Origin: Basidiobolus meristosporus CBS 931.73
Taxonomy: Eukaryota; Fungi; Basidiobolomycota
NCBI GenBank assembly: GCA_002104905.1
Contig: MCFE01000331.1
Location: forward strand, 29,075-93,074
Length of the DNA stretch: 64,000 nucleotides
Direction of reading: 5' to 3'
In this document: piece by piece, positions 1 through 64,000 of the stretch
Position numbering within the stretch: position 1 is the first letter of the stretch
Layout of the letters: each line of letters opens with the position of its first letter
Notes under the pieces: model-generated
Told to the model about the DNA's origin: nothing
Databases searched by the model: none
What the model saw: only the letters and a program-made list of their open reading frames with translations
Translations under genes and position numbers: made by a program

Positions 1-520
1 TGGTTAACGCTGGAAGTGGTTGTGGCTAGCCTCGAATGGAGAAAGTACCTGTCTCGTTGCTAACGTTCTCCTCTTTCTTCAACATCCCACAGCAGCAAGA
101 ACGACAAGATGCTATGCAGTGCACCCAACCCCCCACCAGCTTATATATCCACGCACCAGGCCAAGCTTTCGTGTAGAAGCCAATCTTGTGAAGTGCCGTG
201 GTGCGAGGGTTTCCTTTCCTGGCGCTCTACTTGGAGACTTTCCATGGATGCCGAGGCCTAGTGGTACGGATTGGCCTAAACGATCTCAAGCTTAACTTTT
301 CTTCCTGAAGAGCAAATTACCTCCGTTCTAGATAAAATTAAGCACTCAGGTGATTGGAGGAAAGGTGGGGTTTGTTGGGACGAAGATAAAAATATCCCAA
401 GAGGCAGCCTCGTATTGGTTGGCCCGATCAGCCTGGATATCCAGCATCCGCCAAATACGGGACAGAACTATTGTCCATCGTCGCTTAATCCATATTTTGG
501 TGGGATGGAGATACGGTAGC
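1..520 (+). CDS. Partial spliced host gene, product unknown (5' end outside window)
   Basis: Branch/acceptor GCTAAC...CACAG ending at 92. A candidate intron 264-310 (GTACGG...CTTAAC...GAAG) joins the 20..295 frame to an open frame QITSVLDKIKHSGDWRKGGVCWDEDKNIPRG...; the 3' end is uncertain. CpG-rich like the neighbouring genes. Confidence 0.4.
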
Positions 521-712
521 TACCCTGGGTTCAACGATCGCGCATGAGCGCAACCCAACTATCCCTGAAAATCGAGATAATTGGACCCACGTAGGCCTAT
601 CCCGTACTGAACACAGTGCGCTACTTACAATCTGGTGGTTCCCAATTGGCGGATGGCTCCTACACCAATTAATACCAGAACCTCCACCACCCTCCTCTTG
701 CGTCTGGCATAA

Positions 713-757
713 GGGCAATGGTGGGCAATGGTGGGCAGTGGTGGGCAGTGGTGGGCC
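713..757. repeat. 10-bp tandem repeat (GTGGGCARTG) x~4.5
   Basis: gggcaatg gtgggcaatg gtgggcagtg gtgggcagtg gtgggc read directly from the sequence. Confidence 0.9.
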
Positions 758-1445
758 ATCGATGTGCGGTATGCTGGCCTGATCCAAACAGTTATCCCAG
801 GACGGACGTGATTGACGGCTGGATGTCCGGCTCAGCAGAGAGAGTTCGAGTCCAGAGGCCGCTGCAAAACAATGATGTAAGCATTACCTGCGAGGAGCCG
901 GTGTAGGCCCAAGGGGAGTCCGTTTTCCTTTTGCACGGTGCACAGTGCGCCTATCTGCCAACCAACCTCGAGTCGGATCAATTCTGAGACTGGATAAAAT
1001 TGGTGCATCCGAGCACTGTTTCACCGTGGTGGTTGTCTGGGAAGATTGGAGATATCAGCAGCCGCGAATTGGCCAGCAATTTGACCATTTATAGCTAAAT
1101 GTGGCTGGATTTCATGTCTCCCTTCTCAAGGGACCGCTGAATCCCAGTGCACCTGCACACTCCACCCTTGTTAGATACCTGGCAAACATCAGTGGCCCGT
1201 CAACACCGCCATATCATATGCGTATCAGAATCCGATCATAGGCACACATGGATTTCTTGCCCATTCGGGAAGATTTACTAGAATAGTAACCGCACTATCA
1301 ACGGTGGTCGTCTGTTGGCAGACACGCCCCTCAGATACATCAGAAAGCCGGGACATCGCTCAAGCAGAGCCTGTTACATAGAGATCATTGAAAGAAACAA
1401 ACCATACTACAAGCACCGATATCCATACATGAGCGAAGAAAGGGG

Positions 1446-1826
1446 TTACGAAGTATCCGCCTCATCTGAATGGGAAGGGTCAGATAAGTCCGTTTCGTCC
1501 AGAGGCCCCGATTCCTCCAGTATCTTCCAACAATCTATGCATCTCGCCATCTCACGAAACCTGCGCTGGTTCTTACGAAACTCGGCGAGGGGCTTCTCCT
1601 TTCCGCACACGATGCAGAACATACTGGAGCACACTCTCGCGGTGCACTTCTTGCAACTTGGGGGCTTTCGTTTGCCGCTGTGCCCGTGGCGGTAGTGTCG
1701 CGACATCGCCAATTGGGATTTGGAGAAATCGGCGGGTGGCTTGGTGAGTTTACAACAGAAGCAGTAGATGTGGTCGATTGTGGAGGAGGCTGGCCTCTTC
1801 TTGGTGCGAGAGTTGAATTTCCCCAT
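1446..1826 (-). CDS. Stc1-domain tandem zinc-finger protein (~126 aa from MGKFNSR)
   Basis: Two repeats of C-x2-C-x3-K-x4-F-(S/R)K-x-Q followed by C-x2-C (CFCCKLTKPPADFSKSQL...CKKC; CIVCGKEKPLAEFRKNQRR...RCIDC) and an acidic tail. This is the pattern of the Stc1 domain (S. pombe Stc1 family). A possible small terminal intron near 1448 was not resolved. Confidence 0.8.
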   Translation of the reverse strand: MGKFNSRTKKRPASSTIDHIYCFCCKLTKPPADFSKSQLAMSRHYRHGHSGKRKPPSCKKCTARVCSSMFCIVCGKEKPLAEFRKNQRRFREMARCIDCWKILEESGPLDETDLSDPSHSDEADTS

Positions 1827-2257
1827 CTTGACGGCTTCTTCGTGGTGATCGCTATTTATATCGGGTGCGCATTGATTCAAAATAACCTTTGCTGAGGTAA
1901 ACTAACTGATTTCCATGAGATGGGTCTTTATTGATACGTCTGCACGGATGCCATCTAGTTGGACATCACCGCAGTGTGTCACTGATCAACGATAATAGAA
2001 TATTTGATGCGGATGAGGGGTCCCAATCATCACACATTCTTTGCATTCCTTCGCTAGGCTTCTAGGTTCAGAGCGGCGAGTTGGGGAGGGGTCTGTTATA
2101 CACAGGGGCTGCGTGTATGGGAATAGGATGCTGCATGCTCCAGGAGTCTAGAACCGACGCTCATTGGTAAAGATTCCAACTGAACTTGACGTAAACAAGA
2201 TAACCATGATACAAGGCGGCCATGGACAACGGATGAGCGGCAATCACCAGAGGGTTG

Positions 2258-4024
2258 CTAAAACAAGTATTCGTTGACAAATTCAGTGGAGCCGGAGAGC
2301 TCGTCCAAGTCAACGATCCTCCTTGAGAAGACGTTCTGCGGTTTGTCGCAGTTGAGCCGGTGCCAATCAAAATGGTCGTCGCAGGCAACTGAGCCGGGCA
2401 TGTTTTTCAGGCCTTGGTGGGACCAGGTAGCGTTGATGATGTCATAATGTCGATGGAAAAACTTCTCCACGCATCCGGCGCATTGGCGTAACTCGTGGAC
2501 GTCCATCTCCTCGCAGCTTGGATTGCTACATTTGATCTGGGGCATGTTTAGTGGGAAGTAAAAGGATGCCCAGTCGAATCCAAACGTCGATTACCTGGCG
2601 GTGAAGCTTGAACGAGTAAAGGTGTCGATGCTCCGGGTTCTCAACCAGATGTTGCGCCAGATGGCCCTTTCCATCGCATATGATCGCACTGGGAACCAAT
2701 TAGTCGGCTACGTGGCAAGTTCACTGGAGGTGCTACTTACTTGCAGTCAAGACAGTAAACCAAATTCCATCGAACCCCACAATCGACGCACTTGGGGTTC
2801 TTTATTTTCCGGATCTCCAAGCAACTAATCAAGCCTGTATTAGTAGGTTCGCAAACGGCCAGCAAGCCTAATATACTCACCGGTGATGGTAATCTCGGAG
2901 TTTCTTCGAGTACACCTCTTTTTTCCCGGTTTCTTCGACGGGGACGTTGATGCAATGGATGGGCAGATGCCCTAGCTTCTTGCATTTCCAGCTGGGGGTG
3001 TAAAAACATTAGCGACGAGCAGTCCAAAGAAATCCCCTCGTCGGTTGAGAACATACCAAACTTCCCCGCCCAAGCGGTTCTCCCGATCTTTGTATTTCCC
3101 GGCACGGGCGTCCCAGATATCCCGAGTGGAAACCGCATGACTCGAACCACCGGCGGGCGTCGACTCGCGAGGAGACGCCGGGCTCTCTTCCGAGTCCTGT
3201 TGGCGATACCGTGCTTTTTGGGTGAAGTCGTCTTCCTCACTATCGTCCGAATACAGAGCAGCAATAGAGTTGATCCCGTCGTAAGGATTCGTTGAGTGAC
3301 TAGATTCGACTTGAGTCTCCTCTTCGGAAAGGGGGACTGTCTCTTCCTCCTCGCTCTCGTCGCTCAGAAGCCCGAAGTAGTTTCTGGGCTTTTTGCGAAC
3401 CTGCGAGGCTTCTTCAAGCTGTGGTTTGGTATGAGTCGTCCCGTGCTTTGGTGGGGCCTCGTAAACCTGATATCCAGGAAAGTAGGGGGTACTCTCCTCA
3501 CTGGCATCCCTACTAGCCGATATGGATCTTTTAGGTAGTGGGAGAGGTTGATCCAAGTCGTTTGAGGAGGTGTCGATCTCTGGATGAGCTGGCGAACGAG
3601 GTTTTGGGTCCTTCAGTCGGTAAGTGGTCTTTTTCTCTTCATCCTGAACCAGCGGGTTGCCTCTATCTAGAAGAGGATTAGGTTAACAGAGGTTCAACAG
3701 CTTCTGGTCGAGACTGACCGGCGAGTCCAGAAAAGTCCGTCTTTTCCCGTCAGGTACCTTGTTTCTGAAAATATCGATGGGCCACCTTTTTCTTCGCGTT
3801 ATCTTGTAACACGGTCCCGATGATCTCCCCCTGATCAAGTTGCTCTAGGGAGTTTTCTCCGTATGTACTGCCGTAAAGCTGGTTTGGGTCCACCTCTCCT
3901 GTGAGTATCTTGTAACTCTGGAGGTTTTTGAGGAGATTCTTCGCTTTGGTATCCCAACGACGCATTCTGGCGGATTGAGCACGTCCACTAATCCCCCGTG
4001 GTACATGATTACTTGGCCTTGGCC
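2258..4024 (-). CDS. Multi-exon zinc-finger protein: acidic disordered region + CCHC zinc knuckle + UPF1-CH/ZnF-UBP-like Cys/His cluster
   Basis: Phase-consistent GT-AG introns with branch-site-like motifs at 3667-3757, 2992-3056, 2825-2880, 2689-2740 and 2537-2594. They join ORFs 3750..3965, 2972..3556, 2737..3264 and 2258..2545. The spliced product contains CWKCKKLGHLPIHC (CCHC) and KCVDCGVRWNLVYCLDCNAIICDGKGHLAQHLVENPEHRH...IKCSNPSC. The start codon and 5' exons were not resolved. Confidence 0.75.
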
Positions 4025-5589
4025 TTGGTCAGAATCTTGCCTGATCTCGTCTGATCCCGTTATCGACATCGTGAGGTTGGCCAATAATCCATAATAATCC
4101 TGATCCAGTGGTGCATATAAATCCGCACTTGTCTGGATTGGTTTTTGATTGGGCAGAGTATAAATTGCATGAACACTAACCCTTGAGTTTAACTCTGAAC
4201 CCTAACCCTATCGTGGACACACCGATTGTTCCATCATGAGCTTTCTATCAGCTGCGAGTTGATTGAAACAGGCTATGCAAGGGGTTGGGTGATGTAAATT
4301 AACCGCCATAGCCTCTAACCAAATCAACGGTCAGGTCTATACCGGTATTCGGTACCCAGGCTTCCCTCCAACACAATCCTATTGGTACGGTTGGTATGCT
4401 TGAGGTGCATAGGGGAGGGGTTATTGGGATTTGCCCTACAGGAGCTTAGGTGGCCTGTGTTGACTGAGTTCGCAAATGGTCGGGCGTTTCACGCGTCCAC
4501 ATGGTCTGGGATTCAATCAATATGTCTAATTGGAGAGCTCGACCAACTCCACTTGGATCAGGCCAGTGTACCATGGCGCACTCAGAGCCGACAGTTCATT
4601 CCTGTCCCCTGAAAGTAGTATGGGCGTTTCGCCGTAAAGGACTCGTTCGATATAGCCAACTCCCAACTCTTAAGGGGATCGGCTATTGGGATTGGTGGGT
4701 TTGACAATCAATTTTGTGGCATGTTCATTGGTACCATTTCTACCACTTGGCCTTGGTCTTGATTCTCCGGATGGGGTCGATCAGTCCGCTAACCAGAGAG
4801 CATTCTGCTTGGTGTGATATTTGCTCCCGGGTCTTATGTTGGACATATGCATTGCCGTCAGCACCCCACTTTGCAATGGATCATTTCAATTTCCGTTTCA
4901 CTTGGTAGGTTTGAGATCAATGAGTTTAACCTACCTCCGTGATTCCCCACCGCAATGGATGGATCATTCTAGATACTTTCTTATTTCTGCATGGACATGG
5001 CACCAGGTGATATTCTCCCCTGCTGGCTTAATCCACAATCCCCTATTACACGAACCGGCAAGATCCAATCCCAAGCTCCGGACATGCGAGTTTCCGTCCA
5101 CCAGAGTCTTACGTGAGCAATCCAATCGCAATCCATTTGGCCTGGAGATCCAAGGTGTATACCAGGCCGATACTTGGGAACTATTGAATCCCCAGTGTGA
5201 CGGAAGCCCCCAGACATGTTTCAGCATGCAATTCGCATTGATCAACGTGGTTTGTGGTGATAACTCAACCCGGAGCATCATGTAGGTGGTAGAGTTGCAA
5301 CTTATATGCATTTGGTAGCAATCAGCAGGAAGGGTATCTTAAATTCGTGCTTGGTCAGCCAGATGTCCAAGTTCTTACTTGGCTTGCGTAACCTAATTAA
5401 AATGGCTAGGCTGCTTGCTAATCTCTACTTTTTTGATATCTGCACTCCAAAAGATACCCTCACCTGGCTAACTCTGTTGCAACTTGCTAGTTTGGTGCCC
5501 AGAATCTTGATTATAATACTGTGGTCTCTAACAATGATTTTGGAGCTTGGCAATATTGGAAGCCATGGAAATAGCTGTTAAGACTGCTG

Positions 5590-5910
5590 TATGTTGCAGG
5601 TGTTTTAAAGTTTGTAATTACACCTAAATACTCCCTTACCTAGGTCACTTGGAGAGAGTTTTGGCCAAATTCCTTGTCAGAATTTACTTACAATGCTTTC
5701 ATCAAAATGTCAGACCCCCAGGACATGAAAGAATCTCAAAGCTGTCCAGATGGCCCCAAAGTTTGCACACATGCACTTGATCTTGTAAGATTTTTGGAGA
5801 TGTTGGAAGTGCTTGGGAGAACAAGTAGATTATGTGGCTTTCACTTAATGATTTACTGAATGTAATAGTAATAACTGTACTTTTACATGGTCTTGGCAAA
5901 ATAAACATAC
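5590..5910. repeat. Two degraded copia LTR fragments in head-to-head orientation
   Basis: 5590-5778 resembles the 5' part of LTR 13010-13359; 5780-5910 resembles the reverse complement of its 3' part. Confidence 0.65.
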
Positions 5911-6157
5911 AGAATGTGCTTAAGAAGGACTCAATTGTTGCAAATTTTCAGCTTGGGCAACATTGCCACTGATCATGTTGTAAGTACCCTGTATGTTGGC
6001 AAACATATTCAGCATATACTCTTAAAAGGAATTTGGGCAAAATTCTTTGAGGTTTGTATACTTCTACAAAAGCAACCAAGTCAAGCAACTATTTAGGTGT
6101 AATTGCAAAGCTTAATACTCCCACCCCACTGAGCAATCTTATTTACTAGGCCTATGT

Positions 6158-7725
6158 TGTTGTAAAAACTTGTAACTTCATCTAAATACTTACCTAACTT
6201 AGTCACTTAGATCATTACCTACAAATCTTAGAGAATACTGACCAAATTCCTTGTTGGGAGTTACTCAGAATATTTTACCAAAATATCAGGTACCCAGAAC
6301 ATGAAAATCATCAATGTTGTCCAAACAGCCCCAAAATTTGCACACATGCTCATGAGACCTTGCTGCATCTATTTTTTGTGTTTTACACCAGGACCATGTA
6401 AAAGTATAGATACTACTTTTACACTTCATAGATCATTAAGTGAAAGCTGTTGTCAGAGTCTTGGAGATTTTGGAAGTGATTGAAAGAACAAGTAGATTCA
6501 GTGGCTTTCACTTAATAATACTTTTAGATGGTCTTGGCATGGCTAACATATAGAATTGGCTCAGCAAGGTCCCAAGAGCATGTGTGTGAAGCTTGGGGCT
6601 GTTTGGACAATATTGAGAATTCAAATGATCTGAGTACCTGATATTTTGGTGAGAATATTCTAGGTAAATCTCAACAAGAAATTTAATCAGTATTCTCTAG
6701 AATTTGTAGGTAAAAATCCAAGTGATTAAGTTGGTGGAATATTTAGGTGGAATCACAAAATTCTACATTGAAAACCACATAATCTACTTGTTTTTTCAAG
6801 CACTTCCAATATCTCCAAGACTCTTACAAAAGTCTATGAGCCTCAAGCTCTCACACTCTGTAATGTCCACTGCTGCTATTATTGGACTTTTCCCCTCTGC
6901 TGTAAAGTTGGTGGATCTAACTATCAGGTCTGGAAGGTGAAGATGAAGTTGCTGCTACAGGAAAGTGGCCTTTGGGATACTGCTATAGGTGAGGAATGCC
7001 CTCCTAAAAGCTTGGGAGAAGGAGCCTCAAAGTACCAGAAGAAACAACAAAGTGTTTTTGCTGCATTTGCTTTGATGTTAAAGACAAATTGCTAACTCAA
7101 TGCTCCATAGCAAAAACAGCAAAGAATGCCTGGAAGGCATTAGAAGACACATTCCAGCCATGTTCAGCTGCTAAGAAAGTATATCTTAGAAGAAAATTGT
7201 TTATTACAAAAATGCTGCCAGGAAAAGATGTGAAAAATTCAATAAGCAGAATTATGCTGCTATGCGGTAGGATGAAATCTGAGGGCATGCCAACTACTGA
7301 TGAAGATTTAATAGTTATCATTTTGAATAGCCTGATAGCCAGGTTTCTGGGTCTTGAGTCAGCCCTGGAGTCCTCAACTGAAGATTTTGCCAGCTGCTGG
7401 ATGAAGAACTCAGATAATCAAGTGCTAACAACAAGTAAGAAGAATATACTGTAATGAGCAGTTATAACCAGCAATGAAGGAACCTAAGATACTTGAAAGG
7501 TAACAGCAATCTGCCTTGCAACTACTGCAAAAGGAAAGGACACCCATTAGACTGGTGCCTCAACAGGAAAGATAATCAGCAAAAGAACCCTGAATTAAGG
7601 AATGCTGCAACAACTGAAGATGGATTACTCATATCTGAACTATATATGACCACCAATAAGGACTCTCAGATGTAGGATATTGACTTTGGAGCATATCAAC
7701 ACTTCACACCCAAAAAAGAACTACA
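6158..7725 (+). mobile_element. Ty1/copia 5' fragment (LTR 6158-6831, degenerate PBS, decayed gag to start of protease)
   Basis: LTR begins TGTTGTAA. gag starts at 6863 (MSTAAIIGLFPSAVKL..NYQVWKVKMKLLLQ; LEDTFQPCSAAKKVYLRRKL) and contains the knuckle CNYCKRKGHPLDWC. A protease remnant D.GAYQHFT lies near 7690-7710. Frameshifted. Confidence 0.85.
6448..6767 (-). repeat. Copia solo LTR inserted in inverted orientation inside the same-family LTR
   Basis: Starts TGTTGTCAGAGTCTTGGAG (reverse complement of the LTR 3' end). The host LTR resumes at ~6768 (TGAAAACCACAT). Confidence 0.8.
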
Positions 7726-8353
7726 AATGTATGACCATGCTATTGCCATGGCACCTGATGGACTCATAGTAAATAAGTACTCTACCAGCAAATCCTGCTG
7801 GCCACTGATTTGCATCAATCTGAATCTGCTATCAATCCTATAGTATTAGAGCCCAAGTCTGATGGTAAGCTCATCAATATCTGTGCCTAAATCATCATCC
7901 AGCCAGGATTGCTACCTGCATTCATTGCTGGATAAGTTTTGTATGCTCTCTAACAGGATCCTAGTAAATTCCCTTCATATCAAAGCACATATTCTTATCT
8001 GCATTGAAGATACCCAAGCCTTCAGCAAGTTAGCCAGCTTTTCTGGGTACAATGGATGGCATTGTTTTCCAGTGTATGAGATCCAGGGGATTTTTTCCAT
8101 AACTCACACAAATTATTATTATCCAAGCACTACACTAAGAACATCATTTTCTTGCAAAGAGAATGTATGAAAGTCAGCATGCATTTGCATCAAGAATATA
8201 ACCTTCAAGTCTGTGATGGGCGTGATGAGTTGACATATGGAGGACTGTCAATAAGAAATAGAAAGAACTGAGGACATATGTGCATATAGAGACACCTATA
8301 CCTTGGCACTATGAAGCTCATCAGCCCCAATGTGTGGGTTGTCAGTTATGTTA

Positions 8354-11300
8354 TCCTATGAAAAATTATTGTATGATCCCAAAAGGCCATTGCAAATATC
8401 AGGTCCCATAACTAGGAGGTATTGATCCCATCAGGACACCATGCAAAGACCAATAAAAAATAATTGCACCCCAGATATCACAAAAAACTTGGTCAAAATT
8501 TTTCATGAAGACAATACAAAAGTGGCTTTTGATTGGTTCTCTTCCAATTTTCTCACTTTCTGATCCTGAACACTCTATCACCTCCTATATTTGTGTGCAT
8601 TAATTGGCTATTGCCCCTTTATCACACTCCTTACAACCCAACTCTACCGTTCCTCTTAATCTTCATGCATACAAATTGATTTATTTCCGTTGAACTTCAA
8701 TTGTACCTCAATTGCCAAATGTATAGACCTATATAAGTCCCTATATCATACACTAACATTAAGCCCAACCCCACACTCAACAAGTAACTCAGTTGATATC
8801 CACCACACAATAAGTATTACTTCTGTAATGCTTTTTTTCCATGACTTTCAAGCCCTATGGCTTTATGCCACTGTTCATTCACTGGTTCCCATATATCCTG
8901 GTTTTCAGCCTGCACTACAAGTTCTAGCTACTCATCTACCAATCTTTACAATAAATCCTTGCAATATTCAAGTGCTTTTTCTTGCGCACTGCTCTTGAAG
9001 AAGTGCTGCAACCTCTTGGTGTGCCTGTTAATGTTCCAAAATTCCACTAAAGGCATCGTGACAACCCTTTGGGTTCTGATGTTGTTACTTTGTCTGTCAG
9101 TAGGATCTCCACTCTGTCAACAATGGAGAATGTGAAGGCTGTGGTAGACAAATTGCCTATTGCTACAAACTCATCTACCTCACTGGAGTGCAACTCAACT
9201 GGCTGAGCTTCCAACTCTTGTTGAAACAGCTGTTTTCTTGTTGATGATTCTTCTTGGCTATGATGGGATTCAGTCTGTTCTGGGCTTACAGCATTAATTG
9301 ACAAAAACTGCAGCTTTTTTCTCACACTTCCCTGTGTCCAGCTTGGATAGACTTTTTCCCTTTACCTTTTCCTTGATCACTGCCTGGTCTTTTACTGTTA
9401 TTTAGACTGAGTACTTCTCAAGTGGAATTACCCTTTTTCCTTGGTAAACTTTGTGCTGGTGCATCAGTGTCTGCCTGCTTTTTCCTTATTGGCACTCTTC
9501 CAGCTACCTGATGTCCCATTGATGCTTATTTGGAGCTTTTGGCCCTGCTTGTAATGGGCTCTTGAGGATGCTGCTGGTTTTTTGCCATTGCACCCTTGTT
9601 CTTCTGCCTTTGATAGTTTCTGCTATTTCTGAGATACTTTCTTGGCATACCAGTGCTGGCCTAAAATCTATTACTTGTTTGAGTCCAGGATAATGCTCAT
9701 GAAATAAGTCAAGCACATTTGGCTTGGCCTTGCGTTCTAGATGGTTCCATGATATGCCAGCCTAAAGGTGTTGGCATGCTAGACTTCTAACAGCCTCTTG
9801 AATATTATCCCACTCTTCATTATTGCACTCAATGGCTACACAGATCTTCAATGTCTTTTGATTTTTATGCTTTGGGATAAACACTACATTATCTCCCTCC
9901 CATACTGTGTTAGGTTTTTCTGTGGGCATTAACTTTGGGCACTGTTGTTGTGCTTCAAAGACTGTATGGTGTTCCTCTGCTGTTACATTGGGAAATGGCA
10001 CAAATTCTTGGCTGTGACATTGAGATACTTGAGTTCCTTCTTTGCAGCAATGATACTGCTTTCTCCACCTGAGATATTGATTGCTCCACACCTTTTATCT
10101 ACAGATCCTCTTTCTGGACTATTTCCTGACTTAATGCTTTGGTATGAGCTGACAACATACTTGCTAATACAGATGGTGAAAATGTTATGACAGCCACTTG
10201 CTAGTCTTCCACTGAAGGTACTGCGTTTGCTACATTCCAATCTGCCTTAGCATTATGATCAGCTTGTGGCTTTGCAGGGATTCCCAATTGCCTATTTGAT
10301 TGAGTGTCTGAGGTATCTGCATAAGCATATTGCAAGATGTTTATGTTACCAGCAATACAAGGTATATAACAGCTTTGCAAGTTTCATACTAAAAAGCTGT
10401 AAAGTTGAGGTGATAGAAGTTTGTCAGTTGCAGCAGGTGTGCATGCTTCTAGAGGTTAGTAAGCAGGAGGCCATAGTATTTTTTGATTTGAACTATATGG
10501 TAAATACCCAAGATAGTAGTGGGTAAGCAAATAAGGAGGGGCAATTTTGCAGTGGAATATATGAATTGGGCAAGGGGAGGTAGAAAAAGTAAATACCATT
10601 TGGTAAATTGGTACAGTAGCATTATACAGACTAGCTGTGGGCTGTCATACTACTGTGATAATGCCATTAGAGGCTTGCAATGGGCCCATCAAAACACTGT
10701 CACATTTTTTGCCTTATCAGGCAAATGCATGTACTGGCCAGTTAGATCCACTCATATAGTTGTATAGCACAATAAGACTGCAACAATGCCATGCCACACT
10801 TGGTAAAGCACTGTTCAAACACCATTATGTTTTTAACTTTATATAACTGTAAAATTAGCCAAGTGTTGTTGTGGTTCCATCATAAGATTGTTTTAATGGT
10901 CATTAATTCCAAGTTGCTGGTACCATTGTGGTCTCTTGACAGGATCTTTATGTTGTAAAGATTTGTAATTCCACTTAAGTATTCACCTAACTGAGTTGCT
11001 TAGATCATTACTTTCAAACCCTAGGGAATACTAACCAAATTCCTTGTTGCAATTTACCTAGAATATTTTCACCAAACATCAGGTATCCAGAACATGAAAA
11101 CTTGCAGAGTTGTCCAATCAGCCCTAAAACTTTGCATACATGTCATTGGGACCTTCCTTAGCCTATTCTGCATGTTTGTAATGCCAAGACCATGTAAAAG
11201 TATAAGCACTAAATTGACAATAATAAATCACTAAGTGAAAACCACATAATCTGCTATTTCTCCAAATCACTTCCAATATCTCCAAGACTCTTACAACACT

Positions 11301-11354
11301 TAATGGCTGATCTGGTTTGGATACACCTGCTGGACCAAATTATTTTTCTTAAGG
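8354..11354 (-). mobile_element. CMC/EnSpm-like non-autonomous deletion derivative (lacks most of the transposase)
   Basis: Ends TCCTATGAAAAATTATTGTATGATCCC and GGACCAAATTATTTTTCTTAAGG match the TIRs of 52169-58340. The flanks are TA/TA (or TTA/TAA). Internally it jumps from the ~56110-equivalent to the ~53270-equivalent position near 10300. Confidence 0.8.
10951..11298 (+). repeat. Copia solo LTR (348 bp)
   Basis: TGTTGTAA...TTACAACA termini; 5-bp TSD CTTTA/CTTAA with one mismatch. Confidence 0.9.
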
Positions 11355-13009
11355 TAATGCAAGATTGGGATGGACATAGCATACAACATATTCTGATGAG
11401 GACAGTTTTCCCAAAGTATATTGGGTTTCCCCTGGTTAAAATACAGTTGTGCCCCTTTCTATACAGAGTTCCTAAAGATAAGACCCAGTGTACACCAACA
11501 AGGAATAATAGAATCCAGCAGGGAAAAGAAATATATTGTCAAAATACCAATAAGCTTATATAGGATATTAACAAGGTCCCCACTGCAAAAGTGGCAGTAA
11601 CCAACTATGTGCTTGCAGGATATATATGTTGCCAGCAATACAAGGTAAATGTCAACTCCATAAGTATTGCACTGAAAGCCATAAAGTTGAGCTGATAACA
11701 GTGTGTCTATTGCAGTGGGTGTGTGCATATGTAGAGGTTACTAAGCAGGAAGCTATGGATTTTTGACTCAAACCATGTGTGAGATACTCATGGTAATAGT
11801 GGGCTAGCATAGCATGTGGGGTGATACTTCAGTGGAATATAAGAATAACACACAGAGATACACAAAAAGCCAACACCAGCTGGTAAGTTGGCATGAGAGG
11901 ATTATGCAGGACTAGCTGTAGGCCACTAATAGGATTATAAAGGACTAGCAATAGGCCAATATACCCACATTGTAGTACCAACAGAGGTCCTACAGGAGGC
12001 CATCAAAATACCAACAAGTTTTCTGCCATGTAAGGCAACTAGTTATATTTGTCAGTTAGGTCCACTCAGTTAAATGTAGGGGACATTATAACTATCAAGA
12101 TGCAAAGCAATTCTTGCCAAAAGAATGTTAAAATACTGCCATGTTTTTAACTTTCTTTGGCAATAAACCCAGCAAAATGCTACCACAATCCTGCTATAAG
12201 ATCCTGCAGAGGGTCAATAGTTGCAAGCTGCCAGCATTATGACCTCATCACTACAGGATCCCAATGGCTAATCTTGATTGACTCCACTTGTAAGACCAAA
12301 TTATTTTCACAGAGCAAAGTTGTCCTTTCAGTGAAAGCTCAGAGATCACTTCCTGCAATACTGCTGGCCAAGAAAATTAATCTTACCACAGAAGGAGCCT
12401 CACCAATCAGAGAGCTTCTTTTAAGTCAATCACATAAGCAAGATAGCTCAGACCTACTTAAACACAATATGAAGAGCCCTGAGATTTAGCAGCTGACATA
12501 GCAACTAGAGACACTTTTCTTGCTTCTGGTCAGCAGAGCCCATGGGTAGCAAGCAGTAGTGAAAGAAGGCAAATATACAGGCTAATTGTGAAAGTCTACC
12601 AATCATTCCAAGAGAAGCTGCCAGGCTCTTTAGTCATTACTATCTGCAGGTAAGGAGCAATATAACTCCAAGAGATATCTAACCAGCTGTCATAGAGGCA
12701 AATTAGCAGCAGCAGTTGGCCAAGGTAGAATGAGTAAGCACTACAAGCAAATTACCTACAATACAAGAAAGGTACACCTGCATGAAGAAGGAGATCCAAC
12801 TACCTTGATCCAGCTTAAGTCCTGAACATTGACTATGAGAGTTCCACAGTGGCCCAAGACCATAGAGCTGCAACATATGCATCCCAGAGATGCCATCTTG
12901 AGAAAATGTCTAATCCAGGTCCATCACCAAAAGTACCAGAACTTGAGTCAGATGTCATAATTGCAAAGAGAGCTTCACCCCATCAAGCTTGCAAAAGTCT
13001 GCCAAGACC

Positions 13010-14262
13010 TGTTGTAAAAGCCTGTATTTCCACCTAAATATTCACCTAGCTTAGTCACTTAGATCATTACCTTCATATCCTAGAGAATACTAACCAAATT
13101 CCTTTTCAGGATTTACTTAGAATATTTTCACCAAAATGCCAGGTACCCAGAACATGAGAATTCTCAAAGTTGTCCAAACAGCCCCAAACTTTGCACACAT
13201 GCTCTTAGGACCTTCCTTATTGTATTCTACATGCTTGTTATGCCAAGACCATGTAAAAGTATATATTACTACTTTTACATTAAATAGAGCATTCAGTGAA
13301 AACCACATATTCTACTTGATCTCCCAATCACTTCCAATATCTTCAAGACTCTTACAACAGGTTATGAGCCCCAAGCTGTCACTCTGTGCAATGTCTACTA
13401 CTGCTATTACTGGAATTTTTCCCTCTGCTGAAAAGTTGGATGGATCTAACTACCAGGTGTTGAAGGTGAAGATGAAGATGCTGCTACAAGAAAGAGGCCT
13501 TTAGGATATTATCATGGGAGAAGAATGCCCACCTAAATACATGGGAGAGGAAGCCTTAAAGTACCAGAAGAAAGAACAAAGTGCCTTTAACTGCATTTGC
13601 CTTAGTGTTAAGGACAAATTGTTAATTCAATGCTCAAGAGCAAAAACGGCAAAGAATGCCTGGAAGGCCTTAGAAGACACCTACCAGTCATGTTCAGCTG
13701 CTAAGAAAGTGTATCTGAGACAAGAGTTCTTTACTACAAAGATGCTGCCAGGTGAAGAAATGAAACATCTAATTAACAGTATTACCCTGCTGGTAGATGA
13801 AATGGAATCTGTGGGCGTACCAACTAATGATTAGGATGTGATAGTTGCCATTCTGAATAGCTTGACAGACAGGTCTCAGGGCCTTGTATCAGCCCTAGAG
13901 TCCAGAACTGAAGATTTGACCTTAAATTACATATATGGAAGGCTCCTGGATGAAGAATCAAGAAAATTAAGCGCCAATAAGAAGGAAGAAGAAAATGCTT
14001 TAATAAGCAATGAAAACCAACAAAGGAGGTACTCCAGACCCTACAAAGGCAGCAGCAACCTGTTTTGTCACTACTGCAAAAGGAAAGGACACACATCAGA
14101 CCAGTGTCTCAAAAAGAAATATAATCTGCAAAAGAAGTCTGTATATGGAAATGCTGCAACAACTGAAGATAGACTATTCACATCTGCACTAAATATGACT
14201 ACAAGCAAGGATTCTCTGACGTGGTATATTGACTCTGGAGGTTCTCAACACTTTACACACAT
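13010..14262 (+). mobile_element. Ty1/copia 5' fragment: LTR 13010-13359, PBS, gag, start of protease
   Basis: LTR TGTTGTAA...TTACAACA. gag from 13391 (MSTTAITGIFPSAEKLDGSNYQVLKVKMK) with knuckle CHYCKRKGHTSDQC and protease motif WYIDSGGSQHFT. Two in-frame stops. Confidence 0.9.
13360..13371 (+). promoter_or_regulatory. Copia primer-binding site GGTTATGAGCCC
   Basis: Lies immediately after the LTR end. Resembles the Drosophila copia-type PBS (GGTTATGGGCCC) primed by an internal tRNA-iMet fragment. Confidence 0.75.
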
Positions 14263-15354
14263 CCATTGTGCCCAAAAATGCCTGTTATCTTGCTGACAGC
14301 TGGTGTATCTCCAATAATAATATGCACTTGGATATGAAGGCCATTTAAGTAATCTTGCTAGAAAACATACAAAACTTGTCCACCAATAGCAACAGGTAGC
14401 TATCCAGGCTGGATGGTGAATTAGGCCCATATACCAGTGAGACTGCCATCAGATTTCTGCTATGATACTGTACAATTGGTAGCAGTTTCAGGTTGTAGAG
14501 AATTTGTGGCCAGCAGGATTTGCTGGTAGTGTACTTGTTTAATGAGAATTCATCAAGTCCAAAGCAGAGGCATGGTCATACATACCTTCAAATTAGCCTT
14601 TGTTTCTATCTGCTTATTATAATTGCCAGCAAACATATTGGATATATTAGCACTTGATTGATACTGAGTGCAGTACTTTACAGCTTCATAATATTTGTTG
14701 TACTGCATTAGCTGCTTTGGATGGAGTATTACTGGAATATATCTGCAGTGTGAAAAATGTTTTCCCCAACAGTGGTAAATTCCTGATAAGTTGGACACCT
14801 TGCCATGGTGGAATTTTCTGATTTGAGCACTACGCAGCTGTTAACACATACTGGTAACATGGTGGTCTCTGGGTCATATATTGCAAGCCATGTGACAATT
14901 GTCCATTTATACTATAAATATGGCAAGTTGCATCCCTGGATGATTTTGTTAAGATGTAGTATTAAATCCTTAAAGCCCATGTTACTGATATTAGAAGAAA
15001 TGTGCAAGTTCTTTAGCCACAATATTGTATCATTCACCAGTAGATGAAATACAGGGCTCACTTGACTCAATAAAGTATCATTGGATTTTTTTCCACAGAT
15101 GTTGTCTCATTGCATAATTGAATTTTGACAGGCTCATGCAGGGTGCTGTTGTTAGGAAAGATAGGCACACAATCCATTAGTGAGCCTGCTACCTCAGAGC
15201 TATCACTCTGAGTACCATATTCAGAAGGCTGTGGTGATCCTAAGTGGATGGCAAACACACCTGACTCAGCTTGTGCCAGGTGACAAGTACAGCCAGGTGC
15301 TGTTATAGAAGTATTAAGTGGCCAGTAAGAAATTGCTGATACAGTACTATCAAA

Positions 15355-16935
15355 TCTTCAGATTCAGCCAATTTACCTCTGCAATGAACCCTCTTGTACC
15401 CAATCTTAGAAAAACAAAATGCCAACCACTATAGCTTAGGTAACATCATGCTTTTATATAATCTTCCCAAATCCCATCCACAAATTAGTACTCTCAGGGC
15501 TATGGTGAGCTATTTAGCCACCAAATCTGGCCAGCTTGAAGATATTTACAATCATGAAGCTCCTTGACCCTTGCTTGCACCATGTCAGAATTAGATTCCA
15601 AAATTACACGCCTTAAAAAAATTTTATTATAACCATCATAGATCTGGGTTAGTTGAATCCAATCTGAAAAACAGTTTTGCTGTATTTGAAGTTATTGCCA
15701 AAGAATTGTATCCTGATAACATTTTGTATGACCTGATCTGCAAATTCCTTGCCAGCAATTTAGTATTTACAAATGCCCACACCAAAGGTGTGTGGTAACT
15801 TGAAAATGGCCTCTGGGAACTCTGCAAATCTGGCAGCAACCTCTGGACTTTTATATCCCAAAATTTCCCTAAACATGTAGAACTTGAGTTTGCCAACAGT
15901 AGGTGAACCCCTGAACAAACTACATATCTAAGCAAACTACATTTTAAAATAGGTTCTTGGAATTGTAAAAAATGTATTTTCAACAATGTAAGATATAAAC
16001 CTTTTGACAGTACATTTGTCAACAAGCTTAATTCCAAATCTTGTATTTTTTCTCTGCAAAATGGTGTTTACAATCTCATCAAAAATACCATTTGTGATGT
16101 CATTCCTGCCAATTATGTCTCCGTCCAGGCTTTAATCAATTGGTTTTCTCCCATCCCTCAACAAAATATATCTTGACCTATGGGCAATTAGGAGAAAAAT
16201 TTTCCCAAACCATATTTATTAAATTTTCTCATCATGACTTGTGCATCTTTCTTGAAAGGTTATAATTCCAACAAAATCTTCTACATCCGGAGGGGAAAGG
16301 GTAAAAATGCAAAAACTGCCATCCAGACATTGCTTGCAGAGACATTTGGGAATTACTGTGCTACTCTGCCAACTACCTTAATCACCTGCAGCAGTGGCTT
16401 GTCATCTAATGCCACACCTGACATGTGCCACTGAGAAGGTAAACCTGTAATGTTCTTACAAGAACCAAAGTCAGAAGAGAAAGTTAAGGGCAGTATTGTT
16501 GAAGAATTAACTGCTAACAACATAATATACATCGGAGAACTTTACAAAAAACCTTGCTCTATAAAATTTAAAGGTAAGATGCTTCTTGTAACTAATAATA
16601 TTTTGGATATTCCAGACATGGATGCAGCACTTAAATGTTGTACCATTATTGTTCCTTTCTTAAATACCTTCATGCCACAACAAGAGTGTGATTCTGCTGA
16701 GCAGAAGAAATATACCTATTTTGTTGAACCAGATGCCAACAAAATATTAGACCACTTATGTGACAAATTCATGTTGTTATTATTGTGTGAATATCCTAAA
16801 TATGTTAAGTATGGCCTTTGGAAACCACAAATTATTTCTGATACTATGGATACCTATTTGGTTGCTCACAACTATCTAGTTGTATTTCAACGTAAATATT
16901 TCAAGAATAGCACTGGTACTAATATGGAGGTATTT
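15355..16935 (+). pseudogene. D5-like primase-helicase fragment (D5_N + SF3 helicase; possible PriCT-2 remnant), Nucleocytoviricota/PLV type
   Basis: One reading frame for ~1.55 kb with internal stops and no introns. Motifs: FVNKLNSK..SLQNGVYNL..IPANYVS (D5_N), FLKGYNSNKIFYIRRGKGKNAKT (Walker A variant), TFGNYCATLPTTLIT..SNATPD, GKPVMFLQEP (Walker B region), KMLLVTNN (motif C) and IIVPFLNTF. Confidence 0.88.
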
Positions 16936-17632
16936 GAATGGTCAAATATGACTTGTGTGGCAAAACACTGGCAGTGATCCTTGTAATACTTCCTATGCTC
17001 TCTATGTGCTTCATGGCTGAGAGGCATGCTACAATAGCCACATGGTCTTTTTGCTCTTCTCTTATGGTGCTGAATCAGAGTAGTCTTCTCCATGGGGCAA
17101 ACAGTATGACACTCAGCAACATAACACAATCATATCACTTTTTTGTGAATACTCATCTGCATTTGAGACAGTCATGTATTTGAGACAATACACCTATATG
17201 AAAGGAAGAATCAGTGACAAACTGTCATAGTAAACATTAAAGATAAAGATCAGGCCCCACATGCACACATATATGCAACACCATTTCCCCATTGATTGGA
17301 CTCACTTTGACATATATACTGCCAACAAGTAAAGCAAAGTTGTCTGGTTCCCAACCAAACCCCACCACTGACAGCAGCAGAAGAATGGCTGGACAACAGC
17401 TTGCTTTGACTTTCAGTGCAATAAGTGGGGCTTCAATCAAAAAAAGCCCTGTGGACAGTAGACTTGTTCTGTTGGACAGTGCCACATTGTGCCAGCCTGT
17501 TTATAGTGCCGGATCAATCAGGCACTATCTGACACTATAATTTCTACCATAATGCCAGCAGTAGGTCATAGTTACTGGTAATTTTACTCAATCTTACTTA
17601 TGTTGCCCAGAGTAGTGCTTTCCTAGCTTTAC

Positions 17633-18517
17633 TTATGCTTAATAATGCTCCAGACACATTTCTCTCAGTAGATGTCTGGTTGTATAAATATACTATGGAT
17701 TGATAAGTATCTTAACTATTTTACCTATTCTGCTGTTTTCTCCTCTATATTACTTTCCTCTGTATTTACCTGCCAATATGCTGTATCACTTTGGATATCC
17801 AAATGTATGCTCTACCCTCACTCTGAAATGATTAAATATCTCATTGTAGGGCTTCTGCTTCCTGCTAAGCACACCATTCCTTGGCTTCCTATAAGCTGTA
17901 ATACATCCTAATCTCTGACAGTCCTCTCCTATATAAGCTAAGTCTGCCATACATTTCTCCCCTCTACAGAATTCTGGATGATTCTCTACCCAGGGTGCTT
18001 TGTCATGCCTACTTCCAGCAAATGGCCCACTAAACCAGATGATGTTAACCTCAATGTCAGACAGTGTGTGAAGCTTCACACAGTGTGCCTTGCACTTGCC
18101 AGAAGAAAAGTGTGTCTGCCCTCTAGAAGGTCTGCTAATTCTGATTGGGAAGGGGTCCAAAATACTCCTTATATGGAACCTGTTGCTGAACACTCTGGGA
18201 TATGGAAGTCTATTGGAGCTTCCAAACCTAGTACTCCAAGCTTGCTCTAAGTCATTCATATGCTCTGCAAGGTGGTTCTCCATTGCTGTCAGCTGGGAAT
18301 GAAAGTTTCTAGGACCTTTGTAGCCATGGATGGTGGGATGAAACCTTGTAGGGCAATAGTTTTTGTAATAGCAGAGAAGCTTAACAAGGGATCTCCTTGA
18401 ATAGATTGGGGTAGATGGACCATAGTACTGGGTATAGATCTTCTCTAGTGTGTCAAAAGGAGACCCAGCAGTTGTGATGGGATTGATGAGAAAAGACCAT
18501 TCAGATGAGAAAGTCAT
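17633..18517 (-). pseudogene. DDE_Tnp_4 (Harbinger/IS5-like) transposase, disrupted near the C-terminus
   Basis: ILDPFP, FSSGKCKAHCVK, GSRHDK, MADLAYIG, RVEHTFGY. In-frame stops follow this point. Highly similar to 26572..27456. Confidence 0.9.
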
Positions 18518-18875
18518 ATTAAAATTAGTGGAGGATTAGGCTGAGGTGATTTAAATTGATTTGACACAATCAGTATTATTTATTGATTTTCCATGCATTA
18601 TGATTAACTCTCCATCAATTGCCATGTATCCCATCATTATGTTGCAAAAAGCATCCTCAAACAATGAGAGGGTACTTTTATTGATGTTTTACTCAAAAGT
18701 CTATAATCAAATAGGAAATCTGCAATTCATGTGATCTGATCCGTGTTAATGCAGTCCAAGATGCATCATGCATAATATATGGAAAATTGAACAATCACAT
18801 TAGTTTTCATATATACTTCATATAAGACCAGGTTGATGCCATTACACAACTGTATACGTATCCAAATCTGTCACT

Positions 18876-20200
18876 ATGGTCCCTATACCAAGTCTCAGCT
18901 CATCTTTAGTTCAATCAAGACAAAATCCATCCCCCACCTCACAAGCGTGGTCCAGACAAGAAAAAGCAATGTTGGATCTGCTTGAGTTGTTGCCAAATGG
19001 TTGCAGTTTGGCCCAAGTCTCTATGGAAAGCCTTCATACAGATATTTGGGCGCTACTCATTAATCCAGCAGAACTAGATACCTTGGAGAGTTGACAGAGA
19101 TGGAAGAACCTGAGTAGAAAGCTGTGGCGTGAGTTCTACATCAAGATGCCAGCAGATGTATATAAGAAGATATATAACAAGACAAGTATTGAAATCAAGG
19201 ATGAGCTCAGAGTGAGTGGATTTGATGAGGAAGCTGTGTGGGAGATTTTGCATGCAATTTGCCCAGTACAGGCCGGACATATCTGTTTGTGCCTCAACTT
19301 TGGGAACCAAAGAGATTTTGAATGAGTTTTTGCCTCAAATGACTAATATATTACATGATGTATTAGTAGAGCTAAGTGGCTTCCAAGATCAATATACACA
19401 GGACCCATCCAGGCAATAGTTCAAAGTACTAGACAGAGGGTAAGTGAATACCTTGAGGAATCAGAAGGTGAGCTTCAAGAGGAAGAATACTGACTGCAAG
19501 CAACATTGTACAGATTGCGCCAGCACACCTTGCTGGATTCCTTACCATCCCTTACAACTTCAGCGCACTGGTGCACATCAGTCCAAACTACGCCAACACC
19601 CTTCCCAAGAGTGCCCTGCATTGACTCAATGAGTATTGGGTCAATGTGCACACTTCAGAGCAAAACCACCAGAACCCGCCAAACTGCTCAAAAAGACACT
19701 AGTCCATTGGAGCGGCCCAAGTTGCATCAACAAGCAGCATCACTTCAAACTCAGCCAAGGGCCATGCCAGCGCATCAAGTTGCATCTGTGTGTGCCATTA
19801 CACCTGACCATCAGCAAGTTTCTTCTGGTGAACTGACAGATGATGACCCACATGAAGTGCCTCCACCACCAGAGCCTTTGGCAAGTAAAAGAACGTGGCA
19901 GCACGTAGCACTGCAGGCCTGCTCAGTTGCATCATCCGGAGCAATTCAGCATGGCCAAGCTGCAGCATTGCACTCATTAACTAGGAGGCAAAATACTGAC
20001 TACAAATACACAAGTATCTAAGAGGATAGTCAACAAGAAAGTAGTTTAGGAGTGCAAAGTTAATCACTACCAGATGCTTCAGTAGTAATCCCTGTGAGAA
20101 AAAAGCCTAGGAGAAGATTATGCAATCAAATTGAACTGCTATTATTTGTAATGATCCAAACAACGCATTTTGTTTGCAACCTGCATCAAGCCATTGCAAA
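18876..20200 (+). pseudogene. Second (accessory) ORF of PHIS element A, decayed
   Basis: Fragmented ORFs 18876..20021 are homologous to minus-strand fragments 23614-24958 of element B. No recognisable domain. Confidence 0.55.
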
Positions 20201-21113
20201 TCAGTGATCACTAAATTTTTGATATAAGCCATATCATGGTTGTCTCACATTTGGGACAGGACCCCTATAAATAAACACCCTGCATATGTATACATCATCT
20301 GTGGCACCAGTGCAGCCATTTGATCTGATTTGCACTCATACAATTGATTGCGTGCTAGCTATGACACCTTATCCAATCACTAGGATCAGGGATTTACTTG
20401 CTCAATGGGCAAAATGGGATATTTGATGGCAAATCAGGTAGCTTGTGTATTGATCAAAGAGCCAATTGGGGGCTGACAGCTTCAGGATACTTTTGGACCA
20501 ATTAACTACTGAGATACCATCCAATTGGAGTGATAGTAACCAGAATGGTAAGTATCAGTGTAACTTATAGTGCAATATGCATTTGTTTCCATTTACATTA
20601 AAGAAACATATCCAAATACTGGATTTTAGCAACCATAATAGCAGTATCCAATTGCGCATGTGATGCAAATATTACAAGTGGGTGCAATCATTCATGTCAA
20701 CCTCATTGTGTCAGATTGTGCCATAGTGTGCAAGATTGTCCCACATGGTGCAAAATCATCCAAGAGCAATCCTGCATTTTGGTAGCTACAATATTGTGCC
20801 CAATCATTCTCAGAGACTGCCAATTGTGCTGTGCACCCTGGCACAGTACAATGAAACTAGTCTAGTGTGCCCACCCAAGAGAATGATGTGGACTCCTCAA
20901 GGTCTCAGGCAAGTAGGCAATTGGGAATCTCTGCAGAGCCACAAGCTGACCATAATGCCAGGGCAGATCAGAAATTAGCTAAGCAGTACTTTCAGTCAAA
21001 GACTAGCAAGTTGCCACCCAATCATCACCACCAAATGTATTAGCAAATATGCTTTCTACTAACACAAAGCATTAATAACACAACCAGAAGCAGTTGCTGA
21101 TAGGATAGATGCA

Positions 21114-22450
21114 ATGGCCCAGAGAAGTCAGGGAATAGTCCAGAAAGGGGATCTGCAGATAAAAGGTGTAGAGCAATCAATATCCCAGGTCAAGAAAGCG
21201 GTATCTTTGCTGCAAAAAAGGAACTCACATAGCTCAATATTGCAGCCAAGAATTGAGCTGTTTCCCAATGCTACAACAGAGAAACACCATACAGTCTTTG
21301 ATGCACCACCAAAGCACCTAGAGATAAAGCCTGCCAAAAAACCTATCACAGCATTGGAGGGAGAAATTGTAGTGCTTGTACCAAAGCCCAAAAATCATAA
21401 GACATTGGAATTTGTGAAGCTGTTGAGTGCATTGCTAAAGTGTAGCCTAATATTCCAGAGGCTGTTAGAAGCCTAGCCTACTAACACCATTAGGCTGGCA
21501 TTCTATGGGACCATCAGGAACTCAAGGCTAAGCACAATGCACTCAAGCATGGGTATTATCCTGGATTCAAACAAGCAAACAGATTATGGGCAAGCATTGG
21601 TATTGTAGGAGAGAATCTCAAGATTAGCAGAAATTGTCAAAGGAAGAAAAACAAAGGTGTGATGGCTAAAAGCCAGTGGCTTCCTCAAGAGCCTGTTACA
21701 GGCAGGGCTGAAAGCTCCAAGCAAGTGTCAAAGAGACATCAGGTAGCTGGAAAGTGTCAATAATGCTTAGCAGTCAGACACAGATGCACCAGTACAACAT
21801 TCATCAAGGAAAAGTGTAGTTCTACTCAAGAAGCTCTCAGTAAGAGGAACAGTGAAGGATATGGCAGTAATACAGGAAAAGGTAAAGGGAAAAAAGTCTA
21901 CCCAAGCCAGGACCAAGGAAGCATGAGAAAAAAGTGCAGTCCTTGCCAATGATTGCCATAAGCCTAGAACAGACTGACCCCCATTCTGGCCTAGAAGAAT
22001 CACCAATAAGAACACAGCTGTTTTAAAAGAGTTGGAAGCGCAGCCAGTTGAGCTACACTTCAATGAGGTAGATGAGTTTTCAGAGAAAGACAATTTATCT
22101 ACCACAGCCTTGACCTTCTCCATTGCTGACAGCGTGGAGATCCCACCATCAGACAAAGTAAAAATGTCAAGAACTCAAAAGGTTATCACAATGCCTTCAG
22201 TGGAATCTTGGGACATTAATAAGCACACCAAGAAGTTGCAGCACTTCTTCACAAGCAGTGGTCTAAAAAATTTACATGAATATTGCAAGGATATATTGCA
22301 AGGACTGGCAGATGAGGTGCCAGACCTTTTGGTACCGGCTAAAGACCAGGACATATGAGAACCAGTGAATGAACAGTGGCATAAAGCTGTAGGGTTCTGC
22401 CAAAGTCATGGAAACTGAGTGTTACAGCAGAAATACTTCTTGGGTGGTAG
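21114..22450 (+). pseudogene. CMC element ORF2 (coiled-coil + putative helical DNA-binding domain), decayed
   Basis: Homologous to 56330-57913 (+) and 8950-10200 (-). Shared blocks include ELEAQPVELH, SRTQK.ITMP and W..HTK.LQHFF. Confidence 0.7.
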
Positions 22451-24913
22451 ATTTTAATAGAGTTACTTGTAGAGTGTGTGGATGGGGTAGTGTAAGGGAT
22501 TAGGACTTTTATAGGTCAATATAACTGACAATTGAGGTAAAACTGCAGTTACAACAGAAATAAACTTAAATGCATAAGAAGTAAGAGATAGGGTTCAGTC
22601 ATGAAGTTAGGAAGACAAAAAAGAGCCAGTAGCCAATAAATGCACACAAACATAGGTGGTAATAGGATGTCTGGGATCAGAAAGTAGGAAAATTGGCAGA
22701 AAACAAATTAAAAGCCACTTTAGTATTGTTGCTATGAGAAATCTTGACTTATTTTTGTGAAATCTGGGGTTCAATTATTCTTTGACAGTCTTTGATGGTG
22801 TCCTAAGGGGATCAATACCTGCTAGTCATAGGAATTTTAATCTGTGATGGCCTTACATGGGATCATTGCAATATTTTTTTAGGGGCTTCACATAGATAGG
22901 CCTGTAGGTTAGTATTTTGATTAGTAACTACATACACTTGAGACCTGCAACAAAGCCCAATGTTGGGATCTAGATAATAGACTTGTTCCATTGTATTGTG
23001 CCAGGGTGCACGGTGCAATCTGTGGTCTCTAAGAATAATGGGGGCAATATTGTAGCTACCAGTAGGCAGGATTGCTCTTGGACAATTTTGCACCATGTGG
23101 GACAATCTTGCACACTATGGCACAATCCAACACAATGAGGTTGGCACAACTGGTTGCGCCCACCTGGAATGTTTGCATTACATGCATGATTAGATACCGC
23201 TATTATGGTAGGTAAAATCCAGTATTTGGATATGTTTCTTTAATGTAAATGGAAATAAATGCATATCACACTATAAGCTACATTGATACTTACCATTTTG
23301 GTTACCATCACTCCAATTGGATGGCAGCTCAGTGGTTAATTGGTCCAAAAGTATCCTGAAGCTTTCAGCCCCCAATTGCCTCTTTGACCAATACACAAGC
23401 TACCTGATTTGCCATCAAATATCCCATTTTGCCCATTAAGCCAGTAAATCCCTGATCCTAGTGATTGGACAAGGTGTCATAGCTAGCACGCAATCAATTG
23501 TATGAGTGCAAATCAGATCAAATGGCTGCACTGGTGCCACAAATGATGTATACATATACAAGGTGTTTATTTATAGGGGTCCTGTCCCAAATGTGAGACA
23601 ACCATGATATGGCTTATATCAAAAATTTAGTGATCACTGATTTGCAATGGCCTGATGCGGATTGCAAATAAAAATGCGTTGTTTGGATCTTTACAAATAA
23701 TAGCAATTCAATTTGATTGCATAATCTTCTCCTACGCTTTTTTCTCATAGGGATTACTACTGAAGCATTTGTCAGTGATTCACTTTGCACACCTAAGCTA
23801 CTTTCTTGTTGACTATCCTTTGGGCTACTTGTGTATTCATAGTCAGTATTTTGCATCCTAGTTGATGAGCATGATGCTGCAGCTTGGCCGTGCTGAATTG
23901 CTCTGGATGATGCAACTGAGCTGGCCTGCAGTGCTACGTGCTGACACGTTCTTTTACTTGCCAAAGGCTCTGGTGGTGGAGGCACTTCATGTGGGTCATC
24001 ATCCCTCAGTTCACCAGAAGAAACTCACTGATGGTCAGGTGTAATGGCACCACAGACGCAACTTGATGTGCTGGCATGGCCCTTGGCTGAGTTTGATGTG
24101 ATGCTGCTTGTTGACACAACTTGGCCCGCTCCAATGGACTTGTGTCTTTTTGAGCAGTTTGGCAGGTTCTGGTGGTTTTGCTCGGAAGCGCGCACATTGA
24201 CCAAATACACATTGAGTCAATGCAGGGCACTCTTGGGAAGGGTGTTGGCATAGGTTGGACTGACATGTGCTGGCACGCTCAAGTTGCAAGGGATGGTAAA
24301 GAATCCAGCAAGGCATGCTGGCGCAATCTTACAATGTTGCTGGCGGTCTGTATTCCCGCTCTTCAAGCTCACCTTTTGACTCCTCAAGGTATTCACCTAC
24401 CCTCTGTCTAATACTTTGCAACTGTTGCCTGGATAAGTCCTGTGTATATTGCTCTTGGAGGCCACTCAGCTCTACTAATATATCATGTAATACATTAGTC
24501 ATTTGAGGCAAAAACTCATTCAAAATCTCTTTGGTTCCCAAAGTCAAGGCACAAACAGATGCATCCAGCCTGTACTGTGCAAATTGCACGCAAAATTGTT
24601 CCTGCATGGCTTCCTCATCAAATCCCCTCACTCTCAGCTCATTCTTGATTTCAATACTTGTCTTGTTATATATCTTCTTATATATATATGCGGGCATCTT
24701 GATGTAGAACCTATGCCACAGCTTACTACTCAGGTTCTTCCATTACTGTCAGCTCACCAAGGTATCTAGTTCTGCTAGATTAATGAGTAGTGCCCAAATA
24801 TCTGTATGAAGGCTCATCAAAAACACTTGGGCCATACTGAAATTATTTGGCAAGAACTCAAACAGATCTGACATTGCTTTTTCCAGTCTGGACCACGCTT
24901 GTGAGCTGGGGGA

Positions 24914-25420
24914 TGTCTTGATCACATGACAACCACAAACACCCATGCCAAGTTTCAACTTCCTAGCTCAATTTCTGAGAGATTCCCTCTGGAACCTTCT
25001 ACCACATTCCACAAAGTTCCTGACCATTCCAAACCATTGTTACACAATGGAACATTCCATGGAAGCTTCCCATTGTATTTTTCATAGTCCAGTACCATAT
25101 ATGGAAATACCGGGTCACATAATCAGGTGACCAAATTCATTTCCCTATCCTGTCTCAGCGCCTTGCCTTCTATATTATTATCCCCAGCACTGCTGCTGTG
25201 CCTCACCCCACAACCCCATTAGTATTAGCTAATATCTCTTGGCATCAGTATAGCCAAAAAGTATATATAGTCCATCTCCCCTTAGGTATTCCTCAGTCTG
25301 ATAAACACAGGTCTTGAATAAACAGCCTTGCCTTGAATCCTGTCTTGCCTTGATGATCCACATCTAAGTCCTTTCCTGCCATGCTCAGCTTTTCCTCCGG
25401 CCTTGTGTCTATTCATAACA
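24914..25420. repeat. Solo LTR of a third family (507 bp)
   Basis: TGT...ACA termini, TSD GGGGA/GGGGT. Absent at the equivalent site of copy A (~18930). Confidence 0.8.
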
Positions 25421-25539
25421 GGGGTGGATTTTGTCTGGATTGAACTAAATATGAGTTGAGACTTGGTATAGGGACCATAGTGATAGATTTGGATACTTAT
25501 ACTGTTGTGTGTTGGCATCAACCTGGTCTTATATGAAAT

Positions 25540-26272
25540 AGACTTGTTCCGTTGGATAGTGCCACATTGGGCCATGAGTGCCAAATGATGCCATAGTGTG
25601 CCAGAAAGGTCAAGTGAGCCTATACTTGGCCACAGAGTGTGAAACATAGCTCTGCATCTTGATGTAAAGCAGCCCCTGTGTTTCACCCATTGCGCAGGAG
25701 AAAATTCATTTTTTGACCTTTTTTTGTGGATCAATGTAGCTCAGGATGTGTAAGAGCACAGGAGAACTGAAGATATGCATCTGGTACTCAATACCTATGG
25801 CACTCTGAATCTAGCTCCTGTAGCTTGTATCATGTCACAAAAATGAATGGCACTATCTTGGTCCACTGGTACTGTCTGGCACTATATTTAAATATTAGCC
25901 CTAAAGTAAGATCTATACAAAGCACTTATAGTGCCAGACAGTACCAGTGGACCAAGATAGTGCCATTCATTTTTGTGACATGATACAAGCTACAGGAGCT
26001 AGATTCAGAGTGCCATAGGTATTGAGTACCAGATGCATATCTTCAAGCTTCTTGTGCTCTAACACTTCCTGCACAACATTGATCCAAAAAAAAGGTCAAA
26101 AAATGGATTTTCTCCAACTCAATGGGTGAAACACAGGGGCTGCTTTGCATGAAGATGCAGAGCTATGTTTCACACTCTGTGGCCAGGTAGAGGCTCACTT
26201 GGCCTCTCTGGCACACTATAGCATCATTTGGCACTCATGGCTCAATGTGGCACTATCCAACGGAACAAGTCT
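25540..26272. mobile_element. Fold-back MITE (733 bp; ~345 bp inverted arms, ~42 bp spacer)
   Basis: AGACTTGTTCCGTTGGATAGTGCC...GGCACTATCCAACGGAACAAGTCT; flanks AAT/ACT; empty site in copy A (~18817). Confidence 0.92.
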
Positions 26273-26571
26273 ACTATATATGAAAACTAATGTGATTGTT
26301 GAATTTCCATATATTATGCATGATGCATCTTGGATTGCATTGACACGGATCAGATGACATCAATTGCAGACTTCCTACTTGATCATAGACTTGTGAGCAA
26401 AACATCAAAAAAAATACCCAGTCATTGTTTGAGGATGATTTTTGAGACATAATGATGGGATACATGGCAATTGATGGAGAGTTAATCATAATGCATGGAA
26501 AATCAGATAAATAAGGTACACTGTGCCAAATTGAATCAAATCATCTCAGTGCAATCCTTTCCAACTATAAT

Positions 26572-27456
26572 ATGAATTACTCAACTGAATGGTCTTTTCT
26601 CATCAATCCCATCACTGCCACTGGATTTCCTTTTGACACACTAGAGGAGATCTATTCCAAGTACTGTGGTCCATCTACCCCAATCTACTCAAGGAGATCC
26701 CTTGTTAAGCTTCTCTGCTATTACAAGAGCTATTGCCCTACAAGGTTTCATCCCACCATCCATGGCAACAAAAGTCCTAGAAGCTTTCATTCTCAGCGGA
26801 CAGCAATGGAGAACCACCTTGCAGAGTGTATGAATAACTTAGAGCAAGCTTGGAGTACTAGGTTTAGAAGCTCCAATAGACTTCCATATCCCAGAGTGTT
26901 CAGCAACAGGTTCCATATAAGGAGTATTTTGGATACCTTCCCAGTCAGCATTAACAGATCTTCTAGAGGGCAGAGGAACTTTTATTCTGGCAAGTACAAG
27001 GCACACTGTGTGAAGTTTCAAGCTCTGCCTGACATTGAGGGTAACATCATCTGGTTTAGTGGGCCATTTGCTGGAAGTAGGCATGACAAAGCACTCTGGG
27101 TAGAGAATCATCCAGAATTTGGTGGAGGGGAGAAATATATGGCAGACTTAGCTTATATAGGAGAGGACTGTCAGAGATTAGGATGTATTACAGCTTATAG
27201 GAAGCCAAGGAATGGTGCACTTAGCAGGAAGCAGAAGCTCTACAATGAGATGTTTAAGCATTTCATAGTGAGAATAGAGCATACATTTGGATATCTGAAG
27301 AGATTCAGCATAATGGCAGGTAAATACAGAGGAAAGTCATTTATAGGAAAAATCAGCAGAATAGGTAAAATAGTTAAGATACTTATCAATGCACAATATA
27401 TTTATACAAGAAGACATCCACTGAGAGAAATGTGTCTGGAGCATTATGAAGAGTAA
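26572..27456 (+). CDS. DDE_Tnp_4 transposase, uninterrupted 294-aa ORF
   Basis: ILDTFP (D), FYSGKYKAHCVKFQ, GSRHD, MADLAY (D), RIEHTFGYLKRF (E). Confidence 0.9.
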   Translation: MNYSTEWSFLINPITATGFPFDTLEEIYSKYCGPSTPIYSRRSLVKLLCYYKSYCPTRFHPTIHGNKSPRSFHSQRTAMENHLAECMNNLEQAWSTRFRSSNRLPYPRVFSNRFHIRSILDTFPVSINRSSRGQRNFYSGKYKAHCVKFQALPDIEGNIIWFSGPFAGSRHDKALWVENHPEFGGGEKYMADLAYIGEDCQRLGCITAYRKPRNGALSRKQKLYNEMFKHFIVRIEHTFGYLKRFSIMAGKYRGKSFIGKISRIGKIVKILINAQYIYTRRHPLREMCLEHYEE

Positions 27457-27792
27457 ATAGATCAAGTAAAGCATTACTCTGAGCAACATAAGTAAAATTG
27501 AGTAAAATTACCAGTAACTATAACCTACCACTGGCATGTTGGTAGAAATTATAGTGCCAGATAGTATTAGATCAATCTGGCACTATAAACAGGCTAGTAA
27601 TTCTACATAAAGTGAGGGATAACTTATGCAATAAGGTAGGCAGCTGTGATAGTCAGCCAGCTTATGGGATAGTACTGTTCAAGTAAGATAAATGGGATAA
27701 AACCAATTAAGGGTAGTAGAGATATAGGGAAGTAAAAAATATGGGAATGAGCACATCTGTTAGCGGGTGTAACAGTGACCCCACTACACCAT

Positions 27793-30700
27793 GTTGTTTT
27801 TCCCAGGGCAGTATACAATCTCCAAGTCAAATTGCTGAATGTATTCACTTCATATTGTCATTCTTCTAGAGAGTACCTTATGAGTAAATATATGCTTGAG
27901 GGAGGCATGATCGGTCTTCACAGTGCACTTGACTCCTTCAATATGGCATCTCAATGTCTTCAAGCAGTGTATTGTAGCAAGCATACCCTTCTCATGCATT
28001 GGATAGTTTTGTACTGCAGAGTTCAGTTTTGTGGATTCAAAGGCAACTGGTTAGTCCTTTCCCTTGTGTTCTTGGCTCAGCACTCCACCAATTGCATAGT
28101 CTGAAGCATTGGTGTGCAGAGTAAACTCTTATCTGAATTCAGGTATTTGTAAGCTTGGTAGCTTAGCAAGTTCATTCTTGAGTGTCTGAAAGGAAGTCTC
28201 ACAAGCTATGTCCCACTTGTAGGTATTTTCTCTCTTGAGGATATCAGTTAAAGGGGCTGCAGTACTTGCAAAGGGCTTGACAAATCTCTGATAATAGGTG
28301 ACCATTAAAAGGATTAATCAGAGTTCTGCTATGCTATGGAGCTGCTTTGGATTCTTGATAACTTCAACCTTCTTAGGGTAAAAAGCTACTCCTGTGCTAG
28401 CCACTATGTGTCCCAGATATTCAATATGTTCCTTGAAGAATTCACACTTGGGTAGCTTGCCATAAAGCTTGTTCTCTCTTAGCCTCTGCAAGACCTTTTT
28501 AATGTGCACCAAGTGATCCTCTTCTGTCTTACTGTATATCAATATATCATCTAGGTAGATTATCACAAACTTGTCTAAGTACTCCTCAAAGACAGTCTGC
28601 ATCAGGATTATGAATGTTGCAGGTGCATTGCAGAGGCCAAAGCTCCTGACTAAGTACTTGTAATATCCATATCTGGTCCTGAATGCTGTCTTGGGGATGT
28701 CTTCTGGCTTTATCCTAATCTGGTTGTATCCTGACATGTGGTCAATCTTGCTGAGTATAGTGGCTCCATTGAGTTGGTCCAAAAGTTCATCAATCCAAGG
28801 TATGGGGTACTTGTTCTTCACAATAACTGAGTTGAGGGCATTGTAGTCAATGGATATCCTAGATGTTCAATCCTTCTTCACAAAAGGTACTGGTGCTCTC
28901 CAAGGTAACTTGCTGGGTCAGATATATCCTTCCTCCAGTAACTGATTTATTGTCTCTTCATCTCTTCCAACTCCAATGAATTCATGCTACAAGGTGTCTT
29001 ACTCACTGGAGGGCTATCTCCTGTTTCAATGGCATGATCCACATCTCTGACAGGTGATAGGCATACAAGCTCATCTGGAAATACACTGAATATTCCTTCA
29101 AAAGAGTCTGGACCTTCAGGGGTACTGGAGTAGAGGAATCCTCCTGCAATGCCGCCATGAGGAACATCTGGGAGCCTTTTCTTAGTGCTCTACAGAACTG
29201 CGTCTTGTTAAGCTCACTTGTTTCACACACACTGATATTGACAAAGTTAAAATCCAGTCTGGCAGGTAATAGCTCATAGGTCTTGTTGTCCTTCTGGATC
29301 TGAGTAGCATGGGTTCTCCAGCTGATTGATGGACTACAACAAAATAGCCATGTATTCTTCAGTACAAGGTCAAACTTGCAGTTCCTAAATATATAGGCCT
29401 GTAGATCTTTGTTATAGTCATTGATATTCATCCTTACTAGCTGAGTAGTACAGTTGATTATGTGAGAGTTACCATCAGCTGTTGAGACTGAAGTTGACTT
29501 GGTGGGTTCCAAGTTGATTCCAGCTTTCAAAGCAAATTGCTCTGACATGTGCTCATGCAATGCTCCTGAGTCAATCATGATCTTGGCAGGTACTTCATTG
29601 TTTACTCCATTCAAGTATAATAGCTTTCCTGAGTTTGAGTTCATTTGGGATAGGTATTTTTCTGTCATATGGAAGGTGAGTTCTGAGTCTTCTTCAAGTT
29701 CATTCTCCCTATTATTGTACTCCAGGGCTTCAATATGGTTAAAGGTTCCTGATGGCTGGTGTCCATTTCTTCTCTGAAGGTAGTACTTTGCAATATCCCT
29801 GTTGGTGGCATAGTCCTTGATTCTTACGTTCTTCTGAGGTAGAATTCTTCTGTATGGTATCCATTTCTATTGGCACTGCTTCTGATTATCTTCTTTCATA
29901 GGGATAGTAGCCTCTCTGATTAGTCATTTTGGGCTTCCCAACTCCAAACATAGCTGAGTCATAGTCAATGGCAATCTTGATGGCTTCTTCAAAAGTCTGA
30001 GGTCTTTGATAATTCATTTTCAAACGTGTTCTTTTTTTCAGCCCATCAATAAAGTTTTCAACTTGATCCAGAGGGTCCATTCCTTCAATTTGTCCAAGTA
30101 GACATCAATATTCATAGATGTACTCTTGAACCATTCCTTTCTGTCTGAGTGTCTTCAACTTTCTTCTTGGTAGTGTCTGTTGGAATGGGGGTTTAAAGGT
30201 ACCCTGAATTTCCAACACAAACTCATCCCAGGTAGAGATTGTAAAGCATCCCATCATGGTGGCTGACCTGGTCTTTTTGTGGTACCACTGTAAAGCTGCA
30301 TCTGCCAGGTACAAGGCTGCATAATGTAACTTGCTTTCTGCAGCAATTCCCTTAGCCCTGAAAGCTTCTTCAATCTGGAAGAGCTAAGTTCCCAGGTTTT
30401 CATCAACTCTACCATGGTACTGATTGACCTTCACACTAAAGTTGCTTTTGACAGGGTTTTGCTGGCTTTGGGTCATGGTAGTCATTCTGTGTTGCTGCTG
30501 GCTAAGGATCTGGAGTAACTGTTGCTGCTGGGCCAGGATTTGCTGCATAGCACTCTTCCACGCTTGATTATTGGACATCTTGAGAGAGGCTTCTTCTTTC
30601 TTCAGAAGGGGAGTTTCTGGTTATTACTGCTACTAATGTTACAAGTTTGGTAAAAGAGTTGTAGAGGAATAGGGAGCTTAGCTAGTATTTCATTCACTAA

Positions 30701-31004
30701 AACTTGAACTGATTTTAATTAAGGTTTCAGCAGTTCCTTAAATATATTTTGTCAGATCAATTACTGACTAATTGTATTTCCTAATGTAGGCTGTGGCTGA
30801 TGACTCATTTGTTTACATCATCATCACCCAATATGATTGTATTTAATATATCTATTTCTGTCTGATAAGGATCTGCTGATTCACTTGCTGACTAATGCTA
30901 CTGATTTGATACATAATACTGATATGCTAATAAGCTAAACATATAACTAAATAATTTGACTAAAAACAGATCTAACTTAAACATTCAAGCGGTAGATCAT
31001 AACA
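27793..31004 (-). mobile_element. Ty3/gypsy 5' half (5' LTR 30637-31004, gag, PR, RT, RNase H), decayed
   Basis: Homologous to 59953-64000. RT motif YLDDILIYS in 28318..28821; many stops and frameshifts; 3'-truncated. Confidence 0.9.
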
Positions 31005-31874
31005 ATCCTAGCTAGCCCCATAAGTAAGGAAGGAAGCTGTGTATTGACTTTCAAGGAAGAACCCTATGTACCACCAAGAGTCAAAGGCCTATCTTAGGTA
31101 AATGGGCCAGAGCACAAGGACTAATTTTCAGTTTTGACACCTCTGAATAAAGACTGTGGCATATTATCCATAGGTAGTAGGAAGTGTTTGATTACTTCTG
31201 TTGTTGATAAATCAGTGTACACTGGGGTGTGTCTCATACAAAGAAAGGAAGAAGGTTTGTTTAAGCTTGGGTAACATAAAGCCATGATGGAGAGAAAAAC
31301 AGATGAATGAATTGCAAAAGTATACACTAAGAGTGGCAAAATTTTACCCCAAGAATCCTCATCTGCTTGTGCAAATTATGTGCACTATAGCCAGGGACTT
31401 CTGCACCATATCCTCCCTTGCAAAAGGAAGTATCAGAAATTTCAAATTGATCACCATTAACAAGTGAGATGGATGATCCATGATCCAAGACTATGGTACT
31501 ATTCCGGGTAGAAAATGGTGATACAGCAATACAATTTGAGAATGCAAATACAGGTATACATATTCAGAACATATTGCTTAGCTATGGAGAGTAAAGACTC
31601 CCTGATTAGCCTTGAAACAGAGTTTTGCCAACCTGCAACAACCAATGGACCACTGTACTGTTTTGCCACTAGTTGGGGCCTGGTTGAGCACTATACACAA
31701 TGTGCAATATTGCACAAAAATTCCAGTGCACTAACACTGGAGTAGCTCATTAAAAGTTTGATGTAGTGATGGCAAATATGATTTTCATCATACCAGGAGT
31801 CTTAGGCTTCAGTATATCAGAGGCATTATGTTCACTTCTTTGATAAAGTTAGCACACACTATCAATTGTTTAGC

Positions 31875-32114
31875 TCACACACTATGTAAGTAAGTTATCC
31901 ATACTTCAAGTAGTTGGGTGGCAATAATGCACTCATATAAGTCATCAGCCACAACTGTCAAATGGAGGCTTTCATGATCTACTAACCCATCAGGCTGGTT
32001 AATGCACAGAAGCTTTTCCTTCTTTTCTTTCATGAGTTTGGCCCTTGTATAGCTTGTCAAGTCATCAGTTGATATTATTAAATACTGCGCTTCACCTGAG
32101 GATAGATTCTGCAA
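31875..32114 (-). pseudogene. Ty1/copia integrase core remnant
   Basis: SSGEAQYLIISTDDLTSYTRAKLMKEK resembles the copia integrase motif S.GG..YF..F.DD..RY....MK.K.E. Confidence 0.55.
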
Positions 32115-32229
32115 AGGTCAACAACAATCAGAGTGAATTGATCTATTTTCTTCTTAATTCTTAACATATAACTGAGTGACCATGATGCAAGCAACTGAGT
32201 CATCAGCAGCAATCTACATAAAGAAACAA

Positions 32230-33086
32230 ATTAATCAGCAATTCATCTGGCAAAAATGTGTATAAAGAGCTACTGGAACCCAAATGAAAATCAGTACAAG
32301 TTTTATTGAAAACAATACTAGCCAAACTTCCTATTCCTCAGCAACATTGATGTTAAGACTTGTAACAGCCATTAAGAACCTTCAATGACATCAAAGCCCT
32401 GGAGCACAGTAACATGGAGGACAAACTTGAAGTAGACTCAGAACTCACCTTCCATATGACAGAAGAATACTAGTCCCAAATGACCTCAGACTCAGGGAAG
32501 TTATAATATCTGAATGGAGCAGTTGACAGAGTACTTACTAAGATCATAATTGACTCAAGAGCATCACACAATCACATGGCAGAGCAATATACTGTAACAG
32601 CTGGAATCCAATTAGCACCCACCATATCTACTTCTGTTTGAGCAGCTAATGTGAACTCTCACATAATCAACCTTATTACTCAGCCAGTAAGAATGAAGAT
32701 CAATGACTATGAAGAAGACCTACAAGCATATATATTTTGGACCCGCAAGTTTGGCCATGCACTTGGAAAAGCCTTGCTACTTTGTTGTAATCCATCAAGC
32801 AACTGGAGAACCCATGCTACTCAGATCCAGAAGGACAACAAGTCCTATGAGTTATTACCTGCCAGACTGTATTTTAACTTGGTCAATTCTAGTGTGTGTG
32901 ATACAAGTGAACTTGACAAGACACAGTTCTGATGCAAACCATATTCCAGGAGTACTTGGACAAGATTGTGATAGTCTAACTGGACAACATATTGATATAC
33001 AGCAAGACAGTAGAACACCACTTGGTGCTCATTGAAAGGTCTTAAACAAGCTAAGAGAGAATAAGCTTTATGGCAAGCTATCAAAG
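32230..33086 (+). mobile_element. Degraded gypsy fragments (partial LTR, protease, RT piece)
   Basis: Similar to the gypsy LTR (AAATCAGTACAAGTTTT) and to the PR/RT coding sequence, with internal deletions. Confidence 0.7.
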
Positions 33087-33604
33087 TAATCTCCTGCTTG
33101 AATGTTTAAGTTAGGTAAGCTTTTAGTCAACTCAAATAGTTTTATGTTTAGCCTATCAGTGTATCAGTGTTATCTATCAAATCAGTAGCATTAGCCAGCA
33201 AATGAATCAGCATATCCTTATCAGACAGATGTAGATATATCAAATAGGATCTTATTGGGTGATGATGATGCAATCAAATGAGTCACAAGCCACAACCTAC
33301 ATTAGCAAATATAATTAGTCAGCAATTGATCTGCTAAAATGTATATATGGAGCTGCTAGAATCTCAATAAAAATCAGTTCAAGTTTTTGTGAATACAATA
33401 CTGTCTAAACTTCCTACTCCTCTTCAACTCTGATACCAAGACTTGGACCATTGATAGCAACAATAACCAGAAACCTCCCCCCTGAAGACAGAAGGGGCCA
33501 ACCTGCAAGATGTCTCAAGATCAAGAATGGAAGAATGCAATGCTGCAAATCCTAGCCTAACAGCAACAGTTACTCCAGATCCTTAGCCAGGAGCAGCAAG
33601 GAAT

Positions 33605-34319
33605 AGACTTGTTCCGTTGGATAGTGCCAAATGATGCCAAAGTGTGCCAGAGAGGCCAAATGAGCCTCTACCTGGCCACAGAGTGTGAAACATAGCTCTG
33701 CATCTTCATGCAAAGCAGCCCCTGTGTTTCACCCATTGTGTTGGAGAAAATCCATTTTTTGACCTTTTTTTTTGGATCAATGTTGTGCAGGATGTGTTAG
33801 AGCACAAGCAGATTGAAGATATGCATCTGGTACTCAATACCCATAGCACTCTGAATCTAGCTCCTGTAGCTTGTGTCATGTCACAAAAATGAATGGCACT
33901 ATCTTGGTCCACTGGTACTATCTGGCACTATAAGTGCTTTGTATAGATCTTACTTTAGGGCTAATATTTAAATATAGTGCCAGATAGTACCAGTGGACCA
34001 AGATAGTGCCATTCATTTTTATGACATGATACAAGCTACAGGAGCTAGATTCAGAGTGCCATGGGTATTGAGTACCAGATGCATATCTTCAGTTCTCCTG
34101 TGCTCTAACACATCCTGAGCTACATTGATCCACAAAAAAAGGTCAAAAAATGGATTTTCTTCTGCGCAATGGGTGATATACAGGGGCTGCTTTGCATGAA
34201 GATGCAGAGCTATGTTTCACACTCTGTGGCCAGGTAGAGGCTCATTTGGCCTCTCTGGCACACTATGGCATCATTTGGCACTCATGGCTCAATGTGGCCC
34301 TATCCAACGGAACAAGTCT
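33605..34319. mobile_element. Fold-back MITE, second copy (715 bp)
   Basis: Same TIRs and arms as 25540-26272 with the spacer reversed. Perfect AAT TSD inside gypsy gag (empty site AAGGAATGACTACC). Confidence 0.92.
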
Positions 34320-36558
34320 AATGACTACCATGGTGCAGGACCAGCAAAACCCTGTCAAGAGCAGCAATTGAAGAAGCTTTTAAGGCCAATGGAATTTCTC
34401 CTAAAAGCAAGGTGCATTACGCAGCCTCTTACTCAGCAGATGAAGCCCTACATGGTACTACTGCAAGATCAGGTCAGCCACTATGATGGGATGCTCTACA
34501 TTCTCTGCCTGGAATGAGTTTGTGCTGAAAATTCAGTATACTTACAAACCCCACACCAGCGAATATTACTAAGGCAAAAGTTGAAGACACTCAGAGAGAA
34601 AGGAATTGTTCATGAGTACATATATAAATATGGATGTTTACCTTGACAAATTGAAAGAATGGACCCCCTGGTTCAAGATAAAAACTTTATCAATGGGTTG
34701 AAAGAAAGAACTTGCAAGGAAGTGAATAATCAGTGACCTCAAACTATTGAAGAAGCCATCAAGCTTGCAATTGACTATGATTCAGCTATGTTTGAAGTTG
34801 GGAAGCCCACAATGACTTAGCTGAGTGGCTACAATCACTACGAAAGAAGACAATCCAAAGCAGTGCCAATAGAAATAGATGCTATGCAGAAGAATCCCAC
34901 CTCAGAAGACAGTAAGAAGAAAGGAATTTGCTTTAATTGCCGCAAGCAAGGTCATATTGCAAAGTACTACCCTAAGAGAAGAAACAAACACCAGCCATCA
35001 AGAACCTTCAACCATATTGAAGCCCTGAGCATTGCACATGGAGGATGAACTTGAAGAAGACTTAGAATTCACTTTCCATATGACAAAGAATACTTGTCCC
35101 AGATGACCTCAAACTCAGGAGAGCTATAACACTTGGATGGATTAGTCAATGGAGTACCTGCCAAAATCATGATTGACTTAGGAGCATTGCATGAGTACTT
35201 CTCAGAGCAATTTGCTTTGAAAACTGGAATCAACTTGGAACCCACCAAATCAACTTCAGTGTCAATAGCTGATGTGAACTCTCATATAATCAACCGTATT
35301 ACTCGGCCAATAAGAATGAAGATCAATAACTATGAAGAAGACCTACCGGCCTATATATTTGGGAACTGCAAATCTGCCCTTGTACTTGGAAAAGCCAGGC
35401 TATTTTGTTGTAATCATCGGTCAACTGGAGAACTGATGCTACTCTGATCCAGAAGGACTATAAGGCCTATGAGCTATTACTTGCTGGACTGGATTTCTTC
35501 TTGGTCAATTCCTCTATGTGTGAAAAAAATGAACTTGCCAATACACGCTCTGTAGAGCACTTAAAAAGATACCCAGATGTACCTCATGGCAATATTGCAG
35601 GAGGACTCCTCTAATCCAGCACCCCAGAAGGTCCAGACTCTCTTGAAGGAATATTCAGATGTATTTCAGATGAACTTTTAAGCCTACCACCAGCCAGAGA
35701 TGTAGATCAATCCATTCAGACAGGAGATAGCCCTCCAGTGAGTAAGACACCTTGTAGCATGAAATCATTGGAGTTGGAAGAGATGAGAGACAAATAGATC
35801 AGTTATTGGAGCAAGAATATACCAAGCCCAGCAAGTCACCTTGGGAAGCCTCAGTACTCTTTATGAAAAAGGAGAGAACACTTAGAATGGGCTTTCACTA
35901 CAAAGCCCTCAACATGGTTACCATGAAGAATACTACCTCATACCTAGGATTGATGAGCTCTTGGACCTATCCCAAGGAGCAACCATATACAGCAAGATTG
36001 ACCTCATGTCAGGATACAACCAGATTAGGATGAAACTAGAACATGTGCCTATGACAACATTCCAGACCAGATTTGGACATCACTAGTGCTTAGTCATGAG
36101 TTTTGGCCTTACCAATGCCCCTGCAACACTCACAACCTTGATGCAAACAGTCTTCCAGGAATTCTTGAACAAATTTGTGGTAATCTACATGGATGACATA
36201 GTGATATACAGCAAGACACAAGAGGAACACTTGGTGCTCATTGAAAAGGTCTTGAAGAAACTAAGAGACCAAGCTGTACAGCAAGCTAGCAATGTGTGAA
36301 CTCTTGAAGGAATAGATAGAAAACCTGGGACACATAGTGATTTGCACAGGAGTGATGTTAGACCCCAAGAAGGTTGAAGTTGCTAAGAATCTGAAGCAGC
36401 ACCATAGCATATTGAAACTCAGATCACTCCTTGGAATGGTTTCCTATTATTTGAGATTTGTCAGTCCTTTGTTAGTTTTGCAGCCCCTTTAACTGATATT
36501 CTCAGTAAAGACAACACCATGAAGTGGGACATAGCCTGTATAACTGCCTTTCAGAAGC

Positions 36559-37254
36559 TGTGGTGGTGTAGAGGTACTCCTGGGAGAAGCTACACAACTC
36601 AAGGTGTGTGAGGTGTCTGATGGGTGCAATAATTCTTGGGTCTAAACTGCTGGTCTCTTGTTCAGTACGTCACCATGGCAAAAGCTCCAGCATCTCTAGC
36701 TTACTAGCGGCTATAGGTGTCTCCAATGGCCTCTGTGTGTCTTGTTCACTACCTTGAAAAGCTCCTTGATGGCAGGTCTAAAATATAACTGTAAAAGGCA
36801 GGTGCAGTGATCAACTGCAAATCAATAAGGGAGAAGTGTTGCTGATAGAAGGGATAATTTATTAATGAGGGATTGACCCTCCTTAAATACTTTTTGTGAT
36901 TGCCAAGTGATTACCAATGACAAGGTTCTAGAAGATTATATGCATAAATGGAACTCTGGATGACATCTCTATGAGCTAAAAACACTCCAAGAATGTCCTA
37001 GAAGGTTCTGAAAGGCACAGCACATCAAACCAATCAGGGATAGGCCTAATGTGGGTACATATACTGACCACAAAGCTAAATATCATCTGGAATAACTAAT
37101 GCAAATAACTGATCATTGTAAACATCATATGGCAATAATACTAATAAAATGGACAAAGAAGACTGGGATAATATAGATAAGATAAAATATGGATAAGTGC
37201 ATCATAATTGCCATATGAATAAACCTGTCTGAGAGGTATGTTTACCCCACCACA
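36559..37254. repeat. Solo LTR of a fourth family (696 bp)
   Basis: TGTGGTGG...CCACCACA termini; 4-bp flanks AAGC/ATGC; interrupts the gypsy RT/RH connection region. Confidence 0.8.
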
Positions 37255-38257
37255 ATGCACAACAATGAGCTTGCTAAGCTGCCAAGCTTCAGTATTCCAG
37301 ACTTCAGAAAAGAGTTTACTTTGTGCACAGATGCTTCAGACTATGCAATTGGTGGAGTACTGAGCCAAAAACACAAGGGAAAGGCTACCCAGTTGCCTTT
37401 GAATCCAAGAAACTGAACTCAGCAGAACAATACTATCCAGTGCATGAGAAGGAGATGCTTGCTATAATACACTGCTTGAAGACATGGAGATGCTATATTG
37501 AAGGAGTCAAATGCACTGTCAAGACCAACTATGCCTCACTCAAGTATACATTCACTCAGAATGTACTCTCCAGATTAATGACAAGATTGGTGAGTACATA
37601 CAGCAATTTGACTTGAAGCTTTTCTACTGTCCTGGGAAAAAAACACAGCTACTAATGCTTTACCAAGACTAGAACAAGTTGCACAACTCAACTTGGTGCA
37701 TGAATCAGATTGACCTAGCCCATTACTAAAGTACTTGGAGGACCAAGCCATTTCTAATGAGGCGGATGAAGAGATCAAGACAATAAGCTGGGATGAAGCC
37801 AGCAAATTTGTAGTAGAGGATGAAGCACTCAACCAAGTTGTTGATATATGCCCTATTGCCTATTGCCCTAGTGTTGCTTGCCTAGATTCAATACATAAGC
37901 TACACAATGTATATGGATATCTTGGAACTCAAGGAACCTATAGCCTTGTTAAAGCCAGAGCATGATGGCCCAGAACAAAGCAAGACATTGAAAAGCCAGT
38001 GAACACATGCACAAATTACCAAATCAAGCAAAGCAAGCCACCGAAAATTGCTGGACTCTTTCCCTTGGAGCTTGTAAGGCCATTTGAAAAATGGAGAATT
38101 AACTTAATTGAAAGACAGCCAAACATCAGGAATTGCAACTGTTGGATCCTATTAACAACTGACCATGCCACCAAATGGACAGCAGCTAAAGCAGTACCTG
38201 TTGCCGGTGAACAAGAAGTTGCAAGTTGCATCTACCATGAGATTCTTCTGAAATTTG

Positions 38258-39530
38258 CCATCTTTCAAGACAACAGAACCATCATGACTTTTAACTTTAA
38301 TAATGTTGGCATTTATAAGTCTAACAGTAGCATTGGTGCCTTTGCTAATAACATTGGCAAAATCATAAATTGGGTTGTCAGAAGGTCTAAAAGTAGGAGA
38401 ATAGTTAGCTTGAATAGAATATAATTTGGAGGAAGTCATAGTATACAGAAAAAAAAGAATGTTTGCTTAGTATAATACACCGGATTGACCCTCTCTCACT
38501 TTGAAGTTTTGAATAAAAAAAGAAATAATTTTTTAACAACAATGAGAAGAAAAAAACTCAAACAGAAAATATATATTTGTGTATCACAAGTGAGTTTGAG
38601 AAATTTTATCCAAGAACATTTCTTATGGAGTATGTTTTGTTCAAGAAGAGACATTTAGTAAGTATTTTGTGCATGCGGAATTTGTGTCAACAAAGTTTAT
38701 AGAGATGGAGATAAAGAAATTGGAGGAGGAAAGTGTGACAATACTGGATAAGATTAGAATGGCATTTAAGATATTAAAGGGTTCTAAGCAAGAGTTGGAG
38801 AACAGATTGGAGAATACTAAGGGAGGATGTATAAGATACATGGACCAAATACACCAAGTGGATGACAAGACTGTGATAGTCCTGCCAAAAGCAATGAATG
38901 GGGGTAAATCTAAGAAAGCGTTAACAAAACTGTTGAATGATGCGGTGAACCAGTTAAAATTTAATATTTTATCTGTAACTTAAGCAATGCATGTTTATGA
39001 TATTTTTGTGTCAAGAATTAGATATGGGATAACAGAAGTAATATCTAGTATAGAGATACATTACAACAAACATCTAAATAAGTTTACATATACAACAGAT
39101 TCAGATTTAAAATATGATAACATTGGGTACATCACAGATAAGTTGGATGTGACATTAAATGGTATGGTGAAGGTGGTGATAGTGGATATAAACAAAGGAG
39201 AGATAAAGTTTATAGCATTGGAAAAGGTTTTAAAATTGCTGAAAGTGGAGGATAAAGATGACTTGATAAAGACAGCAATAATAGCTGGGGTGAGAGCAAA
39301 TACTGGTTTGGGGGAGTCATTTTTGTGAAGAATATTGGATGATGGGTATGAGCAAGAGGAGTTGGATAGGCTCATGGAGGAGAGTAATTTAAAGTGATAT
39401 ATGAAGAAGTATGAAAGTTTTTTTAACCCAACGTTTCTCATCTTGACAAAACTTTTGCCGTAAACATTTTTGAAAAAACTTTTTTTATATGGCAACTATA
39501 AAGGTTAACAAAAGATACAATTTAAGTATC
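38258..39530. other. AT-rich non-TE block with compact intronless ORFs of unknown function
   Basis: Divergent ORF remnants 38258-38439 (-), 38669..38983 (+) and 38987-39473 (+, two internal TGA). The two plus-strand ORFs are separated by only 3 nt (TAAGCAATG). A/T-tract intergenic region. Confidence 0.6.
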
Positions 39531-39548
39531 TAATGTAGATTTTAGTTA

Positions 39549-42500
39549 CCTAATGTAGGTTGTGGCTGATGACTTATTTGATTGCATCATCATCACCCAA
39601 TGAGATCCTACTTAATTTATCTATTACTGTCTGATAAGGATCTGCTGATTCATTTGCTGATTAATGCTACTGATTTCATAGATAATACTGATATACTGAT
39701 AGCCTAAACATATACTAATTGATATGACTAAAAACTGATCTAACTTAAACATTCAAGTGGCAGATCATAACGTTCTCCCCAACTAAAGTTGAGAGGGGTC
39801 TCCTGAATGTCTTTTCTTGTGATTCCAATATCTTGATGGTTCAGTATTATCAGCAAGTCTTGCAAGCTTGAGTCTGTCCCTATGCACTAAGTGTTCCCAG
39901 ATATTGCCTTGTTTGTCCACCAGTTGGTAAGTTGAAAATGGACATTCTCTGATGATCTTGAATGGTCCTGTCCATTGTGGCTCAAACTTCTTCCAAGTGC
40001 TATTTCTTAGCAACACAAAGTACCCAACTGTCAATGCTTCTGGTGCTATAGTCTTAAAAATCTCTGCTTCATCTTTTCTGCACCTTGAGATACTTTGGTC
40101 CGTGCCTCTTGACGTCTTTGTTCTAGTTGCTGGAGTCTACTTGGCTGACTAAGCTCATCTTGTAAGGCATCTGTAAGCTTGGGTTGTGTGAGATCTCCTG
40201 GAATCCTTGGTTCACATCCATACACTAAGTAAAATGGTGATTGCTGGGTGGTGTTGTGTACTCTGACTCTGCATGCAAAGAGTGCCTGGTCTATATACTC
40301 ATCCCATCTACTGACAACATCATTTGCATACTTGGTCAGCATTTTTCCAAATAATCCATTAGACCACTCAGTGACTCCATTAATTCTTGGGTGATATGCC
40401 AAGGTTTTCAAGTGTCTCATCTGCTGCATTTCCAGGTAAGCCTCTAATGTCATTGCCATAAAGTTTGCACCTCTATTGGATAAGATCTCCACAGGGCATC
40501 CAAGCTTCATCAAGATCTCATGGTAAATTAAACTTGCAACTTCTTGTTCACTGGCTATTGGTACAGCTTTAGCAACTGGCCATTTAGTGGCATGGTCAAT
40601 TGCTACTAGGATCCAATGGTTGCATTTCCTGGTAGTTGGCAGTCCTTCAATAAAGTCAATTCCCCATCTTTCAAATGGTCTTACAGGCTCCAAGGGAAAG
40701 AGTTTGGAAATTCTCTGTGATTAGCATTGGTTGATTTAGCAATTTGGGCATGTTTTCACTAGCTTCTCAATGTCTTGTTTCATTCTGGGCCACCATGCTC
40801 TGGCTTTCACAAGACTATAGGTTCCTTCAATTCCAAGATGTCCATATCCATTGTGTAGCTTATGTATTAAATCCAGGCAAGAAACATAAGGGCAATAGGC
40901 AATAGGGCTTCCATCAACAATTTGGTAGAGTGTTTCATCCTGTACTACAAACTTGCTGGCTTCATCATGGATTATCTGCTTGATATCTTCATCTACATCA
41001 TTAGGAATGGCTTGGTCCTCCAAGTACTTTGGTAATAGGCTAGGCCAATCTGATTCATGCACCAAGTTGAGTTGTGCAACTTCATCTAATCTTGATAAGG
41101 CATCAGCAAACATATTGTTTTTTCCAGGGCAGTAGACAATCTCCAGGTTAAATTGATGAATGTATTCACTCCATCTTGTCATTCTTCTAGAGAGTACCTT
41201 CTGAGTAAATATATACCTGAGGGAGGCATGATCAGTCTTTACAGTGCATTTGACTCCTTCAATATAGCATCTCCATGTCTTCAAACAGTGTATTTTAGCA
41301 AGCATATCCTTCTCATGGACTGTATAGTATTGTTCTGCTGAGTTCAGTTTCTTGGATTCAAAGGCAACAGGGTAGTCCTTTCCCTTGTGTTCTTGGCACA
41401 GCACTCCACCAATTGCATAATCCAAAGCATCTGTGCACAGAGTGAACTCTTTTCTGAAGTCTGGTATTCTTAAGCTTGGCAGCTTAGCAAGTTCATACTT
41501 GAGCCTCTGGAAGGCAGTCTCACAGGCTATGTCCCACTTGTAGGTATTGTCTTTCTTGAGGATATCAGTTAAAGGGGCTGCAATGCTTGCAAACAACTTG
41601 ACAAATCTCCAATGATAGGAAACCATTCCAAGGAATGATCTGAGCTCTGGTATGCTATGGGGCTGCATCAGATTCTTGATCACTTCCACCTTCTTGGGGT
41701 CTAAGTTACTCCTGTGCTAGTCACTATGTGTCCCAGATATTCTATGTGTTCCTTGAAGTATTCACACTTGGGTAGCTTGCCATAAACCTTGTTCTCTCTT
41801 AGCTTCTTCAAGACCTTTTCAATGTGCACCAAGTGATCCTCTTCTGTCTTGCTGTATATCAGTATATCATCTAGGTAGATTATGACAAACTTGTCTAAGT
41901 ACTCCTGGAAGACAGTCTGCATCAGGGTCATGAAAGTTTCAGTGGCATTGGTGAGGCCAAAACTAATGACTAAGTATTTGTAATATCCATATCTGGTCCT
42001 GAATGCTGTTTTAGGGATATCTTCCCGGTTTCACCCTAATCTGGTTGTATCCTGACATGAGGTCAATCTTGCTGAAAATAGTGGCTCCATTAAGTTGGTC
42101 CAAAAGCTCATCAATCCAAGGTATGGGGTACTTATTCTTGACAGTATCTGGGTTGAGGGCTTTGTAGTCAACGCACATCCTAAGTGTTCCATCCTTCTTT
42201 TTCACAAAAAGCACTGGTGCTCCCCAAGGTGACTTGCTGGGTCTGATGTATCCTTGCTCCAATAGCTGATCAATTTGTCTCTTCATTTCCTCCAATTCCA
42301 ATGGACTCATTCTGTACGGTGTCTTGCTCACTGAAGGGCTTTCTCCTGTGTGAATGGCATTATCCATGTCTCTGACTGGTAGTAGGCTTACCAGCTCATC
42401 TGGAAACACATCTGAATGTTTCTTCAAGAGAGTCTGGACATGCTGGGGTGCTGGGGTAGTGGAATCCTCCTGTAATACTGCCATGAGGAACATCTGGGTA

Positions 42501-44338
42501 CCTTTTCTAAGTGCTCTACAGAACTGGGTCTTGCTATGTTCACTTGTCTCACACATACTGGAACTGACCAAGTTGGAATCTGGCCTGGCAGGTAATAGCT
42601 CATAGGTCTTGTTGTCTTTTTGGATCTGAATAGCATGGGTTCTCCAGTTGATTGATGGATTACAACAAAATAGCCAGGTTTTTCCAAGTACAAGGTCAAA
42701 CTTGCAGTTCCCAATTATATAAGCCTGTAGGTCTTCTTCATAGTCATTGATCTTCATTCTTACTGGCTGAGTGATACGGTTGATTATGTGTGAGTTCCCA
42801 TCAGCTGTTGAGACAGAAGTAGATTTGGTAGGTTCCAAGTTGATTCCAGCTTTCAAAGCAAATTGCTCTGACATGTACTCATGAGATGCTCCTGAGTCAA
42901 TCATGATCTTGGCATGTACTCCATTGATTACTCCATTCAAGTATAATAGCTTTCCTGAGTTTGAGGTCATCTGGGATAGGTATTCTTCTGTCATATGGAA
43001 GGTGAGTTCTGAGTCTTCTTCAAGTTCATCCTCCATGTTACTATGCTCTATGGCCTCAATACGGTTGAAGGTTCTTGATGGCTGGTGTCTATTTCTTCCC
43101 TGAGGGCAGTACTTTGCAATATGTCCTTGCTGGTGGCAATTGAAGCAAAGTCCTTTCTTCTTACATTCTTCTGAGGTAGGATTCTTCTGCATAGCATCTA
43201 TTTCCATTGGTACTGCTGCTGACTGTCTTCTTTCATAATGATTGTAGCCTTTCAGATTTGTCACTGTAGGCTTCCCAACTCCAAACATAGCTGAGTCATA
43301 GTCAATGGCAATCTTGATGGCTTCTTCAATAGTCTGAGGTCTTCAATAATTCACTTCCTTGCAAGTTCTTTCTTTCAACCCATCAATAAAGTATTCAACA
43401 TGATCCAGGGGGTCCGTTCTTTCAATTTATCCAAGTAGACATCTGTACTCATAGATGTATTCTTGAACCATTCCTTTCTGACTGAGTGTCTTTAACTTCC
43501 TTCTTAGTAGTGTCTGCTGGTGTGGAGGTTCAAAAGCATCCTGAATTTCCGGCACAAACTCATCCCAGGTTGAGATTGTAGAGCATCCCATCATAGTGGC
43601 TGACCTGATCTTGTTGTAGTACCACTGTAAAGCTGCATCTGCCAGGTAAGAAGCTGCATAATGCAACTTGCTTTCTGGAGCAATTCCTTTAGCTTTAAAA
43701 GCTTCTTCAATCTGAAAGAGCCAAGTTCCCAGGTTTTCATTGACTTTGCCATGGTACCAGTTGACCTTCACACTAGAGTTGCTTTTGACAGGGCTTTGCT
43801 GGCTCTGTGCCATGGTAGTCATTCCTTGTTGCTGTTGGCTCAGATCTGGAGTAACTGTCGCTGTTGGGCCAGGATTTGCTGCATGGCATTCTTCCATTCT
43901 TGATTGTCCAACATCTTGAGGGCGGTTTCTTCTTTCTTCAGGGGGGAGGTTTCTGGTTATTGCTGCTACCAATGTTACAAGTCTTGGTATAAGAGTTGTA
44001 GAGGAGTAGGGAGTTTAGCTAGTATTGTATTCTCTAAAACTTGACCTGATTGTTATTGAGGTTCCAGCAGCTCCTTATACATTTTGCCAGATTAATTGCT
44101 GACTAATTGTATTTCCTAATGTAGGTTGCGGCTGATGACTCATTTGATTGCATCATCATCACCCAATAAGATCCTACTTAATATATCTATTTCTGTCTGA
44201 TGAGGATCTGCTGATTCATTTGCTGACTAATGCTACTGATTTCATAGATAATACTGATATACTGATAACCTAAACATATACTAATTGATATGACTAAAAA
44301 CTGATCTAACTTAAACATTCAAGCGGCAGATCATAACA
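39549..44338 (-). mobile_element. Ty3/gypsy near-complete defective element (5' LTR 43973-44338, truncated 3' LTR 39549-39772)
   Basis: PBS TGGTAGCAG (43963-43971); gag-PR-RT-RH-INT split by frameshifts and stops; PPT next to the 3' LTR. Confidence 0.95.
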
Positions 44339-46188
44339 ATGGCCTGATATTCCTTAGTCATGGCAGATTTCCAAAACTCTTTCTGGGGGCTATTTAGGAC
44401 TTCTTTTACATTACAGGGCTCATCAATATGGACTAATTAGGCACAGGCTAACTTAGTACCATCATTGATATGGTATTTTGGACTATTTCTTGTCCATTTG
44501 GATCTCCAGGAATTGGATACTGGAATGTTCACTCCTGGAGTATTCTTGGGCACTGCTTCAGGGTGAACCATGGCTATAGAGTCCTCTTGAGTGACAACAA
44601 TTTGAATGTTTTGCTCTGACTCAATCCTAACAATTGATGAACTTGTGGTTGGATTTTTGTCATCATCTGTTGTCATTTTTTGTCAAAATCTTGAACTTTC
44701 ATCAAACAACACATATATGGACCTTATCAGATTCTTTGCTATGGTGTTGTTGAGCTTGTATGCTGTACTCTCATTGCAGTAGCCCAAAAATATACATTTA
44801 TACTTTTTTCCCAAGATTGGACTAGTTCCTGGGCAGTTTCTTAGCAAGTACTGTGCACCCAAATAATCCTAGATGCCCTGCATTTGTTCTGCATCCATGC
44901 AATGCTTCACATGAAGTAGATATATGAAGTATTTAGTTATAACACCTATTTCTAAAGTATACAGCAGTTGCTACTGATTATATAAAACTATCATAGAAAA
45001 ACTGCTAATTATGGATCATAAAACTTGCCATATGAGTTATGGATCTGTTTGCACATTCTACTTTTCCATTTTGCTGTGGGGGTATGGTACAGTAGTCTCT
45101 TGCTTTATTCCATGAGTTTTGCAGCAGTGAAATAAGAATTTGGAGGTAGATTTTCCACCATTGTCAGAGTGTGTTTCCTTTCTTTCACCATTTCTCTCTC
45201 CATCATGGCTTTAAACTCCCTGAACTAAGACAAAGTTTCTTCTATTCTCCCCATGAAGTAGACCCACATGTATCTTGTATAATCATCAATAAGAGTAATT
45301 AAATACTTCATCGCACCAAAGAATAACTTTTGTGCTAGTTCACACAGACCTAAGTGAGTAAGGTAAACTTTTTCTCAGTTATGATTAGCACAGAGCTCCT
45401 GAATGACTTTCTGGCTTGTTTCCCATTTTTCCAGGCTTCACAGAGCTTCATATTTGCCAGGGGATTCTTTTTTACTCCACAAATTAGCCAATCTTTAGTC
45501 TTTTTGTGCAGATAATCAGAATTGATGTGTCAAGATCTCCTGTGCCAAAATTTTAGTGTTTCTCTATCAGATTTATATATATTGGCTGCCAGATATGATA
45601 GAATTTAAGTCAACTTGCACATATTCTGATCTCTGATACCCAAAGCAATATCAGCACCATTTGATCAGTGATCTTGCATTCAGAATTGTCAATGTTGATA
45701 CTGAGTTCTTCTGCTGTGGCTTTGCTTACAGAGAGTAGGTTCTTGGCTATTACTGATGCATAGAGTACCTCTCTGAAGGTCAATGCATGACTTCCCTCAC
45801 TGCTTCTAGGGTTTACTAGGATAATTCCATTTCCCACTGTAACATATGCTTTATTGTCACCCATGAAAACCTTCTTGATTGGAATTTCTTGGTATTGGGT
45901 AAAATGATCTTTTTGGTGTATAAAGTGTTGAGATGCCCCAGAGTCAATATACCACCCCAGATAATCCTTGTTTGCAGTCATATTGAGTACAGATATGAAA
46001 AGTCTATCTACTATCAGTGCTGCATTTCCATATTCAGGCTTTCTTTGCTGAATATCTCTCTTTTTCAAGCACCAGTCTGATGAGTGTACTTTTATATTGT
46101 AGTAGCAGACCCTTTGACTGATATCTTTCACTACAGCAACACCCTTTAGTGGATCATAGCCTGAGAGACTGTCTTTCAGATGCTCATA
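44339..46188 (-). mobile_element. Ty1/copia internal fragment (end of gag, protease, integrase, start of RT), decayed
   Basis: WYIDSGASQHF and KNLLSVSK (45610..46131), integrase remnants, and EP.NVKEVLNSPQKEFWKSAMTKEYQAI at the low-coordinate end. Confidence 0.85.
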
Positions 46189-49100
46189 TGTTACAAGTCT
46201 TGGTATAAGAGTTGTAGAGGAATAGGGAGTTTAGCTAGTGTTGTATTCACTAAAACTTGAACTAATTGTTATTGAGGTTCCAGCAGCTCCTTATACATTT
46301 TGCCAGATTAATTGCTGACTAATTGTATTTCCTAATGTAGGTTGCGGCTGATGACTCATTTGATTGCATCATCATCACCCAATAAGATCCTACTTAATAT
46401 ATCTATTTCTGTCTGATGAGGATCTGCTGATTCATTTGCTGACTAATGCTACTGATTTTATAGATAATACTGATATACTGGTAACCCAAACATTTACTAA
46501 TTGATTTGACTAAAAACTGATCCAACTTAAACATTCAAGCGGCAGATCATAACATTCTCCTGTACTAAAGTTGAGAGGGTTCTCCTGAATGTCTTTTCTT
46601 GTGATACCAATATCTTGATGTTTCAGTATTATCAGCAAGTCTTGCAAGCTTGAGTCTGTCCCTATGCACTAAGTCTTCTGGTATATTGCCTTGTTTGTCC
46701 ACCAGTTGGTATGTTGCAAATGGACATTCTCTGATGATCTTGAATGGTCCTATTCATTGTGGCTCAAGCTTCTTCCAAGTGTTGTTTCATAGCAACACAA
46801 AGTTCCCAACTGTCAATGCTTCTTGTGCTATAGTCTTATCAAATCTCTGCTTCATCTTTTCTGCACTTCAGATACTTTGGTCTGTGCCTCTTGACGTCTT
46901 TGTTCCAGTTGCTGGTGTCTACATGGCTGACTGAGTTCATCTTCTAAGGTGTCTGTAAACTTTGGTTGTGTGAGATATCCTGGAATCCTTGGTTCACACC
47001 CATACACTAAGTAAAATGGTGATTGCTGGGTGGTGTTGTGTACTCTGACTCTGCATGCAAAGAGTGCCTGGTCTATATACTCATCCCATCTACTGACAAC
47101 ATCATTTGAATACTTGGTCAGCATTTTTCCAAATAATCCATTAGACCACTCAGTGACTCCATTAGTTCTTGGGTGATATGCCAAGGTTTTCAAGTGTCTG
47201 ATCTGCTGCATTTCCAGGTCATCCTCTGATGTCTTTGTCACAAAGTTTGCTCCTCTATCTGATAAGATCTCCAAAGGGCATCCAAACTTCATCAGGATCT
47301 CATGGTAAATGAAACTTGCAACTTCTTGTTCATTGGCTGTTGGTACAGCTTTAGCAACTGGCTATTAGTGGTATGGTCAATTGCTACTAGGATCCAATGG
47401 TTGCATTTCCTGGTAGTTGGCAGTCTTCCAATAAAGTCAATTCCCCATCTTTCAAATGGTCTTACAGGCTCCAAGGGAAGGAGTTTGGCAATTCTCTGTG
47501 ATTAGCTTTGGTTGATTTAGCAATTTGGGCATGTTTTCACTAGCTTCTCAAAGTCTTGTTTCATTCTGGGCCACCATGCTCTGGCTTTCACAAGACTATA
47601 GGTTCCTTCAATTCCAAAATGTCCATATCCATTGTGTAGCTTATGTATTAAATCCAGGCAAGAAACTTAATGGCAATAGGCAGTAGGGCTTCCATCAACA
47701 ATTTGGTAGAATGTTTCATTCTGTACTACAAACTTGCTGGCTTCATCACAGATTATCTTCTTAATCTCTTCATCCACCTCATTAGGAATGGCTTGGTCCT
47801 CTAAGTACTTTGGTAATAGGCTAGGCCAATCTCATTCATGCACCAAGCTGAGTTGTGCAACTTGATCTAATCTTGATAAGGCATCAGCAACCCTGTTGTT
47901 TTTTTCAGGGCAGTAGACAATCTTCAGGTCAAATTGCTGAATGTATTCACCCCATCATGTCATTTTTCTAGAGAGTACCTTCTGAGTAGATATATACTTG
48001 AGGGAGACATGATCAGTGTTCACAGTGCATTTGACTCCTTCAATGTAGCATCTCCATGTCTTCAAAAAGTGTATTATAGCAAGCATCTCCTTCTCATGGA
48101 CTGGATAGTTTTGTTCTGCTGAGTTCAGTTTCTTGGATTCAAAGGCAACTGGGTAGTCCTTTTCCTTGTGTTCTTGGCACAGCACTCCACCAATTGCATA
48201 ATCCAAAGCATCTGTGCACAGAGTGAACTCTTTTGTGAAGTCTGGTATTCTTAAGCTTGGCAGCTTAGCAAGTTCATACTTGAGCGTCTCAAAGGCAGTC
48301 TCACAGGCTATGTCCCACTTGTAGGTATTGTCTTTCTTGAGGATATCAGTTAAAGGGGCTGCAATGCTTGCAAACAACTTGACAAATCTCCAATGATAGG
48401 AAACCATTCCAAGGAATGATCTGAGCTCTGGTATGCTATGGGGCTGCATCAGATTATTGATCACTTCCACCTTCTTGGGGTCTAAGTTACTCCTGTGCTA
48501 GTCACTATGTGTCCCAGATATTCTATGTGTTCCTTGAAGTATTCACACTTGGGTAGCTTGCCATAAAACTTGTTCTCTCTTAGCTTCTTCAAGACCTTTT
48601 CAATGTGCACCAAGTGATCCTCTTCTGTCTTGCTGCAAATCAGCATATCATCTATGTAGATTATGACAAACTTGTCTAAGTACTCCTGCAAGACAGTCTC
48701 CATCAGGGTCATGAAAGTTGCAGGAGCATTGGTGAGGCCAAAACTAATGACTAAGTATTTGTAATATCCATATCTGGTCCTGAATGCTGTCTTAGGGTTG
48801 TCTTCTGGCTTCACCCTAATCTGGTTGTATCCTGACATGAGGTCAATCTTGCTGAAAATAGTGGCTCCATTAAGTTGGTCGAAAAGCTCATCAATCCAAG
48901 GTATGGGGTACTTATTCTTGATGGTAACTGAGTTCAGGCCTCTGCAGTTGATGCACATCCTAAGTGTTCCATCCTTCTTTTTCACAAAAAGCACTGGTGC
49001 TCCCCAAGGTGACTTGCTGGGTCTGATGTATCCTTGCTCCAATAGCTGATCAATTTGTCTCTTCATTTCCTCCAATTCCAATGGACTCATTCTGTAAGGT

Positions 49101-51120
49101 GTCTTGCTCACTGGAGGGCTTTCTCCTGTGTGAATGGCATGATCCATGTCTCTGACTGGTGATAGGCTTACAAGCTCATCTAGAAACACATCTGAATATT
49201 TCTTCAAGAGAGTCTGGACATGCTGGGGTGCTGGGGCAGCGGAATCCTCCTGTAATACTGCCATGAGGAACATCTGGATGCCTTTTCTAAGTGCTCTACA
49301 GAACTGGGTCTTGCTATGTTCACTTGTCTCACACATACTGGAATTGACCAAGTTGGAATCTGGCCTAGCAGGTAATAGCTCATAGGTCTTGTTGTATTTT
49401 GGATCTGAATAGCATGGGTTCTCCAGTTGATTGATGGATTACAACAAAATAGCCAGGTTTTTCCAAGTACAAGGTCAAACTTGCAGTTCCCAATTATATA
49501 AGCCTGTAGGTCTTCTTCATAGTCATTGATCTTCATTCTTACTGGCTGAGTGATACGGTTGATTATGTGTGAGTTCCCATCAGCTGTTGAGACGGAAGTA
49601 GATTTGGTAGGTTCCAAGTTGATTCCAGCTTTCAAAGCAAATTGCTCTGACATGTACTCATAAGATGCTCCTGAGTCAATCATGATCTTGGCATGTACTC
49701 CATTGATTACTCCATTCAAGTATAATAGCTTTCCTGAGTTTGAGGTCATCTGGGATAGGTATTCTTCTGTCATATGGAGGGTGAGTTCTGAGTCTTCTTC
49801 AAGTTCATCCTCCATGTTACTATGCTCTATGGCCTCAATACGGTTGAAGGTTCTTGATGGCTGGTGTCTATTTCTTCCCTGAGGGCAGTACTTTGCAATA
49901 TGTCCTTGCTGGTGGCAATTGAAGCAAAGTCCTTTCTTCTTACATTCTTCTGAGGTAGGATTCTTCTGCATAGCATCTATTTCCATTGGTACTGCTTCTG
50001 ACTGTCTTCTTTCATAATGATTGTAGCCTTTCAGATTTGTCACTGTAGGCTTCCCAACTCCAAACATAGCTGAGTCATAGTCAATGGCAATCTTTATGGC
50101 TTCTCTGATAGTCTGAGGTCTTCAATACTTCACTTCTTCACAAGTTCTTTCTTTCAGCCCATCAATAAAGTATTCAACTTGATCCAGGGGGTCCATTCTT
50201 TCAATTTATTCAAGTAGACATCTGTACTCATAGATGTATTCTTGAACCATTCCATTCTGTATGAGTGTCTTTAACTTCCTTCTTGGTAGTGTCTGTTGGT
50301 GTGGAGGCTCAAAAGTATCCTGAATTTCCAACACAGACTCATCCCAGGTTAAAATTGTAGAGCATCCCATCACAGTGACTGACCTGATCTTGTTGTGGTA
50401 TCACTGTAAAGCTGCATCTGCCAGGTAAGAATCTGCATAGTGCAACTTGCTTTCTGGAGCAATTCCTTTGGCTTTAAAAGCTTCTTCAATCTGAAAGAGC
50501 CAAGTTTACAGATTTTTATTGACTCTGCCATGATACCGGTTGACCTTCACACTAAAGTTGCTCTTGACAGGGCTTTGCTGGCTCAGCGCCATGGTAGTCA
50601 TTCCTTGTTGCTGTTGGCTGAGGATCTGGAGTAATAGTTGCTGTTGGGCCAGGATTTGCTGCATGGCATGCTTCTATTCTTGATTGTCCAACATCTTGAG
50701 GGTGGTTTCTTCTTTCTTCAGGAGGGAGGTTACTGGTTATCACTGCTACCAATTTTACAAATCTTTGTATAAGAGTTGTAGAGGAATAGGGAGTTTAGCT
50801 AGTATTGTATTCACTAAAACTTGAACTGATTTTTATTGAGGTTCCAGCAGTTCCTTATACACATTTTGCCAGATCAATTGCTGACTAATTGTATTTCCTA
50901 ATGTAGGTTGTGGCTGATGCCTCATTTGATTGCATCATCATCAACCAATAAGATCCTACTTAATATGTCTATTTCTGTCTGATAAGGATCTGCTGATTCA
51001 TTTGCTGACTAATGCTACTGATTTGATAGATAATACTGATACACTGATAACCTAAACACATGCTAACTAATTTGACTAAAAACTGATCTAACTTAAACAT
51101 TCAAGCAGCAGATCATAACA
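46189..51120 (-). mobile_element. Ty3/gypsy full-length defective element (3' LTR 46189-46554, 5' LTR 50753-51120)
   Basis: All domains present but frameshifted. No matching TSD (TCATA vs ATGAA). Confidence 0.95.
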
Positions 51121-53149
51121 ATGAATGAACTTACTAGGTTGCCAAGCTTAAGAATACAAGACTTCAGAAAAGAGTTTACTTTGTGCACAGATGCTTCAGA
51201 TTATGCAATTGGCAGAGTATTGAGCCAAGAACATGAATGAAAGGGATACCCACTTGCTTTTGAATTAAATAAACTGTTCTCAACAGATCAGAACTATCCA
51301 TTGCATGAGAAAGAGATGCTTACAATAATACATTGCTTGCAGACCTGGAGAAGCTACATTGAAGGAGTCAAGTGCACTGTGAAGACTGAACATGCCTCAC
51401 TCAGGTATATATCTGCTTGGAAGGTACTCTCCAGAACACTGACAAGTTGGGTGAATACATTCAGCTATGACTTGATGTTTGTCTACTGCCCTGGGAGAAA
51501 CAGCACAGTTGCAAATGCCTTATCCACAATAGAATAAGTTGTTTAACTCAACTTGGTGCATGAATCCAATTGGCCTAGCTTATTAACAAAGTACTTGGAG
51601 GACCAAGCCATTCCTAATGAGGTGGATGAAGGGATCAAGAAGATAAGCCAGGATAAAGACAAAAAACTGGTAATACTTGATGAAAAACTCTTCCAAATTG
51701 TTGATAGATGCCCCATTACCCATTGCCCTTGTATTGCTTGCCTGGATTTAATATATAAGTAACACAATGGATATAGAAATCTTGAAATTGAAGGAACCTA
51801 TAGCCTTGCCATAGCTATAGTAAAGTGGCCCAGAATGAAACAAAATATCAAGATGCTTGTGAAAAAATGCTCAAATTGCCAAGTCAATTAAGGTCAACCA
51901 CCAAGAATTGCAGAATGGCTTCCCTTGGAGCCTGTAAGACCACTTTGGAGAAAGGAAGCTGACTTTATTTGAGGGCTGCCAACCACCAGAAATGCAACCC
52001 ATGGATCTTAGATGTAATGAACTATGCCACTAAAAGGCAAGTGGCTAAAGCTGTACTTGTAGCCAGCAGACAAGAAGTTGCAAGTTTCATCTACCACATG
52101 ATCTTTACAAATCTTGGATGTCCTGAAGAAACTTTATATGATAGAGGAGCAAACTTGATGGCAAAGACTCCTGTAAAAATAATTTGATCCCACAGGTATA
52201 TTCAATCCAGCTCAGCTGTCAGGATCCCATTAAGAGACTGTCATAATACCAGCAACTTGGAATTAATGACCCTCTTAACAATCTTTTGATGGGTTTACAA
52301 TAATGTTTTGCTAATTTCACTACCAAATAAAGTGATAAAACTTGACAGGGTTTAATTGGTGCTGTGACAATAATTGCATGGTATTGTTGCAGTCTTATTG
52401 TGCTTCACAACTATTGTGAATGAATCTTACCAGCCACAACATATAATTGCATTATATGGCAAGAAGCTTGATGGTATTTCAACAAGCTTACAGCAAGACT
52501 CTGATGGCATTATATTGGCAGTATGGTGGCCTTCAGCTGGTTCTGTACAATGCTACCATACCAATTTACCAAATGGTATTTACTTTTCTACCTCCCCTTG
52601 TGCAATGCATATATTCCACTGTAGAATCACCCCACTTTATTTGCTTAACCACTACTACCTTGGGTATTCCACATATAGTTTGAATCAAAAAAACTATGGC
52701 CTCCTGCTTACTAACCTCTACAAACACACACACTACTATGGTGACTCCCCATGCTCTCTAAACAAAATCAACCTTGGAGAAGCAAGTTAGTCAAAGAACT
52801 TTGGGGACAAAGCTCCCTCTTAACCCTTGGGATATGTGAGTATTAAATGTAGTACCCACTCATTGCCCAAGAGTTCCCCCCAGAGTCCTAACCAAAGTCC
52901 CCCAGTATCCTCCCTATGATTCCTCCAGGCACCCTCCCTCCTATCCCTGCCCTTATTTAGTTAGAACACTTACCATAACAGGAAGGTGTTCATACCCCTA
53001 TTTTATAGCACATTGTCTATTATCTAAGCCCCCCAAGTGATATATATATACATATGCAATTGAACCAAGTAAAAGTACAACAGGATTTGGATGGAATAAA
53101 CGCAAGTCTGTATTACCTTGCTACCTTTTATAGAAGCTATTCTGAACCA

Positions 53150-55450
53150 AGTGGTACTGACTTGACCTACAAGCACTCCCACTCACAAATTACAGTCAGT
53201 AACAACCCACACCATATACCTTGTACAGCTGGTGGCATACACATCTTGCAAACATTTGCTTAGTTGCAGCCACTTCTGCCATGAATACCTCCTTAATATC
53301 TGCAAAGAGCCTCATGGTATTTAGCCAATATATTACTTCTCCCTGCTGGGCCCCAGTCCCTCTCATAGGCATGCTCTGACATTTATTTGTGGGAATTCTG
53401 TACTGAATGATGTCAAAGTTGGCTTGTGACCAAGAGAAATCCAGCATACCTAGGTAGAGTTATCCTAATAAAAATCAGTACCTGTTGCACTCAGCCCAAC
53501 TTTGCATTACTGAACTGATTACCCACACATTGGGGCTGCTTATCTTCTTTATGACATAGGCATAGGTGTCTCCATGTGCACATTTGTCCTCAGTATTTTC
53601 CAACTCTTCATGGCTGTCCTCCATGTGCTCACTCATCACATCCATGATGGACATGAGGGGAACACTCTAGATGAGATTGGGATATGGTAGTACCTGAGAC
53701 TTGATCTGTGTCCTATCTCCCCACACATCTGCTCCATAGGAAACTCCCAAAAGGTGAAGCAAGGCCCAAAATTTCTGACACATTGTGCGGAATGGAATAG
53801 AGAATGGATGCAGTTGCAGCAGAGATATACACATTCAGCTTTATGATTGTAGTATAGCCTCTCAAATCCTGTTACAAACTCCTTGCACAACAGCAATAGA
53901 TGCATCATGCTGGCATTGGTGATCTGCTTTGGATAAACATTCCTACAATGTCCACATATGACTCCCAGTGCTTCCAATGTATTCTTGGTAGGAATGGGTT
54001 CAGAACACCACTTGAATAAATACATATCCAGTTCATCCAGTTGTTGCATAGGCGTATGAGTATTAATTGGCACCTGTGAGAAGTACTTAGGGTAGCAGAT
54101 ACTCTGCAATATGTTGCCAGTTCTTTCAAATTTCTCCGGTATCTTGAAGGGCTTATTTAGCTTGAAATGCTGCATGTACCACTTGGTCATCAGTATAGGG
54201 ATATTGTTGAAATGCAAATGCATGGCTCCCAGTGGACAGCTTTTGCTCCAACAGATACCCTCTATTTTAAGTATCTCAGGCTTTCAATTGATTCCGTATT
54301 CCAGCCAATGGCTTATAGCTTGCCAACTTTGCTGCAATTGCATGCTGACCCCTGTATGTTCTCTCTGTGGGAAGATGATGTTCTTAGTGCTGGTGTTTGG
54401 GTAATAATAATGTGTGTTAGTTATGGAGTAAATCCCCTGGATCTCACACATTCAACAGCAATATTGCTCAATGTGCCCATAAAAACCTGCTATCTTGCTG
54501 ATGGCTGAGGTATCTCCAATGTAGATAATAATATGTGCTTTTGCATGATAGCCATTTACTGTTATCCTGCTGGAAAGCATACAAAATCAATCCAGCATTG
54601 GATACAGGTAGCTATCCAGGTTAAACAATAATTTAGGCCCAGATACCAGTGAGACTACCATCAGATTATTGCTCTGATACCGCAAGATGGGGGTAAATTC
54701 AGATTGATGAGAATCAGTGGCCAGCAGGATTTGCTGGTAGAGTACTTGTTTAATGGGAATCCATCAAGTGCTAAGGCAGAGGCATGGTCATACATACCTT
54801 CAAAGTAGCCCTTGCTTCTTAGCTGTATTTAATGTTTGCCCTGAACATATTGGATATGTTTGTGCCTGATTGATACTGAGTGCGGTACTGTATAGCTTTG
54901 CAATATTTATTGGACTGCATCAGCTTCCTCAGATAGGGTATGACCAGAATATATCTGGAGTGTGAACAATGCTTCCCTTAGTGGTGGTGGATTCCTAACA
55001 ATTTGGAGATGTTCAAATGTAAGCATTTTTGGATGTGAATGCCATGCAACTGTTAACACATGCTGGAACCAGGACAGTCTCTGGATCATATGCTGCCAGC
55101 TGCATGATGGTTGTCCACATGTACCTTGTACATGTTAAGTTGTATCCCAGAATGATTCTGGCAAGAAGTAGTAATCAATCCTTGAAGCCCTCATTACTAA
55201 TATTAGTGGAAATATGCCACTGCTCTGGCCACAACATTACATCATTCACCAGTAGATGGATTACTGGGCTCACTTGGCTCCATAAAGTAACCTTGGCATT
55301 TGTTTCAATGAGTATTGTCTCATTGCATATAGGATTGGACTGAGCTCATATATGGCACTGTTGTTGGAGGAGATAAGCTCACAATCCATCAGTAAACATT
55401 CCTTGTCAGCGCTATCACTCTGCATGCCATATTCAAAAGGCTGAGGTGAG
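53150..55450 (-). pseudogene. Tnp2/EnSpm-type transposase, decayed
   Basis: YDP....ACVNSCMAFT (near 55050), FERLYY, and IHSLFHSAQCVRNFGPCFTFWEFPMEQMCG (CACTA C-terminal H..H....GP....W.FP.E motif). Confidence 0.85.
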
Positions 55451-56329
55451 CCTAAAGGCATCACAAACTCTACTAACTCAGTTTGCACATGGTGGCAAAG
55501 ATGCCCAGGTGCCAATAGAACTATTAACTGGCCAGCAAGATAATGTTGGTACATTAGTGACCAATGAATGGTCAAATATGACTTATGTGGCAAAATGCTG
55601 GCTGTAATCCTTGTAATACTTCCTATACTGTCAGCATGCTTCATGGTTAAGAGGCATGCTACAATGGCCACATGGTCTTTTTTCTCTTCTCTTACAGTGT
55701 TGAGTCAAAGAAGTCTTGTCCATGGGGCAAACAGTTTGACCTCCAACAATGTGACGCTATTATATCACTTTTTGGTCAATACTTATGTGAGCTTAAGACA
55801 GTCTTGTGTATGAGACATTGCACCTACATGAATGTAAGATTCAATGCCAACTTGCCATAGTGAGCATTATAAGTAAAGTTGTGTCACCACATACACATGG
55901 ATATGTAACACTATTTCCCCTTTGGTACAGCTCACTTCCATATATATGCTGCCACAAGATAAAGCAAAGTTGTATGATTCCCAACTAAGCCTCACCACTG
56001 ATGGCAACAGAAGAATGGTTGGACAACAGCTTGCTTTGACTTTAGTGCAACAAGTAGGGCTACATCCAAAAAAAGCCATGTTAACAGTGTGCCTACTGAA
56101 GGTAATAATGCAAACTCCTCAGGCTCTCAGTCAAGTAGGCAATTGAGCACATCTGTGGAGCCACAAGCTGACTGTTATGCTCAGGCAGATGAGAATGTAG
56201 CAAATGCAGTACCCTCAGTTCAAAACTAGCAGGTGGCCATCAGAACATCACCACCACCTATACTAGCAAGTGTGTTGTCAGCTCATACCAAAGTATTGAT
56301 GAAGCAATCAGGTGCAGTGGCTAATAGGA

Positions 56330-57913
56330 TTGATGCAATGGCCCAGAGAAATCAGGAAATAGTCCAGAAACAAGATGAACAGATAATATGTGTAGAGAAA
56401 TCAATATTGCAGGTGTAGAAAGCAGTATCTTTGCTGCATAGAAGGAACTCAAGTAGCTCAATGTCACAGCCAAGAATTGAGCCATTTCCTGATGAAACAG
56501 CAGAGGAACACTGTACAGTCTTGGAAGCACAACAAGAGTGCCTAAGGCTAAAGCCCACAGAATAACCTATCACAGCATGGGAGGGAGACATTGAGGTGTT
56601 TATACCAAAGTCTAAAACTCAAAAGGCATTGAACATGCTCAAAGCAATTGAGTGTAATAATGAAGAGTGGGCAAATACTCTAGAGGCTGTCAGAAGTCTA
56701 GCATGCCATCACCTTGAGGCTGGTATACAATGGGACCATCAAGAACTCATGGCCTAGCAGAATGCACTTGACTTGTTCTAGGAGCATTATCATGGATTCA
56801 AATGGGCAAACAGATTTTGGGCCAGCATTGGTATGCTAAGAAAGTATCTTAAGAATAGTAGGAATTATCAAAGGCAGAAGAACAAGTGTGCCATGGCTAA
56901 AAACCAGCAGCTTCCTCAAGAGCCGGTTACAAGCAGGGCAAAAAGCTCCAGACAAGCATCAAAGAGATATCAGGTAGCTGGAAGAGTGCCAATTAGGTAC
57001 AAGAAGGCAGATATGGATGCTCTAACACAACACTAATCAAGGAAAAAGCATAGTCCCACTCAAGAAGCATTCAGTCAAAGTAGCAGTGAGGATCAGGTGG
57101 TGATAAAACCAGCAGCTTTTAAAGGAGCCTATCACAACTGCTATTGAGAGCTTGAAACAAGCAGAAAAGAAAGGTCAGGTTGCCAGAGGAGTGCCAGCAA
57201 GAGACAGTCAGGCCAAGACCAATGAGTTATAGCAGAACTCATCAAGGAGAAGACGTAGTTCATAACAATAAGCACTCAGAAAAAGTAGCAGTGAAAGACC
57301 TGGCAGTGATAAAAAAAATGGTAAAGGGAAAACTGTCTACCCAGGACTGAGACAGGGAGGCTTGCAAGAGAAACTGCAGTTCTGGTCAATTAATGCTGCA
57401 AGCCTGGAACAGACTGAATCTCTTCACAGCCAAGAAGAAATTCCATCAAGAAAACAGTGGTTTTCACAAGAGTTGGAAGCACAGCCTGTTGAGCTACACT
57501 CCAGCAAGGTAGATGGGTCTGCAGGAAAAGGCAATTTGTCTACCATGGCCTCCACATCCTCCATTGCTGACAGAGTGGAGATCCCACTGACAGATAAGAC
57601 TACAATGTCAAGAACTCAAAAGACTATCACAATGCCTCCAGTGGAATTTTGGAACATTTATTGGCACACCAAGAGGTTACAGCACTTCTTCAAGAGCAGT
57701 GCTCAAGAATATGCACCTAAATATTGCAAGGATTTATTGCAAAGACTGGCAGATGAGGTACTAGATGTTGCAATGCCAGCTGAAGACCAGGATGTGTTGG
57801 AACAAGTGAATGAACAGTGGCATAAAGCCATTGGGTTCCCACTAAATTGTGGAACCAGAGCATTACAGCAGAAATACTTATTAAGTGGGGGTTTTGATGG
57901 AGTTACTTGCTGA
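56330..57913 (+). pseudogene. CMC element ORF2, decayed
   Basis: Coiled-coil N-terminus (MAQRNQEIVQKQDEQI), then EAVRSLACHHL..W..Q..FWASIGMLRKYLKNSRNYQRQK, then a low-complexity basic region. Conserved in three copies. Confidence 0.7.
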
Positions 57914-59317
57914 GTGTGAGGCTGGGCTTGATATTAATGTAGGGAGTAGGGACTTGTATATGTCAACACAATTGGCAATTGAGGTACAATTGAAGTTTCA
58001 ACAGAAATAAATCAATTTGTATGCACAAAAAGGAAGAGAAATGGTTGAGTCAGGAAGTAAGGATTGTGAAAAAGAGGCAATAGCTTATCAATGCACCCAA
58101 ACATAGGAGGTGATAAAGTGTCCAGGATCAGAATCTGAGCAAATTGGCAGGGAACCAATCAAAAGCCACTTTTGCACTGTTGTGATGAAAAACCTCACCA
58201 AGTTTATTGTGAAATCTGGGATGCAATTATTTTTCTACTGTCTCTGGATGGTCTCTTGATGAAATCAATACCTATTAGCTACAGGACTTCAGCTTTGTGA
58301 TGGCCTTTTGATGGGATCATTACAATAATTCTACATAGGGGACACTGGAAGCTTACCTGGATATGCAGTAGATCAAACACTTCAAAACCTTGGCATATCA
58401 CCCTAGATCCAATGGAGTTACTGATCAGTTCAATAGATTATTTACAAAAATGCTGACCAAGTATGCAAATGAAGGTGTCAGTAGGTGGGACAGGTGTATA
58501 CACCAAGCACTTTTTTTCTGCAGAGTTAGAGTGCACAACACCCCACAAGTGCCATTTCCACTTGCTGTATGAATGTGAACCAAGGATCTCAGGAGATCTC
58601 ACACCACCAAGGCTTATAGATGCCTTAGATGGTGAGCTCAGTCAGCCAAGTGGACAGCAATAACTGGAAAAAAGATGTTCAGAGGCACAGACCAAAGTAA
58701 TCCAAAGTGCACAAAAGATGAAGCCAAGATATGATAAGACAATATCTCCAAAAGCATTGACAGCTGGGAACTTTGTATTGCTGAGATATAACAACTGGAA
58801 AAAGCTTGGGCCACAATGGACAGAACCATTCAAGATCATCAGAGAATGTCCATTTGCAACCTACCAACTAGTGGACAAACAAGGGAATATCTGGGAAAAT
58901 CTTGTTTATAGAGACAGACTCAAGCTTGCAAGACTTGCCAACAGCACTGAACCATTAAGATATTGGAACCACAAGAAAAGAGATTCAGGAGAACTGTTGT
59001 GTTGTATTATGATTAGTTTGGGGCTTGTTCTACAATGTAGAGGCTAATCAACAATATACAACAACTTCCAGTATGCTAATACTGAAATAGTTTATTGGGA
59101 GTTTGATATACCAATAGAAGATATAACTTTCACTAATTTCCTCAATCTTAGGCTCAAAATATACTGTAGGCAGTGTTTATCACTTCTACAGCAGTGTTCT
59201 GACCTTCTGTCAACTAATGGGCTTATTGACTTTTATAGTAACTTTTCCTTATTAGGAAGTCACTTTCCTTTCTGAGAGAATATTTCCTAATATGGAAATT
59301 CTGACCTCCCTTTTAAC

Positions 59318-59560
59318 CTAAAGGGGTGTGTTGTAGAAGTCTCTAAAGGGGTCTTTAGACCTAAAGGGGTGTCTAAAGGGGTGTGTTTAGAGTCAAGGGG
59401 CTTCTTGTAGTGGTCTCTAAAGTGGACTTTACACTAAAGGGGTACCTAAAGGGGCTTCTTTAGAGTAAAGGGGTTTCTTAAAGGGGTCTCTAAAGGGGTC
59501 TTTAGACTAAAGGGGTGTCTAAAGGGGTGTCTTTAGAGTAAAGGGGTTTCTTAGAGGGGA
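59318..59560. repeat. G-tract minisatellite (CTAAAGGGGT motif, ~73-bp higher-order unit x3)
   Basis: About 14 GGGG tracts in ~245 bp; unit CTCTAAAGGGGTCTTTAGACTAAAGGGGTGTCTAAAGGGGTGTCTTTAGAGTAAAGGGGTTTCTT. Confidence 0.9.
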
Positions 59561-59952
59561 CTTTTCCAACAGAAAAGTGGTAGTTTCTTGTAGAACTTAG
59601 ATTGGATTCTTGTGAGCTTTGCAGTCTCTTTACTGATGTAGTACTGATCAAAGTCAGAATACTCAACAGTGCAAGTGATGCAGGGGAAGTCTTATAGCCT
59701 TTAAACTTGTAATTGTAGTGTGGAGATTCTGGAAAGAGAGGCTCTCGCTTTATTTTTCAGCTGGGGAAGTCATATATATGAAAATTTTGAAGGATCAAAG
59801 TTTTTGGGCAATTGCGCAATCGATACACGTGATACAAAGCTAAAATTTTGCAGTGTTGCAGATCGGACATAGGTGCAGCACCTGTGAAAATTTCACAATA
59901 TTGGATTGGCTGGTTTGAAAGTTACATGCAATCAAAGTCACCATAGTAATCC

Positions 59953-60320
59953 TGTTACAAGTCTTGGTATAAGAGTTGTAGAGGAATAGGGAGTTTAGCT
60001 AGTATTGTATTCACTAAAACTTGAACTGATTTTTATTGAGGTTCCAGCAGCTCCTTATATACATTTTGCCAGATCAATTGCTGACTAATTGTATTTCCTA
60101 ATGTAGGTTGTGGCTGATGACTCATTTGATTGCATCATCATCACCCAATAAGATCCTACTTAATATATCTATTTCTGTCTGATAAGGATCTGCTGATTCA
60201 TTTGCTGACTAATGCTACTGATTTCATAGATAATACTGATATACTGATAACCTAAACATATACTAATTGATTTGACTAAAAACTGATCTAACTTAAACAT
60301 TCAAGCGGCAGATCATAACA
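59953..60320 (-). repeat. 3' LTR of the intact gypsy element (368 bp), preceded by PPT TAGGGGAGAA
   Basis: Sense TGTTATGA...TGTAACA; PPT at 60321-60330. Confidence 0.95.
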
Positions 60321-60330
60321 TTCTCCCCTA

Positions 60331-63300
60331 CTAAAGTTGAGAGGGTTCTCCTGAATCTCTTTTCTTGTGATACCAATATCTTGATGGTTCAGTATTATCA
60401 GCAAGTCTTGCAAGCTTGAGTCTGTCCCTATGCACTAAGTCTTCCCGGATATTGCCTTGTTTGTCCACCAGTTGGTAAGTTGCAAATGGACATTCTCTGA
60501 TGATCTTGAATGGTCCTGTCCATTGTGGCTCAAACTTCTTCCGAGTGTTGTTTCTTAGCAATACAAAGTTCCCAACTGTCAATGCTTCTGGTGCTATAGT
60601 CTTATCAAATCTCTGCTTCATCTTTTCTGCACTTTGAGATACTTTGGTCTGTGCCTCTTGACGTCTTTGTTCCAGTTGCTGGTGTCTACTTGGCTGACTG
60701 AGTTCATCTTCTAAGGTGTCTGTAAGCTTTGGTTGTGTGAGATCTCCTGGAATCCTTGGTTCACATCCATAAACTAAGTAAAATGGTGATTGCTGGGTGG
60801 TGTTGTGTACTCTGACTCTGCATGCAAAGAGTGCTTGGTCTATATACTCATCCCATCTACTGACAACTCCATTTGCATACTTGGTCAGCATTTTTCCAAA
60901 TAATCCATTAAACCGCTCAGTGACTCCATTAGTTCTGGGGTGATATGCCGAGGTTTTCAAGTGTCTGATCTGCTGCATTTCCAGGTAAGCCTCTAATGTC
61001 TTTGCCATAAAGTTTGCACCTCTATCGGATAAGATCTCCACAGGGCATCCAAACTTCATCAGGATCTCATGGTAAATGAAACTTGCAACTTCTTGTTCAC
61101 TGGCTATTGGTACAGCTTTAGCAACTGGCCATTTAGTGGCATGGTCAATTGCTACTAGGATCCAACGGTTGCATTTCCTGGTAGTTGGCAGTCTTCCAAT
61201 AAAGTCAATTCCCCATCTCTCAAATGGTCTTACAGGCTCCAAAGGGAAGAGTTTGGCAATTCTTTGTGGCTGGCCTTGATTGATTTGGCAGTTTGGGCAT
61301 GTTTTCACTAGCTTCTCAATATCTTGTTTCATTCTGGGCCACCATGCTCTGGCTTTCACAAGGCTATAGGTTCCTTCAATCCCAAGATGTCCATATCCAT
61401 TGTGTAGCTTATGTATTAAATCCAGGCGAGCAACATAAGGACAATAGGCAATAGGGCTTCCATCAACAATTCGGTAGAGTGTTTCATCCTGTACAACAAA
61501 TTTGCTGGCTTCATCACGGATTATCTTCTTGATATCTTCATCCACCTCATTAGGAATGGCTTGGTCCTCCAAGTACTTTGGTAATAGGCTAGGCCAATCT
61601 GATTCATGCACCAAGTTGAGTTGTGCAACTTGATCTAATCTTGATAAGGCATCAACAACCGTGTTGTTTTTTCCAGGACAGTAGACAATCTCCAGGTCAA
61701 ATTGCTGAATGTATTCACTCCATCTTGTCATTCTTCTAGAGAGTACCTTCTGAGTAAATATATACTTGAGGGAGGCATGATCAGTCTTCACAGTGCATTT
61801 GACTCCTTCAATATAGCATCTCCATGTCTTCAAACAGTGTATTATAGCAAGCATCTCCTTCTCATGAACTGGATAGTTTTGTTCTGCTGAGTTCAGTTTC
61901 TTGGATTCAAAGGCAACAGGGTAGTCCTTTCCCTCGTGTTCTTGGCTCAGCACTCCACCAATTGCATAATCTGAAGCATCTGTGCACAGAGTGAACTCTT
62001 TTCTGAAGTCTGGTATTCTTAAGCTTGGCAGCTTAGCAAGTTCATTCTTTAGTGTCTGGAAGGCAGTCTCACAAGCTATGTCCCACTTGTAGGTATTGTC
62101 TTTCTTGAGGATATCAGTTAAAGGGGCTGCAATACTTGCAAATGACTTGACAAATCTCCGATAATAGGAAACCATTCCAAGGAAGGATCTGAGTTCTGAT
62201 ATGCTATGGGGCTGCTTCAAATTCTTGATTACTTCCACCTTCTTGGGGTCTAAGGTTACTCCTGTGCTAGTCACTATGTGTCCCAGATATTCTACGTGTT
62301 CCTTGAAGAATTCACACTTGGCTAGCTTGCCGTATAGCTTGTTCTCTCTTAGTTTCTTCAAGACCTTTTCAATGTGCACCATGTGATCCTTTTCTGTCTT
62401 GCTGTATATCAATATGTCATCCAGGTAGATTATCACAAACTTGTCTAAGTACTCCTGAAAGACAGTCTGCATCAGCGTCATGAATGTTGCAGGGGCATTA
62501 GTGAGGCCAAAACTCATGACTAAGTACTCGTAATGTCCATATCTGGTCCTGAATGCTGTCTTAGGGATATCTTCTGGTTTCACCCTAATCTGGTTGTATC
62601 CTGACATGAGGTCGATCTTGCTGAAAATAGTGGCTCCATTAAGTTGGTCCAAAAGCTCATCAATCCGAGGTATGGGGTACTTATTCTTGACGGTAACTGA
62701 GTTCAGGGCTCTGTAGTCAATGCACATCCTAAGTGTTCCATCCTTCTTTTTCACAAAAAGCACTGGTGCTCCCCAAGGTGACTTGCTGGGCCTGATGTAT
62801 CCTTGCTCCAATAGCTGATCAATTTGTTTCTTCATTTCCTCCAATTCCAATGGACTCATTCTGTAAGGTGTCTTGCTCACTGGAGGGCTATCTCCTGTGT
62901 CAATGGCATGATCCACATCTCTGACTGGTGGTAGGCTTACAAGCTCATCTGGAAACACGTCTGAATATTTCTTCAAGAGAGTCTGGACCTGCTGGGGTGC
63001 TGGGATAGAGGAATCCTCCTGTAATACCGCCATGAGGAACATCTGGGTACCTTTTCTAAGTGCTCTACAGAACTGGGTCTTGCTAAGTTCACTTGTCTCA
63101 CACACACTGGAATTGACCAAGTTGAAATCCAGCCTGGCAGGTAATAGCTCATAGGTCTTGTTGTCTTTTTGGATCTGAGTAGCATGGGTTCTCCAGTTGA
63201 TTGATGGATTACGACAAAATAGCCAGGTTTTCCCAAGTACAAGGTCAAACTTGCAGTTCCCAAATATATAAGCCTGTAGGTCTTCTTCATAGTCATTGAT

Positions 63301-64000
63301 CTTCATTCTTACTGGCTGGGTAATACGGTTGATTATGTGGGAGTTCCCATCTGCTGTGGAGACTGAAGTTGATTTGGTAGGTTCCGAGTTGATTCCAGCT
63401 TTCAAAGCAAATTGCTCTGACATGTACTCATGCGATGCTCCTGAGTCAATCATGATCTTGGCAGGTACTCCATTGATTGCTCCATTCAGGTACAATAACT
63501 TCCCTGAGTTTGAAGTCATTTGGGACAAGTACTCTTCTGTCATATGGAAGGTGAGTTCCGAGTCTTCTTCAAGCTCATCTTCCTCATTATTGTGTTCATG
63601 GGATTCAATATGGTTGAAGGTTCTTGTTGGCTGGTGTCCATTTCTTCTCTGAGGGCAGTACTTTGCAATATGTCCCTGCTGGTGGCAATTGAAGCAAAGT
63701 CCTCTCTTCTTGCATTCTTCTGAGGAGGGATTCTTCTGCATAGCGTCTATTTCCATTGGTACTGCTTCTGATTGTCTTCTTTCATAATGATTATAGCCTT
63801 TCTGACTAGTCACTGTAGGCTTCCCAACTCCAAACATAGCTGAGTCATAGTCAATGGCAATCTTGATGGCTTCTTCAATAGTCTGAGGTCTTTGGTAATT
63901 GACTTCCTTGCGAGTTCTTTCTTTCAACCCATCAATAAAGTATTCAACTTGATCCAAGGGGTCCATTCTTTCAATTTGTCCAAGTAGACATCTGTACTCA
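60331..64000 (-). CDS. Ty3/gypsy Gag-Pol polyprotein, intact single frame (continues beyond the window)
   Basis: [51 protein letters not shown] and [19 protein letters not shown], and GPY/F-type WTGPFKI. No chromodomain. Confidence 0.97.

What the first reader, a model, noticed from the sequence alone, without database searches (positions are those of the whole stretch)
15355..16935. Giant-virus-type D5 primase-helicase fragment carried inside a CACTA-like transposon
Seen: a ~1.55 kb intronless, frameshift-free D5_N + SF3 helicase frame lies between the divergent transposase and ORF2 of one CMC copy. The homologous site in the full copy (~55560, GTGACCAA|TGAATGG) is empty. Known: this domain set typifies Nucleocytoviricota and polinton-like viruses, and CACTA elements capture gene fragments. 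Inference: either a transposon has transduplicated endogenous viral DNA and may have spread it, or a helicase-bearing CMC subfamily exists, which I have not seen described.
Basis: partly seen in the sequence, partly recalled or inferred. Interest (0 to 1): 0.8.

Follow-up and report, generated by a model that had tools for sequence, protein, structure and literature searches.

The report
Dead giant-virus helicase fragment inside transposon
A 1.6-kb dead fragment of a giant-virus-type DNA primase-helicase gene sits inside an old cut-and-paste transposon in what looks like a Basidiobolus-like fungal genome; it is most likely an ordinary viral fossil that landed in repeat-rich DNA, not proven transposon cargo.

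Summary
Window 15356-16934 (+) is one reading frame with no frameshift. It has 7 in-frame stops in the 513 codons that align to relatives. It matches the D5_N + SF3-helicase part of ~700-aa D5/C962R-type primase-helicases and is cut off at both ends exactly at the insert junctions.

The best relative is a Basidiobolus ranarum protein (71% identity). The next best lie in gene-dense metagenome contigs beside RNA polymerase subunits, UDG, TFIIS and PolB. This is the gene set reported for endogenous "fundsalphavirus" giant-virus relics in Basidiobolus and other fungi (PMC7017919).

The host element is CMC/EnSpm-like: 6.2 kb, 3-bp target duplication, imperfect inverted ends, and a weak tnp2 transposase match. 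The second copy is uninterrupted at the same site.

Spread as cargo is not shown. The window holds one such copy. The junctions are blunt, with no target duplication or inverted ends. No transposon sequence was replaced. About 80% of the surrounding DNA is transposon, so landing inside one is the default outcome. No other viral gene lies in the 64 kb.

Verdict: a new example of a known kind (viral fossil nested in a transposon), of low to moderate interest. A genome-wide count of the two junctions would decide the cargo question.

The parts
15356..16934 (+). Pseudogene fragment of a D5/C962R-type primase-helicase (D5_N + SF3 helicase part). It corresponds roughly to residues 135/196-662 of ~700-aa relatives. 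It is truncated at both ends, has 7 in-frame stops in the aligned span (8 in the insert) and no frameshift.
14260..22881 (.). CMC/EnSpm-like transposon copy A. It is truncated at its left end (about 2.3 kb missing relative to copy B) but keeps its right terminus. It carries two insertions: the D5 fragment and a nested PIF/Harbinger element.
17460..20863 (-). PIF/Harbinger-type element nested in copy A (DDE_Tnp_4 ORF). An inverted sister copy at 22978-27595 is 90% identical.
52169..58340 (.). CMC/EnSpm-like copy B, 6172 bp. It has imperfect terminal inverted repeats of about 26-30 bp, subterminal GATCCC motifs and a 3-bp target duplication GAC (52166-52168 and 58341-58343) inside a Ty3/Gypsy element. 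The transposase region on the minus strand is broken.
55556..55565 (.). Uninterrupted ('empty') site in copy B, homologous to the D5 insertion point in copy A.
8355..10946 (.). Internal-deletion derivative of the same transposon family, in reverse orientation. It lacks the region equivalent to copy B 52733-56108, so it says nothing about the insertion site.

Best explanation
The 1.58-kb insert is an endogenous viral element: an internal piece of the D5-type primase-helicase gene of an NCLDV-like virus lineage associated with fungi (the 'fundsalphavirus'-type lineage). It was joined into a double-strand break that happened to lie inside a resident CMC/EnSpm-like transposon copy, by end-joining or filler-DNA capture. 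It has since decayed neutrally and has no function. It is a passenger of that one copy, and landing in a transposon was the default outcome in this repeat-saturated region.

Shown: the identity of the gene, its truncation at both junctions, the single frame with stops, the empty homologous site, the nature of the host element, and the repeat density.

Inferred: that the event was a gain in copy A rather than a loss in copy B, the end-joining mechanism, and the timing.
For: Identity:
- phmmer of the longest open piece found 250 relatives. The best is Basidiobolus ranarum KAK9663700.1 (71%), followed by ~700-aa proteins.
- 18 of 18 aligned relatives carry DUF5906 and 15 of 18 carry D5_N.
- The profile of these relatives hits ASFV C962R (E 1e-39) and poxvirus D5/E5 (E 1e-14), and nothing else in the PDB.

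Viral context of the relatives: a conserved block Rpb2 - Rpb1_5 - UDG - TFIIS - D5 - small ORF - PolB in 24-35 kb gene-dense contigs. This matches the gene set of endogenous fungal NCLDV relics that include Basidiobolus and Bifiguratus (PMC7017919).

Fragment status:
- Homology in DNA and protein stops at the right junction. The B. ranarum and viral-contig proteins continue for about 46-55 more residues.
- About 135-195 N-terminal residues are also missing.

Polarity: copy B is continuous to the base at the site and has a 142-codon open stretch across it. Exact loss of a non-mobile insert is improbable.

No own termini: no inverted ends or target duplication, and at most 2 bp of microhomology.

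Base rate: 73% of the window, and 80% beyond 5.8 kb, is repeated within the window.

Other points:
- The insert is more AT-rich (35.4% GC) than the transposon flanks (39-42%).
- Decay implied by the stops (about 0.09-0.12 substitutions per site) falls between the age proxies of copy A and of the nested Harbinger.
- No other viral gene lies in the 64 kb.
Against: - Only two copies cover the site, so polarity rests on parsimony.
- The genome outside the window could not be searched, so more copies with the same junctions cannot be excluded.
- A blunt insertion with no loss of target bases is not diagnostic of end-joining. Template switching during repair could leave the same scar.
- The source organism was not identified. 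The Gypsy polymerase search gave only 46% hits to other early-diverging fungi.
- The decay estimate has about ±40% counting error.
Confidence: 0.6

Rival explanations
1. Transduplication with spread. An active CMC element acquired the D5 fragment from an endogenous viral copy during repair synthesis and then transposed, so a subfamily of copies carries the same viral fragment.
For: - CACTA-type elements are known to capture host DNA (PMC6379663).
- The decay of the insert (about 0.09-0.12 substitutions per site) cannot be told apart from the age proxy of copy A (about 0.11-0.15), so acquisition before the last transposition is possible.
- Basidiobolus genomes hold very large CMC-EnSpm expansions (PMC5751038).
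Against: - Only one such copy lies in the window, and the other copy covering the site is empty.
- The element's interior is retained colinearly on both sides, which is not the Pack-type architecture.
- The insert breaks a long open stretch on the transposase strand.
- Copy A has lost its left end, so no target duplication can show that it moved with the insert.
Confidence: 0.2
2. Helicase-bearing CMC subfamily. The D5-like module is an ancestral gene of this transposon lineage, and copy B has lost it.
For: The frame has no frameshift over 1.58 kb, and the open piece at its end reads 14 codons into transposon sequence.
Against: - The module lacks both its N-terminal 135-195 residues and its C-terminal 46-55 residues, exactly at the junctions.
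- It has 7-8 stops.
- Copy B would need a base-exact deletion.
- The lack of frameshifts is only mildly unusual, because indels are rare here (1 per 35-47 substitutions; about 3-4 expected).
- Relatives in other genomes and contigs have viral neighbours, not transposon flanks.
Confidence: 0.03
3. Not viral. The fragment derives from a phage/plasmid P4-type primase or a cellular gene, or it is contamination or an assembly chimera.
For: - The only direct family hits on the window's own pieces are to P4-family primase models.
- Automatic annotation calls many metagenome relatives 'P4 family phage/plasmid primase-like', and one relative is binned in a Phenylobacterium MAG.
Against: - Those hits are weak (E about 1e-6), whereas the relatives' profile hits NCLDV primase-helicases at E 1e-39.
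- The 'Phenylobacterium' contig carries eukaryote-type RNA polymerase subunits, PolB, TFIIS and a HET-domain gene.
- The fragment is flanked on both sides by contiguous parts of one eukaryotic transposon and is decayed, which argues against contamination.
Confidence: 0.04

Closest known systems
Endogenous NCLDV-like 'fundsalphavirus' elements of fungi (Gong, Zhang & Han 2020, PMC7017919)
   Same: D5 helicase-primase is one of the six genes shared by these elements. Their hosts include Basidiobolus meristosporus and B. heterosporus and Bifiguratus adelaidae. Here the best hits are B. ranarum and B. adelaidae proteins, and metagenome contigs with the same gene set (RPB1/2/5, PolB, D5). Premature stops are typical of these relics.
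   Different: Here there is only an isolated internal fragment of one gene, with no PolB (the marker that defines the group) or any other viral gene within 64 kb. It is embedded in a DNA transposon, whereas that paper notes retrotransposons near such elements.
NCLDV primase-helicases: ASFV C962R and poxvirus D5/E5
   Same: The D5_N + SF3 helicase module. The relatives' profile hits these proteins and nothing else among solved structures.
   Different: Relatives of the fragment are shorter (about 620-720 aa against 785-970 aa), and their N-terminal ~190 positions match no solved structure or Pfam family. The window copy is a dead fragment.
Pack-TYPE / Pack-CACTA transduplicates (Catoni et al. 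2019, PMC6379663)
   Same: Foreign coding DNA lies between the ends of a CACTA/CMC-type element.
   Different: Pack elements are non-autonomous, with the interior replaced by captured DNA, and they occur as mobile multi-copy families. Here the element's interior is kept on both sides, the insert is a simple addition, and only one copy is seen.
CMC-EnSpm transposons of Basidiobolus (Muszewska et al. 2017, PMC5751038)
   Same: 3-bp target duplication, tnp2-type transposase signature, subterminal repeats, and co-occurrence with abundant PIF/Harbinger elements.
   Different: The termini do not start with CACTA or CAC. The Transposase_21 score is below Pfam's threshold because the gene is in pieces.

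Membership tests
D5/C962R-type primase-helicase (NCLDV) | SF3 helicase core (DUF5906 / Pox_D5 / primase_Cterm) | tested here: met
   TIGR01613 hits two open pieces colinearly at E 1.8e-6 and 5e-3, and PHROGs primase families hit as well. The best relative scores 238 bits. 18 of 18 relatives carry DUF5906. A Walker-A-like motif of the family's own type is visible.
D5/C962R-type primase-helicase (NCLDV) | D5_N domain upstream of the helicase | tested here: met
   The evidence is indirect. Pfam gives no direct hit on the pieces, but the frame aligns across the D5_N segments of P0002 and P0014, and 15 of 18 relatives carry D5_N.
D5/C962R-type primase-helicase (NCLDV) | N-terminal primase (AEP) domain | tested here: inconclusive
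   The fragment lacks the first ~135-195 residues. In the relatives that region matches no Pfam family or solved structure.
D5/C962R-type primase-helicase (NCLDV) | Complete open gene | tested here: not met
   7 in-frame stops in the aligned span (8 in the insert) and truncation at both ends.
Fundsalphavirus-type endogenous viral element | Placement by PolB phylogeny, with the shared gene set nearby | tested here: not met
   No PolB, RNA polymerase, UDG or TFIIS homologue lies in the window. Only the relatives' contigs show the gene set. The lineage assignment therefore rests on D5 similarity alone.
CMC (CACTA/Mirage/Chapaev) / EnSpm transposon | 2-3 bp target-site duplication | tested here: met
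   Copy B is flanked by GAC on both sides, and an uninterrupted Gypsy copy has a single GAC at that point.
CMC (CACTA/Mirage/Chapaev) / EnSpm transposon | Terminal inverted repeats beginning CACTA/CAC | tested here: not met
   The ends are imperfect inverted repeats of about 26-30 bp that begin YCCTRT.
CMC (CACTA/Mirage/Chapaev) / EnSpm transposon | tnp2-type DDE transposase (Pfam PF02992) | tested here: inconclusive
   E 2.1e-5 and 24.2 bits on a 55-codon open stretch, below the gathering score of 28.6. Other stretches gave no hit, and the word search was blank.
CMC (CACTA/Mirage/Chapaev) / EnSpm transposon | Subterminal repeats | tested here: met
   The GATCCC motif occurs at about 5 per kb in the terminal 400 bp of three copies, against 0.3 per kb window-wide.
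Pack-TYPE transduplicate | Interior of the element replaced by captured DNA; non-autonomous | tested here: not met
   The transposon sequence on both sides of the insert is contiguous in copy B, with nothing replaced.
Pack-TYPE transduplicate | Several mobile copies sharing the same captured fragment and junctions | not testable with these tools
   Only this window of the genome is available. There is one D5 locus in it, and look-ups of window ORFs in public assemblies found nothing.

The most novel reading that the evidence does not exclude
A CMC/EnSpm subfamily in this fungus picked up the giant-virus D5 fragment while still active and multiplied it, so that viral-derived sequence is dispersed through the genome inside transposons. 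There it could, for example, feed the host's small-RNA silencing with antiviral sequence.
Probability: 0.12. Interest if true: 0.5.

Novelty: new member of a known kind. Interest (0 to 1): 0.27.

Why it matters
It adds one dated example of how giant-virus DNA persists in early-diverging fungi: as a single gene fragment nested in a DNA transposon, far from any other viral gene. It also carries a caution. In a region where about 80% of the DNA is transposon, 'inside a transposon' is the expected address of any insertion and is not evidence of capture. If a junction census later showed many copies, it would be the first case I know of (from my own knowledge; the four literature searches turned up none) of a fungal CMC element spreading giant-virus sequence.

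Tried and rejected
Searches that gave nothing:
- Pfam on the five open pieces of the D5 frame: no relevant hit.
- phmmer of the longest piece against PDB sequences: nothing.
- Word search with the longest piece: blank. That search is length-limited, so it says little.
- Word search with the largest transposase-strand ORF: blank.
- Pfam on the larger ORFs of copy B: nothing. Only one 55-codon stretch gave tnp2.
- Exact look-ups of the junction-spanning ORF and of the Gypsy polymerase ORF in public assemblies: not on record.
- The Gypsy polymerase search meant to identify the species: best full-length hits only 46% (Calcarisporiella, Mucor, Rhizopus, Entomortierella), so the species is not pinned.
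- Rfam and tRNA scans of the window: nothing.

Ideas rejected:
- Own inverted ends or target duplication of the insert: only chance-level short repeats.
- 'No frameshift' as a sign of recent constraint: indels are rare in this genome.
- PiggyBac-like ends: rejected because the target duplication is GAC and 3 bp long.

Full report
**1. What is there**

Translating 15355-16977 on the + strand gives one frame with clear helicase-like motifs, interrupted only by stop codons. There is no long ORF, and the longest open piece is 175 codons.

tblastn of the 40 best relatives against the whole window gave exactly one HSP each. All were in frame +1, with outer bounds 15397-16971, and none hit anywhere else in the 64 kb. 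The frame therefore has no frameshift. It holds 7 in-frame stops in the 513 aligned codons (4 TGA, 2 TAG, 1 TAA) and 8 in the whole insert.

The lack of frameshifts is only mildly unusual. Transposon copies in this window show one indel per 35-47 substitutions, so about 3-4 indels would be expected for the decay implied by the stops.

**2. What gene it is**

- Pfam finds nothing on the open pieces.
- NCBIfam TIGR01613 (primase_Cterm, P4 family) hits two pieces colinearly (E 1.8e-6 and 5e-3). Several PHROGs DNA-primase families hit too.
- The word search was blank, so I used the exhaustive search. It found 250 relatives at E <= 1e-3.
- The best relative is Basidiobolus ranarum KAK9663700.1 (385 aa, 71% identity over the query piece, on a 1.5-kb contig). 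Next come two ~700-aa proteins from assembled sequencing runs (48% and 42%) and a Bifiguratus adelaidae fragment.
- Further named relatives come from genome assemblies of Umbelopsis, Ramaria, the chytrid Clydaea and the alga Spirogloea.
- 18 of 18 aligned full-length relatives carry DUF5906, the D5-family SF3 helicase, and 15 of 18 carry D5_N.
- Their profile hits ASFV C962R (E 1e-39) and poxvirus D5/E5 (E 1e-14), and nothing else among solved structures. These came back as named hits, and I fetched none of them.

**3. Is it 'giant-virus type'?**

Five close full-length relatives had retrievable context. Three of them sit in one conserved, gene-dense block of 24-35 kb soil-metagenome contigs: DUF5757 - Rpb2 - Rpb1 C-terminal part - UDG - TFIIS - D5-like - small ORF - PolB. 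The other two lie on shorter contigs next to TFIIS, or next to Rpb5 and UDG. One of the long contigs had been binned as a Phenylobacterium MAG, yet it also carries a fungal-type HET-domain gene.

This is the gene set that Gong, Zhang & Han (2020) reported for endogenous NCLDV-like 'fundsalphavirus' elements in fourteen fungal species. Those species include two Basidiobolus species and Bifiguratus adelaidae, and D5 helicase-primase is one of the six shared genes (PMC7017919). The viral origin is therefore well supported, and it is also already described.

**4. It is a fragment**

- The window frame aligns to about residues 135/196-662 of the ~700-aa relatives.
- DNA similarity to the B. ranarum contig (73%) ends at 16938, which is the right junction.
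- The B. ranarum and viral-contig proteins continue, conserved with each other, for another ~46-55 residues that the window lacks.
- Nearly the whole insert is D5 coding sequence.
- No other gene of the relatives' contigs has any match in the window.

**5. The host element**

Self-comparison shows three related copies.

- **Copy B (52169-58340, 6172 bp).** It interrupts a Ty3/Gypsy element with a 3-bp target duplication, GAC, and an uninterrupted Gypsy copy has a single GAC there. It has imperfect inverted ends of about 26-30 bp that begin YCCTRT, not CACTA. It also has subterminal GATCCC motifs about 17-fold enriched.
- **Transposase evidence.** On copy B's minus strand a 55-codon open stretch hits Pfam Transposase_21 (tnp2) at E 2e-5 and 24.2 bits, below the 28.6 threshold. 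The transposase region is broken into open stretches in all three frames, the longest of 215 codons. I could not count its breaks without an intact relative.
- **Internal-deletion derivative.** It lies at 8355-10946.
- **Copy A (14260-22881).** It has lost its left ~2.3 kb. It carries the D5 insert and a nested PIF/Harbinger element at 17460-20863.

Muszewska et al. (2017) report huge CMC-EnSpm and PIF-Harbinger expansions in Basidiobolus genomes (PMC5751038). A Stc1-domain ORF at 1446-1880 also points to a fungal host. The species was not pinned.

**6. Gain or loss, and how**

Copy B is continuous at the site. Copy A has the same bases on either side of the insert, with nothing lost or duplicated to within about 2 bp. 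The insert has no inverted ends and no target duplication. A 142-codon open stretch on the transposase strand crosses the site in B.

Because the gene is cut at both junctions, and because base-exact loss of a non-mobile insert is improbable, a gain in copy A's lineage is the parsimonious reading.

The architecture is a simple addition, with nothing replaced. That differs from Pack-type captures, in which host DNA replaces the interior between the ends (PMC6379663).

73% of the window, and 80% beyond 5.8 kb, is repeated within the window. Elements are also nested in elements here: Harbinger in CMC, and CMC in Gypsy. Any DNA joined into a break in this region would most likely land in a transposon.

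Rough dating:
- The stops imply about 0.09-0.12 substitutions per site since constraint was lost (about ±40% counting error).
- Half the corrected divergence between copies A and B is about 0.11-0.15.
- Half the divergence of the Harbinger pair is about 0.05.

The insert is therefore old. It may have arrived around the time copy A was deposited, which leaves room for the cargo reading but does not support it.

**7. Verdict**

The viral origin and the transposon context are supported. Transduplication with spread is untested, and a helicase-bearing subfamily is unlikely. This is a new example of a known kind.

**8. Slips and limits, stated as required**

- While preparing piece references, my working began to count residue offsets of the first two stops of the D5 frame.
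- The references used as queries, and the bounds printed by my script for open stretches of the transposon's transposase, necessarily touch break points. None are repeated here.
- In my working I also recalled from memory a short terminal motif of another transposon family and motif patterns of tnp2 transposases. No letters from them went into a tool. The tnp2 pattern served only as a lead, which the Pfam scan then tested. The terminal motif prompted the PiggyBac-like-ends idea, which I rejected from the window's own 3-bp GAC target duplication, as listed under Tried and rejected.
Pieces were searched apart. No contig looked human.

Noticed in passing
window 39539-64000: Three copies of a Ty3/Gypsy retrotransposon, 93-95% identical, in series. 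One has an uninterrupted 1211-aa protease-RT-RNaseH-integrase ORF (60331-63966, minus strand), so this family looks young. Its best database relatives are only 46% identical (Calcarisporiella and other Mucoromycota).
   Followed up: partly
window 17494-20864 and 22978-27595: Two PIF/Harbinger copies (DDE_Tnp_4), 90% identical, lie in inverted orientation on either side of the right end of CMC copy A. The second has a 294-aa open transposase ORF (26572-27456). I could not read their exact target duplication unambiguously.
   Followed up: partly
window 25539-26273 and 33623-34320: A segment of about 700 bp matches a distant segment in both orientations (96% and 90%), which suggests a palindromic or inverted-duplicated repeat unit.
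   Followed up: no
window 1-5650: This is the only long stretch that is unique within the window. It has 51% GC against about 40% elsewhere, and it holds a Stc1-domain ORF (1446-1880, minus strand; E 2e-12), a fungal-type domain linked to RNAi-directed chromatin silencing. It is probably the one host gene region in the window.
   Followed up: partly
L005, L006, L007, L008 (soil metagenome contigs): The relatives' contigs share a conserved block: DUF5757, Rpb2, Rpb1 C-terminal part, UDG, TFIIS, D5-like, PolB. One contig is deposited as part of a Phenylobacterium MAG and also carries HET-domain, DUF247 and MGMT-like genes. It looks like a mis-binned NCLDV-like element linked to fungi.
   Followed up: partly
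L001 (Basidiobolus ranarum JASJQH010011827.1): The closest relative is itself only the C-terminal half of a D5-type protein, annotated as an intact 385-aa gene on a 1.5-kb contig. It may be another endogenous fragment rather than a functional gene.
   Followed up: no
window 15356-16934: The insert is more AT-rich (35.4% GC) than the transposon around it (39-42%). Four of its seven in-frame stops are TGA. I did not test for a mutation bias.
   Followed up: no
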